Shown: positions 1-64,000 of the stretch, piece after piece
Position numbering within the stretch: the stretch's first letter is position 1
Layout of the letters: each line of letters opens with the position of its first letter
Source: Mantamonas sphyraenae STR306
Lineage: Eukaryota; Protista; CRuMs
Assembly (NCBI GenBank): GCA_026936335.1
Contig: JAPMXV010000033.1
Coordinates: 124,001 to 188,000, forward strand
Length of the DNA: 64,000 nucleotides
Reading direction: 5' to 3'
Program-made: the position numbers and the translations under genes
Notes under the pieces: generated by a model
Databases searched by the model: none
Seen by the model: only the letters and a program-made list of their open reading frames with translations
What the model was told of the DNA's origin: nothing

Positions 1-114
1 CGCCTTTTGCTTGCGTCCTTGGAAGAATGAGTCCCAATACTCCTTGTCCCGGAACTGGGAATACGACTTGGGAAGCAAGGAGGACGACGACGACGACGAT
101 GACGACGACGACAT
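1..114 (-). CDS. METTL13: eEF1A lysine/N-terminal methyltransferase, 5' end (continues beyond the window)
   Basis: Manual translation from ATG 114: MSSSSSSSSSSSLLPKSYSQFRDKEYWDSFFQGRKQKA, which matches the METTL13 N-terminus pattern LLPKS..F...YW..FF..R..KA(FEWYG). Not in the ORF track (too short). Confidence 0.8.
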   Translation of the reverse strand, partial: MSSSSSSSSSSSLLPKSYSQFRDKEYWDSFFQGRKQKA

Positions 115-262
115 GATTTCGATGGTGCGGTGAGGGCATTGGACGTGCTTGGACTTTCTTCCAAACTGCACTTGGGAGATGGGATGGGATGCATTCAATG
201 AGTGAAGTGCGTGGGATTGTGTCACTCGATGGGTCATGTGGGGGTGGGATCCAGGTCGCGCA

Positions 263-1150
263 TCACTTTCCAGGTTCGCCCTTGCTGCTCAGCTGCTTGC
301 TGGTGGCCTCTGCCCACCACTCGAGCACAGCCAGAAACTCCTGGGCACGTCGGTGGTACGCATCGTCGGCAGGGGTGCCATCCTCGTTGGGGAAGGCCTC
401 CCAGATCTTGGGAACCACCAGGGTCTTGGGCGATGCCACCGCTCCCAGCATGCTGAGGTAGTCCAGCAGGGCAGATCCAGCGCGGATTCCAGCAAAAGAG
501 CCACCGCTGTACGTGACCACACCGCTCATCTTGTTGGAATACTCCTTCAGCAGGAAGTTCATCAGGTTCGCCAGCGCGGGGCTGAAAGAATGGTTGTACT
601 CGGGACACACCACAATGATGGCCTGTGCATCATTGATGGTGTCACGGAACTTCTGGAGTGCCTCGGGAACCTCCTCACCCTCCTTATAATCAGAGTAGCG
701 CTTCTTCAGCAGGCCAAACTCGTCATAGTCCAGCGCATCCACAAGCGTGGCTGTGTGGCCACGTCGCTCCACTTCACTGTGCACAAACTTGGCCAGTTTG
801 ATGCCTGCGTGTGTCACAGGGACGGCACTCGGGGGTCAGAGAGACGACGGCCGGAACCGGAACCGGACTAGCGCAACCTTGGCAAAGTTGGCACGAAAAC
901 AATTCCCCGCAAGACGCATGCGACATGTGGAATGGATGAGACACTCACCATGGCGGTTGTTGCGTACACTGCCACAGATGGTGACAATGTTGAGCGGCTC
1001 GTCGGTCGTGCGCTCTGCTTCTGCGATTTTGGAGTCGGTGGTGCTCTGGATTGTGACAAAAACCACGGGATCCGTCACCCCAGCCCCAACGTCAGCACGC
1101 ACACGCAGATGTGGTGTCCCCTCATCGCTCAATCTTGTCACATGACACAT
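263..1150 (-). CDS. NADPH-dependent FMN reductase (flavodoxin-like), 2 exons; start codon uncertain
   Basis: Motifs IVTICGSVR, VVCPEYNHSFSPALANL and YSGGSFAGIRA. Intron 948-805 (GTGAGT...CAG) joins RHG|IKLAK in frame. Confidence 0.85.
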
Positions 1151-1453
1151 CTTCACCCGATTCCACTGACCATGATGGGCTGTTCCTCTGCAAGTTCGGA
1201 TGGGTTGGCAGCCGCAGAAGCCGCACAAGCAGCTATGCACACCACACCACACACCATCAGCCATGCACAGGCACTGGTGGACACTGTGGCAGATCTGACC
1301 ATGGGCTCAATTCAATTGGACAGGGCCTTGTTGAGAAAACAATGTTGTGTTGGCAGGAGCAGTGTGGGTGCATGCATCACCGTTCATCATTGTGTGCTCA
1401 AACAAACAAGCGCACACGTTTCCCCTCCCCTCTTCTCCTCCTCCCCACAAAGC

Positions 1454-3365
1454 TCACTCGGCGGTGTTGATGTTGCGAGGAATCTTCCAGCCAACCTCGT
1501 TGATCCACATGTCGGTAAAGACGTTGCGGAGCTTGGTGACCTCGCCCACAGAGGGGGTCTTGAACATCATCTGGTTGTCAGCAGACGGGTTGTACAGGTT
1601 CCACTTGGCAGGAGCGGTGTGGGGTCCCAGGTTGGGGTTGCCCGAGTGGGCAAAGTTGCCCCAGTACTGCTGGATCGTCTTGGACAGGGTCTCCTCCTCT
1701 GCAGTGACATTGTACATGGTCTGGGCCGTGTTGAACACAAAGGGCAACTCTTCGGCGTGGCACACGTAGTTGTAGCACTCGTAGTACTCGGGTCCCCAGG
1801 CGCCGTTGGGTCCCTTGCCGAAGCTCATCACGTGGTCAAAGAAGTAGCTGTACACGGGCGAGGGCTGTCCGTTGGCCAGCGCATACTTCATGGGAGCAAA
1901 GAACAGGTAATCCGTCCCCACCGGGGCCATGTCCCATCGCGAATCGGTGTGGTTCTGCTCCGGGTACAACTTGGTGATGCTGGGAAGGGCGTGGAAGGGA
2001 AACATGACGGCCAGCACGGCGTCGAGTTCGATGCGGCTCAACGGTTTGGCAAACGCGTCCCAAATGAACATGAGGGCCTCGTCACGCACGGTGCCAATCA
2101 TGATCGGTTTGGGTTGGCGCGTGTTGTTGCGGAACGCATCCAGCGGATCTGCACTGAGCACCTTGTCGTCCACCGTGGGGGTCCAAGGCAGAAACAGTTC
2201 CAACGGGTCGTGGAAGGGAATCTTGTTCTGCGACTTGACCTGTGCTGCCAGCACCTCCTCCACAGACTTGCTCTCCAGGCAGGAACGGCCGCCAGACTCG
2301 CAACCGAGGTCCTTGAAGAACTTCTTGGCCGTCCACTCGGCATCGGCCTTGTCCTTGCACGGCAATCCAATGGGGTTGCTCTCAATGATGGCCTGGTGGA
2401 ACAGATGCTCGGAACCCGGCGCACACAGATGCGACGACGTGGACGTACCTCCTGCACTCTGTCCAAACAGAGTCACACGCGACGCATCGCCACCAAAGGC
2501 CTTGATGTTCTCCTGCACCCAAGTGAGGGCCATCTGCTGGTCGAGCAGGCCAAAGTTGCCTCCTCCCAGCACCTCCTCGCTGTACGCCCATCCCAGGGCT
2601 CCCAGACGATAGTTGATGGTCACCAGGATCACGTCGGTGTAGTTGGTCAGGAAACGACCGTCGTACAGGCTGACCCCGGCAGTGCCCTGCTCAAAGCGGC
2701 CACCCGGGATGAAAACCATCACTGGCGACGGCGAGTCTCCAGACGAAAGCGGCGTGTACACGTTCAGCGTGAGACAGTCTTCCGTGGTCTTTGGCGGACA
2801 CGTGTGCGGCGGCAGCTGGCAGTTCTGCGGGCATCCCGGAGCTGCTCAAAGGCGGTGGGTACGCCGTGTGGGAGCCCTGTGTGAGTACACGCAAGGTTTG
2901 GTTCCTCAACGTTTGTTGCAATTTTCAAGGCAAAAACAACAGGCAACCCTGGCGGCACACTGTGACGTGGACAAGGGCAAGGGATAGGCGGGATCGATGG
3001 CTGGGTGGGTGGCCATGGCATGGGGCGGCACAAGGAAAGTACATACCAAACTGGGTGGCGTTGAACACATAGCCAAAGGGCACCTGAGCTGTCGGAGGGC
3101 GCCAGCGACGGCTGCCAACGGGGGGCAGGGCATAGGGGATGCCAAGGAAGGCACGGTGGGTTTCGTACACAAGGCCTCGAATGCGCCCTGCGGGGGCATC
3201 GACGATATCGGTGTCTGTGGCCGGCTGGCGGTCGTCAAACGGGTTGCTGGGCCACGGGGCATGACCGCGCAGCAGCTGCGAGGACGCCTGGGCAGGACTG
3301 CCCATGAGAGCGACCGCAAACAGGACACACACCGCCACAGAGACGACAAAGGTGGCACGCGACAT
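1454..3365 (-). CDS. Secreted type-B carboxylesterase / cholinesterase-like, 2 exons
   Basis: Signal peptide, FLGIPYALPPVG, EDCLTLNVY, GGRF, FGQSAGG nucleophile elbow and CHAEEL. Intron 3046-2842 (GTATGT...CAG) restores QF|APGCPQ. Confidence 0.92.
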
Positions 3366-3439
3366 GAGTGAGGGTGGGTTCGTTTTTTGGTTGCATCGAC
3401 CAGCGCGCAACTCAGGCCAAATCAAGTCGGGTTGGAGAG

Positions 3440-6089
3440 ATGGCAACGTTGGGCACAAGCACCAACACATCGACGACGTCGATCGGCAGTGCGGCCAGCC
3501 ATGGATCGCAACAGCAGCAGCAGCAGACGATGATGCAGATGCAGATGCAGGTGCAGCAGCCGCAGTCGTACGACTTTACGCATACGGTGGACGTCACCTT
3601 TTCGGATGTCAACTACGAGTTGACCCTGAACATCAGCAAGACGGTGTTGTGTGTGGAGCTGGAAGATGTGGAGACGCAGGAGCGATGGAAGGGGGTGTTC
3701 AGTGCCTCGTGTACGTTGTTGTTGTTTGTGTGGATGGGTGTGCACCGCATGCGCATGAGGGCGGGTGGCGGGGGGTACTCTCTGTGATGCACCACTGACA
3801 TCCACACACTGCTGGCACGTTGTTCTAAAAGACGTGGAACACATCACCACACGCACAGGCAGCTTCAAACGCTTCACCGTGTTTATCAAGATGCTGGTGC
3901 ATGCGTTGTCGGACGAAGAGGACAGCATTGTGTACATCGATCTGTTGACCTACGACGATTTGAAAGCGTTGCAGCAGAGCCATCTGGGAACGTCGTCCAA
4001 GTGAGTTGTGTGTGTCGGATTTTCGCAGCCCTTTGCACACACTCACGTATCGCTCACGCACCACACCCATTGCACACCCATCTTCCCCCCTTCCCCCCAC
4101 AGCGTGTCGGAAACCAACACAAGCACAAGGTGAGTGAGGGTGTCTGTGGCGCGTTGCAACGTGGGTGTTTTTGGCGCGCGTGTGTGTGTCGTCACAGTTG
4201 GGTTTTCCACCGGTCAAAATTGGCGCGGGAACTGACACGACGTTGTACACAGCGAGCTGCGTTCGGGCAAAAGCAACAACAAGCGCTACCTGATCCTGAG
4301 CTACGTGAGCGACTTTGACCGCATCCACTACCCGTTGCCGCTGAATGCAGATGAGCACCCGGACCCGGAGAGTCTGAAAGCACAAATCCGGCGGCTGCGG
4401 GAACAGCTCCTGGTGGCGCAAACGGACGGGGCCGGCGAGGAGACGCAGGAGGGCCAAGAGTCGCAGCAGAATGTACAGGGACAAGGTGGGGCAAGCAAGG
4501 GTGGCGTGGCCGGTGCGGGGCTGGCCAAGATGTTGGAGGAGGTCAAGACGTTGCGCGAGGAGAATCGGGCGTACAAAGATCGGCTTGCGGGCCTGCTGGA
4601 ACACATGGCACGTGTGCCCAGTGCATCCGAGGGGGTTGCGCATGACCGTGCGGTGCAGGCAGAGTTGGATGGGTTGCGCATCCGTCTGCGTGAGGCGGTG
4701 GAGGACGCGCAGCAGTGGCGTCGCAACGCCGAAACGGCCAGTGCCCTGAGTGACAAGTTGGAAAACCAGGTGGAAGTGCTTGCGGCCGAGTTGAATGCCC
4801 AACGTGCCGATGGTGGTGCGGGAGGCAGTGGTGGAGGCAACGGTGGTGGCGAGGAGAAGAGGCAGGTGCGTGCCCTGAAGCAGCAGGTGGACAGTATGCG
4901 TAAGGCCATCGACAGCGAACAGGCTTCACATGCCAAAGAGGTGCACAAGGTGAAGAAGGAAAACGCGGCGTTGCGGAAGCAGCTGGACGAGGCCAAGAAG
5001 CTGGAGGAGAGGTTGCGTGCCAAGATTCGCTCGCTTCGCAATGCCAACGGAGGCTCCGCCGCACGTGCCAGTCGATACACAAAGGGCCGTTCCAGCAGTG
5101 TGGAATCGCGCGACGGTGGCAGTGGCAGTGGCAGTGGCAGTGGCAGTGGCACAGTGACGAAATCAGGCACGCCGTCGTCCACGTCGTCGTCGCGCGGCAG
5201 GCGGCGCACACCGCGTTCGCGCAGCAACACGGCAGGCAGCAACACGTCCGGCGGAAGCGGACGACGCGGCCGCTCGCGTGTGCGTTCCAGGCTGTACGAG
5301 TCGACGGCAGCGTCGCGTGCTCGGTCGCGTTCCAACTCGCGCGATTCGCGCGTGTCGGACGAGGGTGGAAGCAAGCACGGTGCAAAGTCGACTCAGCGAC
5401 GACGCACGCCTTCGAGACACCGTTCGCCATCGCCTGTGACGGGCAGTGGATACAGCTCGGGCGAGGGAGGGGGCACTCCAGGACGCTTTGATCCGACCGC
5501 GTACGTGCAGGAACGCAGGCGCAAGTTGGAGGAGCGAAAGAGAAAGGCACACGAGAAGAAGATGCGTGAACGCGGCTTGACGCCGTCGTCGTCGTCGTCG
5601 TCGTCGTCGGCTCGTCGCGCGCGCTCGAAATCGCGTTCCCGATCACGTTCCCGTCCGCCCAGCGCACGCAAGGAGTCACGCGGAAGCAGTGGCACAACAG
5701 CGTCACGCAAGGGTTCGGGACACAGTGGAGGTGGAGGTGGAGGTGGAGGTGCAGGAAAGACAAGGACGGCGTGGGGAAGTGGAAAGGGTGGCGGGACGCC
5801 GCCGCCGCGAGACACACGACGCAAGCATCGAGCAAACACACCGGGGGACTCGGCACGCAAGGGAAAGGGCAAGGCTCACGATGTGGTGCTCAGCAACTCT
5901 GCGTTTGTGGACGTGGAGGACGATGGGCCCACAAAGACACCCGTGCGTGGAGCAAACTCGTCAGGATCGGCGGGCGGAGGCGGCGCGTATGCCACCGCCA
6001 ACATTGCAGACATTGACGCACGACTGAATGCACTCAAGAACATGCTGGCTGTGGCCAAGAGTCAAGGAGTGCAGGGTGGGGAGCAATGA
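3440..6089 (+). CDS. CCDC61: Centrosomal protein CCDC61/VFL3 (SAS-6-like head + coiled coil + basic tail), multi-exon; start 3440 or 3529
   Basis: Spliced translation gives VELED...RWKGVF, YVEHITTRTGSFKRF, IDLLTYDDL and KRYLILSYVSDFDRIHYPLPL, then a coiled coil, RFDPTAYV and DIDARLNAL. Confidence 0.9.
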
Positions 6090-6270
6090 GTGTTGTTTTG
6101 ATCGACGTAATCGCAGAATGCAAGCCATCTGAAGTGTGTGTGTGTGTGTGGGTGGTCATGACCATCTTCGACTGTTCATGTCCACGCTCGTCATGCTCTG
6201 CTCAATCAACCACCCACAGCTCGAGCGGATCCACCCTTTTTCCATCTCGCACACATCCGACGAAATCAGA

Positions 6271-9200
6271 ATGGAATCCACTGCCCAAGACGAAATCCCC
6301 GACGTGCTGGACTCGGAGCTGTCGCAGCAGATGACGGTGGTCATGAACGACGAGGGGGGCTGGCTTGAAGACGCCAGCTACGCTGACTATCAGGAGGCGC
6401 AGTACAAGCAGTTCCGCGATGAGATGCGCAAGAAGCACAAAGGCGTACGTGAGCAATTTGCAGAGAGGGCGACAGAGGCGAGTGGGGGGGATTGGGGGGG
6501 GGACGGAGAGGCAAGGGCCAGGAAGGAAAGGAGGAGAGGAGGGTGACAACGAAAAACGCAAACGTCCAAGAGCACTCACTCACGCGTGTGCACGGCACGC
6601 ACGACACGACACACAGAAGAAGCGATGGCAGTCTCTGTCTTCCAAGTGGAAGACCGTGTATGCGTTGCGTGGCGACAGTGCGCTGGATCTGCATGCGCAG
6701 GCGGCCAAGGAAAACCAGGAGCACGGGCTGGTGGACGGGTACAGCACCGAATACTGCCGGGTGAGCCAGAGCGACGTGGGCGTCGAGTACGACCGCGAAA
6801 CGGTGCAAGCATGCAAAGAGATCCACGCTTCCCTTGCCCTGCGCACCAAGTATGCCGAGGTGAGCCGTGCACCCGTGGAGGGGGTGTCGTCGGCGTCGGA
6901 GCTGACGGCGTCGTTTGACGGCAGCTCTTTTGTGCTGGAGGACGGCACGGGCAAGGTGGTGGCACAACCAACGCCGCTGACCGACTTTATGGAGGACGTG
7001 GCGAGTGTGATGGGAGCCCACGGCTCGGGTGTGGTCACATCGTTTGCGAAACGTCAGCTGGGGTCGTTGAGCACCAAGTTTGCGCTGTACAACATGCTCA
7101 ACGACAACCTGGAACTGGAGGCCACACGAAACGACCCGCGGGACTTTTTCAATGTCTACAAGGTGGACGGCAACGTGCACCTGACCTCATGCATGACGTC
7201 GCAACACCTGACCGACTTTATCCGTCGCAAGGTGCAAGAGTGTGGCGACGACGTGGTGCTCCTGCGTGCCAACGGCCAGGAGGAGGTGACACTGGCCCAG
7301 GTTGCGGAAAGCCTGCACCTGGACACCGAAGGCATCACTGTGGACTCGCTGGATGTGATGGCGGACCAGACTCTGTTCCGTCGCTTCGATCGCTTCAACG
7401 AGAAGCTCAACCCGTGTGGCCATCCGGAATTGCGGGAGATCTTTATGAAGACACACAACCACATTGGGGGCCGGTACCTGGCGGAGCTCGTGCGTGAGGT
7501 GATCGATGGACTGGAGGCCAACCAGCAGCACGCCATGTTCAAGGTCAGTGTGTACGGACGGCACCCGGAGGAGTGGGATCAAGTGGCCCATTGGGTGGTG
7601 GACAACAACCTGCTCTCGGAGTGTGTGACGTGGTGTGTGCAGGTGCCGCGGTTGTTTTCCACGCTGCAGGCAGAGGCGGAAACGGAGGTGCAGTGTTTTG
7701 CCGACGTGCTGCGCAACCTGTTCCAGCCCCTGTTGGACGTGACGTTGCATCCGGAGAGCAACGAGACGCTGGCTACGTTTGTGAGCATGCTGGGTTCGTT
7801 TGACTGCGTGGACGACGAGAGCAAGTACGAGTACCACTTTACGCGCGATCGCATGCCACCATCACCCATCGAGTGGACCATGTCCACAAACCCTCCCTTT
7901 CTGTACTACATGTACCACCTGTGGGCCAACTTGACCACGGTGAACCGTGCGCGTGTGTTGCAAGGGCAGCGTGCGATTGAACTGGTGCCTCACGCTGGCA
8001 TGGCTGGCAACCTGAACCACCTTGGCACCGCCTTTCTGCTCTGCGACGGCGTCAACCACGGCGTACAACTGTCCAACTCGGCCGTGCTTGAGTACCTCTT
8101 TTACCTCGCACAGGTGCCCATTGCCATGTCGCCGTTGGCAAACAACTCCATCTTTGTGTCGTACCAGAACAATCCGTTCCGCTCCATGTTTGATCGCGGT
8201 CTCAACGTCAGCCTGGCCACCGATGACCCGCTGCAGTTCCACTACACGCCGCGCCCGCTGATGGAGGAGTACAGCGTGGCAGCGCAGGTGTGGAAGATGA
8301 ACCAAGTCGATCTCAGCGAGGTGGCACGCAATTCCGTGGCTTCGGCACCCATCTCAGACACCCTCAAGGCTGCCAAGTTGGGACCCAACTGGGCCAAGGG
8401 AGGCGTCCAAGGCAACGACGTTGCCTACAGCAACCTGCCCAACGTGCGAGTGGCCTTTCGCCAACACAACCTGGAGGACGAATTGAATCTGATCCAGCGT
8501 GTGGCCGACGACGAGGTGGGCACTGGTGGTGGCAGCAGCAGCAGCAGCAGCAGTGACAGCTCGGAGAGTGTGCGTGTGGTGGTGGCCGACGCAGAGTATG
8601 CGACGAGACGGGAAGATCACGAGAGTGCGTCGATGCTGCTGGATGCACTGGCCAAGCGACGCAAGTACATGCTGCAGGACAAGAGTGTGGTGGAGGACGA
8701 GGCGGAGTTGGCACGGTACGGATACGTCATGGTGGATGGCGTGCATCAGATCACGCTGGATGGCAAGCCCGTGAGCGAACTGGACGACGACGAGGGCGAC
8801 CAGGTCGGTGCCGGTTGCCGTGTGACGCCTCTGTTTGAGTTTCTGGACGACCTGCAACTGTTGCAACACATGTGCCTGGACGGCCCTGTCAAGAGCTACA
8901 GCTACCGTCGCATGAAGTTTTTGGACCACGTGTGGACGCTGCACGTGAACTGGAACGCGGAGCAGGAGAAGCGTGAGCAGGCGGCGTTCCAACGCGACTT
9001 TTACAACGTGACCAAGGTGGACAACCACGTGCACCTGGCGTCGGCGATGACGGCACGGCAGCTGATGCGGTTCATCAAGAACAAGGTGGTGGAGGAGGGC
9101 GACACGGTGGTGTACACGGACAAGGCCAGCGGCGAGGACATGACACTGCAGGCACTGTTTGAGAGCATCGGGGTGCCGTTGGAGGCGTTCAACGTGGCCA

Positions 9201-10384
9201 CCATGGATGTGATGGCCGACCGCAGCACGTTTCAACGCTTCGATCGCTTCAACGCAAAGTACAGCCCGGCAGGCAACAGCGCGATGCGGGAGGTGTTTAT
9301 GAAGACGGGCAACAAGATCGGAGGACGTTACTTTGCAGAGGTGACACGCACGATGCTGGACACGCTGGAGGAGAACGGATCGTCGATGGCCGAGTACCGC
9401 ATCTCCATCTACGGCAAGAGCCCAAGCGAGTGGGACAAGCTTGCGGATTGGGTGGTGGACAACAAGCTGTACTCCACCCACAACCGCTTCATGATCCAGT
9501 TTCCGCGGCTGTTTAGCATCCTGAAGGATGTGATGCACGCGGTGAGCAACTTTGAGGAGATGATGAGCCATGTGTTTGAGCCGCTGTTTGCAGTGACACT
9601 GGATCCGTCGTCGAATCCAAAGCTGGCGACGCTGTTGGAACACATCAGCGGGTTTGACAGCGTGGATGACGAAAGCAAGCTGGAGCGGCAGCCGAACCGG
9701 TTCAACGTGCCGGAACGTGCACGGGAGTGGACGATGAGCGAGAACCCGCCGTACAACTACTACCTGTACTACCTGTGGGCCAACACACGCACACTGAACC
9801 GACTGCGTGCGATGCGCGGACTGAACACATTTGACATCCGTCCGCACAGCGGCGAGGCCGGCCACCCGGGTCACCTGAGCGGGTGCTTCTTCCTGGCGGA
9901 TGGCATCAACCATGGCATCAAGTTGCACCTGTCGCCCACACTGCAGTACTTGTACTACCTGGCGCAGATTGGCGTGGCGGTGTCCCCGCTGAGCAACAAC
10001 TCGCTGTTTCTGGAGTACAAGGCGAACCCGTTCCCCAAGTTCTTCCGGCGCGGCCTCAACGTGAGTCTGACCACGGACGACCCGCTGCAGTTCCACTTTA
10101 CGGAACAGCCGCTGGTGGAGGAGTACAGCGTGGCGGCACAGGTGTGGAAGCTGAGCAACGTGGACGTGTGCGAGATTGCGCAGAACAGCGTGGTGCAGAG
10201 CGGCCTGACGACGGCCACCAAGAAGAAGCTGCTTGGAGAGGACTTTGAGCGCGAGTTTGACGCGTTGCCGACAGGTGTGGACGCAAGCATGACCAGTGTG
10301 CCGCCCTGTAGGCAGCAGTACCGCGCAGAGACTCTGGCGCGCGAGTTGGAGACCCTGCGTGCGCTCGACGGCAGCGAGGAGTGA
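6271..10384 (+). CDS. AMPD: AMP deaminase with two tandem AMPD domains; intron 6445-6616
   Basis: Two copies each of RDF.NV.KVD..VH, FDRFN.K, FD.VDDESK, PH.G.AG, NHG and TDDPLQFH...L.EEYS. Confidence 0.95.
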
Positions 10385-10498
10385 TGTGGGAGGGTGATGT
10401 GTGTGTGTGTGTGGGTGGTGGGGGGTTTTAAAGTCGATGTGTGCGAGAGCGCGCGTCCATGCAACCCCTCTCAAAAAAAGGAGCCCCAAAAAAACGCT

Positions 10499-13289
10499 AT
10501 GTTTTCTCGCAACATTCGCAACGGTGGGTTGTCTGTGTGTGTGTGTGTGTGTGATGCAAAGGAAACTGCATGTCGAGTGCTGCAATGTGCAGTGGGGGAG
10601 TGGGACGGGCAGTGTGGGAAGGTCGGTGTGTGTGCTTGCAGGAAGGTACGAACGCTGACACCGCACAAAAAAAACCAACCGCGCGCGCTTCGCAGCCAGC
10701 AAGCCCCTGAACGCCGCACGTGCGTTCTCGACATCCAGCACCGCCGCTGACCATGTCAGCGATGCCATGACGGTGATCCGTGAGAACCAGTTTGTGGACT
10801 TTCGCTTCACCGATCTGAGTAAGTGGGCAAAGAGGGCCTGAGGAGGGTTGCCACAAATTTGAGAGGGTTCTTTCCACCGCGTGCGAAGGGTGCACGCGCG
10901 TGTGTGTGCGTGTGTGTGGGCGAACCAACCTGCGTGTGGCGCGGTCCGCGGTGAAGGACGTCCAGATGCTGACACGTGAAACGGTGGCATGGCCACGTGC
11001 GGCCGCTTGTTTGCGCAAACGCCTGCGACACGGGCTCCTCGCAAAACCGCGTGTTGTTTGCTGGTGACGCTGCGGCTCCTTTTCTGCTCAGACGGCACCT
11101 GGCACCACATGACGTAAGTGAACGTGCAATCGCAATGTGCGACGCGGCGTGTGTGCATGCATGCCATGCATCCCGCAAATGCGCGTGGCCGTGTGTGAGG
11201 GCGCATGTCAGGCGTTTGCCGTGTGTTTGGAGACAAAAGCCTCGGACAAAAAGAGGACGCCGGGTTTTCGGGATCACACGCCGCCTCCTGGCCCCTCCCC
11301 GCCGCGCTTCTACAGCGTGTCCTCGCCGCGTGCACTCCAGAGCATGAAGGGCACATGCATGGCAAGGGCACAGGCGGGTGGGTGTGTGCAAGCAATATGC
11401 ATAGCGTGTCCTACGCAGGAATTTGGCGGTATGGGCAGCGCGGACATTGCTGACACGAAACGTTTCTCTGTGCGCGCGCCGTTTGTTCCATACAGCTTCC
11501 CGTCGCGTGAGATCGAGGAGGGCGTGTTTGAGAACGGTAGGAGGACCAGCAAGGGGGCGGGAACCATGTGCGCATGAAGGCGTATCGTGTCCAGGAGAGG
11601 GAGGCGGGCACAGAAGGAAACTCGCTGACACTCGGGACGGAAAACCTTCCCAGGCATCGCCTTTGACGGCAGCTCTGTGATTGGCTGGAAGGCCATCAAC
11701 GAGTCGGATATGGTGTTCCTGCCGGACCCGGCTACGGTGAAGAAGGTATGCAGAGGCACAATGCGCAGACCACAGTGTGCATGCGTGGGTGAGGGATGGA
11801 AGAAAGGGAGAAAGTTGGGGAAACACAAGATGATTCCGGAAGCCAGAAGAAAATCGCCGAAAACAGGCGGAGGAGGCAGAGTTTGCTGACACAGGCACGT
11901 GCGGATGGCATGCGAATCGACGACAGGACCCGTTCACGGCCCACTCCACGGCTGTGGCCATCTGTGACATCAAGGAAGTGAGCGGCGAGAGCTATGCGCG
12001 CGACCCGCGTGCGGTTCTGGCCAAGACCAACGACTTTGTCGCTTCGTCAGGCGCCGCCTCGTTTGTCAACGTGGGCCCCGAGGGAGAGTTTTTCATGTTT
12101 GACGGGTGAGTTGTACATTCAGGGATGGGTGAGAGTGAGTGAGTGACCTCTCTGACACCGCAGCGACCAAAATCCACAACACCGTTCCCACACGACACTC
12201 TCGCCAGTGTGCGCATCAAGAACGACCCCAACTCGGCCATGTTCGACCTGCATTCGGACGAGGCTTTCTGGTGCTCGGACGCCGACGAGTTTGGCCAGGG
12301 CAACCTGGGCATGAAGATCCAGGCCAAGGGCGGCTACTTCCCCGTCCCGCCCACGGACAAGTTGAACGTAAGTTGACGACGGCATAGGCGATGCGATTGG
12401 ACGAAGGACTTGGGCAGGGGAGAAGGAGACTCACACCCTCACGCACACACAGGATGTTCGCAACGACATGGTTCTGGCCATGGAGGAGCTGGGTCTGAAC
12501 GTGGAGGCAGCTCACCACGAGGTGGGTGTGGCACAGTGCGAGATTGACATCCGCTTCGACAAGCTGCTGGCCATTGCGGACAAGTGGCAGTGGTACAAGC
12601 ACTGCGTGCGCAACGTGGCATACAACCACGGCAAGCTGGCCACATTCATGGCCAAGCCGCTGTTTGGTGACAACGGCAGTGGCATGCATTGCCACGTGAG
12701 CTTCCACAGCGAGGACGGCACCAACCAGTTCCTGGGCGAGGGACCCGCCGGTCTCAGCGAGCAGGCCCTGCACTTTGTGGGCGGCCTGCAGGCACACGCA
12801 CGCGCCCTGTGTGTGCTCACCAACCCGACCACCAACTCGTACAAGCGTCTGGTGCCGGGCTTTGAGGCACCCACAAACATTGTGTACAGCGCCTGCAACC
12901 GCAGCGCAGCCATCCGCATCCCCAACAGCCACCCCAAGGCTCGCCGCCTGGAGTACCGTACCCCGGACCCCACTGCCAACCCGTACCTTGCCTTCAGCGC
13001 CATCATCATGGCTGGTATGGACGGCATCATCAACAAGCTCGACCCGGGCATGCCCACCGACGTCGATCTCTACGAGCTGAGCCCCGAGGAGCTGGGCGAC
13101 ATTGTGCAGGCTCCGGCTTCCCTCGACGAGGCCGTCGATGCCCTCAAGGGCGACCGTGCTTGGCTCGAGGCCGGCAACGTGTTCTCCCCGGATCTCGTTG
13201 ACAAGATCATCGAACTCAAGTCCGACGAGTGCTCCATTGTCAACCAGCGCCCGCACCCCATGGAGTTCCAGATGTACATGGGCCGTTAA
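10499..13289 (+). CDS. glnA: Glutamine synthetase type I-beta (bacterial GlnA-like), 8 exons, with a predicted mitochondrial presequence
   Basis: Exons splice in frame to [23 protein letters not shown]...[75 protein letters not shown] and [14 protein letters not shown]. Confidence 0.93.
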
Positions 13290-13575
13290 GTTCTGCGCCT
13301 GTGTGTGTAGTGTGTTGTGTCGTGTGTGTGTTTGCGTGCGTGTGGGCGGCGGGGCCATCATGCGCACAGCTCGCAAACGAGCTGTGTTTCAACGCCACAT
13401 TGGCAGCCACCAACAAACGAAACTCCCCCCCAACCCCGCCATGTGTGTTCCAGGCACGTTCAATGTGTGTCCTGTCTGTTTGTTGCATTCGTAGCTGCAT
13501 TGTGGTGTGGGATCTGATCCTGTGTGTGTGTGGATGCCATGCGCTGCGCAAGGGCTGCCACCTGAAACACAAAAA

Positions 13576-14831
13576 ATGGTACGCCCCCCCGCACAAGCGA
13601 CGACTTGGCCCCAACCTTGACACATGCACCATACCCGGCCACTCCCCACCCTGCACATCTGCTCACACGGTGCACCCTACAGAGTTCTGGAGGTTCGTTG
13701 CTGCAGTGGGCGTCCCGCGTGTGTGTGTGTCGACGCAGGGCCGTTGCAGAAAGAGAAGGCCTTCCTTTTTTTGACCTTCCTTGCTTGCGGCCCTCCGAAA
13801 GGGCGCCTGCGCGTCTGGGCCACGCTTGGGTGCACACATGGCCACGTGCGCGTTCCCACGCCCTGCCCCAGGGTCTGTGTGCACACCTGCATGCGTGGCT
13901 GTCTCTGTGCGCCCTTGCTGTGCGCCGCAGCGTCGCGGCGACGGAGTCTCGTCGTTCGCCCGCCCAGCCCTTGAATGGGGTTTTTCCCTCCCGCACTTGT
14001 GCACGCCCACACACGCACACACACTCACACTCTCGCTCACTGCCTCGTGCCCCTTTCATCGCACACCCCATCTCCTGGCTCTCCCCGTCCTTGCCAACAG
14101 TGCCCATCAACGGTAAGTCTGCCCTGGGTGTCTCGTGGAAACAATGAGATCGTTGGCCGTTGGTTCTCGTCCCGCCCTGTTGCTGACGCCTTTTTGACGG
14201 CACCCCCCCCTCTCCGCCGTTCTCCACAGACGAATGCATCAAGTACGCATCCACCACAGCCACCCATCCCAGTCTTGCTTCCCATCCCTGCCCTGCCATC
14301 GTGTGACTAACCCGCCTCGTGCCTCCCTGCAGCGAGTTCAACGAGCTCAAGGTGCGTGCTGCCTTTGTGCGATTTTCCCCTCTCAAAAAATCCCGTGATC
14401 AACACCCTTGCCACCTTTCGCCGCCTGCCGTCGCTCACACGTCACCGTGGCATGCGTGGATCCCCTTGTCCTTCCCACAGCTCGGCAAGAAGAAGCGCTA
14501 CGTGCTGTACAACATTGTCGACAACGAGATCGTGGTGGAGAAGTCGGCTGATGCTGATGCGGACTACGACGACTTCATCGGCAGCCTGCCCGAGGACGAC
14601 TGCCGCTACGCCGTCTACGACTTTGCCTACAACGAGGGTGAGGGCGACCGCAACAAGATCCTGTTCATCACCTGGGCCCCGGACAACTCGAAGGTCAAGC
14701 AGAAGATGCTGTACACCTCGTCCAAGGCCGACTTCCGCAAGAAGCTGGTCGGCGTCGGCACTGAGATCCAGGCCACCGACCTGTCGGAGATCGACTACGA
14801 GGCCGTCCTGGAGAAGGTCACCCGTGTCTAA
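13576..14831 (+). CDS. Cofilin/actin-depolymerising factor; coding exons 13576-13578, 13683-13692, 14101-14112, 14230-14242, 14333-14351, 14481-14831
   Basis: Splicing gives MSSGVPINDECINEFNELKLGKKKRYVLY...DCRYAVYDF...WAPDNSKVKQKMLYTSSK...IQATD. All junctions are GT-AG and in phase. Confidence 0.93.
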
Positions 14832-15075
14832 AAAGCCAAGGCAACACCCATTCCTTTGCTTTTCCGCACACACTGCCCGTCGCGTTTTCTGCGTCTGGCA
14901 AACCAAAAAACCCTCAGGCCACACAGCCTCCTCTGCTCTCTCTCTCTGTCTCTCTCTGTCTCTCTCTGTCTCTCTCTGTCTCTTGGTCTTTGGGTCTTGT
15001 TGTGTCACATGGGAGGGAGGCAGCGTTTGCGCACCCAACCCAACTTCCCCCTCCCTCCCTGTCCCCCCAGAGAGC

Positions 15076-16929
15076 ATGAGCGAGAAAGCCATCTGCACCA
15101 TCCGTGCCGCCGTCGTCCACTACTTTGACCACAAGAACAAGGGCTGGGTCAAGCGTGGCGACGGCCCCAGCCGTCTGGACGTGTTTGAAACCACGGGCTC
15201 CAACATCTTCCGCGTGGTCGGACGCACCAAGGGCGGTGACGTCACCCTCAACTCGCCCCTGTTTGCTGGCCTCAAATACAAGCAGGTGAAGGAAAAGTGG
15301 CATCAGTGGACCGACCAGCGCAAGACCACGTGGGGCATCAGCTTCGGCAGCGCACAGGACGGTGCCAGCTTTGCCGATGCCGTCCTCGGCGCAATCGAGG
15401 CCATCGGTCAGTTGTCCCACCTGTGCCCCCTTCCCCCCCCGCAACCTCGTCTCTGGCCTTGGCCTTTTCCATCCCCTATCCGTCTCCGATTTCCCGCCTT
15501 GCTTCCCTGCTTTTGCGTTCCCTGCCGAATTGCTCTCCTTCCTTCCTCCGCCTCTCGCTTTTTAGGTCGCCCCCTCTCTCTACCGCGATGGCCCCGCTGT
15601 CCCTGTGCCCGCACAGTCTGCACACCCACTCACACTGTGGCCGCGCACCGTTTTGTCGTTGCCCTGTGCCTGGTCTGCTCTCCGTTTTGTAGCCGGTGGA
15701 GACGTAAGTTGTCATCTCGCCCCACTCTTTTCTGATCCCTGCGCCCCTCTTTTTTTTTTTGGCTGGCTGCGTAATCCTTCCTGCACGGCGCTGTGTGCAT
15801 GGCACGCGTGTGGCATGGTGGCCCCACACCCCATGTGTGGTCTACGCCCTTCCCTGTGTACCTTTCCATCGTGCTTCGGCCGCATCTGAGGCCCCTTTCG
15901 CAGCCACTTTTGCAGCAAACGCTTGCCCCCATTTTCCCCTCTTCATTTCTCGCCGACCCACAGGGCCCTGTCGCGCACCTTGGCCGCCTTTATGCTCACA
16001 TCCAACCAACCACACATCCACATCCTTTGCATGCACCACAGTCAGGCAACAGCAACAGCAACAGCAACAGCAGCAGCAGCAACAGCAACAGTAACAGCAG
16101 CTCCAAGCAGGAGGAGCAGCCCAAGAAGGAGGCACAAACACCCAAGGCCCCGCCCCCTCCTCCCGCTGCACCCAAGGCTCCGCCTGCGCCTCCCAAGGCC
16201 CCCGCTGCACCTGCAGCACCCCCTGCACCCCCTGCACCTGGTGGAGGTGGAGGCGGAGGTGGAGGCCGTGCTGATCTCCTCAGCAGCATCCGCGCAGGCA
16301 AGTCCCTCAAGAAGGTCGACTCTGGCAGTGGTGGCGGAGGCGGAGGAGGCGGCGGCGGAGGCGGCGGAGGCGGACGTGGTGATTTGCTCAGTCAGATTCG
16401 TGCTGGTAAGAGCCTGAAAAAGGTGGATTCCGGCGATGGAGGAAGCGGCGGAGGCGGTGGAGGCGGAGGCGGTGGTGGTGGACGTGGTGATTTGCTCAGT
16501 CAGATTCGTGCTGGTAAGAGCCTGAAAAAGGTGGGAAGCGGTGGAGGTGGAGGTGGAGGTGGAGGTGGAGGAGGTGGTGGAGGCGGTGGTGGTATGTTTG
16601 GCGGGGGCATGTCGCTGCAGGATCAGCTCAAGATGGCCACGAAGCAACGCAGCAGTGGCAACCTGATGGCAGGTATGGGCAACAACAACGGCAGCAGCTC
16701 GCCCAGGAACTCGGGAGGATCACCCAAACCGGCCAAGAAGTGGGGTCCCGTCGGTGGCAGCAACAACAACAACAGCAGCACCACCACCAGCGGCAGCGGC
16801 GGCGGTGCACCTTCGGGCGATTTCCAGGCTGCCCTGGACAAGATGAAGGCCGAAATCCTCGACACCTTCAGGAAGGAGCTCGAAGAGGCCAAGAAGGAGA
16901 TCATCGACGCCATCAACGCCTCAAAGTGA
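15076..16929 (+). CDS. VASP: Ena/VASP-family actin polymerase (EVH1, Pro-rich, 3 WH2, FAB-like, tetramerisation coil); exons 15076-15406, 15693-15703, 16042-16929
   Basis: EVH1 (FRVVG...LNSPL...LKYKQ...WHQW.D...WGISF), three R.DLLS.IRAGKSLKKV repeats and C-terminal LDKMKAEILDTFRKELEEAKKEIIDAI. Confidence 0.85.
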
Positions 16930-17550
16930 CGTGGCACGAACAATACACACACACACACACACACATCATCATCATGATCATCATCGACTCATTGCTCCTC
17001 TTTGTTCTGAAGTGGGGTCCCGTCGGTGGCAGCAACAACAACAACAACAGCACCACCACCAGCGGCGGCGGCGGCGGTGCACCTTCGGGCGATTTCCAGG
17101 CTGCCCTGGACAAGATGAAGGCCGAAATCCTCGACACCTTCAGGAAGGAGCTCGAAGAGGCCAAGAAGGAGATCATCGACGCCATCAACGCCTCAAAGTG
17201 ACGTGGCACGAACAATACACACACACACACACACACATCATCATCATGATCATCATCGACTCATTGCTCCTCTTTGTTCTGAAGTGGGGTCCCGTCGGTG
17301 GCAGCAACAACAACAACAGCAGCACCACCACCAGCGGCAGCGGCGGCGGTGCACCTTCGGGCGATTTCCAGGCTGCCCTGGACAAGATGAAGGCCGAAAT
17401 CCTCGACACCTTCAGGAAGGAGCTCGAAGAGGCCAAGAAGGAGATCATCGACGCCATCAACGCCTCAAAGTGACGTGGCACGAACAATACACACACACAC
17501 ACATCATCATCATCACCATCATGATCATCATCGACTCATTGCTCCTTTTT
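16737..17550 (+). repeat. Tandem triplication of a 272-bp unit (VASP C-terminal coding segment + stop + 3' UTR)
   Basis: TGGGGTCCCGTCGG starts at 16741, 17013 and 17285. The copies differ by a few SNPs and microsatellite lengths. Confidence 0.95.
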
Positions 17551-17555
17551 TCTGC

Positions 17556-18326
17556 TCATACACACGCGAGCATGGCGTCGATTTCCCCGAGCACGAAATC
17601 CAGCGGCGTCATGCCGTTCTCCTCGTCCTCAAACAGCACCTCACGTTCCAGGATGGGCACACGCTGCACACGCTTCCCGTTGCCATCATCCTGCTCGTCA
17701 CTCGAGCCTTCTGTGTTGCCACTGCTGCTGCTTCCTGCCTGGTTTCCTCGCACGCTTCCGCTGCGCACCGATCGCGCGCCATCGTCGCCCAACACAGCGG
17801 CCACAGTGCCAATGTTCTTGTTGGACATCATCTCCAATGTGTCCAAAAGCTGTTCCACACCCTCGTCGCCTTCCTGTGTCTCGTCACCTTCGCTTGAGCT
17901 GCTGCTGCTGCTGCCGCTTCCGCTCTCCCCTCCCAGCACCGCCGCTTCGTCTCCTGTGCGCCCCAGACCCAATGCGTGGTTGTGTTCGCCTGCCTTGAGC
18001 ATGTACCGCTTGGACATGCGTCGTTCCACGTGCATCTGCGAGTCTGTCCGCAGCTCAAAGCTGAGTTTGTAGTACCCATTCTCGATTTGGTATCCCTCTT
18101 CCTCCCACTGCGTCTTGATGTCGTATGGCTTCTCATCCACGTCCACCAACCGGTCGCTGTTCTTGCCCTTGATCTCACGCAACGAAAAGTGTTGCTGGAA
18201 CTCCTTCATGTTCAGTTTCACAGCCACCTTTTCAAACAGGTCGGCCATCGTCTCATCCTTTGTCACCGGAAAGGATTTGTACCCGCCATCCTTGAACCAG
18301 ATGCGCACAATCTTGCGTTCAGACAT
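17556..18326 (-). CDS. Protein with an N-terminal Ras-association/FERM-F0/F1 ubiquitin-like domain (intact copy)
   Basis: MSERKIVRIWFKDGGYKSFPVTKDETMADLFEKVAVKLNM...FSLREI...DRLVDVDEKP has the beta-grasp RA pattern. Single ORF. Confidence 0.7.
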   Translation of the reverse strand: MSERKIVRIWFKDGGYKSFPVTKDETMADLFEKVAVKLNMKEFQQHFSLREIKGKNSDRLVDVDEKPYDIKTQWEEEGYQIENGYYKLSFELRTDSQMHVERRMSKRYMLKAGEHNHALGLGRTGDEAAVLGGESGSGSSSSSSSEGDETQEGDEGVEQLLDTLEMMSNKNIGTVAAVLGDDGARSVRSGSVRGNQAGSSSSGNTEGSSDEQDDGNGKRVQRVPILEREVLFEDEENGMTPLDFVLGEIDAMLACV

Positions 18327-18386
18327 GGGTTCGTCTGCTGTGTGTGCTGTGTGTGTGCTGTGTGTGTGTGTGTGTGTGTGTGTGTT
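18069..18386. repeat. Left copy of a ~315-bp direct repeat (partner 24584-24902)
   Basis: Aligns with the right copy at offset 6515, with 8 substitutions in the coding part. Ends in a (GT)n tract. Confidence 0.95.
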
Positions 18387-21300
18387 TTGGGGGGTCCTGA
18401 AAGGGTTTGTGTTGTCGTTGTCAGGGCACTGCACACTCATGGCGCCCCTCGCGCTCCAACAAAATCAACGCCAGCGATCATTCAAACCGTATTTTCAACC
18501 GGAAAGCTGATGTCAGTGTTGCTTTTGACATGCCTCGCCATTGGATGCGATGTTGTGACGTGCACGATGGACACGCTGCCAATAGGTGGCATGGACATGC
18601 GGGATGGAAACGAACCGTGCAAGGTGGGGGTAACTGCGTGCACGCACGTGTTGCCATACACTGCCAATATCATTGGCTCCACCACCAGACCTGTATCAAA
18701 CCGTGTGGCAGCCACCCGCCCGCTCAACAACAGCCTCTAGCGGGTCACAGGGGCACCAGCAACCCCGTTGACACTTGTATCATGGCGTAAGTTGCAAATT
18801 TATTCCCTTTTGCGCTTCCCCATGTCCACACTCTTGGTGTATGAGGCGCCAGGGGGATATTTAGACCGCGGATGAGCGTTGCATCAATTGCTGCACATCA
18901 ACAACAGGCGCATCTCGCGCCGGCACATTTCAATGCAAAATGCCTGTGCGTAGGCGTCTTGCACCCGCTTGCTTGCAAAAGAGAGAGTCCATGCGGTCGT
19001 GATGGGCCTACACATGCCAACACCGACCCTTCCCGGGCGTGACGTTGGAAACGATTGTGAGCACTCTGTCCGCGGGGGACCAGGTGATCGTAGTCGACGC
19101 TGTGTACGACAAGGTGAACAAAGGTGCGCCACGAAGTGATTGCTCGATGGGAACGACGACTGAGGCCATGGTCACGTTGAGCGACGTTGAAGAGGCGGGC
19201 GCGTGCAGCATTGTCAGAGGGAGTCCCGGGGTCAGGACGTGGTGGTCAGCAATGAATGGTCGTCCACCAATATGGGCCATGTTCAGTATGCAAAGACTGC
19301 CCGTGTTCTCTTGTGGCCAAACACGTGGGTATCCGTAGCCGGTTTCCCCCGCATCCCTCCAAGTAAACAAACACATGGAAGACGAGTTGCAGAAGCTTGT
19401 TGAGCAGGTTCCTCGGCTGCGGAGTGCCCAAGAAGATCTCGGACACATCGATCTAATCTTCACCACGCCGACAGACCCGCCTGAACCACCCGTTGTCGAG
19501 TACGCCACTGGTGTGGCCGGCAAATCGAACGACGAAGACGACGACGACGAAGACGACGGCGTACAATATGTCAGCAAAGAGCAAGTGCAGGAGTTGACCA
19601 AAGAAGCCCTGGTGGCTCTTCTTAAGTGCGCTGCGGCGACGAGTCTGCGGGGTGGCGTGGAGACTCTTGCCAAGAGGGCCACAGAGACCGTGACCGTAAC
19701 CACGTTCCTGAGGTGGAGCAAGAAACGGCTTAAAGTGGACTCCCTTGTTCACAAGGACATTAAAGCTCTGACGAGCGTGCATGGAGACGGCGACGCCCAA
19801 CAGCCATCTGACGAAATCACGCAGCAAGGTTTTGCCCAGCTACTGAGCCAGAACAAGAATGAGACGTTGATGGAAGTGGTGGTGGCATACAAGAGAAACT
19901 GGGGAGCACAGGAGACGATGAATTCTTCAGACACGACCAAGCCATCCAGCTCGAGCAGCGGAATCGGAAGTGGTAGCCGGAAAGTGGCCGGCGATGAATT
20001 CTTTGCATCTCTCGTGCCCTCCAAGTTGAACAAGAACGCCCTAATCAAAGCCTTGGGTACGATGGTGGAAGAACAACTCGCAACGTACGATGGGATTGTC
20101 AATGTGGCCAGCGAGTTGAAACAGCCGACTGAAGGGAAGAGGCGCGGATTGGCCAAGTCGCGAGAAATTTCAACACACCCCGACACACCGCCGCAGACCT
20201 GGACACCATCAAGAGCAAGGTCTGTGATTGCGACGGCATCGTGGTGGACTGCAACGTGTTTGCAGTTCAGCATGTCGATCGTTCAGGTCCACTGAGCACA
20301 CCCCTCACGTTCAACGAAACGGGCACAGTCCTTGCAGACCAGCTGGGAGAGATTTTGCAGGCATCGGACCTGCCCGTCTGCTTTGTGCGGACAGTCTCTT
20401 CCTTGGAGGAGCGCTGCAACGGAACCAACGTTTGTGTGGGTGAGCAGAAACAGTTCTGTTCCGACGTCACGGCTCATGTCACCGCCTCTGTGCTCCAGGA
20501 CCCAAACGCAAAGCACAAGAAGAAAGCAAAAGTGCTTGCTGCGAGAGAGGCCGCAGTTGCCTTGGGATTGGAGTTTTTGACGAGTGTTGTGGCGGAAGAG
20601 CGCCTGATCTCCTTGGACGAGCTGCTACAGAGCAGCACCCATTGCATTGCCATGGTGTCATCCAATGCAAAGGCCGAAACAATGATGTACAGCAAGGGCT
20701 GCCATCAGGATCTCTTCATGGTCAACGTAACCGAACCACGGCTTTTTGCAAAGCTGGCCGACGTCGACATCGACGCCGTTGAGACGCAGGAGGAAGAGGA
20801 GGAAGAGGAGGAGGGAGGCGTTGTGGTTGTGGTGGAGGACACGGACGAACGGACACGTGTGGAAGCGGATTCCAGGAACGAAGAGAATGAGGCGGATGAG
20901 GTGGGTGAAGAGGAGGGCGAGGTTGTGGTGGTGGAGATGTTGGATGGGATGGACGAGGTGGAGGCCGACGAGATGTTGGTGGAGGTTGTGGACGAGGTTG
21001 TGGACGAGGTTGTGGACCAGGACGCGGGACACACAAAATTTTGGATGCGGACCATGCAGCGGCGGGACATTGGCAGGGCCTTCCACGGCAGCGTGGTCAC
21101 GGGGATGTATGCGGGGATGACTGCACCGACGTTCAAACCCGCGGAACGCAGATCCATCTACGCCACGCTCAAGGACAACCCGGAGCATGTACCTGCGCTT
21201 CTGTGTGTTGGGCGCAAACGGAAGCAGCTAGGGCGGAATTTGGCTCTACTGCAGGCGCAAACGGTGCAAGACATGAATGGTGTGGAGCCACACGGTGCGT

Positions 21301-24300
21301 GGACGGTGGAGCAGTACATGCAGCTGGGAGGGGACACGTTTGGGAGGGACAACAACGCACTGATCAAGCAGCACCTCGCAGACGCGGCTTGTTTCCATTC
21401 GCGTGGCGTGTTGTACGACTTTACAGCCCCACTGTCTGAGTGGAACACCAGCATGGAGATCCCAGGCAAGCGCGATATAGAGCACGTGAAAGAGAAGGAA
21501 GTTGTGCGCATTCGCGTGGTGCAGGAGAACGGTGAAGCGCGTAAAGTACGTGCACACGATGTCACGCCTCACGCGTTCTTGTGCGAGGACAATAGGCGTG
21601 TGTTCAGAACGATGGAAGTCCACATGGACACGCGACAGCGTGAGGAGGAAGGCGATGCGGACGACATCGTTTTGTTGGACCCGGAGGAGGACGAGCAGGA
21701 CTCACACAGCACCAATGACGGTGAGGAAATGGAGCTGAGTGAGAGCTTGGATGGCACTGGCGACGAAGAGGAGGACAGCCTCGTGGTACAGCAGCTGCTG
21801 CACCGGGTGACGCAGCTGAAAGTTGAGCTCGATGCACACGTGGGAAGAGATCCGACAACGGTGTTGCGGCACAAGGAGATACACGAGGTCGAAAGATCAC
21901 ATGCAAACAGCCACACGGCGTCTGTGCCAGCAAGGCGACCGCCTGATCTGCTTCAGCGATTCGGTGACGATCTGGCCGTGTTCCTCGACGACGTCAAGGG
22001 AGTTGTCGTCGATGGTATCAACACTGCCATCACAGGAGGTGGTGCTACCAGCGTCCTGCCATCGGAACAAGCTGTACGCAAAGCGGCAGAGAGCGTTCGC
22101 CCATCCTGGCTGAGAGAGGGCGTCACTGCGTTGACTGGGAACCTTCTGGCAACTGTGGTTCAATGGTGTACAAGTGAGCTGCGGGCTGACATGACCAAGC
22201 ACCAAGTCGCGGTACGTTTCGGCGAGGTCATGGAGGACTGCAGGCGGCACAGCAACGGGGAGCCAACTCATGCGCACCTGATGAAAGTTGCAACGGCGAC
22301 CGTCTCTGCCCATCTGGGCTTCTCGATCAAGGGTACCACGAGGCATTGCAGAAGGCCGGTGTATCATTCACAGGGTGCGGTTTGAAAGAGTGGAAGAAGC
22401 TAGAGCGCCGCGGTGAGGCAAGGCGAAACGTGGGAGGAGTGGAACGCACACGTTCGTGCTCTCTACAAGACGGACTACATCGAGTACGTGGATGTGCTTC
22501 AGGGCCTGGACGAGCGCTACACGTATCGCGAGTTTCTGAAGAAGAAAAGGACGGAAAAGGAGAACGTGACGCCGGAGGAGATTCGTGCCTACGCCCAGGC
22601 GGGGCGACATTTCGCATCAACGTCGAAATCCTTCACCATCACCGGACCCTTTGGCCAGGGGGGGCTGGCACCTCTATTCAACAGCTGGGCAAAGCATCAC
22701 AACGTTGATTTGCAAGCAAGCACGCAGGGTGCAGCAGAGGAAAAATGGGATGATGTGGTGATGGAGGACATTTGCACACACAGTGCCATCTTCATGGTCG
22801 TCATGAAGTTTGAACAGTCCAGGGTCTGGCGCCTGCCGGCACTGAACAACAACCAAAGGGACCAGAAGATTGGCCCAGAGACACGTGCACTGTTGCCGCT
22901 TTTGCTGCTCTGGCCTACGCTGGTGGACTCCATGCAATCCAACACCCTGAAGCAGTGGGGAGGTGGCATCACTATCCAACACGAGCGTCCGATTCGTCTG
23001 GTGGTGTACCGCCCGAGCACCGTCGAAGGTGGCACATTGGGTGCAGATCTGTGTGAAATTTTGCGACCACTGAAGTCTCTGGAGGCAGCAATTGACAGGG
23101 CTGAGAAAGAGGTGTCCGGAGAGGCTGCAGCCATGCGTGCCAAGACCAAGAACAAGGACAAGGAGGACGTTGGCAAGGGGAAGAAGAAGAAACGCGAGGA
23201 AGACGAGGACGAGAGCGAGGAACACGAGCTGCAGCCGCAGCCACCATCGCTCCAGGACACCAAGCGGGCCAAACTGGATGACGCAGGCGAGGAAGACATT
23301 GTGGACATGGGAGAGAGCAGCGAGCCGATGGAAGCGGCCAAGGAACGACGATACGAGAGTGATGACAAAGACGCGACACAACACCAAGGCAGCAAAAGCC
23401 ACTCCCAGTGGAGCAAGGATCGACAGCGACAGCTGGTGAAAAAGCTCATCTCTGTTTGTACTGTGGCACACGTGTGCGGGCTTGGAGAGGAGGTCGAACA
23501 AGCGCTGGGCCACGCGCTTGCATTTCGGCATTTGGGGAAACGAGCGCAGCGCCGGGCGAGTGGACGTGCGATTCAAGACGCAGTTTACAGTGAGATGCCC
23601 TGATGAGGCTACACGGTTGATCGCGAACACAGCGTTTCTGGTCAACGACATAGGCCGAGGCAGTGACACCTTGGTGGTTTTCTTTTGGCACCAGGGGAGA
23701 TTGAGGCAAAGGAAACTGCCCTTCCCCTCACATCGAGACCTCAGGGAAAAAATGCATCTGCACCGACTGGCCAAAGTGAAGAAGGAGGACGAGCCGAAAA
23801 AGCACGGGCAGTTGCGGCGACACGGGCGTGATGTGCTGGAGAGATATGTTCTGCGCACGGTAAGGTCCGTGAGGAACGTGATGGGCGAATTTGGCCTGCA
23901 CAACATGATCTACCTTGCGCAGTCGAAGTTCTACGGAGGTTTGTCCCTCAGCACGCGCATCCACCGTGCCTTTGCGCGCAAATGGTTTGGGCCGACGTGG
24001 CAGAGTGGATGACTTCCAGTACATGCATCTGTGGAGGTGGCATTGCACACCCGCATGGGTTCAGTCTCTCGAGATGGGACAGGGTTGTGACTTGCCCTCA
24101 TTGTGCTGTGAGCCGCAACCACCACAACAAGCACACGCTGATGTATCACATGGCCCACGAAGCCGGAGGAATCACGCCCCTCTCCGACAGGGACGTCAGA
24201 GGAGCACAGGGAATCCTTGTAAGGCAGCTGCACCTATGGCTTTTTGGCAAAGAGCCCCTGTCGTTCTCGAGCCGCAATCCCAAAAAGAAGAAGCAAGAAA

Positions 24301-24583
24301 CGGCAAAGAAGCTGTGTGGAGAGAAACTCAAGTCACGAAGGAAGGCGGTCGAGGGTCCACAAGATCATGGGATGGTGGTTGAAGAGGTGGAGGTGGGGAT
24401 GAGTGAGTGTGAAACCTTCCACACGTGCTGTGTGGCATCAGGCAACCAACAACGATGATGAACGAGGATCTGCTGGGACCACTTTCACGTGCAGCCTCTC
24501 AGATAGTTCATCAGTGGCGAAGTTTACACGACGCTGCGTATTTCGTTGTTGTTCCGGATGTGCACAGCACGGTGGATTCAACA
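18387..24583 (+). mobile_element. Fanzor-type element 1 (~6.2 kb between direct repeats; no recognisable transposase)
   Basis: Interrupts/duplicates the RA-like gene, lacks host (CA)n tracts, and carries a RuvC/Zn-finger ORF set plus a terminal structured RNA. Confidence 0.8.
19375..24458 (+). pseudogene. Giant Fanzor/TnpB-like RNA-guided nuclease (~1,650 aa if joined); reading frame broken in this sequence
   Basis: Consecutive ORFs 19375, 20241, 22413, 23482 and 23982. RuvC-I FLVNDIG, RuvC-II/ZnF DVAEWMTSSTCIC, TCPHC, RuvC-III DRDVRGAQGI...GKEPLSF. Candidate intron 20057-20196 fixes the first break. Breaks near 22330-22413, ~23500 and 23981 remain unexplained. Confidence 0.78.
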
Positions 24584-24605
24584 ATAATATCCGTTTTCGA
24601 TTTGG
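24418..24605 (+). ncRNA. Putative omegaRNA (scaffold 24418-~24583 + ~20-nt guide)
   Basis: 24418-24455 (TCCACaCGTGCTGTG..CATC.GG.AA.CAACAACGA) is complementary to 24543-24576 (TCGTTGTTGTTCCGGATGtgCACAGCACGGTGGA). Inner hairpin TGATGAAC/GTTCATCA spans 24456-24513. It overlaps the ORF 3' end, as TnpB/Fanzor omegaRNAs often do. Confidence 0.7.
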
Positions 24606-24902
24606 TACCCCTCTTCCTCCCACTGCGTCTTGATGTCGTACGGCTTCTCATCCACGTCCACCAACCGGTCGCTGTTCTTGCCCTTGATCTCACGCAACGA
24701 AAAGTGTTGCTGGAACTCCTTCATGTTCAGTTTCACAGCCACCTTTTCAAACAGGTCGGCCATTGTCTCATCCTTTGTCACCGGAAAGGATTTGTACCCG
24801 CCATCCTTGAACCAGATGCGCACAATCTTGCGTTCAGACATGGGTTCGTCTGCTGTGTGTGCTGTGTGTGTGCTGTGTGTGTGTGTGTGTGTGTGTGTGT
24901 TT
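24584..24902 (-). pseudogene. Truncated 5' fragment (86 codons, ATG 24841) of the RA-like gene; right copy of the direct repeat
   Basis: Identical protein sequence to ...EGYQIENGYY, then C-stop in element sequence. Confidence 0.9.
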
Positions 24903-24996
24903 CCTCCTCCCTGCTCCAGCCAGCAGCAATCTCTCTCTGTCCCTTTTGGCTCTTCCAGCGCTGCGCCACCAAACCCAATCTCACCACAGCCTCGAC

Positions 24997-27900
24997 ATGG
25001 GCAACGTAGCGTCGTCCACGCTGCGTAACATGGTGGAGCATGAGCTGGGCGTGCATGTGCAGCATGCATGCTTTGGCGAGGCACCCCACGACGCTGGAGA
25101 CTCGGTGGCCTGCCTCCTTGACAGCCAGTTTGACTTGCGTCTGGAGCAACTCACCCAACTCTCCTCCTTTCCCAAACGTCCTCCCGTGCCCATTTCTGGC
25201 TCTCGCGTCGTTGTTCGTGTCCTGCCCAAGCGAACCACCCACACGGCTTCCTCCTCCTCTGCTTCGTCCTCCTCGTCTTCTTCCTCTGCTGCTGACGATG
25301 CAGACGACCTGTCCTATTGGCTTGTCCAACGTCTCACCAGCAGACCTGAACCAAGGTGCGCTTCCTCCGTGTGGTGTTGTCAGCATCCCGCTTGTATACC
25401 GTCCACAGTCTCTCGAACTCCAAACTCGGGCCATTGTTCACGCCAAGCCCTCCCCCAAAGTGTTCCCCACCCCGTTTGCCCCCTTTGCTCACCCACGCCG
25501 CCTCACCCGTCTCCACACGTGTTCCCCACTGCACAGACACCGCGTGTTTCCACCCCCGTTGTCCACACTGGGCCATATGCTCGAGGCTGCAGCCCAGGAA
25601 AACGACTCGGCTGCTGGCGACTCGTCAGGAAAACTCTCTTTGGAGGACTATCTCGCCGAACTGGACTCATACACATCTCGCAACGGGCGTCTCAAGGCGT
25701 CCATGTATCGCAGTCTCACCGACGTGCACACACACGCGTCGTCCAATGGCACCACAGGCGTCCAAGGGTCCGAGGAGGTTGAGGACGACGGCGATCCGCC
25801 GCCGCAGCCAATCCAACCACACACCTCCTTCTCCGCTGCTTTCAGTCGCAGTGTCGACGATCTGCGTGCACACGACGAGCAAGCGGCCACGGGCTTTGAT
25901 CTCAACGAGGACAACCTGTGTGAATTTGTACAAAAGGTGCTGGACGTGCTGTTCACAGACGCCCACGTCGAGTCCATCCGAGTCGACGCAGAGGCCTTTG
26001 TCGAGCCGCAACACACACGCAGTCCCTACGCAAGTCCCATGTCTGCAGCCATGGAGAATGACGACAGTGCCGACGCACGCGCCGATTCACCCCTGGCCTT
26101 GGAAGACGCATCAACATCATCATCATCATCATCACCCGAAGGGATCGGTGACAAGCAGGCGTGGCGCACGTCGTCCTCGTCCTCGTCGCCCATGTTGTCC
26201 TCCAGTCCCATGGAGGCATCGATGGCGTCGTCGCTGATGGAGCAGCTAAGGCGAGATGATGCACAGGATGACATGGCTGCGTTTACGCGCAGGCATGCAA
26301 ATGTCGTGCCATTGTTGCGTGCCTTTGAGACGCCCCAGGCCGTGTATTTGATGAGTCAGTACGTGCCACACACGCTCCAGGACCTGTTTTTGTACATAAC
26401 GCGTCAGAAGATCGAGTCGGATCTGGCGCTGGGCGACTCCAGCAGCACTGCCGTGTTTTCCGATCGTCACGACGACGAAGTGTATCACAACCGCAGTGCC
26501 AAACAGCGTGCGGACGGCGCCTTTAACATTGACGCGCTGCAGAAGCGTTTCGTGGTGTTTCAGCTTGTGCACGCGCTGGATCACCTGCACGCCAACGGCC
26601 TGGCACACGGGGCGTTGCACCCGCGCCATGTGCTCATCAACACCAACCTGTGGGTGTACCTCACAGGCATGCTGTGTCCTGCACACACACGTGTGGCGCC
26701 GTCGTTGTCGCCCTCCGCAGGGGTGGGTGGTGGCAGCAAGGGCGACGTTGCGGACACGCTGGTGATGCGGTGGATCACACGCGAACTCACAAACTACGAA
26801 TATCTGATGGCACTCAACACGCTGGTGGGCAGGCGTTCCGGTGATGCCAACTACCATCCGGTGCTTCCGTGGGTGCTGGACTTTACCTGTTCGCCGCTGG
26901 AGGAGGACAGCGAACGTGTGTGTTCGCCCGACGTGTGCCTGCGTGCCGTGGGCAACCACGACGCACACGTGCTGGCGCAGCCCGAAATGGCCGGGTGGCG
27001 CGATCTGACACGCACCAAGTTTCGTTTGGCAAAGGGCGACGAAATGCTGGACATCACCTTTCACGGACCCAACCCGCACCACGTCAGTGACATCCTGTCT
27101 GAAATCACCTACTACAGCTACATGGCACGTCGCACCCCGGAGGGCGTCTTGCGTCGCTACGTGCGCACCAAGTTCCGACCCGAGGAGTATCCCTCCAGCA
27201 TGGAGCGTATGTACGCCTGGACTCCCGACGAGTGCATCCCAGAGTACTACAACGACCCGTCTGTGTTCTCCTCCATCCATGCCTCCATGGCCGACCTGCA
27301 ATTCCCCGAATGGTGCCACAACGCAGACGACTTTGTGGCCAAGCATCGCGCCGCACTGGAAAGCGATTACGTGAGCAACAACCTGCACCACTGGATCGAC
27401 CTCACCTTTGGCTACAAACTCACCGGCAGCGCTGCCATCCGCGCCAAGAACGTCGTCCTGGTCAGCAACGATCGTCTGCCTCCACGCAACGGCTTTGTAC
27501 AGCTTTTCACACGCCCGCACCCGCAGCGCTTGTCCCGCACCTTTGTTTCCAGCGGCGACTTTCACGAGTACCTCGATCAGGAGATTGCACGCGCAGAGGC
27601 CGACCAGCAGCGACGTGTGAAGCGCGAGCAGGAGGAGGCAGCCGCGGCCGCAGCATCTGCTGCCGCCGCACGGTTGCAGGCCATGAATGAGGCGCAGGCT
27701 CACAGTGGCGAGGGTGACATGGAAACGGCAGAAGGGAAGAGAAAGGCACGCACGCTGAGTGCAAGCAACGTCGCGGGCAACTTTGGCATGATGCTTGCCC
27801 TAGGCGGTGGCGAGGAGAGTGAACAGGTGCGCAGCGAATCGCCTGAACCCATGCTGAACAAGTTGTTTGGCAGCCTGGTGTCCAACAGTAAGGACAAGGA

Positions 27901-30123
27901 CAGGGACGGGCGTGAGAAGCGTGACAGCGACGGTGCGACCGGCAACGCCCTGTCGCTGGCTCTGGGCTTGGGAGGGCACAGCCAAGACAGCAGTGCGAGC
28001 GCAGGCCATTCGCCACACACAGGCGACGGATCGCCAATGCCGTCTCACATGTATGACGACTACAGCGACGGCGGCCTGGGCAGCGCGGGTCAAAGCGTGG
28101 CCAGCAGCGCAAGTGGTTCAGAGAGTGTCATGGGAGGTTCCGCAAACGGTAGTGTGCATGGTGGTGGTGGTGGTGGTGGCGGCGGCGGCGGTGGCGCTGG
28201 AGGAGGTTCGGGGGCTGGAGGAGACTTGGATGGAGGAGGTGCCAGCGGTGGCGTGTCGTCTTCCTCGGGAGGTGGCATGGGTTGGGCAGGCAACAGCATG
28301 GGGGATGGCGACGACGATTCGGTGACATTTGGCGATCCGATTGTGTTGAACCGGTTCGTGCGCAACGAGCATTTTACGATGCAGATTGCACGGCTTGAGG
28401 CGGGGCGCAAGTTTGCTGCCCGCTTCGGCCACATGGCAGCGTGCTACGCCTACCCCGACGGGACGAGTGGCGTTGGTGGTGTGGATGACGACCCAATGAT
28501 GTCGATGGGTGGTGTGGGCGAGGTAGCGGAGCTCTTTCTGTTTAGCAGCGACGAGGACGAGCACGCGTTCAAGACCCTGTGTGCAGACGACCTGTTTGCT
28601 CTGGGCTGCATTGTGGCGCAGCTGTACCTTGGCAGGCCCGTGTTCAACTCACGCACAGTTGCGTTGTATGCAGCAGGCAAGCTGGAGCCCGATCTGAAGG
28701 GATTGCCCAGGCATGTGGCCGAGCTTGTGAATGCGTTGCTGTCGCGCAGGCGTAGCGATCGTCCCACAGCCAAGCAGCTGCTTGCACGCTGCCTGGAGGA
28801 GGACCAACGCTGTACAGAGCTGGACCAATGCCTGTTTCCTGGCTTCTTTGGCATGGTGCACGACTTTCTCTCTGTGTACCACCGGCGTCGCAAGGTGGGT
28901 GACCAGTTGAACCTGACCAAGCAGCGCTTGACGGCATTGCTGCGTCATGTGCCCGTAGAAGGCATGCAGCTCCTGTTGCCGTACCTGATGGTGTTCTTTG
29001 CTCACGAAAAGACGCAGGTGCGCGCGGTGCCGCTCCTGGTGCCCGTAGCACGCAAGCTGGGTCGCCAACTGGCCAACACACACATGCTGCCGTTGCTCAT
29101 CAACCTGTTGCAGCAGTACGAAAACATGGAGTTGCAGCGGGAGCTGCTGGGGTTCGATTACATGCGCAGTCTCATGATCACCTTTGGACGCAAGGCGTTC
29201 ACCAACAAGCTTGTGCCTGTGCTCCTCAACGGTCTCATGCTCACCTCGCGTCACACACACGCCGCACACATTGGCAAAGCCAGCATGCAATTGATTGTGC
29301 GGATGGGCGGCGTGTTGGGTCCTGTGCTCTGTGCCAAGTTCATTGTGTCGCCGCTGCTGAAGCTGATGACCCGCAGCCACGCCACTCGCATCATGTTGAC
29401 GTTGTTGGGTATCGCTCGTCGCATGGACGAGGAGGTGATTGCTGCGCTGTACATGCCGCCCATGTTTGAGCTGTTGCGATCGAACGACACGCGCACAAAG
29501 AACGGATCGCACATTGTGTCGAATGTGCTGGTGTTTGTGCAACACCTGGTGCCCATGCTCAGCCCGGAACAGGTGATGGCATTGTTCATCACGGAGAGCA
29601 CACATCTGTTCCGGCTGCTGCTGAATCCCACCAGCAACAACGAAATCACGGTGCGTCTCGCGGCCACGCTGGCGGTGGTGTGTGAGCGCATCGGGCGCGA
29701 GAAAACACAGGAGCGTGTGTTGCCCTTTATGTCCCAATTCCTCAGCAATTACGTGGAGTTGTACCGCAACGAAGACCTGCCGCAGGAAGATCTGGAGCTG
29801 TTGCGTCAGGTGTACACCCCGGACGTGGCTCTGTTCTTCTACCACAGCTTCTCCACCTTGCTGGGCGCCAAGACACTGGAAAACGAAATCGACGGGTGGA
29901 ATCTGCTCTCTGCCTTCCTGGTGGACTACATGCGGGACAACGACCGCCAAGAGACGCTGGCCAAGTTTGCCTCGCCCATCAGCGAGCAACTGTCCGACCT
30001 GTTGGTGAGTCTCGACAGCGCCGAGATGCGTGTGGCGGATGTGTCGGGCATCGCGGGTGATGAGGACAACGATGGCGATGGCGCTGCGGTGCGATCCAGC
30101 AGCATTGCCTTTGGGATCACCTC

Positions 30124-30155
<32 letters not shown>

Positions 30156-31330
30156 GCGGTGGTGGTCTTGGTGACGGGGACAAACATAGACAGCAGCAAG
30201 TGGGACGCGGTAGGGAACTGTCTGTGGTGTCGGAGATGGCTGTGGTTGAAGAGGAAGGGGCGATGAGCAAGCAAGTGTTGCTGTCGTTGCTTGCAAGCGA
30301 GGCTGGTGACGGAGAGGACGAATACGAAGAGGAAGAGGAGCGAGATGCGTTTGAACGCACAATGATGGACGCACAATGGCGATTCCGTGGGAGGTGTGTG
30401 TACGAGTACCGGTGTCATCACGGAGCGGTGAGGAGTGTGGTGCTGGACGAGGCGGAGCGAGGTTTTGCCACGGGGGGCAAGGACAGCGCGTGTCGTCTGT
30501 GGCGATTGAACCAGGAGAAGCATGTGATGGAGTACAAAGGCCACAAGGGGGCTGTGGTCCAGGTGGACTACCTGAGTGCCCTTGGTAACCGCATGGCATC
30601 CATGGACCACGCCATCCATGTGTGGGACGCCGAAAGTGCCATCCGTGTGGGGTTGCACTCCTCTTCCTCGGGTCTGCTGTGCTTCCAAGCCATGCGCAAC
30701 TCCCACAAGTTTGACCACGTGCTGGCAGCGGCCACTGGGGATGCACGCGTGCGTCTGTTTGACCTGCGTCGTTCCGAACCCTTGTTTGACTGGCGTCTGA
30801 CACACAATCCGCAGTTTGGCGTGCGATGCCTGGCCGTGCAGGAGAGCATGGACATGCTTGCGGCTGGCACCTCCAGTGGTGCCATCAGCCTCCTCGACCG
30901 TCGCACAGGCCTCCTGTATGCCACGTGGCGAGCACACGAAAACGCAATCACTGCCCTGCAGAGTTTTGGGTCACGGTACATTGTCAGTGCCAGCAGTGAT
31001 CGCACCTGTGTGTTGTGGGACGTGGGTTCGGTGACCCCTCGCGCAGTCACCTCCCTCCACGGTCATTCCGAGGCCATTGTGTCTGTGGCTCGTGTGGACA
31101 ACGATCTGTTTGCAGCAGGCCCCTCTCGCATTGGTTTGGGCCGTTTGGCTGTGGACACTCCCATGGAGGTCGGCGGCGGACTTGCCTTGCACCAGGACAT
31201 TGCCACACGCAGACTCGTCGGCGTCGACGGCGTCTCCAAGGTGTCCTCTGTCAACGACATCGACGTCATGGGTCTCCATTCCATGTTGCTTGTGGCCAGC
31301 GATGACGGTGCAGTGCGTGTGTGCGTGTAG
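24997..31330 (+). CDS. WDR81: WDR81-like BEACH/pseudokinase/WD40 protein; intron 25356-25536
   Basis: NYEYLMALNTL.GR, YHPVLPWVLDF, WRDLTRTKFRL.KGD, PHHVSD.LSEITYY, WTPDECIPE, HHWIDLTFGYKL and C-terminal WD40 repeats. Confidence 0.92.
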
Positions 31331-31385
31331 GTGTGCACCCCATCCGCCATTCCATCCACCTCAAACAAACAAACACCACGAACCC

Positions 31386-32963
31386 ATGTTTGCTCGAGTT
31401 TCCCATACCGCGCGTCCCTCGTCCATGGCATTGGCTGCTGCTGTGTCCTCGTCCCGCACATCGTCGGGTGCCACCACCACGACCACCAGCACCACCCGTG
31501 CCATGGGAACCACCGTGCCCCAGGACACCAAGAACACATATGTGGAGTACAACTTTGAGGATGCCCTCAACCTGGACTCGCAGCTGACCGAGGAGGAGCT
31601 CATGGTGAAGGACATGGTGCGTGCCTTTGCCCAGCAGGAGCTCATGCCTCGTGTGAAGGAGGGTTACCGCAACGAATCCTTCGACCCGGCCATCATGACC
31701 GAGCTGGGTGAAATTGGCGTCATGGGTGCCACCATCAAGGGCTATGGCTGCTCAGGCGTCTCTTCCGTCGCCTATGGTCTCATCTCCCGCGAGCTGGAGC
31801 GGTAAGTCGGCCAATCAAGGCTTTCCGAGCGCGGCGTCCAATCAGTCATTTTCCAACTTGCCAGGCACAGACTCCCAACAACACGGCTCACATGCACACA
31901 CACAAACACACAGTGTGGACAGCGGATACCGCTCTGCGATGAGTGTGCAGTCGTCGCTTGTGATGCATCCCATCTATGCGTACGGCAGCGAGGCACACAA
32001 GGAAAAGTACCTTCCCGAGCTGCAGGCCGGACGGCTGGTGGGCGCCTTTGGTCTGACCGAGCCCGATGCAGGCTCAGACCCGGCATCCATGAGCACGTAC
32101 GCCGTCAAGGATGGCGACCGATACATCCTCAACGGCACCAAGACTTGGTGAGTGCATTGCAATGTGCTCTTGGCACAGGGCACCCCGTTTTCCAACGGGC
32201 GTTTTCCGAGGCAAACTCTCCCGAGGCAACTTTTCGGACGACACGCTCACACACGCTCACACACACACACACACACACACACAGGATCACCAACTCGCCG
32301 CTGGCAAATGTGTTTGTGGTGTGGGCAAAGGACACGAGTGATGACAACCGCATCAAGGGTTTTGTGGTGGAGCGAGACTACGGAGGGGTGTCGACACCGC
32401 AGATCAAGGGCAAGCTGAGTTTGCGTGCGTCGCCCACGGGCATGATTGTGCTGGAAGACACGCCGGTGCCATTGGACGGTGTGTTGCCCGGCGTGCACGG
32501 TCTGGCGGGGCCGTTTGGGTGTCTGAACAACGCTCGGTACGGCATCTCCTGGGGTGTGATGGGCGCCGCCGAGTACTGCTTCCACCAGGCACGCACATAC
32601 ACGCTGGAACGCAAGCAATTTGGTCGTCCGCTGGCAGCCAACCAGTTGCCGCAGAAGAAGATGGCTGATATGCAGACAGAGATTGCCCTGGGACTGCAGG
32701 CCTCGCTCCAGGTGGGTCGCCTCAAGGATCAGGGCAAGGCTGCACGTGAAATGATTTCGCTGGTCAAGCGCAACAACTGTGGCAAGGCACTGGACATTGC
32801 ACGCATGGCACGTGACATGCTCGGTGGCAACGGCATCTCCGACGAGTACCACATCATGCGCCACGTTTGCAACCTCGAGACCGTCAACACCTACGAGGGA
32901 GCACACGACGTCCATGCCCTCATCCTTGGACGTGCCATCACGGGCATTCAGGCTTTTCAATGA
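31386..32963 (+). CDS. GCDH: Glutaryl-CoA dehydrogenase (mitochondrial), 3 exons
   Basis: ELER|[26 protein letters not shown]|[18 protein letters not shown] and [20 protein letters not shown]. Confidence 0.97.
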
Positions 32964-33017
32964 GTGAGGGTGCGTCCAAGTGTTGTGTGACGAACAGATG
33001 AATTTTTCAGCAGAAGA

Positions 33018-36000
33018 TCAAAAGCCCCGTCGCCCTCCACGTCGTCGTCCTGTGCTTCGTCCGCTGCTGCCATTGTCCATCTCCTGTACGTCCGAGTCAT
33101 CCACAGGGACCTCTTCGATGTCTCCAAACGCATCACCTTCGCTAAAGTCGTCTGTGATTTCCTCTGTGCTCGCACTCTCCGGCCTGTCGCTTCCCCGACG
33201 TCTTCCACTGCTGCTGCTTGTCATGTTCCCTCCTCGTCGCCTGCCTCGTCGCCTGCCCGATCCAGGCGACCGTGTGGCGGTCGACCCTGGTGTGCTCACG
33301 GGTGACGCCAGGTCGGCCATGCCCGAGGCGGACAATGATGAGGATGATGAAGATGATGAGGATGATGAAGTTGCCCCCTGTGCCAACAGAGTGCGCAGCC
33401 TGTCTGTGCCTGCCATGGACGGAGATCCGAGAACGCCGTCGCCGCCACCCGCACGCTGTGAGGCCATAAACTCCTGTCGGTTGCGACGCAAGGCGTCCAG
33501 GATGTCATTTTTGGAACGCAGTTTGGCCAGAGTGTGGCTTGCAATGAGTCCTTCACTCACGTCGGCCAGCGACTGTGTGCCCATCCCGGCTGCCTTGCGC
33601 TCTTCGTCCTGTTCCATCATGGTGCGGATGCGCTCGCGCAACGACATGTGTCCCGTGCCCCTGTTGGCTCGTTCCATGCGTGCCGTCACCTCCTCGTCCG
33701 TAAACTCGCGCGGTGTGCTGTCTCCAGCCCCAGCAGCGGCGGCTGAGTGTGTGGCGTGGCCCGACCTGTCCCCACCACGCCTGCGCCCACCACCACCGCC
33801 GCTCTTGCCCTTTGCCTCCGGAATCACACTCGTGGCATCCGTTTTCAGGTTGTACTGTGTCATCAGCGACGCCATCTTGGCTTGCAGCGCACGCTGCTTG
33901 CGATCCTCGTCCGTCTCCTCCTCCATGTGGTGGTCACCGGCACCGGCCACTCCTGCACCACCGTCGCCCGCGGGTCCGGTTTGACCCGTCTGTTGGCTGC
34001 CCGCCACACTGGGACCGCGCCGCTGTAGCTGCAGGGGGGTGTCTGGCTTCTTGGCAAAGTTGAGGATGCTGATGGGTTGGTCGAGGGACATGGAACACAC
34101 GGCCACAATGTTGTCCTTGGGATGCCACACGGCGTCTGTGACGGGTGCCTTGTACCGCAGAAGCATGGTTTGCACACGCCTGCCCGTGTCTGTGTTCCAC
34201 AACACGGCGTTGCCATCCTCGCTACCGGTCACCATCAACGTGCCCTCGGGACTCATGTCTCCGCGCACTCGGTACCTGTAGTTCTGGTGGCCGTCAAAGA
34301 TGCGCATGACATGGAAACCCGAACGGATGTCCACCACGCGCACCTGGTTGTCGCGCGAGTGGACCATCAGCCGCTTGTCCCCTGCAAAGAAGCGCACCTG
34401 ATTGATGGGGTTGCCCGGCAGTGCAGGCAACGCCACCGTCTGGATGCCCTCCCACCTGCGCACGTTCACCTGTCCACTTGTGCGACAACTCCACACACGC
34501 ATCATCCCGTCGCCGTCGGCACTCACCAGCCGCGACCCGTCGTGTGAGAAAGCCACGCTGTTCACGTGACTCTTGTGTCCGCGCAGCTTGGCCACCATTG
34601 TGCGTTCGTATGCGTCCCACACAACCACCTGCTTGCTGTAGGTGCCCGTCGCCACCAGCATGCTCGTACGCGTGCCACTCGGACGAAATTGTGCCGTGTA
34701 CACGAACGACGTGTGGTGCAGGTTGCGAAACGCCTCCACCAATCCCATCCCATTGCCTCCTCCTCCACTCGTCGTGCTTTCTGTGTCTGCACTTGTGATG
34801 CGTTCCCGAGAACTTCCCTCACCACCTCCTTCCTCCTCCTCTTCCCCTTCCTCCTCCTCATGATCGTGATCGTGATCGAGGTCGTCATCGTGGCCATCGT
34901 CCCCCTCTGTGGCCTTTCCCTTTCCCTTGCGTCGCCTCCTGCGTGTGCGTGTGTGTGCGTCACCACCCACACCAGCGCCATCGTCCTCGTCCACCCCGTC
35001 TTTGTCGATCTGCTCTTGCTCCTGCACATGTTGTTTGCGCTGGTGCTGTTGCTTGCGATGTGCACGCGAGCGCGAACGGGATCGCACACGTGCACTCTCC
35101 ATGTCGCCTGCGTCTGCAGCAGCGTCCAGGGCCGCGAGCAGCTCCCGTTCCGCGCGCCCGTTGCTCATGGCCACGCTCCACACCATGCACGTGTTATCCG
35201 AACTGGCCGACGCCAGAAAACAGTCGTCGGAGGACCAGGACAGCTCGTACACGAGGTCGTGGTGGCCGTTCAGCGTGCGCAACAGCTTGCCCGTCACCAC
35301 ATCCCAAATGCGAATCGGAAACGCCTCATCGTCCACACACGCCCCCGCAAGCAGCCGTCCGCTGTGCGAGAATGCAAGTGTGAAGCAGCCGCGCGACGCC
35401 GTAGCCAGCCGTCGCTGCACGTTGTTGGGTGGTTTCGACGGCTCGTTGGGCAACTTGCTCCACACGTGCTCCGCGACGCCTCCGCTGCCGTCGCCACTGC
35501 CGTCTGCACCCTGTCCAATACCCTTTCCCACGCCGTCGCCCAGCTCGCCTTCCAGCAGTGGATTGCCCCTGCGTGTCTTCATCTGCGCCAGCGTGAAGCG
35601 GCCGGCTTCGCGTTCAAACGGATTGCTCGGGTGTGCGTGCACACGCCTGCTCTCGGGCGTCTCCTTGGCCATGAACGACACAAACAGGGTGGATGGGTAC
35701 CGTGTGCGTGCGTGTGTGTCTCGCCAGGCCCAGTACGCACGCGGCACCGCCTTGGAGCTGATGGCGGGTTCCTTCTGTTTCAGCACCTTGCGAGGGTAGC
35801 GGTACAGTTGCAGGCGAGCCTCACGCTCCGTGTTGGCCACCCCAATGTTGGCCACAGGCTTGAAGAAGCCCCAGGCCACGTGGTACCACGCCTCACCCGA
35901 CGAGGTGGAGCCCACTCCGACGCCTGCAAAGTCCAGCAGCTCAAACAGCACCAACACGTTGGGCTGCAGGAACCACAGGTAGTCTTCGTTCAACACAAAC

Positions 36001-37406
36001 TCCTCACGCCATTTGGGTGCATACGTGCGCTTGCCCTTGAACGGAAACGGCTTTGTCATCATCGGAAGGATAAACTCGACTCGGCGACTGCTTGCGGCCA
36101 ACTTGGCGCCCTGTTCCGTGCCCCTGCTCCCTCGTTTGTCACTTCTTGTGGATGAAGAGGAGGAGGAGGAGGAGGAGGAGGAGGACCCTGCGCCTGCGGA
36201 TGCCTTGTCCATCACCGTGCCGTCTTCAAACTGAGTGACCACATTGCGTTCAGGCACACTCTTGCGCAGGTACGTGCCCGTCTCCGCGTCCACAAAGTGT
36301 ACCCTCACCAGCGGTTGTGTCACCTTGAGGTCCGGTTGCAGGCGGTCTGCACGCGACACAAACAAACTCAGGATTTGGCCCTCAAACTCGTGCAGATCGC
36401 GACCGGGAAACAACTTGTTGCCTCCACGGCCAAGTTGTGTGGCCATGGGTTGGTTCAGCGAGCGGCGGAGGGACCCAAACGCACTTGCGTGGTCTTCTGT
36501 CTCGTCTCCTTCGTCCTCCTCGTCTCCTTCGTCCTGGGCGAGTGCGTCGACATCCTCGTCGTCATTCACCTGATTTCGAGCAAACACGCCCACGCCTTGA
36601 TCCTCCTCAGGCACTTCCTGTTGATCTTCATACACCCCAGCCTCGTCCTGCTCCGCACCGTCCCCCATATCCACCCACTCGCCCGTGTGTGGGTGTGTGT
36701 AACCGCCCTGGTAGCCCTGGTCGTCGTACACAACGAAATGGTCTTCCAGGTCGGGCGGGTAGAACCCGTTGAGCGGGAAGCCCTCGTCGTCCAGAACCAC
36801 CCAATTTCCAAACTCGTCGTAGATGCCATCCTCCTCGCTTGCTGCCACGAATTCGCCCGTGTACAGATAGTATCCTGTTTCGCCGTCGTCGACGCCGTCC
36901 CATTCTTCCTGCGCGCCAGAATCCGGTAACGGCTCCTCTCGCGCAGCCCCCTGCTGGGCGTATGCGTCTGTGTCATTGTAGTGTGGCTGTTCCATGCCTT
37001 GCCCATCGTATGTATCGTCGTACATGTCCTCCTGAGCCGCAAATGTTTCTGCATGTGTGCTTGGGGCGTCGTCCACCATCTTTGTCTTCTCCGACGCTCC
37101 TGGGCGAGACACCTCGCGCAGCGGGGCGAGCCCTTTGCCGCCGCGTTTGCTTCTCAAGGTGCTGTTGCTGCTGTACATGTCATCACTGCTCTGTCCTTCC
37201 ACGTCTGCCTGTTGTGTGTCGTCTTTCGTCTCGTCCAGAGGTGTAGCCGAGCCCAGTGTGCGCACGCGGTCGCGTCGTCGCCTCGCTGAGCCACGGTCGT
37301 CCAGCGGCGCCAACGAAGGCAGTGTCGAGGAGGAGCCCCGTGCATTAGATGATGGTGATGATGATGAGGGTGTGCCCAATGCAGGCAGCCTTCCGCGGCG
37401 ATCCAT
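33018..37406 (-). CDS. AHI1: Jouberin/AHI1-like ciliary transition-zone protein (C2 + WD40; no SH3 seen)
   Basis: PLVRVHFVD..TG.YLRKS, LPMMTKPF.F, PKW.EEFVLNE, LFELLDF, AWGF.K, RLQLY and YPSTL, then WD40 repeats (GHHDLVYELSWS, LHHTSFVYTAQF). Confidence 0.85.
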   Translation of the reverse strand: MDRRGRLPALGTPSSSSPSSNARGSSSTLPSLAPLDDRGSARRRRDRVRTLGSATPLDETKDDTQQADVEGQSSDDMYSSNSTLRSKRGGKGLAPLREVSRPGASEKTKMVDDAPSTHAETFAAQEDMYDDTYDGQGMEQPHYNDTDAYAQQGAAREEPLPDSGAQEEWDGVDDGETGYYLYTGEFVAASEEDGIYDEFGNWVVLDDEGFPLNGFYPPDLEDHFVVYDDQGYQGGYTHPHTGEWVDMGDGAEQDEAGVYEDQQEVPEEDQGVGVFARNQVNDDEDVDALAQDEGDEEDEGDETEDHASAFGSLRRSLNQPMATQLGRGGNKLFPGRDLHEFEGQILSLFVSRADRLQPDLKVTQPLVRVHFVDAETGTYLRKSVPERNVVTQFEDGTVMDKASAGAGSSSSSSSSSSSSTRSDKRGSRGTEQGAKLAASSRRVEFILPMMTKPFPFKGKRTYAPKWREEFVLNEDYLWFLQPNVLVLFELLDFAGVGVGSTSSGEAWYHVAWGFFKPVANIGVANTEREARLQLYRYPRKVLKQKEPAISSKAVPRAYWAWRDTHARTRYPSTLFVSFMAKETPESRRVHAHPSNPFEREAGRFTLAQMKTRRGNPLLEGELGDGVGKGIGQGADGSGDGSGGVAEHVWSKLPNEPSKPPNNVQRRLATASRGCFTLAFSHSGRLLAGACVDDEAFPIRIWDVVTGKLLRTLNGHHDLVYELSWSSDDCFLASASSDNTCMVWSVAMSNGRAERELLAALDAAADAGDMESARVRSRSRSRAHRKQQHQRKQHVQEQEQIDKDGVDEDDGAGVGGDAHTRTRRRRRKGKGKATEGDDGHDDDLDHDHDHEEEEGEEEEEGGGEGSSRERITSADTESTTSGGGGNGMGLVEAFRNLHHTSFVYTAQFRPSGTRTSMLVATGTYSKQVVVWDAYERTMVAKLRGHKSHVNSVAFSHDGSRLVSADGDGMMRVWSCRTSGQVNVRRWEGIQTVALPALPGNPINQVRFFAGDKRLMVHSRDNQVRVVDIRSGFHVMRIFDGHQNYRYRVRGDMSPEGTLMVTGSEDGNAVLWNTDTGRRVQTMLLRYKAPVTDAVWHPKDNIVAVCSMSLDQPISILNFAKKPDTPLQLQRRGPSVAGSQQTGQTGPAGDGGAGVAGAGDHHMEEETDEDRKQRALQAKMASLMTQYNLKTDATSVIPEAKGKSGGGGGRRRGGDRSGHATHSAAAAGAGDSTPREFTDEEVTARMERANRGTGHMSLRERIRTMMEQDEERKAAGMGTQSLADVSEGLIASHTLAKLRSKNDILDALRRNRQEFMASQRAGGGDGVLGSPSMAGTDRLRTLLAQGATSSSSSSSSSSSLSASGMADLASPVSTPGSTATRSPGSGRRRGRRRGGNMTSSSSGRRRGSDRPESASTEEITDDFSEGDAFGDIEEVPVDDSDVQEMDNGSSGRSTGRRRGGRRGF

Positions 37407-37427
37407 TTTGTTGGCAGGGTCCGAGAA

Positions 37428-37613
37428 TGTATTGCTGTGCGCTGCGCGCTGTGCACACGTTCCCACAAAGTCAAGAAAAACTCGCTCTCCTAGAAACGTG
37501 ATTCCTGTGGCAGCGTTAGCGTATTACGCCGGTCCTAGATAAGTACCAGTCGTTGTCGATGATGGTCAGTTGTCGTTGTCGTCGTCGTCCTTGTGGATTC
37601 GCTGCAGGCCAGC
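37428..37613 (-). ncRNA. Putative omegaRNA of element 2 (scaffold 37613-37448 + guide running into the AHI1 upstream region)
   Basis: Minus strand GCTGgccTGCAGCGaaTCCACAAGG pairs with CTTTGTGGGaaCGTgTGCACAGC ~130 nt downstream. Inner hairpins GGCGT-aat-ACGCT and TCTAGGA/TTCTAGG. Uses several G-U pairs, so weaker than element 1. Confidence 0.5.
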
Positions 37614-40600
37614 TGGTCGTCTTCCTTGCGTGAGGAGGCACACGGCCAAGATCGCGATATTGAGCAGAGCGTTGACATCTCGATTGATGACTCGCATGCT
37701 GTGGGCCCCTGCACACGCCTGAACCGCTGCACGTGCCCCTGCCGTGGCACTGCGACACCCGTGTTGAGCGCAACACTCTTTGCAACCAACCCAGCGTCCC
37801 ATCGATTTCTTCGTGCTGCCCAAGGCATGGCAGTACTGAACTTCTCCATGGCACCGTGAGTGGTTCTTCGTGGTGTTGTACTCGGAAACAATGAGCACCA
37901 GGGTGTGCAATGCAAGCTTCGAGGTCCAGGAGGTGAAGTTGCCTCCCGTCCAGGTTTGTGGCCCCGCCACCGTCAGCACATGCTTCCTGTGCAACTTCTT
38001 TGCATATGACTTTGCCGCCGTGTAGCATCGCTGAGCCTGCGCATTCTTGCAGCGAGCTGATTGAGCCCTGGATGCTGGCGTGTGTTCGTCGTTCGTGCGC
38101 TTGTGTCCACGTCGTTGCACCAACTCTCCCCTGTGCGAGGTAGTGGACACGCGCACGAGCGTACCGTACACACGTGAACCTCGTCGGAACTCGGGCTCAG
38201 CAGAAGGGGCAAAGAGCGCTGCATGGTTCTTGGTTTTACCGCCGTCAAGGATCAGCATCACCGCATCGTTCAGCCATGCCTTTGGGGTCTTGCGGAACAG
38301 CACCTGTCTCTCAAACAGCGCTCCCTTTGGAGCAAGTGCATGCTCTCGGGGAAGTGTGTTGAGGATATCAGTCACGTGTACGGCGCTGTGGCCGCAAAGA
38401 CGCAGCAGGCGTCCCGTTCGTTTCCTTCCCAGCACGCGCACAGATGCTGTCAGGATGACAGCGGCGTTGTGTGACTTTTTCAGAAAAGGCAGCAGGTACG
38501 CGATGCTGCGTTGTGAGGGCTCGAAGAGCTCGTCAAAGAAAAAGCAGCCGCGTACCTTGGAGTCCAGGTACGGTTCCACGCGGCTCAGGAGGGACAACAA
38601 CGGTGCCTGCTTGTGACGGCAGTACTTCCACGTGCCCATGTGTCGCGCAGCACTGCCCCAATAGCCAGACAGCTGGCTGGGAGACGCAGAAAGCAAATCC
38701 GGTGTGAAGATGAGCGACACAAGGGGTGGTTGTGTCGTCCTCGCACGATGCTGAGCGAGGCTGTTACATGATAACCATGCCTCAACGAGCGTTTGCAAGT
38801 AGTCGATGTTGGCACACAGCGTGTCCTTCTCTTGCATGACAATCTGGTGCAGCTCACCGGGATTGTCCGCATCTTTTGCCCAGGCCTGAAGGTTCTCCAC
38901 GGTGGCGTTTCCGGTGCTCTTCCATGTGCGGAGGATGTTCCAGTAGTCTGTCGGCGTGTACATGACCTGCGCCTCTGGGTTGACCTGTCGTGGCAGGTTC
39001 AGCTCTTCATCTTCCTTCAAATTTTTCTGAGCATGCACAAGGTCTTTCACGTCGCCATCCGCATACAGATGGTCGGCGGTGAAGCGAATTGTCTTCAACG
39101 CCTGCAGGGCTGCCACTGTCGGAGCCTCGGTGTCTGAATCTGCCTCGGTGTCTGAATCTGCCGCGGCTCCATCAGATGTGCCTGTGGCTGAGGATGAGGA
39201 TGAGGATGAGGATGAGGATGAGGATGAGGATGAGGATGAGGATGAGGATGAGGATGAGGATGAGGATGAGGATGAGGATGAGGATGAGGATGAGGATGAG
39301 GATGAGGACGATGAGGCGGAGGCGGAGGAAACAACTGGGGAGCCGTCTGAATCAAAAATCTGTGTCAGATTAAGATCTTTCAGACGCTTGCGCACCATAG
39401 CGGCAGACCTTGGCTTAGTGGTTTTCTTGTCGTTGTCGTTGAGGTAGTCTGCAATCACCTGGCTCGCTGCCTCCACGTCCAAGCAAGTGACTTCTAATGG
39501 CAATAGTGCCTGAAGGGCGCATCCGCGCGCCGCATGCTCGACCAGCACCTTCATGCCCTGCGCACAGCTCGCTCCGTGTTTGCCGACTGCAGCCAAACCG
39601 CGCTTGGTGCTCTCGTCCAAGGCTTCCACCAACAACACACAACCAGCAGCGGCTGGGTCATCCACAAAATGGATCGCAGACGGAATCTTCTTGAACGACC
39701 AGTTCTCGTTCGAACTCCACCCTGCACGTCCTGCGGCCTGCACGTCAAGCACCAACACCTGGCCATCGTGGCTCTGTGCCAGCGCGTTCGCAACACCGCT
39801 CGTCAACTTGGTTAATAGCAAAGTCCAAAGCGGCGAATCGACGGCAACCCCCGATCCTGCGACTCCAGCTCGTGATGAACGCTTCTTTGGAACAGAGCGA
39901 ATGGCGTCCTGCAGGAGATAAGGAAGAAGACGCACAAATGCGTTCAACATCACCAGTGTTGCACTCGCAAACGCGTGTGTTGCAGCCGAGAGCTCCGCAA
40001 CAACGCCCTTCGTCTCTTCCGACCATTCAGCGCCCTTGCTGCTGGCGACATCGGCCTTCAGAGGGATGATGGAGACGTCCGAGTCCACCAGACCACACAG
40101 GTGATCCGGTGCCGTCTTTGTGTCCAATGCACCGACCTCTGCAAAGGCAGCGAGCACGTCTTTGGAGCCGATTTTGGAAAGGCGGCGGGCAAACAATGCA
40201 AGCGTGTCTGCTTCAAGGGTTCGCAGACCCTCCTCGCGCTTCTCGCTGGCGCTCATGCGACGCTGCTTTCTGTACAACAGCGAGTGGTACAGAGGTAGCA
40301 GGCCATGGCCACGTGCGTTTGCTTTGAGCCGCTTGCGCGTGGCCTTGTCCAACTTGGCTGTGTACATCTTGTCGCGGAGCAACAGGGCCTGTTCAATGAG
40401 GTCAGCGTCGACTGTGTCCCAGTAGTTGGCCATGCTAACGCAAAAGGCGCTTGAAACGACGTCGTCGCCGCACTCAAGTTCCATCACGCAAACGTGCGTC
40501 AGCCGGGTCGACTTGATCGTAATCCTCACTTGCAGGCTTACTGAAGCTTTGAGACGCTCCAACAGGTGCCTGGCCTCCTCTGCGACCCCTTGGGCGTCCC

Positions 40601-42633
40601 CAAGCACGGTGCATGTGTGCGTGGGAGAGCGGTTGTCGCCTTGAGGCGTGTCTCCCACCACAAACTCGACACCACCGCCTGCGTCCTGGGCATCGATGTG
40701 TGCATCTTCCAGATCCAGAAGCACATCATACGCGTTGTTCAACACCATCAGTGTCTTCCGTGCCCTCCCAGTCTTCCTGTGGTTCCTTGTATCCAGCCCA
40801 CTGACCCCGTGAAAACGCTTGGGCTCCTCGCCATCGACGATCACAACATCCAACACATTCCCACTCTCATCCACAACGACAGAGAAGGCTTGTCGGACGA
40901 GTACGTAGGTCAGTTGGCGCTTCGCGTTGGAGAACGTTGCCCAGGAATCGATCAGATGAGCGGTCGAGTCTTTCCGCAGGCTCTGCGTGAAGAAGGACAC
41001 AAAAGCCCGGACCATGGCACCCTTGTCGCCCTTGCTTTGGTCCACCATCAGCTGATACACACCCTTCAAATGGGCGGCGTTGGGCTTGAGTGTTTGGTTT
41101 TGGAGTCGCTCGCTCTTCCGTTGCTTGCAAAGCACACTCACCCAAGGAGAGCCCATGTACACTGCACTGTCATACAGATCATACTCGAGCAGTCGCTTCG
41201 ATGCTGCAGTCAAGCCTTTGTAGTCGGCAAGCAGCTTGCTCTCCCTCACCGTGAATGACTTCGACACGTGTTCGATCAGCTGCTTGAGAGAGTCGATGTG
41301 AACGACAGAGAGATCGTTGCCTGTGCTCGGGGGCTCGAAGCCCGTCGGTACGATAAGCTGTGTGCCCGCAACGCCGCACGCCTTGGATAGGAGATTGGAG
41401 TACCTCGCCAGGAGAGGGTTGCGCAAGGGAATACCGTCGCGCTTCCCGGTGAGCAGAGCGAAGGTGTTGAGCTTGTACCTGGTCAACTGGGTCACCTCGT
41501 ATGCCCTTTGCGGTGCTGTGGGATGCACGCTCCAAAATGACTTTGCGATGTCTGGCGCCAAACGAGCCACATCAGAGTCGGTATGGACAAATACGTGTTG
41601 ATAATGGCCATAATGAGCGGAGAAGAATTCAGACATAGCCTGCTCGGCTTCCAAAGAGTCCAGCTCTTTGGGTGCGGGTGACAAAAACACTCCAGTGGTC
41701 GCCTGCTCCGTTGCCGCCCAGTCGTGCTCCTGGATGGACTGAGAAAGGTACTCGTGCAAGTAGCCATACGTCAGGTACGACCTGCATTGCCACAGCATTT
41801 CCTGGGTGGAGGATGGGTGTGAGCGAGGAAATTGGAGAGAACATGGGCAAAATTTCAGTACCTCATAGCTGGGCGGCTTCTTGCTTGATGCGGAGCGGCT
41901 CATATGCCTCAACAGATCCTGGACATGCACCTTGTCCTTGAAGTGGGTTTGCATGCCTGCAAAGTCTTCGGGGGCAGCGTGGTGATCCATGAACAGCAGC
42001 ACAGCCGCCGTGACACCCAGAGCTTCCAGTTCCGTCTGCAACGCGGTCAACTCCCATGCGACTTTGTCGGCCTTGGCCTTGATGTGCGTGCGCACTTGCT
42101 CTTGTGTTTTCTCCTCCAGGTTTGCGTGCAGCCAAATACTCTTGTCTGTGGATGGAGGGGCGGAAAATGCGCAGCGGCGTCAGTTTGCCCGTTGTGTTAT
42201 GGCGCCAGCCAGTCGCTGAACCCTTACACAGGACACCACCATCCACGGAGACCACCACCATGTCTCCTCCCGGGTCGACAACCTCGGAAATCCTGCTTGC
42301 CAGGGCAGGGGCGTTCAATGAATGGCTCGGTGACGCTTGCTCGGTATGCTCGGTACTCGGCAGGTCGCCAGTCTCCTCTCCAGCCATTTTGCGCATGTGT
42401 TTGAGCAGCACTGCCTTGCTGGGGCGCCACACCTTGTTTGTTTGGTTAGTGGCGTCCATCGTAACCTCGACAACCGCTTGTGCGTCACCATCAAACGCAG
42501 TCACAACCTGAAGCACGCTGGGCGGTAAGTCGTCCACACGAACCGATCTGGCAGCAACGACGTCCTGCTGCCCTAAGATGGATTCAACAATGTCATTCTG
42601 TACAGCGTCATCGTCGCTGCTGGATGATGACAT
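37566..42633 (-). CDS. Giant intact Fanzor/TnpB-like nuclease, 1,661 aa, with one intron (42227-42146)
   Basis: Intron GTAAGG...CTGAC...CCACAG joins GGVL|YKSIWLH in frame. RuvC-I MLILDGG, RuvC-II IVSEYNTTKNHSRC, GCKEC, RuvC-III NRDVNALLNI...GRRPAGLQR. Confidence 0.88.
39189..39307. repeat. (GATGAG)n microsatellite, ~20 units, encoding poly-Ser within the element-2 protein
   Basis: Perfect hexamer array read directly. Confidence 0.95.
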
Positions 42634-42875
42634 TGTGTTTGATGCGACTCCGCGCAGCAGGCAGCTTTTGACGTCCACGTGACAAGATCATAACAGTGGC
42701 GAGGTCTGCCCGTAGCATGCTGATCTCCGCTTTCCCGACGTGGGCATGTGACTGTTTGTGATGGCTTCTGGTGTGGAGTTTGTTTGAAAATTTCGCTGTG
42801 CACAGAGCGCTGACGTTCACAATATGCCATCCCCATGGACATGCAACATGAACAGATCCACACAATGGTGACTCA

Positions 42876-44249
42876 TCATGCGGTCAGGGTCCCATTGATG
42901 AAGGAGGTGATGAGGGTGAACGTTGCTTGCGGCTTGTAGGTTGCAGCCATGTGCCCCGAACCCTTGATGGTGGCGTAGGTGAGCGATGCCTGCTTGTTGG
43001 GAGTGTCAAAGACCTTGTAGAAGCCAGCCAGCTGGCCACCCGCCTGGTAGTTGCGCCATGGCTTGCGCACCTTCATGCCCAGTGCATCGATGGCCGCTTG
43101 TGTGCCGGCGTAGGGCACACACGAGTCGACGTCGCCGGAAAAGACGAGGATGTGCAGTGGGTGCGTTGCTAGCCGTTCGTAGATGGGCAGCATCGTGCTT
43201 GCGTAGCCACTGTACTGGAGGGTGTCGCTGCAGACATCCCACGTGGCATTGCCCGCAAGTCCCAGGGCACGCTGCAATGCAGGTTGATTCATGTACTTCA
43301 CCTCGTTGATGAGATCGATGCAGGGCACAAACGTCTGCGACACGGGACGAGAGTCCGTGGCGGGAGAGCCCACAAACACTTGCTCCGCCATCTGTTGGGT
43401 GAGACAGCCACCGTTGTCACTGGGACGTGCGTTGCACTGCGCATAGATGTTGTACGGGTTGAGGTTGCCCAACTGGGAGCGCATCTCGTCGATGATGGAG
43501 GCACAGGCAGGCGACGGGTTTGCAAAGTTGCCCCCGCACACAACATCCGCCTCCGCCCACGTCTCATCACTCACCAACGCATGGGAATGCATGAAAGGCC
43601 AGTAATTGTTGTAATCCGAGTAATGGTCGGTGCTGGGGTTGCCCGCAAGCATGCCTCGCAGCGGAGGCGATGCACTGCTGTTCACCAGCAAATCCATCAA
43701 TTGCGGCACGTAGTGTCCCGCGTACGATTCACCGGCAATCCAATAGCCGCCTTTGAACTGATTGAACAGTTTGTGGAACCCAACCACAAAGCCAAAGTTG
43801 TCCTGGGCTGTGGAGGCGTCTGTGGCTTGGCACTTGCCGGTCAGATCCTCACTGAAGCCCACACAGATGGGTGCTTCCACGTACACCATGTTGACTTGCT
43901 TGTGCCATGAGTACTCACGCAGGCCCAGCTTCAGGTCGGGTCCTTTCACGTACACGGGGCCGTGTTCGGTCAGCAGGGCAAAGAGGGAAGAGCAGCCGGG
44001 GCCGCCGGAAAACCACACCACCACGTCTTTGTTCATGGCGTCACTCTCCGCCTCGACAAACCAGAAGAACAGAGAGTGTTCATCGGTGACGTTGATGAAA
44101 CCCGTCCAGCTGGTGAAGGGCAGGGAGCCGTCAAACCCGGGCAGGGAGACGACACGGCCAGCAGAATCAGCACGGGCCACCGGCACTTGCGTGGACAGCA
44201 CCAGGGCTGCAGCCAACACGAGACACGTCACACACACCGCAACACGCAT
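42876..44249 (-). CDS. Serine carboxypeptidase S10 (secreted)
   Basis: Signal peptide, WFSGGPGCSS, GESYAGHYVP, SGDVD and GSGHM. Confidence 0.95.
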   Translation of the reverse strand: MRVAVCVTCLVLAAALVLSTQVPVARADSAGRVVSLPGFDGSLPFTSWTGFINVTDEHSLFFWFVEAESDAMNKDVVVWFSGGPGCSSLFALLTEHGPVYVKGPDLKLGLREYSWHKQVNMVYVEAPICVGFSEDLTGKCQATDASTAQDNFGFVVGFHKLFNQFKGGYWIAGESYAGHYVPQLMDLLVNSSASPPLRGMLAGNPSTDHYSDYNNYWPFMHSHALVSDETWAEADVVCGGNFANPSPACASIIDEMRSQLGNLNPYNIYAQCNARPSDNGGCLTQQMAEQVFVGSPATDSRPVSQTFVPCIDLINEVKYMNQPALQRALGLAGNATWDVCSDTLQYSGYASTMLPIYERLATHPLHILVFSGDVDSCVPYAGTQAAIDALGMKVRKPWRNYQAGGQLAGFYKVFDTPNKQASLTYATIKGSGHMAATYKPQATFTLITSFINGTLTA

Positions 44250-44380
44250 TGTCGTCACCGTCACCAAGGAGGGGTGGGAAATGCACGGGTTGTGGGGTGG
44301 GTGGATGGATGATTTGGATGGGTTGGGGGGGGGGGGAAGCGTGCGGGGGCGGCAGGCGAACCAAACCCACTGTGACAAAA

Positions 44381-46291
44381 ATGGCCTTTTGGAGAGGGCT
44401 TGTGCTCACACTGCAGATGCTTGTGTTTGTGCTGCTCAAGTTGCCCTGGTATGTGTGTGTGCACGTGTGGCACGCAATGACGGTGGGGGTGCACGCGTCG
44501 GCGACGAACAACGTGTTCTGGACGGGCAACTATGCACCCGTGCAAGGCGAATGCACCCTGGACAGCTTGGAGACGGTGGAGGGGGAGATCCCACACGAGT
44601 TGAGTGGCCAATTGGTGCGCAATGGGCCCAATCCGCGCTTTCCTGGTTCCCGCCACAGCCACTGGTTTGACGGAGACGGAATGCTCCACGCCGTCACCCT
44701 GCACGCAGGCACAGCAAGGTACCACAGCAAGTGGGTGGCCACAGACAAGCTGCGTGCAGACCTGCGTCGTGGTCGTGCCGAACTCTTCCGTTTTGGGTTT
44801 GGGGCCGCGGTGAACCACACCTGGTGTGCCGTGGTTGCCCTGGCCAGTGTCCTGAAGGGCATTCTTCGCCGTTTGCGTCTCTTGCCACCCACCACCGCCA
44901 TGTCTGCCGCCAACATCAATGTGTTGGCCTACGCAGGGCGTCTGTGGGCCCTGGGCGACTCTGGATTGCCTGTGCGTGTGCAACCGTGGACGCTGGAGAC
45001 CCTGGAGGCTGATGGCGCCGGCACCACCGGGGTGGGTGCCAGCAGTTTGGGCTCCCAACCCAAAGTGGATCCTGTGACGGGCCACCTATTTGCCGTGTCG
45101 TATCGGTTTGTGGGCAAACCGTATGCCACGTACCATGTGGTGTCGCCTTGTCAGGAGGAGGAGCTGGAGGAGCAGGAGGAGGCAGGAGGAGGGGTGATGA
45201 GGGTGGGGTCTCCTGCAGTGACGTCGCAACGTCTCAATCTGCGTGCACCTGCCCTCTTGCATGACTTTGCCCTTACTGAATCCTACGCGGTGTTTCTGGA
45301 GTGTCCGTTGACGTTTCGATTGGCACGTGTGCTGGACGGACAGCCGCCGGTGGCGTTTGAACGACGGCGGCCGCTGCACGTGGGTGTGGTGCCACGCCAC
45401 AGCTTGGACATCAACAAAGACATGATGTGGTTCCAGGCCAAGGCAGGCTTTGCCATGCACACTGCCAACGCCTGGCAGGAGGATGAGGAGGTGGTGGTGG
45501 TGGGCACACGCAGTCGCACCACCACAGCCCTGACAGACACGGTGGGTGTACGTCGCACCACTCCAGGAGGCGGTGGTGGTGGCACTGGTGGCACACGCAG
45601 GGTGCCGTCGGGACGACACGTGGAGAACTTTGAACGGGAGTTGCCCCATCTGTATGAATGGCGCATGAATCTGAAAACGAGGAGGACGAGCGAACGGGAG
45701 TTGGACTTTCGCCACGCCTGCGAGTTTCCCATTGTGAACAAGGCGATGTTGGGCAGGCCACAACGCTACGTGTATGCCAGCGTGTACAGCGAACACATCA
45801 TGCGTCCGGGCGAGTTTACAGGCGTGATGAAGTTTGACCTGGATGTGGACGAGGTGGTGGGTGCCCACGTGTATCCGGAAGGCTGGGTGGGCGGCGCCTG
45901 CACCTTTGTGCCCGCATCGGGGGCGGGCACAAGTGACAGGCTCCATGCTGAGGGGGGACTCGCAACGCAGGCAACACACAATGGCACCAACCACACCGAT
46001 GATGATGAGGAGGAGGATGAACTGGAAGAGGATGCGGGCTATCTGGTGACACTGCTTGTGCACCTGGAAACCAACGAGTCGCAGCTGCTGATTCTGGACG
46101 CCGGGGATTTGGGAAGGGTGGTGTGTCGACTGCACATCCCCACACGTATCCCCACGGGTCTGAACATGCAGTGGATAGACCATACCGAGCTGCCTGGATT
46201 TGATCAGGCGCTTGCTCGCTGGCAGGAGGAAGCTGCAGAAGCAGCAGCAGCCGCAGTGACAGCCTCGTCAGAGGAGGGTGTCACACAGTGA
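44381..46291 (+). CDS. Carotenoid oxygenase (RPE65/CCD family)-like protein with degenerate iron ligands
   Basis: GNYAPV, VEGEIP, RNGPNP, HWFDGDGMLH, LLHDFALTE, MHTANAW, EFP.VN and EDAGYL. Confidence 0.9.
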   Translation: MAFWRGLVLTLQMLVFVLLKLPWYVCVHVWHAMTVGVHASATNNVFWTGNYAPVQGECTLDSLETVEGEIPHELSGQLVRNGPNPRFPGSRHSHWFDGDGMLHAVTLHAGTARYHSKWVATDKLRADLRRGRAELFRFGFGAAVNHTWCAVVALASVLKGILRRLRLLPPTTAMSAANINVLAYAGRLWALGDSGLPVRVQPWTLETLEADGAGTTGVGASSLGSQPKVDPVTGHLFAVSYRFVGKPYATYHVVSPCQEEELEEQEEAGGGVMRVGSPAVTSQRLNLRAPALLHDFALTESYAVFLECPLTFRLARVLDGQPPVAFERRRPLHVGVVPRHSLDINKDMMWFQAKAGFAMHTANAWQEDEEVVVVGTRSRTTTALTDTVGVRRTTPGGGGGGTGGTRRVPSGRHVENFERELPHLYEWRMNLKTRRTSERELDFRHACEFPIVNKAMLGRPQRYVYASVYSEHIMRPGEFTGVMKFDLDVDEVVGAHVYPEGWVGGACTFVPASGAGTSDRLHAEGGLATQATHNGTNHTDDDEEEDELEEDAGYLVTLLVHLETNESQLLILDAGDLGRVVCRLHIPTRIPTGLNMQWIDHTELPGFDQALARWQEEAAEAAAAAVTASSEEGVTQ

Positions 46292-46428
46292 AGCAATGGA
46301 GTGTGGATCTCTCTCTCTCTCTCTCCTCTGTGTGTGTGTGTGTGTGTGTGTGGATGAAATGAACGATGAAGGCACGCGCAGTCATCGGCATCGAATCGAA
46401 ACTACTGGAACCGAGTGCCACACACACA

Positions 46429-46799
46429 ATGTCGGACCAGGCTGCGCTTAGGAAGAAAATCATCGAGGTGCAGAAGGACAAGAGTCTGTCTGCGAGTGAA
46501 AAGGCAAAAGCCATCCAGGTGAGTGGGGGTGGGGGTGGGGGTGGTGGGGGAGGGGCGAATTGAGCGGGTTTGGGGCATTCTTGGAAGACACAGGGCCGGG
46601 ACCTGACACAAACACACCCCTCGTGGGCACGGCACACAGCAACTGATGATGGGCACGTTTCGGGAACGGCAAGCGGCAAGGGAGGAGGAGGAGAAGGAGC
46701 AGCAGGAGCATGTGGACCAGGAAGCCACAAGTGTCAGCTACCACGTAAGTTGCTGCGGGCTGGAAGGACGGACTGCTTTGCCATCGCCCCCACCCGCGA

Positions 46800-46836
<37 letters not shown>

Positions 46837-48245
46837 GATGGGTGATGGGACAGGACGAGAGGCGCAAGATCTATGGGTGTGAACACTACGCACGGCCGGT
46901 GAAGCTGCAGGCGCCGTGTTGCCAAACGTGGAACGTGTGCCGGTTGTGCCACGACGCGGTGCACACGGATCACCAGATCGACCGGCACGCTGTGGAAACC
47001 ATGATTTGCATGTTTTGCAAAACGGTGCAGCCGTTTGGACAGTACTGCAACAATATCATGTGCATCAGCGCAGACGAAGTGAAGGCCCAGAACGAGCGTA
47101 TTGAGCACGAACGTGCGTTGGAAGCGGCGTACCAGAAGCAGCGTGCTGCACACGAGGCACGATTGGCCGAACAACAGGGCATGCTGGACCAGGACGGGGA
47201 ACATGGATATGGTGATGAGGATGAGGATGAGGATGACGACGAAGACGCAGATGCACCTGCATACACGTTTATGCTGCCGGACTTTATCGATGCACTGCGT
47301 GGTCAGGGAGAGGAGGAGGATGAGGAGGAGGAGGAGGAAGAGGAGGGGATTGAGGAGGAGCGAGAAGACGATGGGGTCACTGTGGAGGTGGAGCAGCAGC
47401 AACAGCCACAGGAAGATGATGGTGATAGGATGGAAGAGGAGGAGGAGGAGGTAGGGAAGACGGAAGACGGAAACGACACACTGGAAGTGGATGAGACGGC
47501 ACACGCATCGTCATCGTCATCGTCATCGTCATCATCATCATCATCATCCTCCTCCTCCTCATCATCATCATCATCTGGTGAAAAGACTGGCAGCAAGCAC
47601 GGGCAGCAACACGAGGTGCACGCGAGTGCACACCGGCGGCTGGGCAGGTATGTGTGCATGGTGTGCAAGTACCTGGACGACGCACCGTATGAAGCGAAGC
47701 AGGTGTTCCACTGTGGGGCGTGTGGCATCTGCAGGGTGGGTCACAAAGAGGAGTACCAGCACTGCAACACCTGCTGCGGCTGTCTGTACAAAGACACCTT
47801 CAAGTCGCACAAGTGCATCGAACAACGCCTCGCAAGCAATTGTCCACTGTGCATGGAGCCCATGTTCTCCTCGCGCAAGGACGTGAGCATGCTCAAGTGC
47901 GGTCATTGCATCCACAGGGACTGCCTGGGCGAGTATGCACGCACAGAGTACACCTGTCCCATCTGCTCCAAGAGTATGTTTGACATGCGCGCAAGCTTTG
48001 CCCAGCTCGACGCCATGATGGCCAACGTGCAAATGCCCGACGAGTACCGCGACACCGTGGCACGCATCCTCTGCAACGACTGCGAAGCCCAGAGCGACGT
48101 CCCGTTCCAGTATGTGTACCACAAGTGTCCCCAGGAAGGATGTGGTTCCTACAACACGCGAGTCATCGGCACTGAGAACATGCCCGTGTACATCAACGGG
48201 GAACTCGTCGATGCCCAAGGGGACAGCGAGGGACCAGGCCCGTGA
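46429..48245 (+). CDS. RCHY1: RING and CHY zinc-finger E3 ligase (Pirh2/RCHY1-like), 3 exons
   Basis: GCEHY..., APCC...CRLCHD, FHC..CGICRVG, HKCIE, RING CPLC...CGHCIH..C...CPICSKS and ILCNDC...YHKC..CGSYNT. Confidence 0.92.
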
Positions 48246-48335
48246 TCCCATGGAGGAGGAGATGTGAAGATGAAGAGAGAGAGAGACACACACACACACA
48301 AACACACACCAATGCACAATTAGAGCAAACCCAAA

Positions 48336-49310
48336 ATGTCCACGGAAGCGCCGCTGGCTCAGCGCATCATGGGGGCCAAGGTGGAGGTGTCCACGGGCGG
48401 GGACACTGTGTATACAGGCACGGTGTACACCTACGACAGCGTCACGGGCATGCTGGTGCTGGGTAGGTTGGCGCGCCGACGCGTTTTGGGCCGAGAGGGC
48501 ATTTTGCGTACCATGCAACCACCGCGCTGACACACACGCAACACACATGCACACGCGCACTCCTGCGCAGAAACACGCCTGCCCAACGGCAAGTCGGACA
48601 TTGAAATCATCAAAACAAGCTGCGTGACCGATTTGACGGTGTTGGAGGAGGGAGACGCCGAGGAGAACGCGGCGCTGGTCGAATCCCAGCAGCTGGCCGG
48701 CCTTAATGTGGGCAAGGTCAAGTCCGAGGCCAAAAAGGCCCTGGCCAAGTACGGAGCGGGGGTGTCTTCCGAGGCACAGGCTCTGTTCTTTGGCATTGAT
48801 AAGATGTACGTGTGTGTGTGGCTACAGGGCGGTGTTTCCTGCGTTTTCCTGATGATCGTATTTGGCCCTCCGCTTTGTCCCCAGCCTGCTTGCCCCCCCC
48901 TGCGTGCTCCACGATCCTGTTGTCTGCGTTTCTTGGTGCCCACACACGACGGAATGTGATGATTGTAACAACTCGAATGTCTGGACTTCTGAACCCCGAT
49001 GAGAAAGAGTGATGGGCGCTACTTCCTAGGTGCTCCTGATTCCGTCGTGTTGTGGTGCTGCCCTTTCCCTCATCCATGTCCCTTGTGCGTTCCCATGATA
49101 CCATCACCCGCCTCTCACACAACCATGGACCCGCTTGTCGCCCGTAGTTATGATTGCAAGTGGGACGGAGACAGCATTATTGTCCTGGAACAGGTGTTTA
49201 TTGCCCCGCCGTACGAGGTGGACTCGGTCGTTGGCCCCGACGAAAAGATGGTTGCCATGATCAAAAAGGTGCTTGCCAAAGAGAGGGTCAAGCTGGGATT
49301 GGAAGAATGA
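48336..49310 (+). CDS. LSM12: LSM12-like protein (Sm fold + AD domain), 3 exons
   Basis: GAKVEV...YTGTVYTYD...LVL; GVSSEAQALF..I.K; C.W.G..IIVL..V.IAPPY. Confidence 0.8.
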
Positions 49311-49343
49311 ACGCTGTGCTATGAATGCCTGGTGTGGACCGCT

Positions 49344-52300
49344 TCATTTTGCTGCCGTTGTGATGCCGAAACTGTTGAGGACCGTGGAAGCACCGGTGGC
49401 CATAGCCGACAAGGCAATGGACAGCAGGGTGTTGGTCAATCCACTGGTCAACTCGATGCCCAACAGCGTGGGCGGATCGTCAAAGTGTTGCAGCACCTGG
49501 ATGAGATCCTGGATCAACACCATGGCCGACCGGTATCGCAATGCCTTTTCCGGATTCAACATGGCCACATTGGTGGAATGCAACAGGATGGCCACCCTGT
49601 ACTTCTCCTTGGACAGGATGGCAAGGTGCTTCCGTTGCTCCCTGTTGATCCCAGAGCCGGTGAACACCACTGCCAGCACCAACGATCCCAGAATGAGGAT
49701 GTCGTACATGTACAGCATGACCTTGGAACTGGACACGCCTCCCTGGAAGAAGGCAAGGGCTACGTTGACGGCAAAGTAGATGGTGAGGGCGAGGGAAACA
49801 CCCGCCGCCACCTCCAACCTCTTCAGTGCGGCTGCCTGGTACGACATGATGACATTGCGAAAGTAGAGCCAACGGCGTACGTCGTGTGTGCTCTGGCTCA
49901 TGTCCAGGCGGAACTTGGCTGTGGACGCGGCCGGTGTCAACTCCATCGTCTCCATGGCTTCGTCCTCCATGGACACCACGCTCTTGGCCGGATCAGTCAA
50001 CTTGGAGAACAGCTTCATGCTCAACAGACGTGCTTGGAACATGTCCACACCCTCCATCAGCAGGTAGAGGAAGAACGAACCGTAGACCCACGAGCAAATG
50101 ATGGTGCCCAACACCACCACATAGTGGTACCACTGCTGACCACCCCAAAAGTCACCTCCTTCCAGCATGACACGCAACATAGGCAATCCCAACGCATGCG
50201 GGGCAGCCACAAGCATGGCAATGAGCAGCCATCGGTTTTGGTGCAGGGCTTGGATTCCGGCATCCTCAAAGGTCTTGCCTTCATGCAACGGCACCTTGCG
50301 CAGATCCACATGCGAATCCACATCCTTGGGTTGGATGGCAAAGTAGATGGTAGCGGTGAGGGAGGCAGCCAGCCACCACGTGAACTGGCCCCACACCTCA
50401 TCCTCAGGGATGGCAGTCAGTTCCGTTCTGTACTCGTAATACGTAATCAATGTCAGGAGCAGGGTGGGATAACACATCACCAGCATGACAAGCAGCCACA
50501 CCTTGCTTGCGTCGGCCACCGATGTGGTGCGCGTGCGCAGGAAGCGTGCAAAGTTGCACACCAGCAGTGGAAACAGCAGCGTCACCACACAGTACGTGAC
50601 AATGCCAAAGTCGAACGTGAGGGCGTCGTACCTGCCACGGGAAAAGAACATGGACTCAAACGCCCCAAAGTCGCTCTTTTCTCGCTCGCGGTCCCGCTGC
50701 TTCAGCGTGGCCAATCGTGACAGGCTGTTTGCACTGTCCGACAGCCTGGAAAACTCGCCCTGTCGCATCAGTGCACGCACCTTGCGCCAATGTGCACGTG
50801 CACGTGCATTCGAGGAGCCCTTTTGCAGTTGCTGGTCCAATTTGTGCACCAGATCCAGTTGCATGGGTGGTGATCTGCCCAGCAACCGCCAATCCTCCTC
50901 CATCCCCTCCTCTTCCGAGCCCTCTTTGTCCCCATGGCTGCCTCGACGTCGCCTGCGCGTCCCATGTGTCCCGTGATTGTGTTTGGCAACCGATTTGATG
51001 TGCAGCATGGTGCCAAGACGCGATCCATGTGTGGTGGCATGCGTCGTCTCGTCTACGGTTCCACTGCCACTGCTTCCGGCTGTTGTTCCTTCACCCTTGT
51101 CTGCCATCAGCACCAGGGCCAATTCTGCGTCCTCCTCCTCATCGCCTGTGCTGGTGCTGTTCTCGCCACTGTGTGTGTCCAATGGTGTGGTGTGGTTGTC
51201 TTCTGGTGCATGCACAGCAACCACGGGCACCACACTGGCTTGTTGTGGTTCCTGTTTGGCTTTCCCCTTGTTGCCGTTGCCGTTGCCGTTGCCACTCTGT
51301 CCGCTGCTGTGCTTCTCCTGATGCTGTTCGTGGATGGTGTGTGCCACATGTTTGGCACTCTGCACACTCATCCACGTGTCATCATCTGCAAGCAACCGTT
51401 CACGCATCATCCTAGCCTGCTGCTTCCGTGTGGCCTTGATCAGCTCCCTTCCCAACCGCCCATTCTCCTCCTCCAACTCGGCCATCCTCGTCTCCATCTG
51501 CTTCTTCTCACGCACTGCCTTGGCCATACGCGATGCCATAAACTTGATGGCAACCAGGTTCAACCCCCCTTCCTTGGTCAGCCTTCGCAACGCCTGCACT
51601 GCCGCAAAGTCATGCATCACCTGACTTGCCTGCCGTTGGATGAGCAACAGGGGCAGTGTTTGCTCAGCTCCTCCAAGCTGCTCGTACGCCACCTCCACCG
51701 TCATCGTCTCCTCCAACCCACCCAACATCCCCTCGTCTGCATCCATGGCATGCAGGCCGTCACACAGTTGGAAGCGACTGGGAAACGGGATGTGGTGGGT
51801 CCTGCACAGCTTGTCGATCACCTGTCGCATCGTTGCCTTGCCTCGCACACGGACACTCAGGTCCTCCAGACCCACAAACTCCGATGAATCCGGCACCACC
51901 ACAAGCACCGTGTACATGGTTTCCATCTCTGTGCCAGCTCCTCCTGCTCCTCCTGCTCCTCCTGCTCCTTTCACACTGACAATTTCCTCATCTCCGTCAT
52001 CGCCGCGGATGCTGAGACTTCGCAGCAGCGCGTTGTCCTTCCCCCGCGCACCGGTAGGATCCACAATGTCTGCAAACGGCGACAGGAGCAACCGTTCCAA
52101 CTGTTTCATCTCTTCGTCTTCACCCATGGAGGAGGACGAGGAGGACGAGGATGAGGAGGACGTTTCTCGGTGTGTGTTGCGGAACAGCTTTTGCAGCGTC
52201 TCCAGCGCGAGATCACGCGTGCTGGCATTGCGAGAGTTGAGAAAGTCAAAGAGAGTGGCCACCATGTCATTCTCGATCAGGTACACTTTGTTTGCGTCTA

Positions 52301-53119
52301 GAACGGGGGAAGGGTCAGAGGACGTCCGGGATTCACCTCGCTACTCTCTGCACTCACCGTCGCTAGCCAGTACAGAGACACATGCCACCGTTTCTCGCTG
52401 CACCTCTTGGTTACCACGTGCCAGTCGGTGAAGCAAATTGCCCACGTTCCACTGCATCATGAGTTCGTGTGTGTTTTCTGCCGTCCAGGTGTCAGCCGTA
52501 CCGCACACCCCTCCAGCCGAATGCACACACACACACACACTCCCTCCTTCCAACTCACTGTTTTCACACAGCATCCGCAATGCCTTGGCCAAGGGCAAGA
52601 GCAAATCTGACGACGTGTTCTTGTCCATGCCAATCTCCACAGCCTTTGTGATGATCTGCGTGTTGCAGATCTTCTCGTGGTTGATTTCTGCCGTCCCACA
52701 TTCCCGTGTCAGCATGCCTCCATGCCTGTCGACACCTTCCCCCCCCCCGTCTCCTCCCCCTTTGGGGGTTCCAACCTACCAAACTCGGCGTACTGTGCCA
52801 CTGCGTACAGGGCCCGCTCTTGGGTGCGTGGTTCGGACAGGCCGTACACTATCTCCTTCACCCTGTAGGTGTCCAGAATGTCTGCCTCTGTGGGCATGCG
52901 CTTGCGTGGTTTCATGGCTTCCAAAGCCTCTCTTTCCACCATTTGCTCCAACTCTGCTTCGCTCAGCTGCTGGAATCCCTTTGTCTTTGAGGACGCTTTC
53001 GACGACGACGACGACGACGACCGCGGAGGGGCACCCCCACGTGCCTGACTGCCGCCACCATCCCCATGGGTCCCACCCATGAGACCAAACGATGCCTCAC
53101 CCGACTGTTGATTGCCCAT
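49344..53119 (-). CDS. Uncharacterised multi-pass membrane protein (N-terminal MGNQQS, ARM-like helices, coiled coil, C-terminal TM bundle), multi-exon
   Basis: 980-aa ORF with ~8-9 hydrophobic segments at the C-terminus. Upstream exons end at GTAGGT/GTGAGT donors. Exon structure is approximate. Confidence 0.65.
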
Positions 53120-53163
53120 TTTGGGGGGGGGGTGAAATTTCTGCATTGCGGTGCGCGACCCCC

Positions 53164-55551
53164 TCACCACCTGGTGATTGCCATGACCAACACCTTGTCT
53201 GTCCATGTTTGCCACTGTTCGTCGATGCCATCCACCAGCATGGAGTCTGTGGAGCCCTGGGATTGTGTGGTGTGTGCCCACAGTCCCGTTTGGTTTGCTG
53301 CCACGCTCTTCTGCAGCCCCACGAATGCCTCTGCATGCCTATCCCGTGCCTCGTGCTTGCCCAGTGCCTGATACACCTGTGCCAATAAATACTCACATTG
53401 CATGCGTTTGGCTCGTGCGTCTTGCGCCTCGAGCCATCGCGACGCCTTTGTCAAGAATCCGCGTGCCTGCTCCATGCACCCGTGTGCCATCACACATTGT
53501 CCCATGCACAGATACGTGTTTCCCAGAATGCCTGCGTTCCCGTTGCTGTGGATGCGTGGCAGGTTGGCACGCAGCAGCGCAAAGGCCTTGGCTGTCGCTC
53601 CCAGCTGCAGCTGTGATTGCGCCAACAGCTGCAGAGCCACCAGCCACAGCGACTGCAAATGGTACCGTTCGCACAACGAAAGACCAGCGAGGGCATAGGG
53701 TACGGCAGAGAACACTGCGCCTGCGTTGAGGTGCATTTCGGCAAGCAGCAACTGAAAGGCAACGCTGTGCATGACCCTGCCCGTGCCCACACATTCTGCC
53801 ATGGCTCGCTTGGCTGTTCCAAACGCCTCCTGGGGATTGCTCTCCATCAGAAGGGCAATGTGACGGAAGGTGTTTTGCATGTGTGCGTCAAAGAAGGAGG
53901 CCGGATTGCCACCCTGCATCACCGCCTCCATGTGTCTGCACAACCACTCGGCCACCTCCCGTCGTCCCTGGTTCACTGCCACCTCGTGTAGGATCTGTGT
54001 GGTGACGTAATGCCACTCTGTGGGTGCACCGTAGCGCCAACGCATGCGTGCCTGCACCAACACATCCAACGCGCGTTTGCTCTCGCCACTGCTGTGCATC
54101 AGCGATGCCAGATTGCACATGGCCACACATGCATCCTCCTGGTTGCTGGGCGACCCCTGGTCTCGTTCAAAGGCCAGCTGTAGCTGGGCGTACAAGGACA
54201 CCATGTGTGGGACGCCGTATCGACTCCACAGAGCTGCGTGTGCCAGGTGGCCCTTGCCAGCCAGACCTGCTGCCTTGGCATCACTGGACAGGGCACTCAC
54301 GGTGGCTCCCTGGTGAAGGTGGACAGCACATGCAGGGGCAACAGGGCAAGTGCGTTGGGATGCGTGCTGGCCGAGATGGTGTTCAACGCATGCAGATAGT
54401 CCAGGGACAGACCACGTGCACGTGCCACACAGCGTTCCATCAGCGCCTGCTGGCGACGAGGCAACGAGGCACCTGCAGGGAGGGCGCCCATGATGGTGTG
54501 CAACCACGACAGGGCGTGGCTCAGGCACACGTCGTCGTTCATCTGCTGCGCCGTGCGTACACACTCGTAGATGGCCTGCAATGCCTGATCCAGGTGTCCA
54601 AAGTGGTAATACAGAGCTGCCAGGTTGAGGATGGCAAACTGGATCTGCGAACGCCCGTTTCCCACCCCTGGTGAACGACTGCAATAGTCAAAGTAGCGAT
54701 GGAGGGCATCGAGAGCACCCTGGAATTCACGTGTGTGGATGTGTCGCACATAGTTGAGAAAGTGCACCTGGGGCACTTGGGGCGCTGCCTTGAGCAGTTG
54801 GTGCAACTCGGCGTCCAACTGCTCCACACTCCGCCATGCCATCGCATTGGCCATCTGCATCGTCTCTGCCTGCACAAACTGCTGCAATTCGTGTGCAGAC
54901 ACTGTCTGGTGCATCACTTCCCTCTCTTCCCGCCGTCCTTGCGACACAAACGCGGCCACCTCCTCCAGCAGCCGTCCCAGGTCGTCAAAGTCCATCTCCT
55001 CAAATGCATACAGCATTTTGCGCAGAAACACACCCAACACACTGCGCATTTCCACCGCACCCATCCTTCCTCGAAACTCTGCTCCTTCCCGTGTCAGCCT
55101 CGGCTGGTGAGGACGGTGGAGTTGTGGTTTTGGCGCCAACCCCGACATCCCCCGCACCACTCACCTGCAATCCACACAAATATGTCATCAATGCACTCCA
55201 ACCGAGTCAACTGATGTCCACACCCGCCCATATGTGTCAGTGTGTGTCTTCCTCTCTGTGCACCCTCACACAAGGCGTTGAACACCCCCCGAACCCTACC
55301 CGTTCCTCGAGAAACTCTGCCAATTCGTCGCCACCGGGGGAGCGCAGAGCACGCAGACTGCTCTGAATGTCTGCCAACGAAGGTTCCAACGATTTGCTTG
55401 TGTCCTGCACTGCCTTTACAATCAGCAGGGTCAGTTCGCCACGCAGTGGGTAGGCAATCTCCAACGCGTTGTCCGCCCCTTCTCTGGGTGCCACCCCGGG
55501 GATCAGTGTCATGTACGCCATATTGGCTGGTGTCAGCCGAGGCGTCTGCAT
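53164..55551 (-). CDS. ANAPC5: Anaphase-promoting complex subunit 5, multi-exon
   Basis: SVLGVFLRK...F..M.F, REFQGALDALHRYFDY and QFAILNLAALYYHFGH...ECVRTAQQMND.VCL.HAL.WL, followed by TPRs. Start codon inferred. Confidence 0.88.
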
Positions 55552-55643
55552 TGGGATGTGGAATCTGTGCAGGTAGGTTTTGTGTGTGGTGCCCTGCGCA
55601 GCGCAGGTTGACGCAACGCAAAACGTCACCCAGGTTGAAGGCA

Positions 55644-56740
55644 ATGTGGACTCGACGCATCCGGCCTGCGTGTCGACTGGTCGTCAATGTGACACCATCG
55701 GGTTGCAGTCGAACCAGGGGAATGGGAATGGGAATGGTCCGTGTGCATGGCATCACCACCAGCTCCACCATCTGTGGCGAAGTGCTTGCTGCACCCGTTT
55801 GCGTTTCGGCCATCAGACACGTCACCACACATCAACAACACAGCCACACACACAACACTCCTCATTTCCCTTCGGGTATTGTGTTGCGTGGCATGCACTC
55901 GTCGCCGTCTTCACCTGCCTCCTCCCAGGAGGGTGACAACAACAACGACGCGCCCTCCTCCTCCTCCTCCTCTTCCACCAACAAGCGCAAACGGCCCTCC
56001 TCCCTCCTGGAATACTCCATTTTCAAAGCACCCAACCTCATCACCATGGGGCGTATTCTGGCCACCCCGTACGTGGGTTACCTCATTGTTTCTGGCGCAT
56101 ATCCAGCTGCTGTGGGTGCTCTATTTATTGCCGGCATGTCCGACTGGCTCGACGGCTTCCTGGCCACCCGTTTCGACATGAAAACGGTTCTCGGTTCCTT
56201 CCTGGATCCTCTGGCTGACAAAGTGCTCATGACCACCCTCATGATCACTCTTGGGTACCAGCAGCTGATTCCACGTGGGTTGTTCTGGGTTGATTGATGA
56301 TTGATGGCTCTGATCCTGTCTGACCACTCTGCACACACACACACTCACACTCACACACACCCCCCTCTTTACACCTGACAGTGCCTCTGGTGGGCATTGT
56401 GCTCTATCGTGACGTGATGCTTGTGGGAGGTGCGTTTGTGCACCGTTTGCGTTCCATGCCCCCCAACTTCACCGTGAGTGACTTCTTCGCTGTGGCCCAG
56501 CAAAAGACCATTGAGATCCAACCATCGAACCTGTCCAAGATCAACACAGCCTTGCAACTGGCCCTGGGGGGCATGACCCTCCTCACTGCTGCCATGGAGG
56601 TCGGCGACCCTTACCATCTCTACCCTGTGCTCTGGTGGACAGTGGCCCTCACCACTCTCGGTTCGGGCCTTGATTACTGGCATCGCAGTCGCGAGACCAT
56701 GCGTCTCCTCAACGACACCCAACGCCAGACAAAAGAGTGA
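55644..56740 (+). CDS. CRLS1: Cardiolipin synthase-like CDP-alcohol phosphatidyltransferase, 2 exons
   Basis: PNLITMGRI, SDWLDGFLA.RF....LGSFLDPLADK and PS.LSKINTALQL. Arg-rich N-terminus. Confidence 0.82.
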
Positions 56741-56783
56741 CGATGAGTTGAATGATTTCATGTCCTGCTTCCACTTCTCTCTC

Positions 56784-58027
56784 TTATCCGTTGCGTGCAA
56801 AGTACTCCTTGGCCTTGTCGGGATGGGCGACCATGGTTTCGCTGCCAGGCTTCCAGTTGGCCGGGCACACGACGTCGTGGGTGTCTGCAAACTGGAAGGC
56901 CTTGATGAGACGCAGGGTTTCGTCCACACTGCGTCCCACGGGCAAATCGTTGACTGTCATCTGACGCAACACACCCTTGGGATCGATAATAAACAGGCCA
57001 CGCAGGGCCACGCCTGCATCGTCACCCTCCTCCAGCAACACGCCGTAACTCTTGCTGATCTGCTTCGTCAGGTCACTCAGAAGCGGAAAGTTGATTTTGC
57101 CCAGTCCTCCCTTGTTGCGTGGTGTGTTCATCCACGCACTGTGTGTGTACTTGCTGTCGATGCTCACTCCCAGCACCGTGGCGTCGATCTCCTCAAACTC
57201 CGACAGCCGGTCGCTGAACGCAATGATTTCAGTGGGGCACACAAACGTGAAATCCATCGGATAGAACAGCAGCACCAGCCACTTGCCTGGTGCACATGGG
57301 TTGTGTGCGTTGTGTTGTGTTGTGTGTGTGTGTGTGTGTTTGCCCCTTTCGGTGTTAGCCACCCCGCCTTGCGTGTTTCCGGCTCCAACACCCGATTGCG
57401 TCACTTTCCGTCCCGGCCTCCACACACGCAAGGCCGCCCATGCATGCCCCATGGACACTTCCACGTGGGCCATGCTTCACTGGTGTGTGCATTCACGCCG
57501 TAGGTGACCCACACCAGTGTGTGCACATGGCCCCCCGAGCTGCCTGCCTTTTGGCACTCTGATTGATTCCGCGCCAAAAGCAACTCTCCCGCTGGTGTCG
57601 TCATCAGCATACCCAGACCCCCTCCCCACACACACAGATGTCACCCAACCGTCTATTCCCATTGTTGTGTGCCTCAGTGTGCCACATGTGCACGGGACAT
57701 CCACTCACCTCGGTACTGCTCCAGAGTGAGGCGGGAGAAGCCGTCCTGGGCGTTGGGATCAGCGGCGTCTGCAGCAAAGGACGGGGCAGGCTGCTGAACA
57801 CGGGCTTTGGAAGGGCAAGGCTTGTCACACGAGGACACAAAGGTGACCTTGTTCCCAGCCAGTTTGCCCTGGGCACCCTCTGGGATGACACTGCTGTCCT
57901 CGGTGGTGGTCATGTGCTGCACCCCTGCCTGGGCATGCACACAGCACACAGTCAGTGCAATGAGCAGCAACAACGTGGTGCGTGTCCTACCACCACCACC
58001 ACCACCACCACCAATCCTCGACCACAT
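56784..58027 (-). CDS. Typical 2-Cys peroxiredoxin with a signal-like N-terminus (PRDX4-like); intron ~57709-57288
   Basis: [39 protein letters not shown] and VCPANW. Confidence 0.93.
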
Positions 58028-58220
58028 GTGCGATGCTGTTGTTGTCTGCATTCCAGGTCTTTTTGGTGGTTGCAATGCTGCTCCATGCATCCATGCAATG
58101 CCATCCTTCACACTGTGCCCACCCCCCCCCCGTTCCCCATTTCCCCTCTTGCAGACCATCCAATCCTTCCCTTCCCCTCACCCCCCCCCTTGCCTGACCA
58201 AAGCAAAACCGGACAGAGAC

Positions 58221-60913
58221 ATGGTGAGGTTCCTTGCCACTCTTTGCACACACACACACACACGCAACCACTCACACATGCATCATACCACCTCCCCCCC
58301 ACACACACACACTCTCTCTCTCACTAATAGGGACGAGTCAATTCTCTCGTGCAGTACTCGGAGCTTGTCCTGACCTTCCTCCAGTGTACGTGGCTCCCGC
58401 CAACTTCTGTTCAAAACGCCCCCCAGTGTCTCACACCCCCCCACACGCACAGACATCTCCCTCGTCAACCAAATCGAGGTTGCCTGGCCCGAACAATGGC
58501 GCATCTTTATCAATTGGGTAGGTTATCATGTGTGTATCTCCTCTCCTTGGCCCTTCCCCAGCCACTTGCCCTTCCGCCTGCCGTTTTCGAACAGCTCCTG
58601 GAATTTGGCGCGTGGCGTCGCTCTGACACACACCCCACCCCGCCCGCGTCTCCATCCCTTTACCCCCCCCCTCCTCCCCCCACCGCTTGCTTGGAACACA
58701 CACGCCGATAGACCGATCTGATCAACATCAACCTGCGTATCCAGCTGCCCAACTTCCCCGTGTTTGACTTTCGCGTCCACTTCATCTTCATGACGATTGT
58801 GCTGCCCCTGTTGGCTGCCTTCTTCATGCTCATCATCTACAACCCGTTCCTCTTTGTCATTTGGTACTTCATCCTGCTCACCTCGCTGGCGGTGCTCCTT
58901 GCTGGTCTGGTGCTGCTGTTCCTGCCCTCGGCGGTGCAGGCCACCAATGCCCCACCCACACAACCCACCATCATTGCTGGTGCCGTGGGACTCGTCCTCT
59001 GTGCCATCCTCTACTTCACCTTTGCACGCATCTCCAAGAAGAACAGGCGTGACGAGTACTACAGCAGCGAGGAGGGCCTGAAGGAGCTGCAACGGGAGGA
59101 CAGCACCTCGGTGATGGATGGCATTCGACACGCCGTCAAAAACTTCACTCTGGAAGCAGAGGTGAATCGTATGAAGGAGAGGGAGGAGTACATGTACCAT
59201 CGTAGCACGACACTGATTGTGCGTGACACGGTGATCACCACCGTGCTGGTCGTGGCTGGGTTGGCCTCCATTGGTCTCCTCAATGGCAGTTCTGTGGGTC
59301 GTCGTGTGGCCCAGACCACACTCAGTGTGTTGGGTGACAGTTTGGGCACCCTGCTCATTGTCCTTGCCGCCATTGCCTTTGGGCATCTCGTCCTCTCCCT
59401 GTTTCCCGCCGGCCGTTCCATCCTGTGGAGCATCAAGAAGCCGCTGCGCAACAACTTTGTCAAGGTGATGGTTGTCCTCCTCACCCTCCTGTACATTCCC
59501 ATCACCAACACCATCATGAATGCGGTGGTGTGCCAGGACAGCACCTGCCCCGCAGGCACCACCTTCTACGACAAGAACGGCGTGTACGACCGTGACAGCA
59601 CCGCAGAGGTGCTTCCCTCCCAACTCTGCGAACCTTGCAACTTCCAACACAGCTGTCCCATGGCCAACACCCTGTGTCCCGGTGGCACCCAGGCTCGCCT
59701 TGCCGCCGATGTCTCCTTTGCCTGCCAGGACACAAACTCCTACCTTGTGCCCATTGCGGGCATCATGACTGTGGCCTTTGTGTTGGGTGTGCCTGCCTTT
59801 TACGCACGCGTCGTGCGCTACCACTACCAGGTGCTCAACAAGGTGCGTGTGGAAACCGCCGAGACGTGGGACAAGGCCATTGAGGAGACGCACAACACCG
59901 TGAAACACCTGTATGCCCCCTTTGAGGAGGATTGGGTCTACTGGAAGATTGGTCTGGTTCTGCAGAAGCTCTTTATTGTGCTGGTGCTGCGTCTGTTCAC
60001 CGGTGCCACCACCCTGGTCTGCATCCTCACGGTGGCCATCCATCTCGTGGCCTTTGTCTGGCACATGTACGCCCAACCGTACATTGAGCCCATGCAGGAT
60101 CTCCTCTCCACTGCCACCAACCTGTGCAACACCCTCAATGCCATCGCCGCCCTCCTGCTGGTCTTTCGCGTCGATCTGCCCGTCCTCGTCTTTGTCATCC
60201 TCGTCTTTGTCAACCTCGTCCTGCCCATTGTCGGCCTCATTGTCGGCAAGAGCCAGGAGATCGGTGCACGTGACGCAGACGTGCTCGATGCTCTCGATCG
60301 GGGCGACAAGGTGCCCGACAACGCCAACGCGGGCAAGAGCCGCGAGGTCATTGAGAAGAACCAGGAGGCGTGGCAGAATGTGGACTATGACATCATCGAG
60401 TGGAGCAACAGCAACGTCTCTCGCTTCTTTGTCATCCTCGGCGTCTTTGCCTTTCTCGCCCTTGTGTTTGCCCTGGTCGGCGTGCTCAACACCCAGAGTT
60501 CCTCCACCGCCGTCTACCACTCCTTCCGCACCTCTACAGACACCAACACAACCGCACCCACACAGGCCGAGCTCACCCAGTTTGAGTTTGTCGGCTACAG
60601 CAACTGGCAGACCTTTTCCAACAGCTGCTGTTGCCAGCCCGGCCCATCCTTCAACAACGAACGGGTCGAGCTATGGCGATGCTCCAACGGTTTCAGCAAA
60701 CAACGCCTGCGTGTGCAAGACAACACAGGCGGCGGTGGCACACAGTCGGGTCTTGCCCTTCGCCCATTCTGCTCGCGTACGTTTGCCCCGGGTGTGTGCG
60801 AGCCAAGCTTTGACGTCGTCAACGCAGACTTCCGCGTCGTCCTCTCGTCGGCCTGTGGAGGGTCCTTCAATGGCACAGACCCTGGCGTGGCCGTGCGCAG
60901 CAACCTGTGGTAG
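58221..60913 (+). CDS. Uncharacterised multi-pass membrane protein with Cys-rich extracellular loops; 5' exons approximate
   Basis: 717-aa ORF with many TM segments and an LY..F....YW motif. Upstream ATG|GTGAGG and small in-frame exons (I...WP..W). Confidence 0.65.
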
Positions 60914-61021
60914 GTACAACCCTTTCAACAATACAATGTGGAAATTTTGATTCATGTGTAAATCGAGCAACTGTGTGGTTGGATGCCATTTGGGTGTCAA
61001 TCAAAATTTCAATCCCTTTTC

Positions 61022-62412
61022 TCACGACGAGTCCTCGTTCCACATGCGCCAGGCCTTCATCATGGTCAGGCGGCGGTCAAACTTGTCGCCAACAAACTCG
61101 AGCCTTTGTCCGTTGCCCGGGTCGCGGATGCGCAACTCCTTGCCGACGTTGATGCCGGCGAGCCCCATGCCCAGCAGACGGATGACGTCGCTGGTCTCGG
61201 TGAGGGCGGGCTGATCCGTTCGCTTGGAGTAGGGCTTCTGAGCAAGGTAGACGGCCAATCGCACGGTGTTGCCGTCGGTGTCCAGGGCGTCCATGTGCCC
61301 TGCAGGCAGGAGGCCGCCGTGGCGCTGGGCGTCGGCAAAGTCAATGGTGCCTTCGCCAAACTCGTAGGGGCTGCGCTCGGAAGAGCTGGTGGCCTGGTCG
61401 TTGAAGAGGTGGTTGTAGAAGGAGTCGCAGAGACGCACGCTGGGACTGCCGTCGCGGTCGACCCAAGCAAAGCTCATGGTGTGCTCCTCGATGACATTGA
61501 GGAGCTGGAGGGAGACGACGTCGTCCATGTCCGGAAGCACAGGGACACCATCGACATTGTCCATGCCCCAGTAGCTTGTCTCTGCGTTCCAGTACGGGGT
61601 GACACTGCGCACGGAGCCGTCCTTGTAGGTGACGAGAAGGGTGCTGTTCTGCAGCTCATAGTCACGCAGGGGTGAACCTTCCAAGAGATGCTGGAGGGTG
61701 TACTCACGCACACTGGGCACAAAGTCACTCTCGGGGGCATAGCCTGTGGGCTGGTACTTGTCGTCCATCTGGACCTCGGCCATGACACTGACATGGGCAC
61801 AACGCACCTGGTAGCCCAACAAACGGGGCAACTCCACAGACACAATGGACTCGTAGCGAGCGAGGGCACCTTGGTTGGCCAGATCCACGAGCTCAGCAGC
61901 CTCGGTGAGGAGGAGACGTGCGCGTCGGAATTGCCAGTAGTCAAAGAAGGCCTGGAGAGCCACGCCATGCTCACGACAGTCGCCAAAGAAGAGGAGAGAG
62001 GCAGAGACGTTGGTGATGCACTGCGTGCCCTTGCGGTTGGTTCGGGGAATGCCAGCCAGACGGATGGCCGCGTCGGAGATGGCATCGAACTGTTCGTGCA
62101 TGGGCGAGTGGAGGTCCTGCAGCTCATGGGTGCGGAAACAGGTTCGAATGTAGGGAGTGGCAGCACGCACAAACTCCTCAGGGTCGGTGATGTGTTGCAA
62201 CGACCAGTTTTCCAACAGCTGCTCAAACACCACAGAGTCCACCTTGGACACAATCTGGTCGGGCACACGTGCACCCACAAGGGACAAGCCACCCGGGATG
62301 AAGTAGGGGCGAGGGGAATCCACCATGCCACGCAGGGAAAAGGTGTGTTCCACAAATGTGCGATACGCTTGTGCCAGCACATCCTCCTCCTGCTCCTCCT
62401 TCTCGCTGCTGC

Positions 62413-62447
<35 letters not shown>

Positions 62448-63901
62448 TTGCCACCATCTTCTGCCTCGTCACCGACTTCCAGGGGCATGCAGCGTCCGTT
62501 GCAGACCAGATCGTGGGATTGGTAGTGCAACAGTTCCATGATCTGGGTGACGGTATCCACATACTCATCCTGTGCAGCCTGGAACACCTCTGCCAGCATC
62601 TGAAGACGATCAATGGTCACCTGCAACTGATGCGACGCACGTGCACGTTCCACCAGACGGTTGATGGCCCCCTTGTAGGTGCGTTCGTCGTCTTGACGTT
62701 CCATGCACATCAGTTCCAACTGGGCAGAGGCAGGCCAGTAGTCCTTGCTCTCATCGCCTGCCACAGATTGGATGCTCAGGTGTGCCAAGTGGCGGAGTTT
62801 GGGCAGACGTGCCTCCAAGCCCAGCAGTTCCGTCTTGTCCAAATCCTCCTCGGCCTGATGCTTGCTGTGCAACTCACGCAGGGTCTGTGCACGCTGCATG
62901 CCCAGTGTGCACTGACGCACCAGGGGTTCAAAGCTTCCCGTGAGCTCAAAGTGGTTCTGGTAGGCGTCACATGCCAGTTGGTAGGCCTGCGCGATGGTTG
63001 CTTCCAGAGCCCCCTCATCCGGTTCCTCGGTGCAATCCTTGACCCACACAATGGGCGTCATGTCACCAGGCAACGTGTGTGCGTCGTCTTCCACCTTGTC
63101 CAGCAGGTACTGGGCATAGGTGCGCCTAGCAAGCTGCAAGGAGGCCGTGTCTTCGTTATCCGAAGCCTCCTCGTTTGAGCCGGTGCCGCAGGATCGCATG
63201 GCAGCCAGGAGGGCACGTGCAGCCGAGTATTGCATGAGGTGAGCGTCGCCGAGGAAGTTCCATGCGTTGTGGACGGTGGAACCGAGGGTGAAGTTGGCCA
63301 AGACGTTGCGAAGGACAGCCACAGAGACACAGGGACGACGGTGGGACTGGTCGCATCGCATAAAGGCCATGGCAAAGCTCTCCTGCACCCGGACATTGTT
63401 GTGGAAACGAGAATCGGTGCAGGTGGCAAAGAGTTTGATCATGTTGCCCTGGCTGCTGAGCAGACCAAAGGCATTGAACAGGGCCATCAGTTCAAACAGG
63501 TTGTACTGAGACAACACCGCCTGGGCTGCATCCACGTCGTCGGGATTGTCACCAAAGGCAAGCTGGGCCACGTTGGCGGCGTGAAAGTCGCGCACCGTGG
63601 CTTGTTGGGATTCCCTCTCTTGGACCTTGCTGACGAGGGTGGAAAACGACGGGGCTACCCCCTGGTCCATGCTACGCCTGGCCACAAGGTCCCTCCATGC
63701 ATTCTTGATCTTGCTGGAGGCCACCTCTTGTTCCTGCTCCTCCGTCAACTCGCTACGACGACGGTTGAGGGTTTGCAGAAACTCGGTCATGCGCTGCACG
63801 TCCTCGGTGCGCTGTGCACACAGGTTGCTCAGATCATCGATGCTTGTGCCATTCACAAGTGTGTCAAAGAACACAGACTGGGATTTGGAAATGTATTGCA
63901 T
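61022..63901 (-). CDS. Uncharacterised ~960-aa protein (helical/TPR-like N-half; possible Cys-His-Asp domain)
   Basis: Long uninterrupted ORF with host-like codons. Motifs DYWPASAQLEL, GDCREH, EEH and CDSFY. Confidence 0.7.
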
Positions 63902-64000
63902 TTCCCCTTGGTTTTGGTTGGGTTGAGTGGCAGCGGCGGCACAAACACAACAACACACACACATACACACATACACACACACACATCCAGGGGGTGCTCT

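Follow-up and report, generated by a model that had tools for sequence, protein, structure and literature searches.

A Fanzor-type element of Mantamonas sphyraenae and the silently differing host exon facing its predicted guide: a possible footprint of escape from self-targeting

In the genome of Mantamonas sphyraenae STR306, a Fanzor-type element lies between two copies of one host-gene 5' end, and since the copies differ silently where the predicted guide of the element would pair, the question arises whether the locus represents a natural RNA-guided gene drive with its own rescue allele, as a sequence-only reading had proposed, or whether the differences have another origin. We addressed this question in a 64,000-nucleotide stretch of the assembly (GCA_026936335.1, contig JAPMXV010000033.1, positions 124,001 to 188,000; hereafter the window, to which all coordinates refer). 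To our knowledge, Fanzor activity is known from reprogrammed assays and not from host genomes, and our literature search found no paper combining Fanzor and Mantamonas. From our point of view, the best explanation, to which we tentatively assign a probability of about 0.40, is that a promoter-inserted element was rejoined within the coding region of its neighbour, thereby came to target itself, and left escape changes in the intact gene copy, the whole probably being a relic by now. If this is true, silent differences in a host exon that coincide with a natural guide would constitute one of the few in vivo footprints of cutting and host resistance.

The element and the gene duplicated around it

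The element (18412..24585, forward strand; ends TTGT...ACAAT) is one of five family-A copies and is hemizygous, being present on about half of the chromosomes, that is, on one homolog of a diploid genome. Its giant nuclease gene (19375..24406, forward strand) encodes, within the C-terminal 300 aa, a RuvC D-E-D triad together with a zinc ribbon. The reading frame is broken, with six single-base indels at 20167, 22341, 22426, 23548, 23978 and 24385 (contig support for the break at 20167 is weak), whereas four sisters are intact (1,675-1,680 aa). Outside its divergent patches the gene shows 5 silent to 22 replacing private changes versus 17 to 22 in a sister, and these changes look neutral. The triad (D, E, RD) does not vary among 14 members drawn from four subfamilies, the cysteine pairs of the zinc ribbon (TNB) are invariant as well, and 13 of the 14 members match the Pfam family Cas12f1-like_TNB, in every case below the curated cut-off. 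The canonical RuvC-II site is Q/P, with an alternative glutamate 28 residues further on; for such a glutamate the published spacing is about 45 residues (PMC10530073). A predicted structure (pLDDT 60) has its best fold matches in CasPhi (Z 10.7 and 9.2), CasPi (8.5) and Fanzor2 (6.3), while its Foldseek matches are weak (E about 0.01-0.02). Sequence searches found no homologs of the nuclease, a TDG/SDG motif is absent from two intact sisters, and the N-terminal 1,250 aa are unrecognised. Taken together, the triad, the zinc ribbon and the structured RNA described below support the earlier assignment to a Fanzor-type element.

The inverted ends, 26 bp long in two sisters, are imperfect in the present element, a target-site duplication of 7-8 bp occurs in one sister only and is thus not a consistent feature, and no transposase was identified within the element. 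Neither the two closest sisters nor the read contigs contain a 135-bp segment of the element (18595..18729). Pairs of compensating indels are likewise present within the element.

That the 5' end of one host gene occurs on both sides, with eight synonymous differences, was confirmed by a direct-repeat comparison, in which 18070-18387 and 24585-24902 (offset 6515) are 97.8% identical over 316-318 bp. The left copy (18070..18387; codons 1-86, leader and TG repeat) belongs to an intact gene of 256 aa (17556..18326, reverse strand) with an N-terminal RA/ubiquitin-like domain (Pfam RA_2, E 3e-11, residues 7-92), which reaches a depth of 505-590 in the assembled contigs of the RNA-like run X3, no run being on record as RNA. 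The right copy (24585..24902) is truncated, with 87 codons followed by Cys and a stop within the element end (...ENGYYC-stop), and after it comes the leader of a divergently transcribed BEACH/WD40/kinase gene (24997..31330, forward strand). Only on the left side is there a 24-nt stretch (18388..18411), C/A-rich on the gene strand and resembling other leaders, which terminates in GTG|T as do two sister left ends and is probably the original insertion context. The left junction has the same context as in two sisters, and its distance to the start codon is 85 nt, compared with 17, 26 and 37 nt in sisters, and the right junction is located on an R|T site. A further rearrangement, a 272-bp triplication, is found nearby.

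The sequence-only reading suggested a survey of other family members for flanking duplications with silent guide changes. No such duplication was present in eight other copies. The four family-A sisters have no flanking duplication within 10 kb, none surrounds the second element of the window, the right flanks of L002, L004, L034 and L037 are unique genome-wide, and the right flank of L036 has matches solely to paralogs and not at the junction. The arrangement is therefore not a family design.

Silent differences across the predicted guide

The candidate omegaRNA scaffold (24407..24585, forward strand) overlaps the right end of the element, folds with a z-score of -2.95 and is identical in the two closest intact sisters; two-sided changes across subfamilies affect 15 of 35 consensus pairs (five sequences), and Rfam holds no match for it. 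The letters AT at 24584-24585 are the terminus of the element itself, since ACAAT is found at 19 of 19 right ends (5/5 in family A, 9/9 in family B, 4/4 in family C, and the second element of the window), and the guide would therefore begin at 24586. By analogy with Fanzor1 (PMC10432273, PMC10711439), the predicted guide of about 13-15 nt would be read from 24586..24600 (forward strand), 13-15 nt being the working length given for Fanzor1 guides (PMC10432273). Its cis counterpart is 18071..18085 (forward strand), and the bases on the TAM side of that site (18062..18070, forward strand) end in G|T and in this resemble the R|T junction present at every intact left end, five or six left ends having entered the comparison. 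The proposal that a structured RNA reaches the junction and that the predicted flank-derived guide corresponds to a coding exon is supported.

The two copies differ at 18069, 18072, 18075, 18078, 18081, 18093, 18126 and 18249 (left coordinates), all of which are third-position transitions that leave codons 87, 86, 85, 84, 83, 79, 68 and 27, respectively, unchanged. Five consecutive wobble changes had originally been counted; four of them stand, at guide positions 2, 5, 8 and 11, whereas the first (24584) is the element end shared by all family right ends and is thus not evidence of recoding. The cluster ends within the 13-15 nt guide length, and the change at 18093, at position 23, falls beyond the expected guide. 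Both clustering and silence exceed chance (p about 0.001 and about 0.01): the probability that 7 differences placed in 86 codons hit any four codons in a row is 0.0013, and that of four, five and all seven transitions being silent is 0.012, 0.004 and 0.0004. The intact cis copy is thus mismatched across the predicted guide core, as had been claimed, although three of the four differences keep G.U/G.T wobble pairing and only one is a true mismatch. The accompanying premise of a mismatch-intolerant seed is not established for Fanzor1, as GtFz1 tolerated a single mismatch unless it fell on position 3 (PMC11423790). A matching target elsewhere was not found either, neither a perfect nor a 13-nt one being present in the assembly.

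Judged by codon usage, the left codons are the likelier native ones by a factor of only 2.7. We found no orthologue of the host gene by which the changes could be polarised, and no other place in the assembly that could have donated the right codons, the closest paralog being 44% identical. At 18126 the left copy reads T in the assembly, whereas the read contigs of three runs carry C, the right-copy letter, so that the T is either the rarer of two alleles or a mistake in the assembly. In the DNA contigs of runs X1 and X2 the left codons continue into the 3' part of the gene. A contig of run X3 across the intact gene holds, besides 18126, four unlisted differences, as many as there are changes in the guide core, and their change-type tallies are compatible with the right codons. 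A reading of the element-free homolog as left-type was rejected, as it presupposes the change at 18093 on the homolog too.

How the differences may have arisen

The host-gene differences look like the footprint of an escape from the element's own cutter. The element would first have inserted into the short promoter that separates the RA gene from the BEACH gene, a position suggested by the sisters, whose distance to the start codons of host genes is 17-37 nt. Its right end may later have joined another G|T site, which lies at codon 87/88 and 340 bp distant, either by a transposition resembling hybrid element insertion or by template switching in break repair, whereby the interval would have been duplicated and the guide replaced by exon sequence; alternative transposition does produce flanking duplications (PMC3744419). 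The new guide would then have matched the intact copy in cis, and a chromosome would have persisted only if its working copy could not be cut. As silent transitions mostly leave wobbles and Fanzor1 tolerates single mismatches, several changes would have had to accumulate or co-occur. The local nuclease gene would have decayed thereafter. The locus would thus have the anatomy of cleave-and-rescue but is most likely a relic, at most powered in trans, and because the element probably sat in the promoter before it reached the exon, the "rescue" would be a by-product of rearrangement. In favour of an escape, a truncated copy drifting neutrally would not be expected to yield silent-only changes (p 0.0004). 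Against it, four successive silent escapes within a window of <1% neutral divergence would need a strongly raised local mutation rate, three wobble pairs and one mismatch may be insufficient for immunity, and the 24-nt stretch missing on the right would require an extra small deletion or an allelic indel. Position 18093 beyond the expected guide, the lack of an identified transposase, the single locus and the unpolarised direction of change also count against it.

It is possible, if rather doubtful, that the 11-23 nt beside the element came from a diverged working allele or lineage during homing or recombination, by co-conversion or as a pre-existing allelic tract, the silence then reflecting purifying selection in the donor. 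The same pattern is known beside a homing cox1 intron (PMC3192709), short conversion tracts between variants of 70-75% identity are common in the 3' end of the family, the change at 18093 would be accounted for naturally, and the right codons are slightly less typical of the genome. However, such a donor, which is absent from the assembly, must differ at 5/8 wobble sites and yet be nearly identical over the remaining 295 bp and the microsatellite, and plain exon homing would not produce a promoter-type left junction. Less probable is a working drive, in which the omegaRNA is made and an intact sister nuclease cuts, in trans, element-free alleles with the right codons, so that the spared element chromosome spreads. 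The scaffold shared with intact sisters, the presence of sisters in run X3, the heterozygous locus, the X3 contig tallies, and an intact cis copy with four silent guide-core differences as a linked recoded gene would all fit. The recoded cis copy and the coding-exon guide of the original proposal were recovered, but the nuclease in cis, which should be the active linked cutter, is broken and the assembly lacks a target. Moreover, the X1 and X2 contigs keep left codons into the 3' part, eight other copies lack the arrangement, and hemizygosity is also seen in ordinary sisters, by which vegetative cutting looks weak.

Mutation clusters adjoining template-switch junctions are known, and the triplication nearby fits a template-switch duplication with a burst of substitutions at the new junction, for which no selection would be needed; with every change silent at an exact 3-nt spacing (p 0.004-0.012), we nevertheless regard such a chance outcome of error-prone repair as quite improbable. 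An artefact of the long-read assembly, by merged haplotypes or polishing errors in a half-depth region, is hardly probable. It would explain why the letters at 18126 and at the counterpart of 18249 disagree with the read contigs, why several window-only features are absent from these contigs, and the compensating indel pairs, but errors would not respect codons. Depth in run X2 is 48.7 over the unique part of the gene and 73.9 over the duplicated part (1.5-fold), the contig breaking at 18094-18123, where a second path of about 26x (by bin arithmetic) joins, so that the flow balances (48.7 + 26) and a ratio of three 5' ends to two 3' ends of the gene is supported, as judged from assembled contigs with the repeat at the junction 18387-18412 masked. 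In both X1 and X2, a half-depth contig carries the window-type left end, and the element depth fits one extra chromosome copy. The structure is, on the evidence of X2 depth and flow balance, probably no haplotype merge, an artefact that the earlier reading had named as one way in which it could be refuted.

Relation to known systems

Like the Fanzor1 transposons Spu-1/SpuFz1 and SfAV Fanzor, as portrayed in the cited parts of the reports (PMC10432273, PMC10711439), the element has a single ORF between inverted ends, a RuvC domain with a displaced glutamate and a zinc ribbon, a structured RNA in the interval that follows the stop codon and reaches the right end, and a guide that would come from the flank past a terminal dinucleotide, possibly for use in trans. 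Unlike those proteins of up to about 800 aa, the present one measures about 1,680 aa and has neither a TDG motif nor a consistent target-site duplication, and a guide near-match in a cis host exon is not described in those parts. Cut-and-copy homing by IS605/IS607 TnpB (bioRxiv 10.1101/2023.11.20.567912) similarly employs a flank-derived guide that would cut element-free alleles, with recombination restoring the element, but in that system only the empty allele contains the target, whereas here a duplication has put it next to the element. With engineered Cleave-and-Rescue and homing-rescue drives (PMC10592828) the locus has in common a cutter, a guide directed at coding sequence of the host and a linked copy with silent recoding; the present locus is natural, has a single guide and a cutter broken in cis, and its susceptible allele, essential target and drive are putative. 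Were the strong case true, it would be their natural counterpart, while in the weaker cases rearranged ends can retarget a Fanzor guide to a neighbouring gene; the locus also offers a natural target pair for measuring TAM and mismatch tolerance.

In hybrid element insertion or alternative transposition of the P element and Ac/Ds (PMC3744419), one end likewise stays at the old site, the other joins a nearby new site and the interval is duplicated around the element, but those elements carry no guide that a rearrangement could reprogramme, and in ours no transposase was identified. The co-conversion tract of the cox1 group I intron (3-21 bp with 1-7 silent sites; PMC3192709) resembles our short third-position silent run directly beside the element, yet that intron is protein-guided and self-splicing, involves no duplication and has a donor known from phylogeny. 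Codon-respecting divergence also occurs within the nuclease gene itself, in three patches (23440..23605, the largest, 23950-23995 and 24205-24325, forward strand), for which a foreign donor was considered and rejected, as both subfamilies are identical there and the patches read as ordinary subfamily mosaicism.

A duplicated host gene 5' end around a Fanzor-type element

In the window, a direct repeat of 97.8% identity (18070-18387 and 24585-24902) encloses a 6.2-kb element and consists of the leader and codons 1-86 of a gene that lies on the minus strand and encodes an RA-like domain (Pfam RA_2); the frame of this gene runs on to 256 aa in the left copy and stops after ENGYYC in the right one. 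The copies differ at eight positions, all eight being third-position transitions that leave the amino acids unchanged, and the codon comparison of both copies thereby bears out how the sequence-only reading had placed them. The first of these differences (24584) is real but does not count as evidence of recoding, since 24584-24585 is the terminus of the element: the right end ACAAT is common to all copies compared, namely 5/5 of family A (the window element and its four sisters, L002 to L005, elsewhere in the genome), 9/9 and 4/4 of the related families B and C, and the second element of the window. In Fanzor1, a terminal duplication forms part of the scaffold (PMC10711439). The predicted guide starts at 24586 and the differences fall at its positions 2, 5, 8, 11 and 23; by chance, seven differences in 86 codons would include four consecutive codons with a probability of 0.0013, and four transitions would all be silent with one of 0.012.

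The genome assembly comprises 25,061,354 bases in 78 contigs; for M. sphyraenae, reported to be diploid, a FALCON assembly of PacBio reads polished with Racon and Pilon has been described (PMC10492846). The structure of the duplicated locus was compared with assembled contigs of four sequencing runs from one study, which is probably the source study of the assembly and not an independent sample. In run X2, depth was 48.7 on the unique part of the gene and 73.9 on the duplicated part, with a contig break at 18094-18123, and the bin total leaves about 26x for a second path, so that 48.7 and 26 balance 73.9. A simple haplotype merge, raised earlier as a possible artefact, is disfavoured because it predicts a ratio of 1 and 1.5 was observed. 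The window-type left end lies on a contig at 27x (run X1) and 32x (X2), with each sister at 44 and 61, and the element depth is consistent with one chromosome copy at this locus. This contig support comes from outside the junction 18387-18412, which falls within a masked repeat. Three runs give C at 18126, so that the T assembled in the left copy is either erroneous or a minority allele. Further left, three 272-bp copies of a VASP gene end occupy 16737-17552, and the contigs of X1 and X2 both start at 17566, which suggests a difference between the homologs immediately to the left of that point.

The element, its nuclease and its RNA end

The element (18412-24585) has two sisters at 97% and two at 71% identity, each with a single intact frame of 1,675-1,680 aa, and at least 50 related frames of several subfamilies occur in the genome. 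The C-terminal 300 aa contain an invariant D, E and RD together with a zinc ribbon, the glutamate being displaced as in Fanzors (cf. PMC10530073). The predicted structure, of modest confidence, best matched Cas12-family RuvC lobes (Z 10.7); sequence searches for nuclease homologs gave no matches, and no transposase was identified in the element. The region from the stop codon to the right end has a better predicted fold than shuffled sequences do (z -2.95), and it covaries across subfamilies. Judged from its sequence, the nuclease of the window copy is decaying or partly mis-polished, because it contains six single-base frame breaks and its private changes outside three divergent patches number 5 silent and 22 replacing, compared to 17 and 22 in a sister. 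The patches themselves are read as subfamily mosaicism.

L004 and L005 share 71% identity overall with L002 and L003, yet are identical to them across the equivalent of 23383-23580 and almost identical through large parts of the nuclease and RNA end, which points to a recent exchange of the 3' module between these subfamilies. Residues 1-1250 of the family-A protein (L002:1685-6721, minus strand), its N-terminal three quarters, gave no Pfam or Atlas match, except for a weak SAP-like match in L004.

Origin of the duplication and meaning of the silent cluster

The left end of the element lies 85 nt from the RA gene start codon, in three sisters the distance to a start codon that points away is 17-37 nt (the 37-nt start being putative), and the left junction context GTG|T is common to the window copy and two sisters. 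The 24 nt separating leader and element resemble leader sequence. In the simplest history, the element would first have inserted, in the ordinary way, into the promoter that separates the RA gene from the BEACH gene, and its right end would later have become joined at codon 87/88, where a second G|T site lies. Template switching would likewise yield such flanking duplications. Alternative transposition does so as well (PMC3744419). None of eight other copies tested had a long flanking duplication. L002 has a 7-8 bp target-site duplication and a left end 6 nt short, unlike the other family-A copies. Duplications of variable length may be characteristic of the family.

After such a rearrangement, the guide would match the intact neighbouring copy. 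The differences presumably arose in a working gene, since a freely drifting truncated copy would change more than silent sites, and we tentatively read the cluster as the footprint of escape from a self-targeting guide (probability about 0.4). The guide-core differences span the first 11 nt, and SpuFz1 works with guides of 13-15 nt (PMC10432273). Three of the four are still wobble pairs, and position 3 is the only one at which GtFz1 does not tolerate a single mismatch (PMC11423790); both points weaken the claim of immunity and would also explain why escape might need several changes. The main rival, which we consider doubtful, is a co-conversion or allelic tract beside the element, resembling the tract adjoining a cox1 intron (PMC3192709); codon usage favours it 2.7-fold, and a search for orthologues that could polarise the left and right changes gave none. 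Error-prone repair and an assembly artefact each have a slim chance of being the explanation.

The sequence-only reading had proposed a natural drive, in which a flank-derived guide cuts an element-free allele and the recoded copy rescues. Such a reading would require expression and cutting in trans, an allele that is susceptible, immunity of the rescue copy and biased inheritance (cf. PMC10592828). The duplication and silent recoding stand and resemble the static half of an engineered rescue drive, whereas the active cutter fails in cis, the nuclease being frame-broken; the locus is therefore not classed as a drive, and a working drive with rescue is improbable.

Guide targets and other loci

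With up to two mismatches, the 16-mer of the predicted guide found nothing beyond one weak site in the rest of the assembly, and its exact 13-mer was absent elsewhere in it. The obvious candidate for a target is the element-free homolog. In the X1 and X2 DNA contigs, which retain one bubble side, the left codons continue into the 3' part of the gene. Run X3 is RNA-like by depth (505 for the gene as against 17 for the element) and has no record as RNA; its contig 17900-18295 has five differences from the window, one placed at 18126. The remaining four may lie in the guide core or represent private alleles, and tallies of change types are compatible with either. The predicted guide, carried by the predicted RNA of 24407-24600, is antisense to the host mRNA, and pairing at the RNA level is also possible.

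The contig depth of L004 and L005 (C18, C43) is 2.1-2.3 chromosome units, where 3.2 would be expected were both homozygous, which suggests that at least one is hemizygous. Empty alleles perfectly matching their guides may therefore persist. As hemizygosity would thus extend to one or more of the ordinary sisters, heterozygosity of the window locus alone carries little information.

A second giant Fanzor-like element (37432-42822, minus strand) belongs to a different subfamily with six close copies, has the ends ATTG...CAAT and is without a long flanking duplication. On its right, a family-B copy (L036:2764-3900, C34) is flanked by sequence that codes in frame for LRRs and belongs to a tandem array of genes with numerous paralogs; the guide of this copy might have near-matches. 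At L037:1-1137 (C50), a host frame extends precisely to the end of the element, the terminal base of which forms part of the stop codon. Lastly, a 2.3-kb duplication of 99% identity (L019:870-3164 and 5871-8162, C18) lies to the left of the L004 element, at a distance of 1.6 kb.
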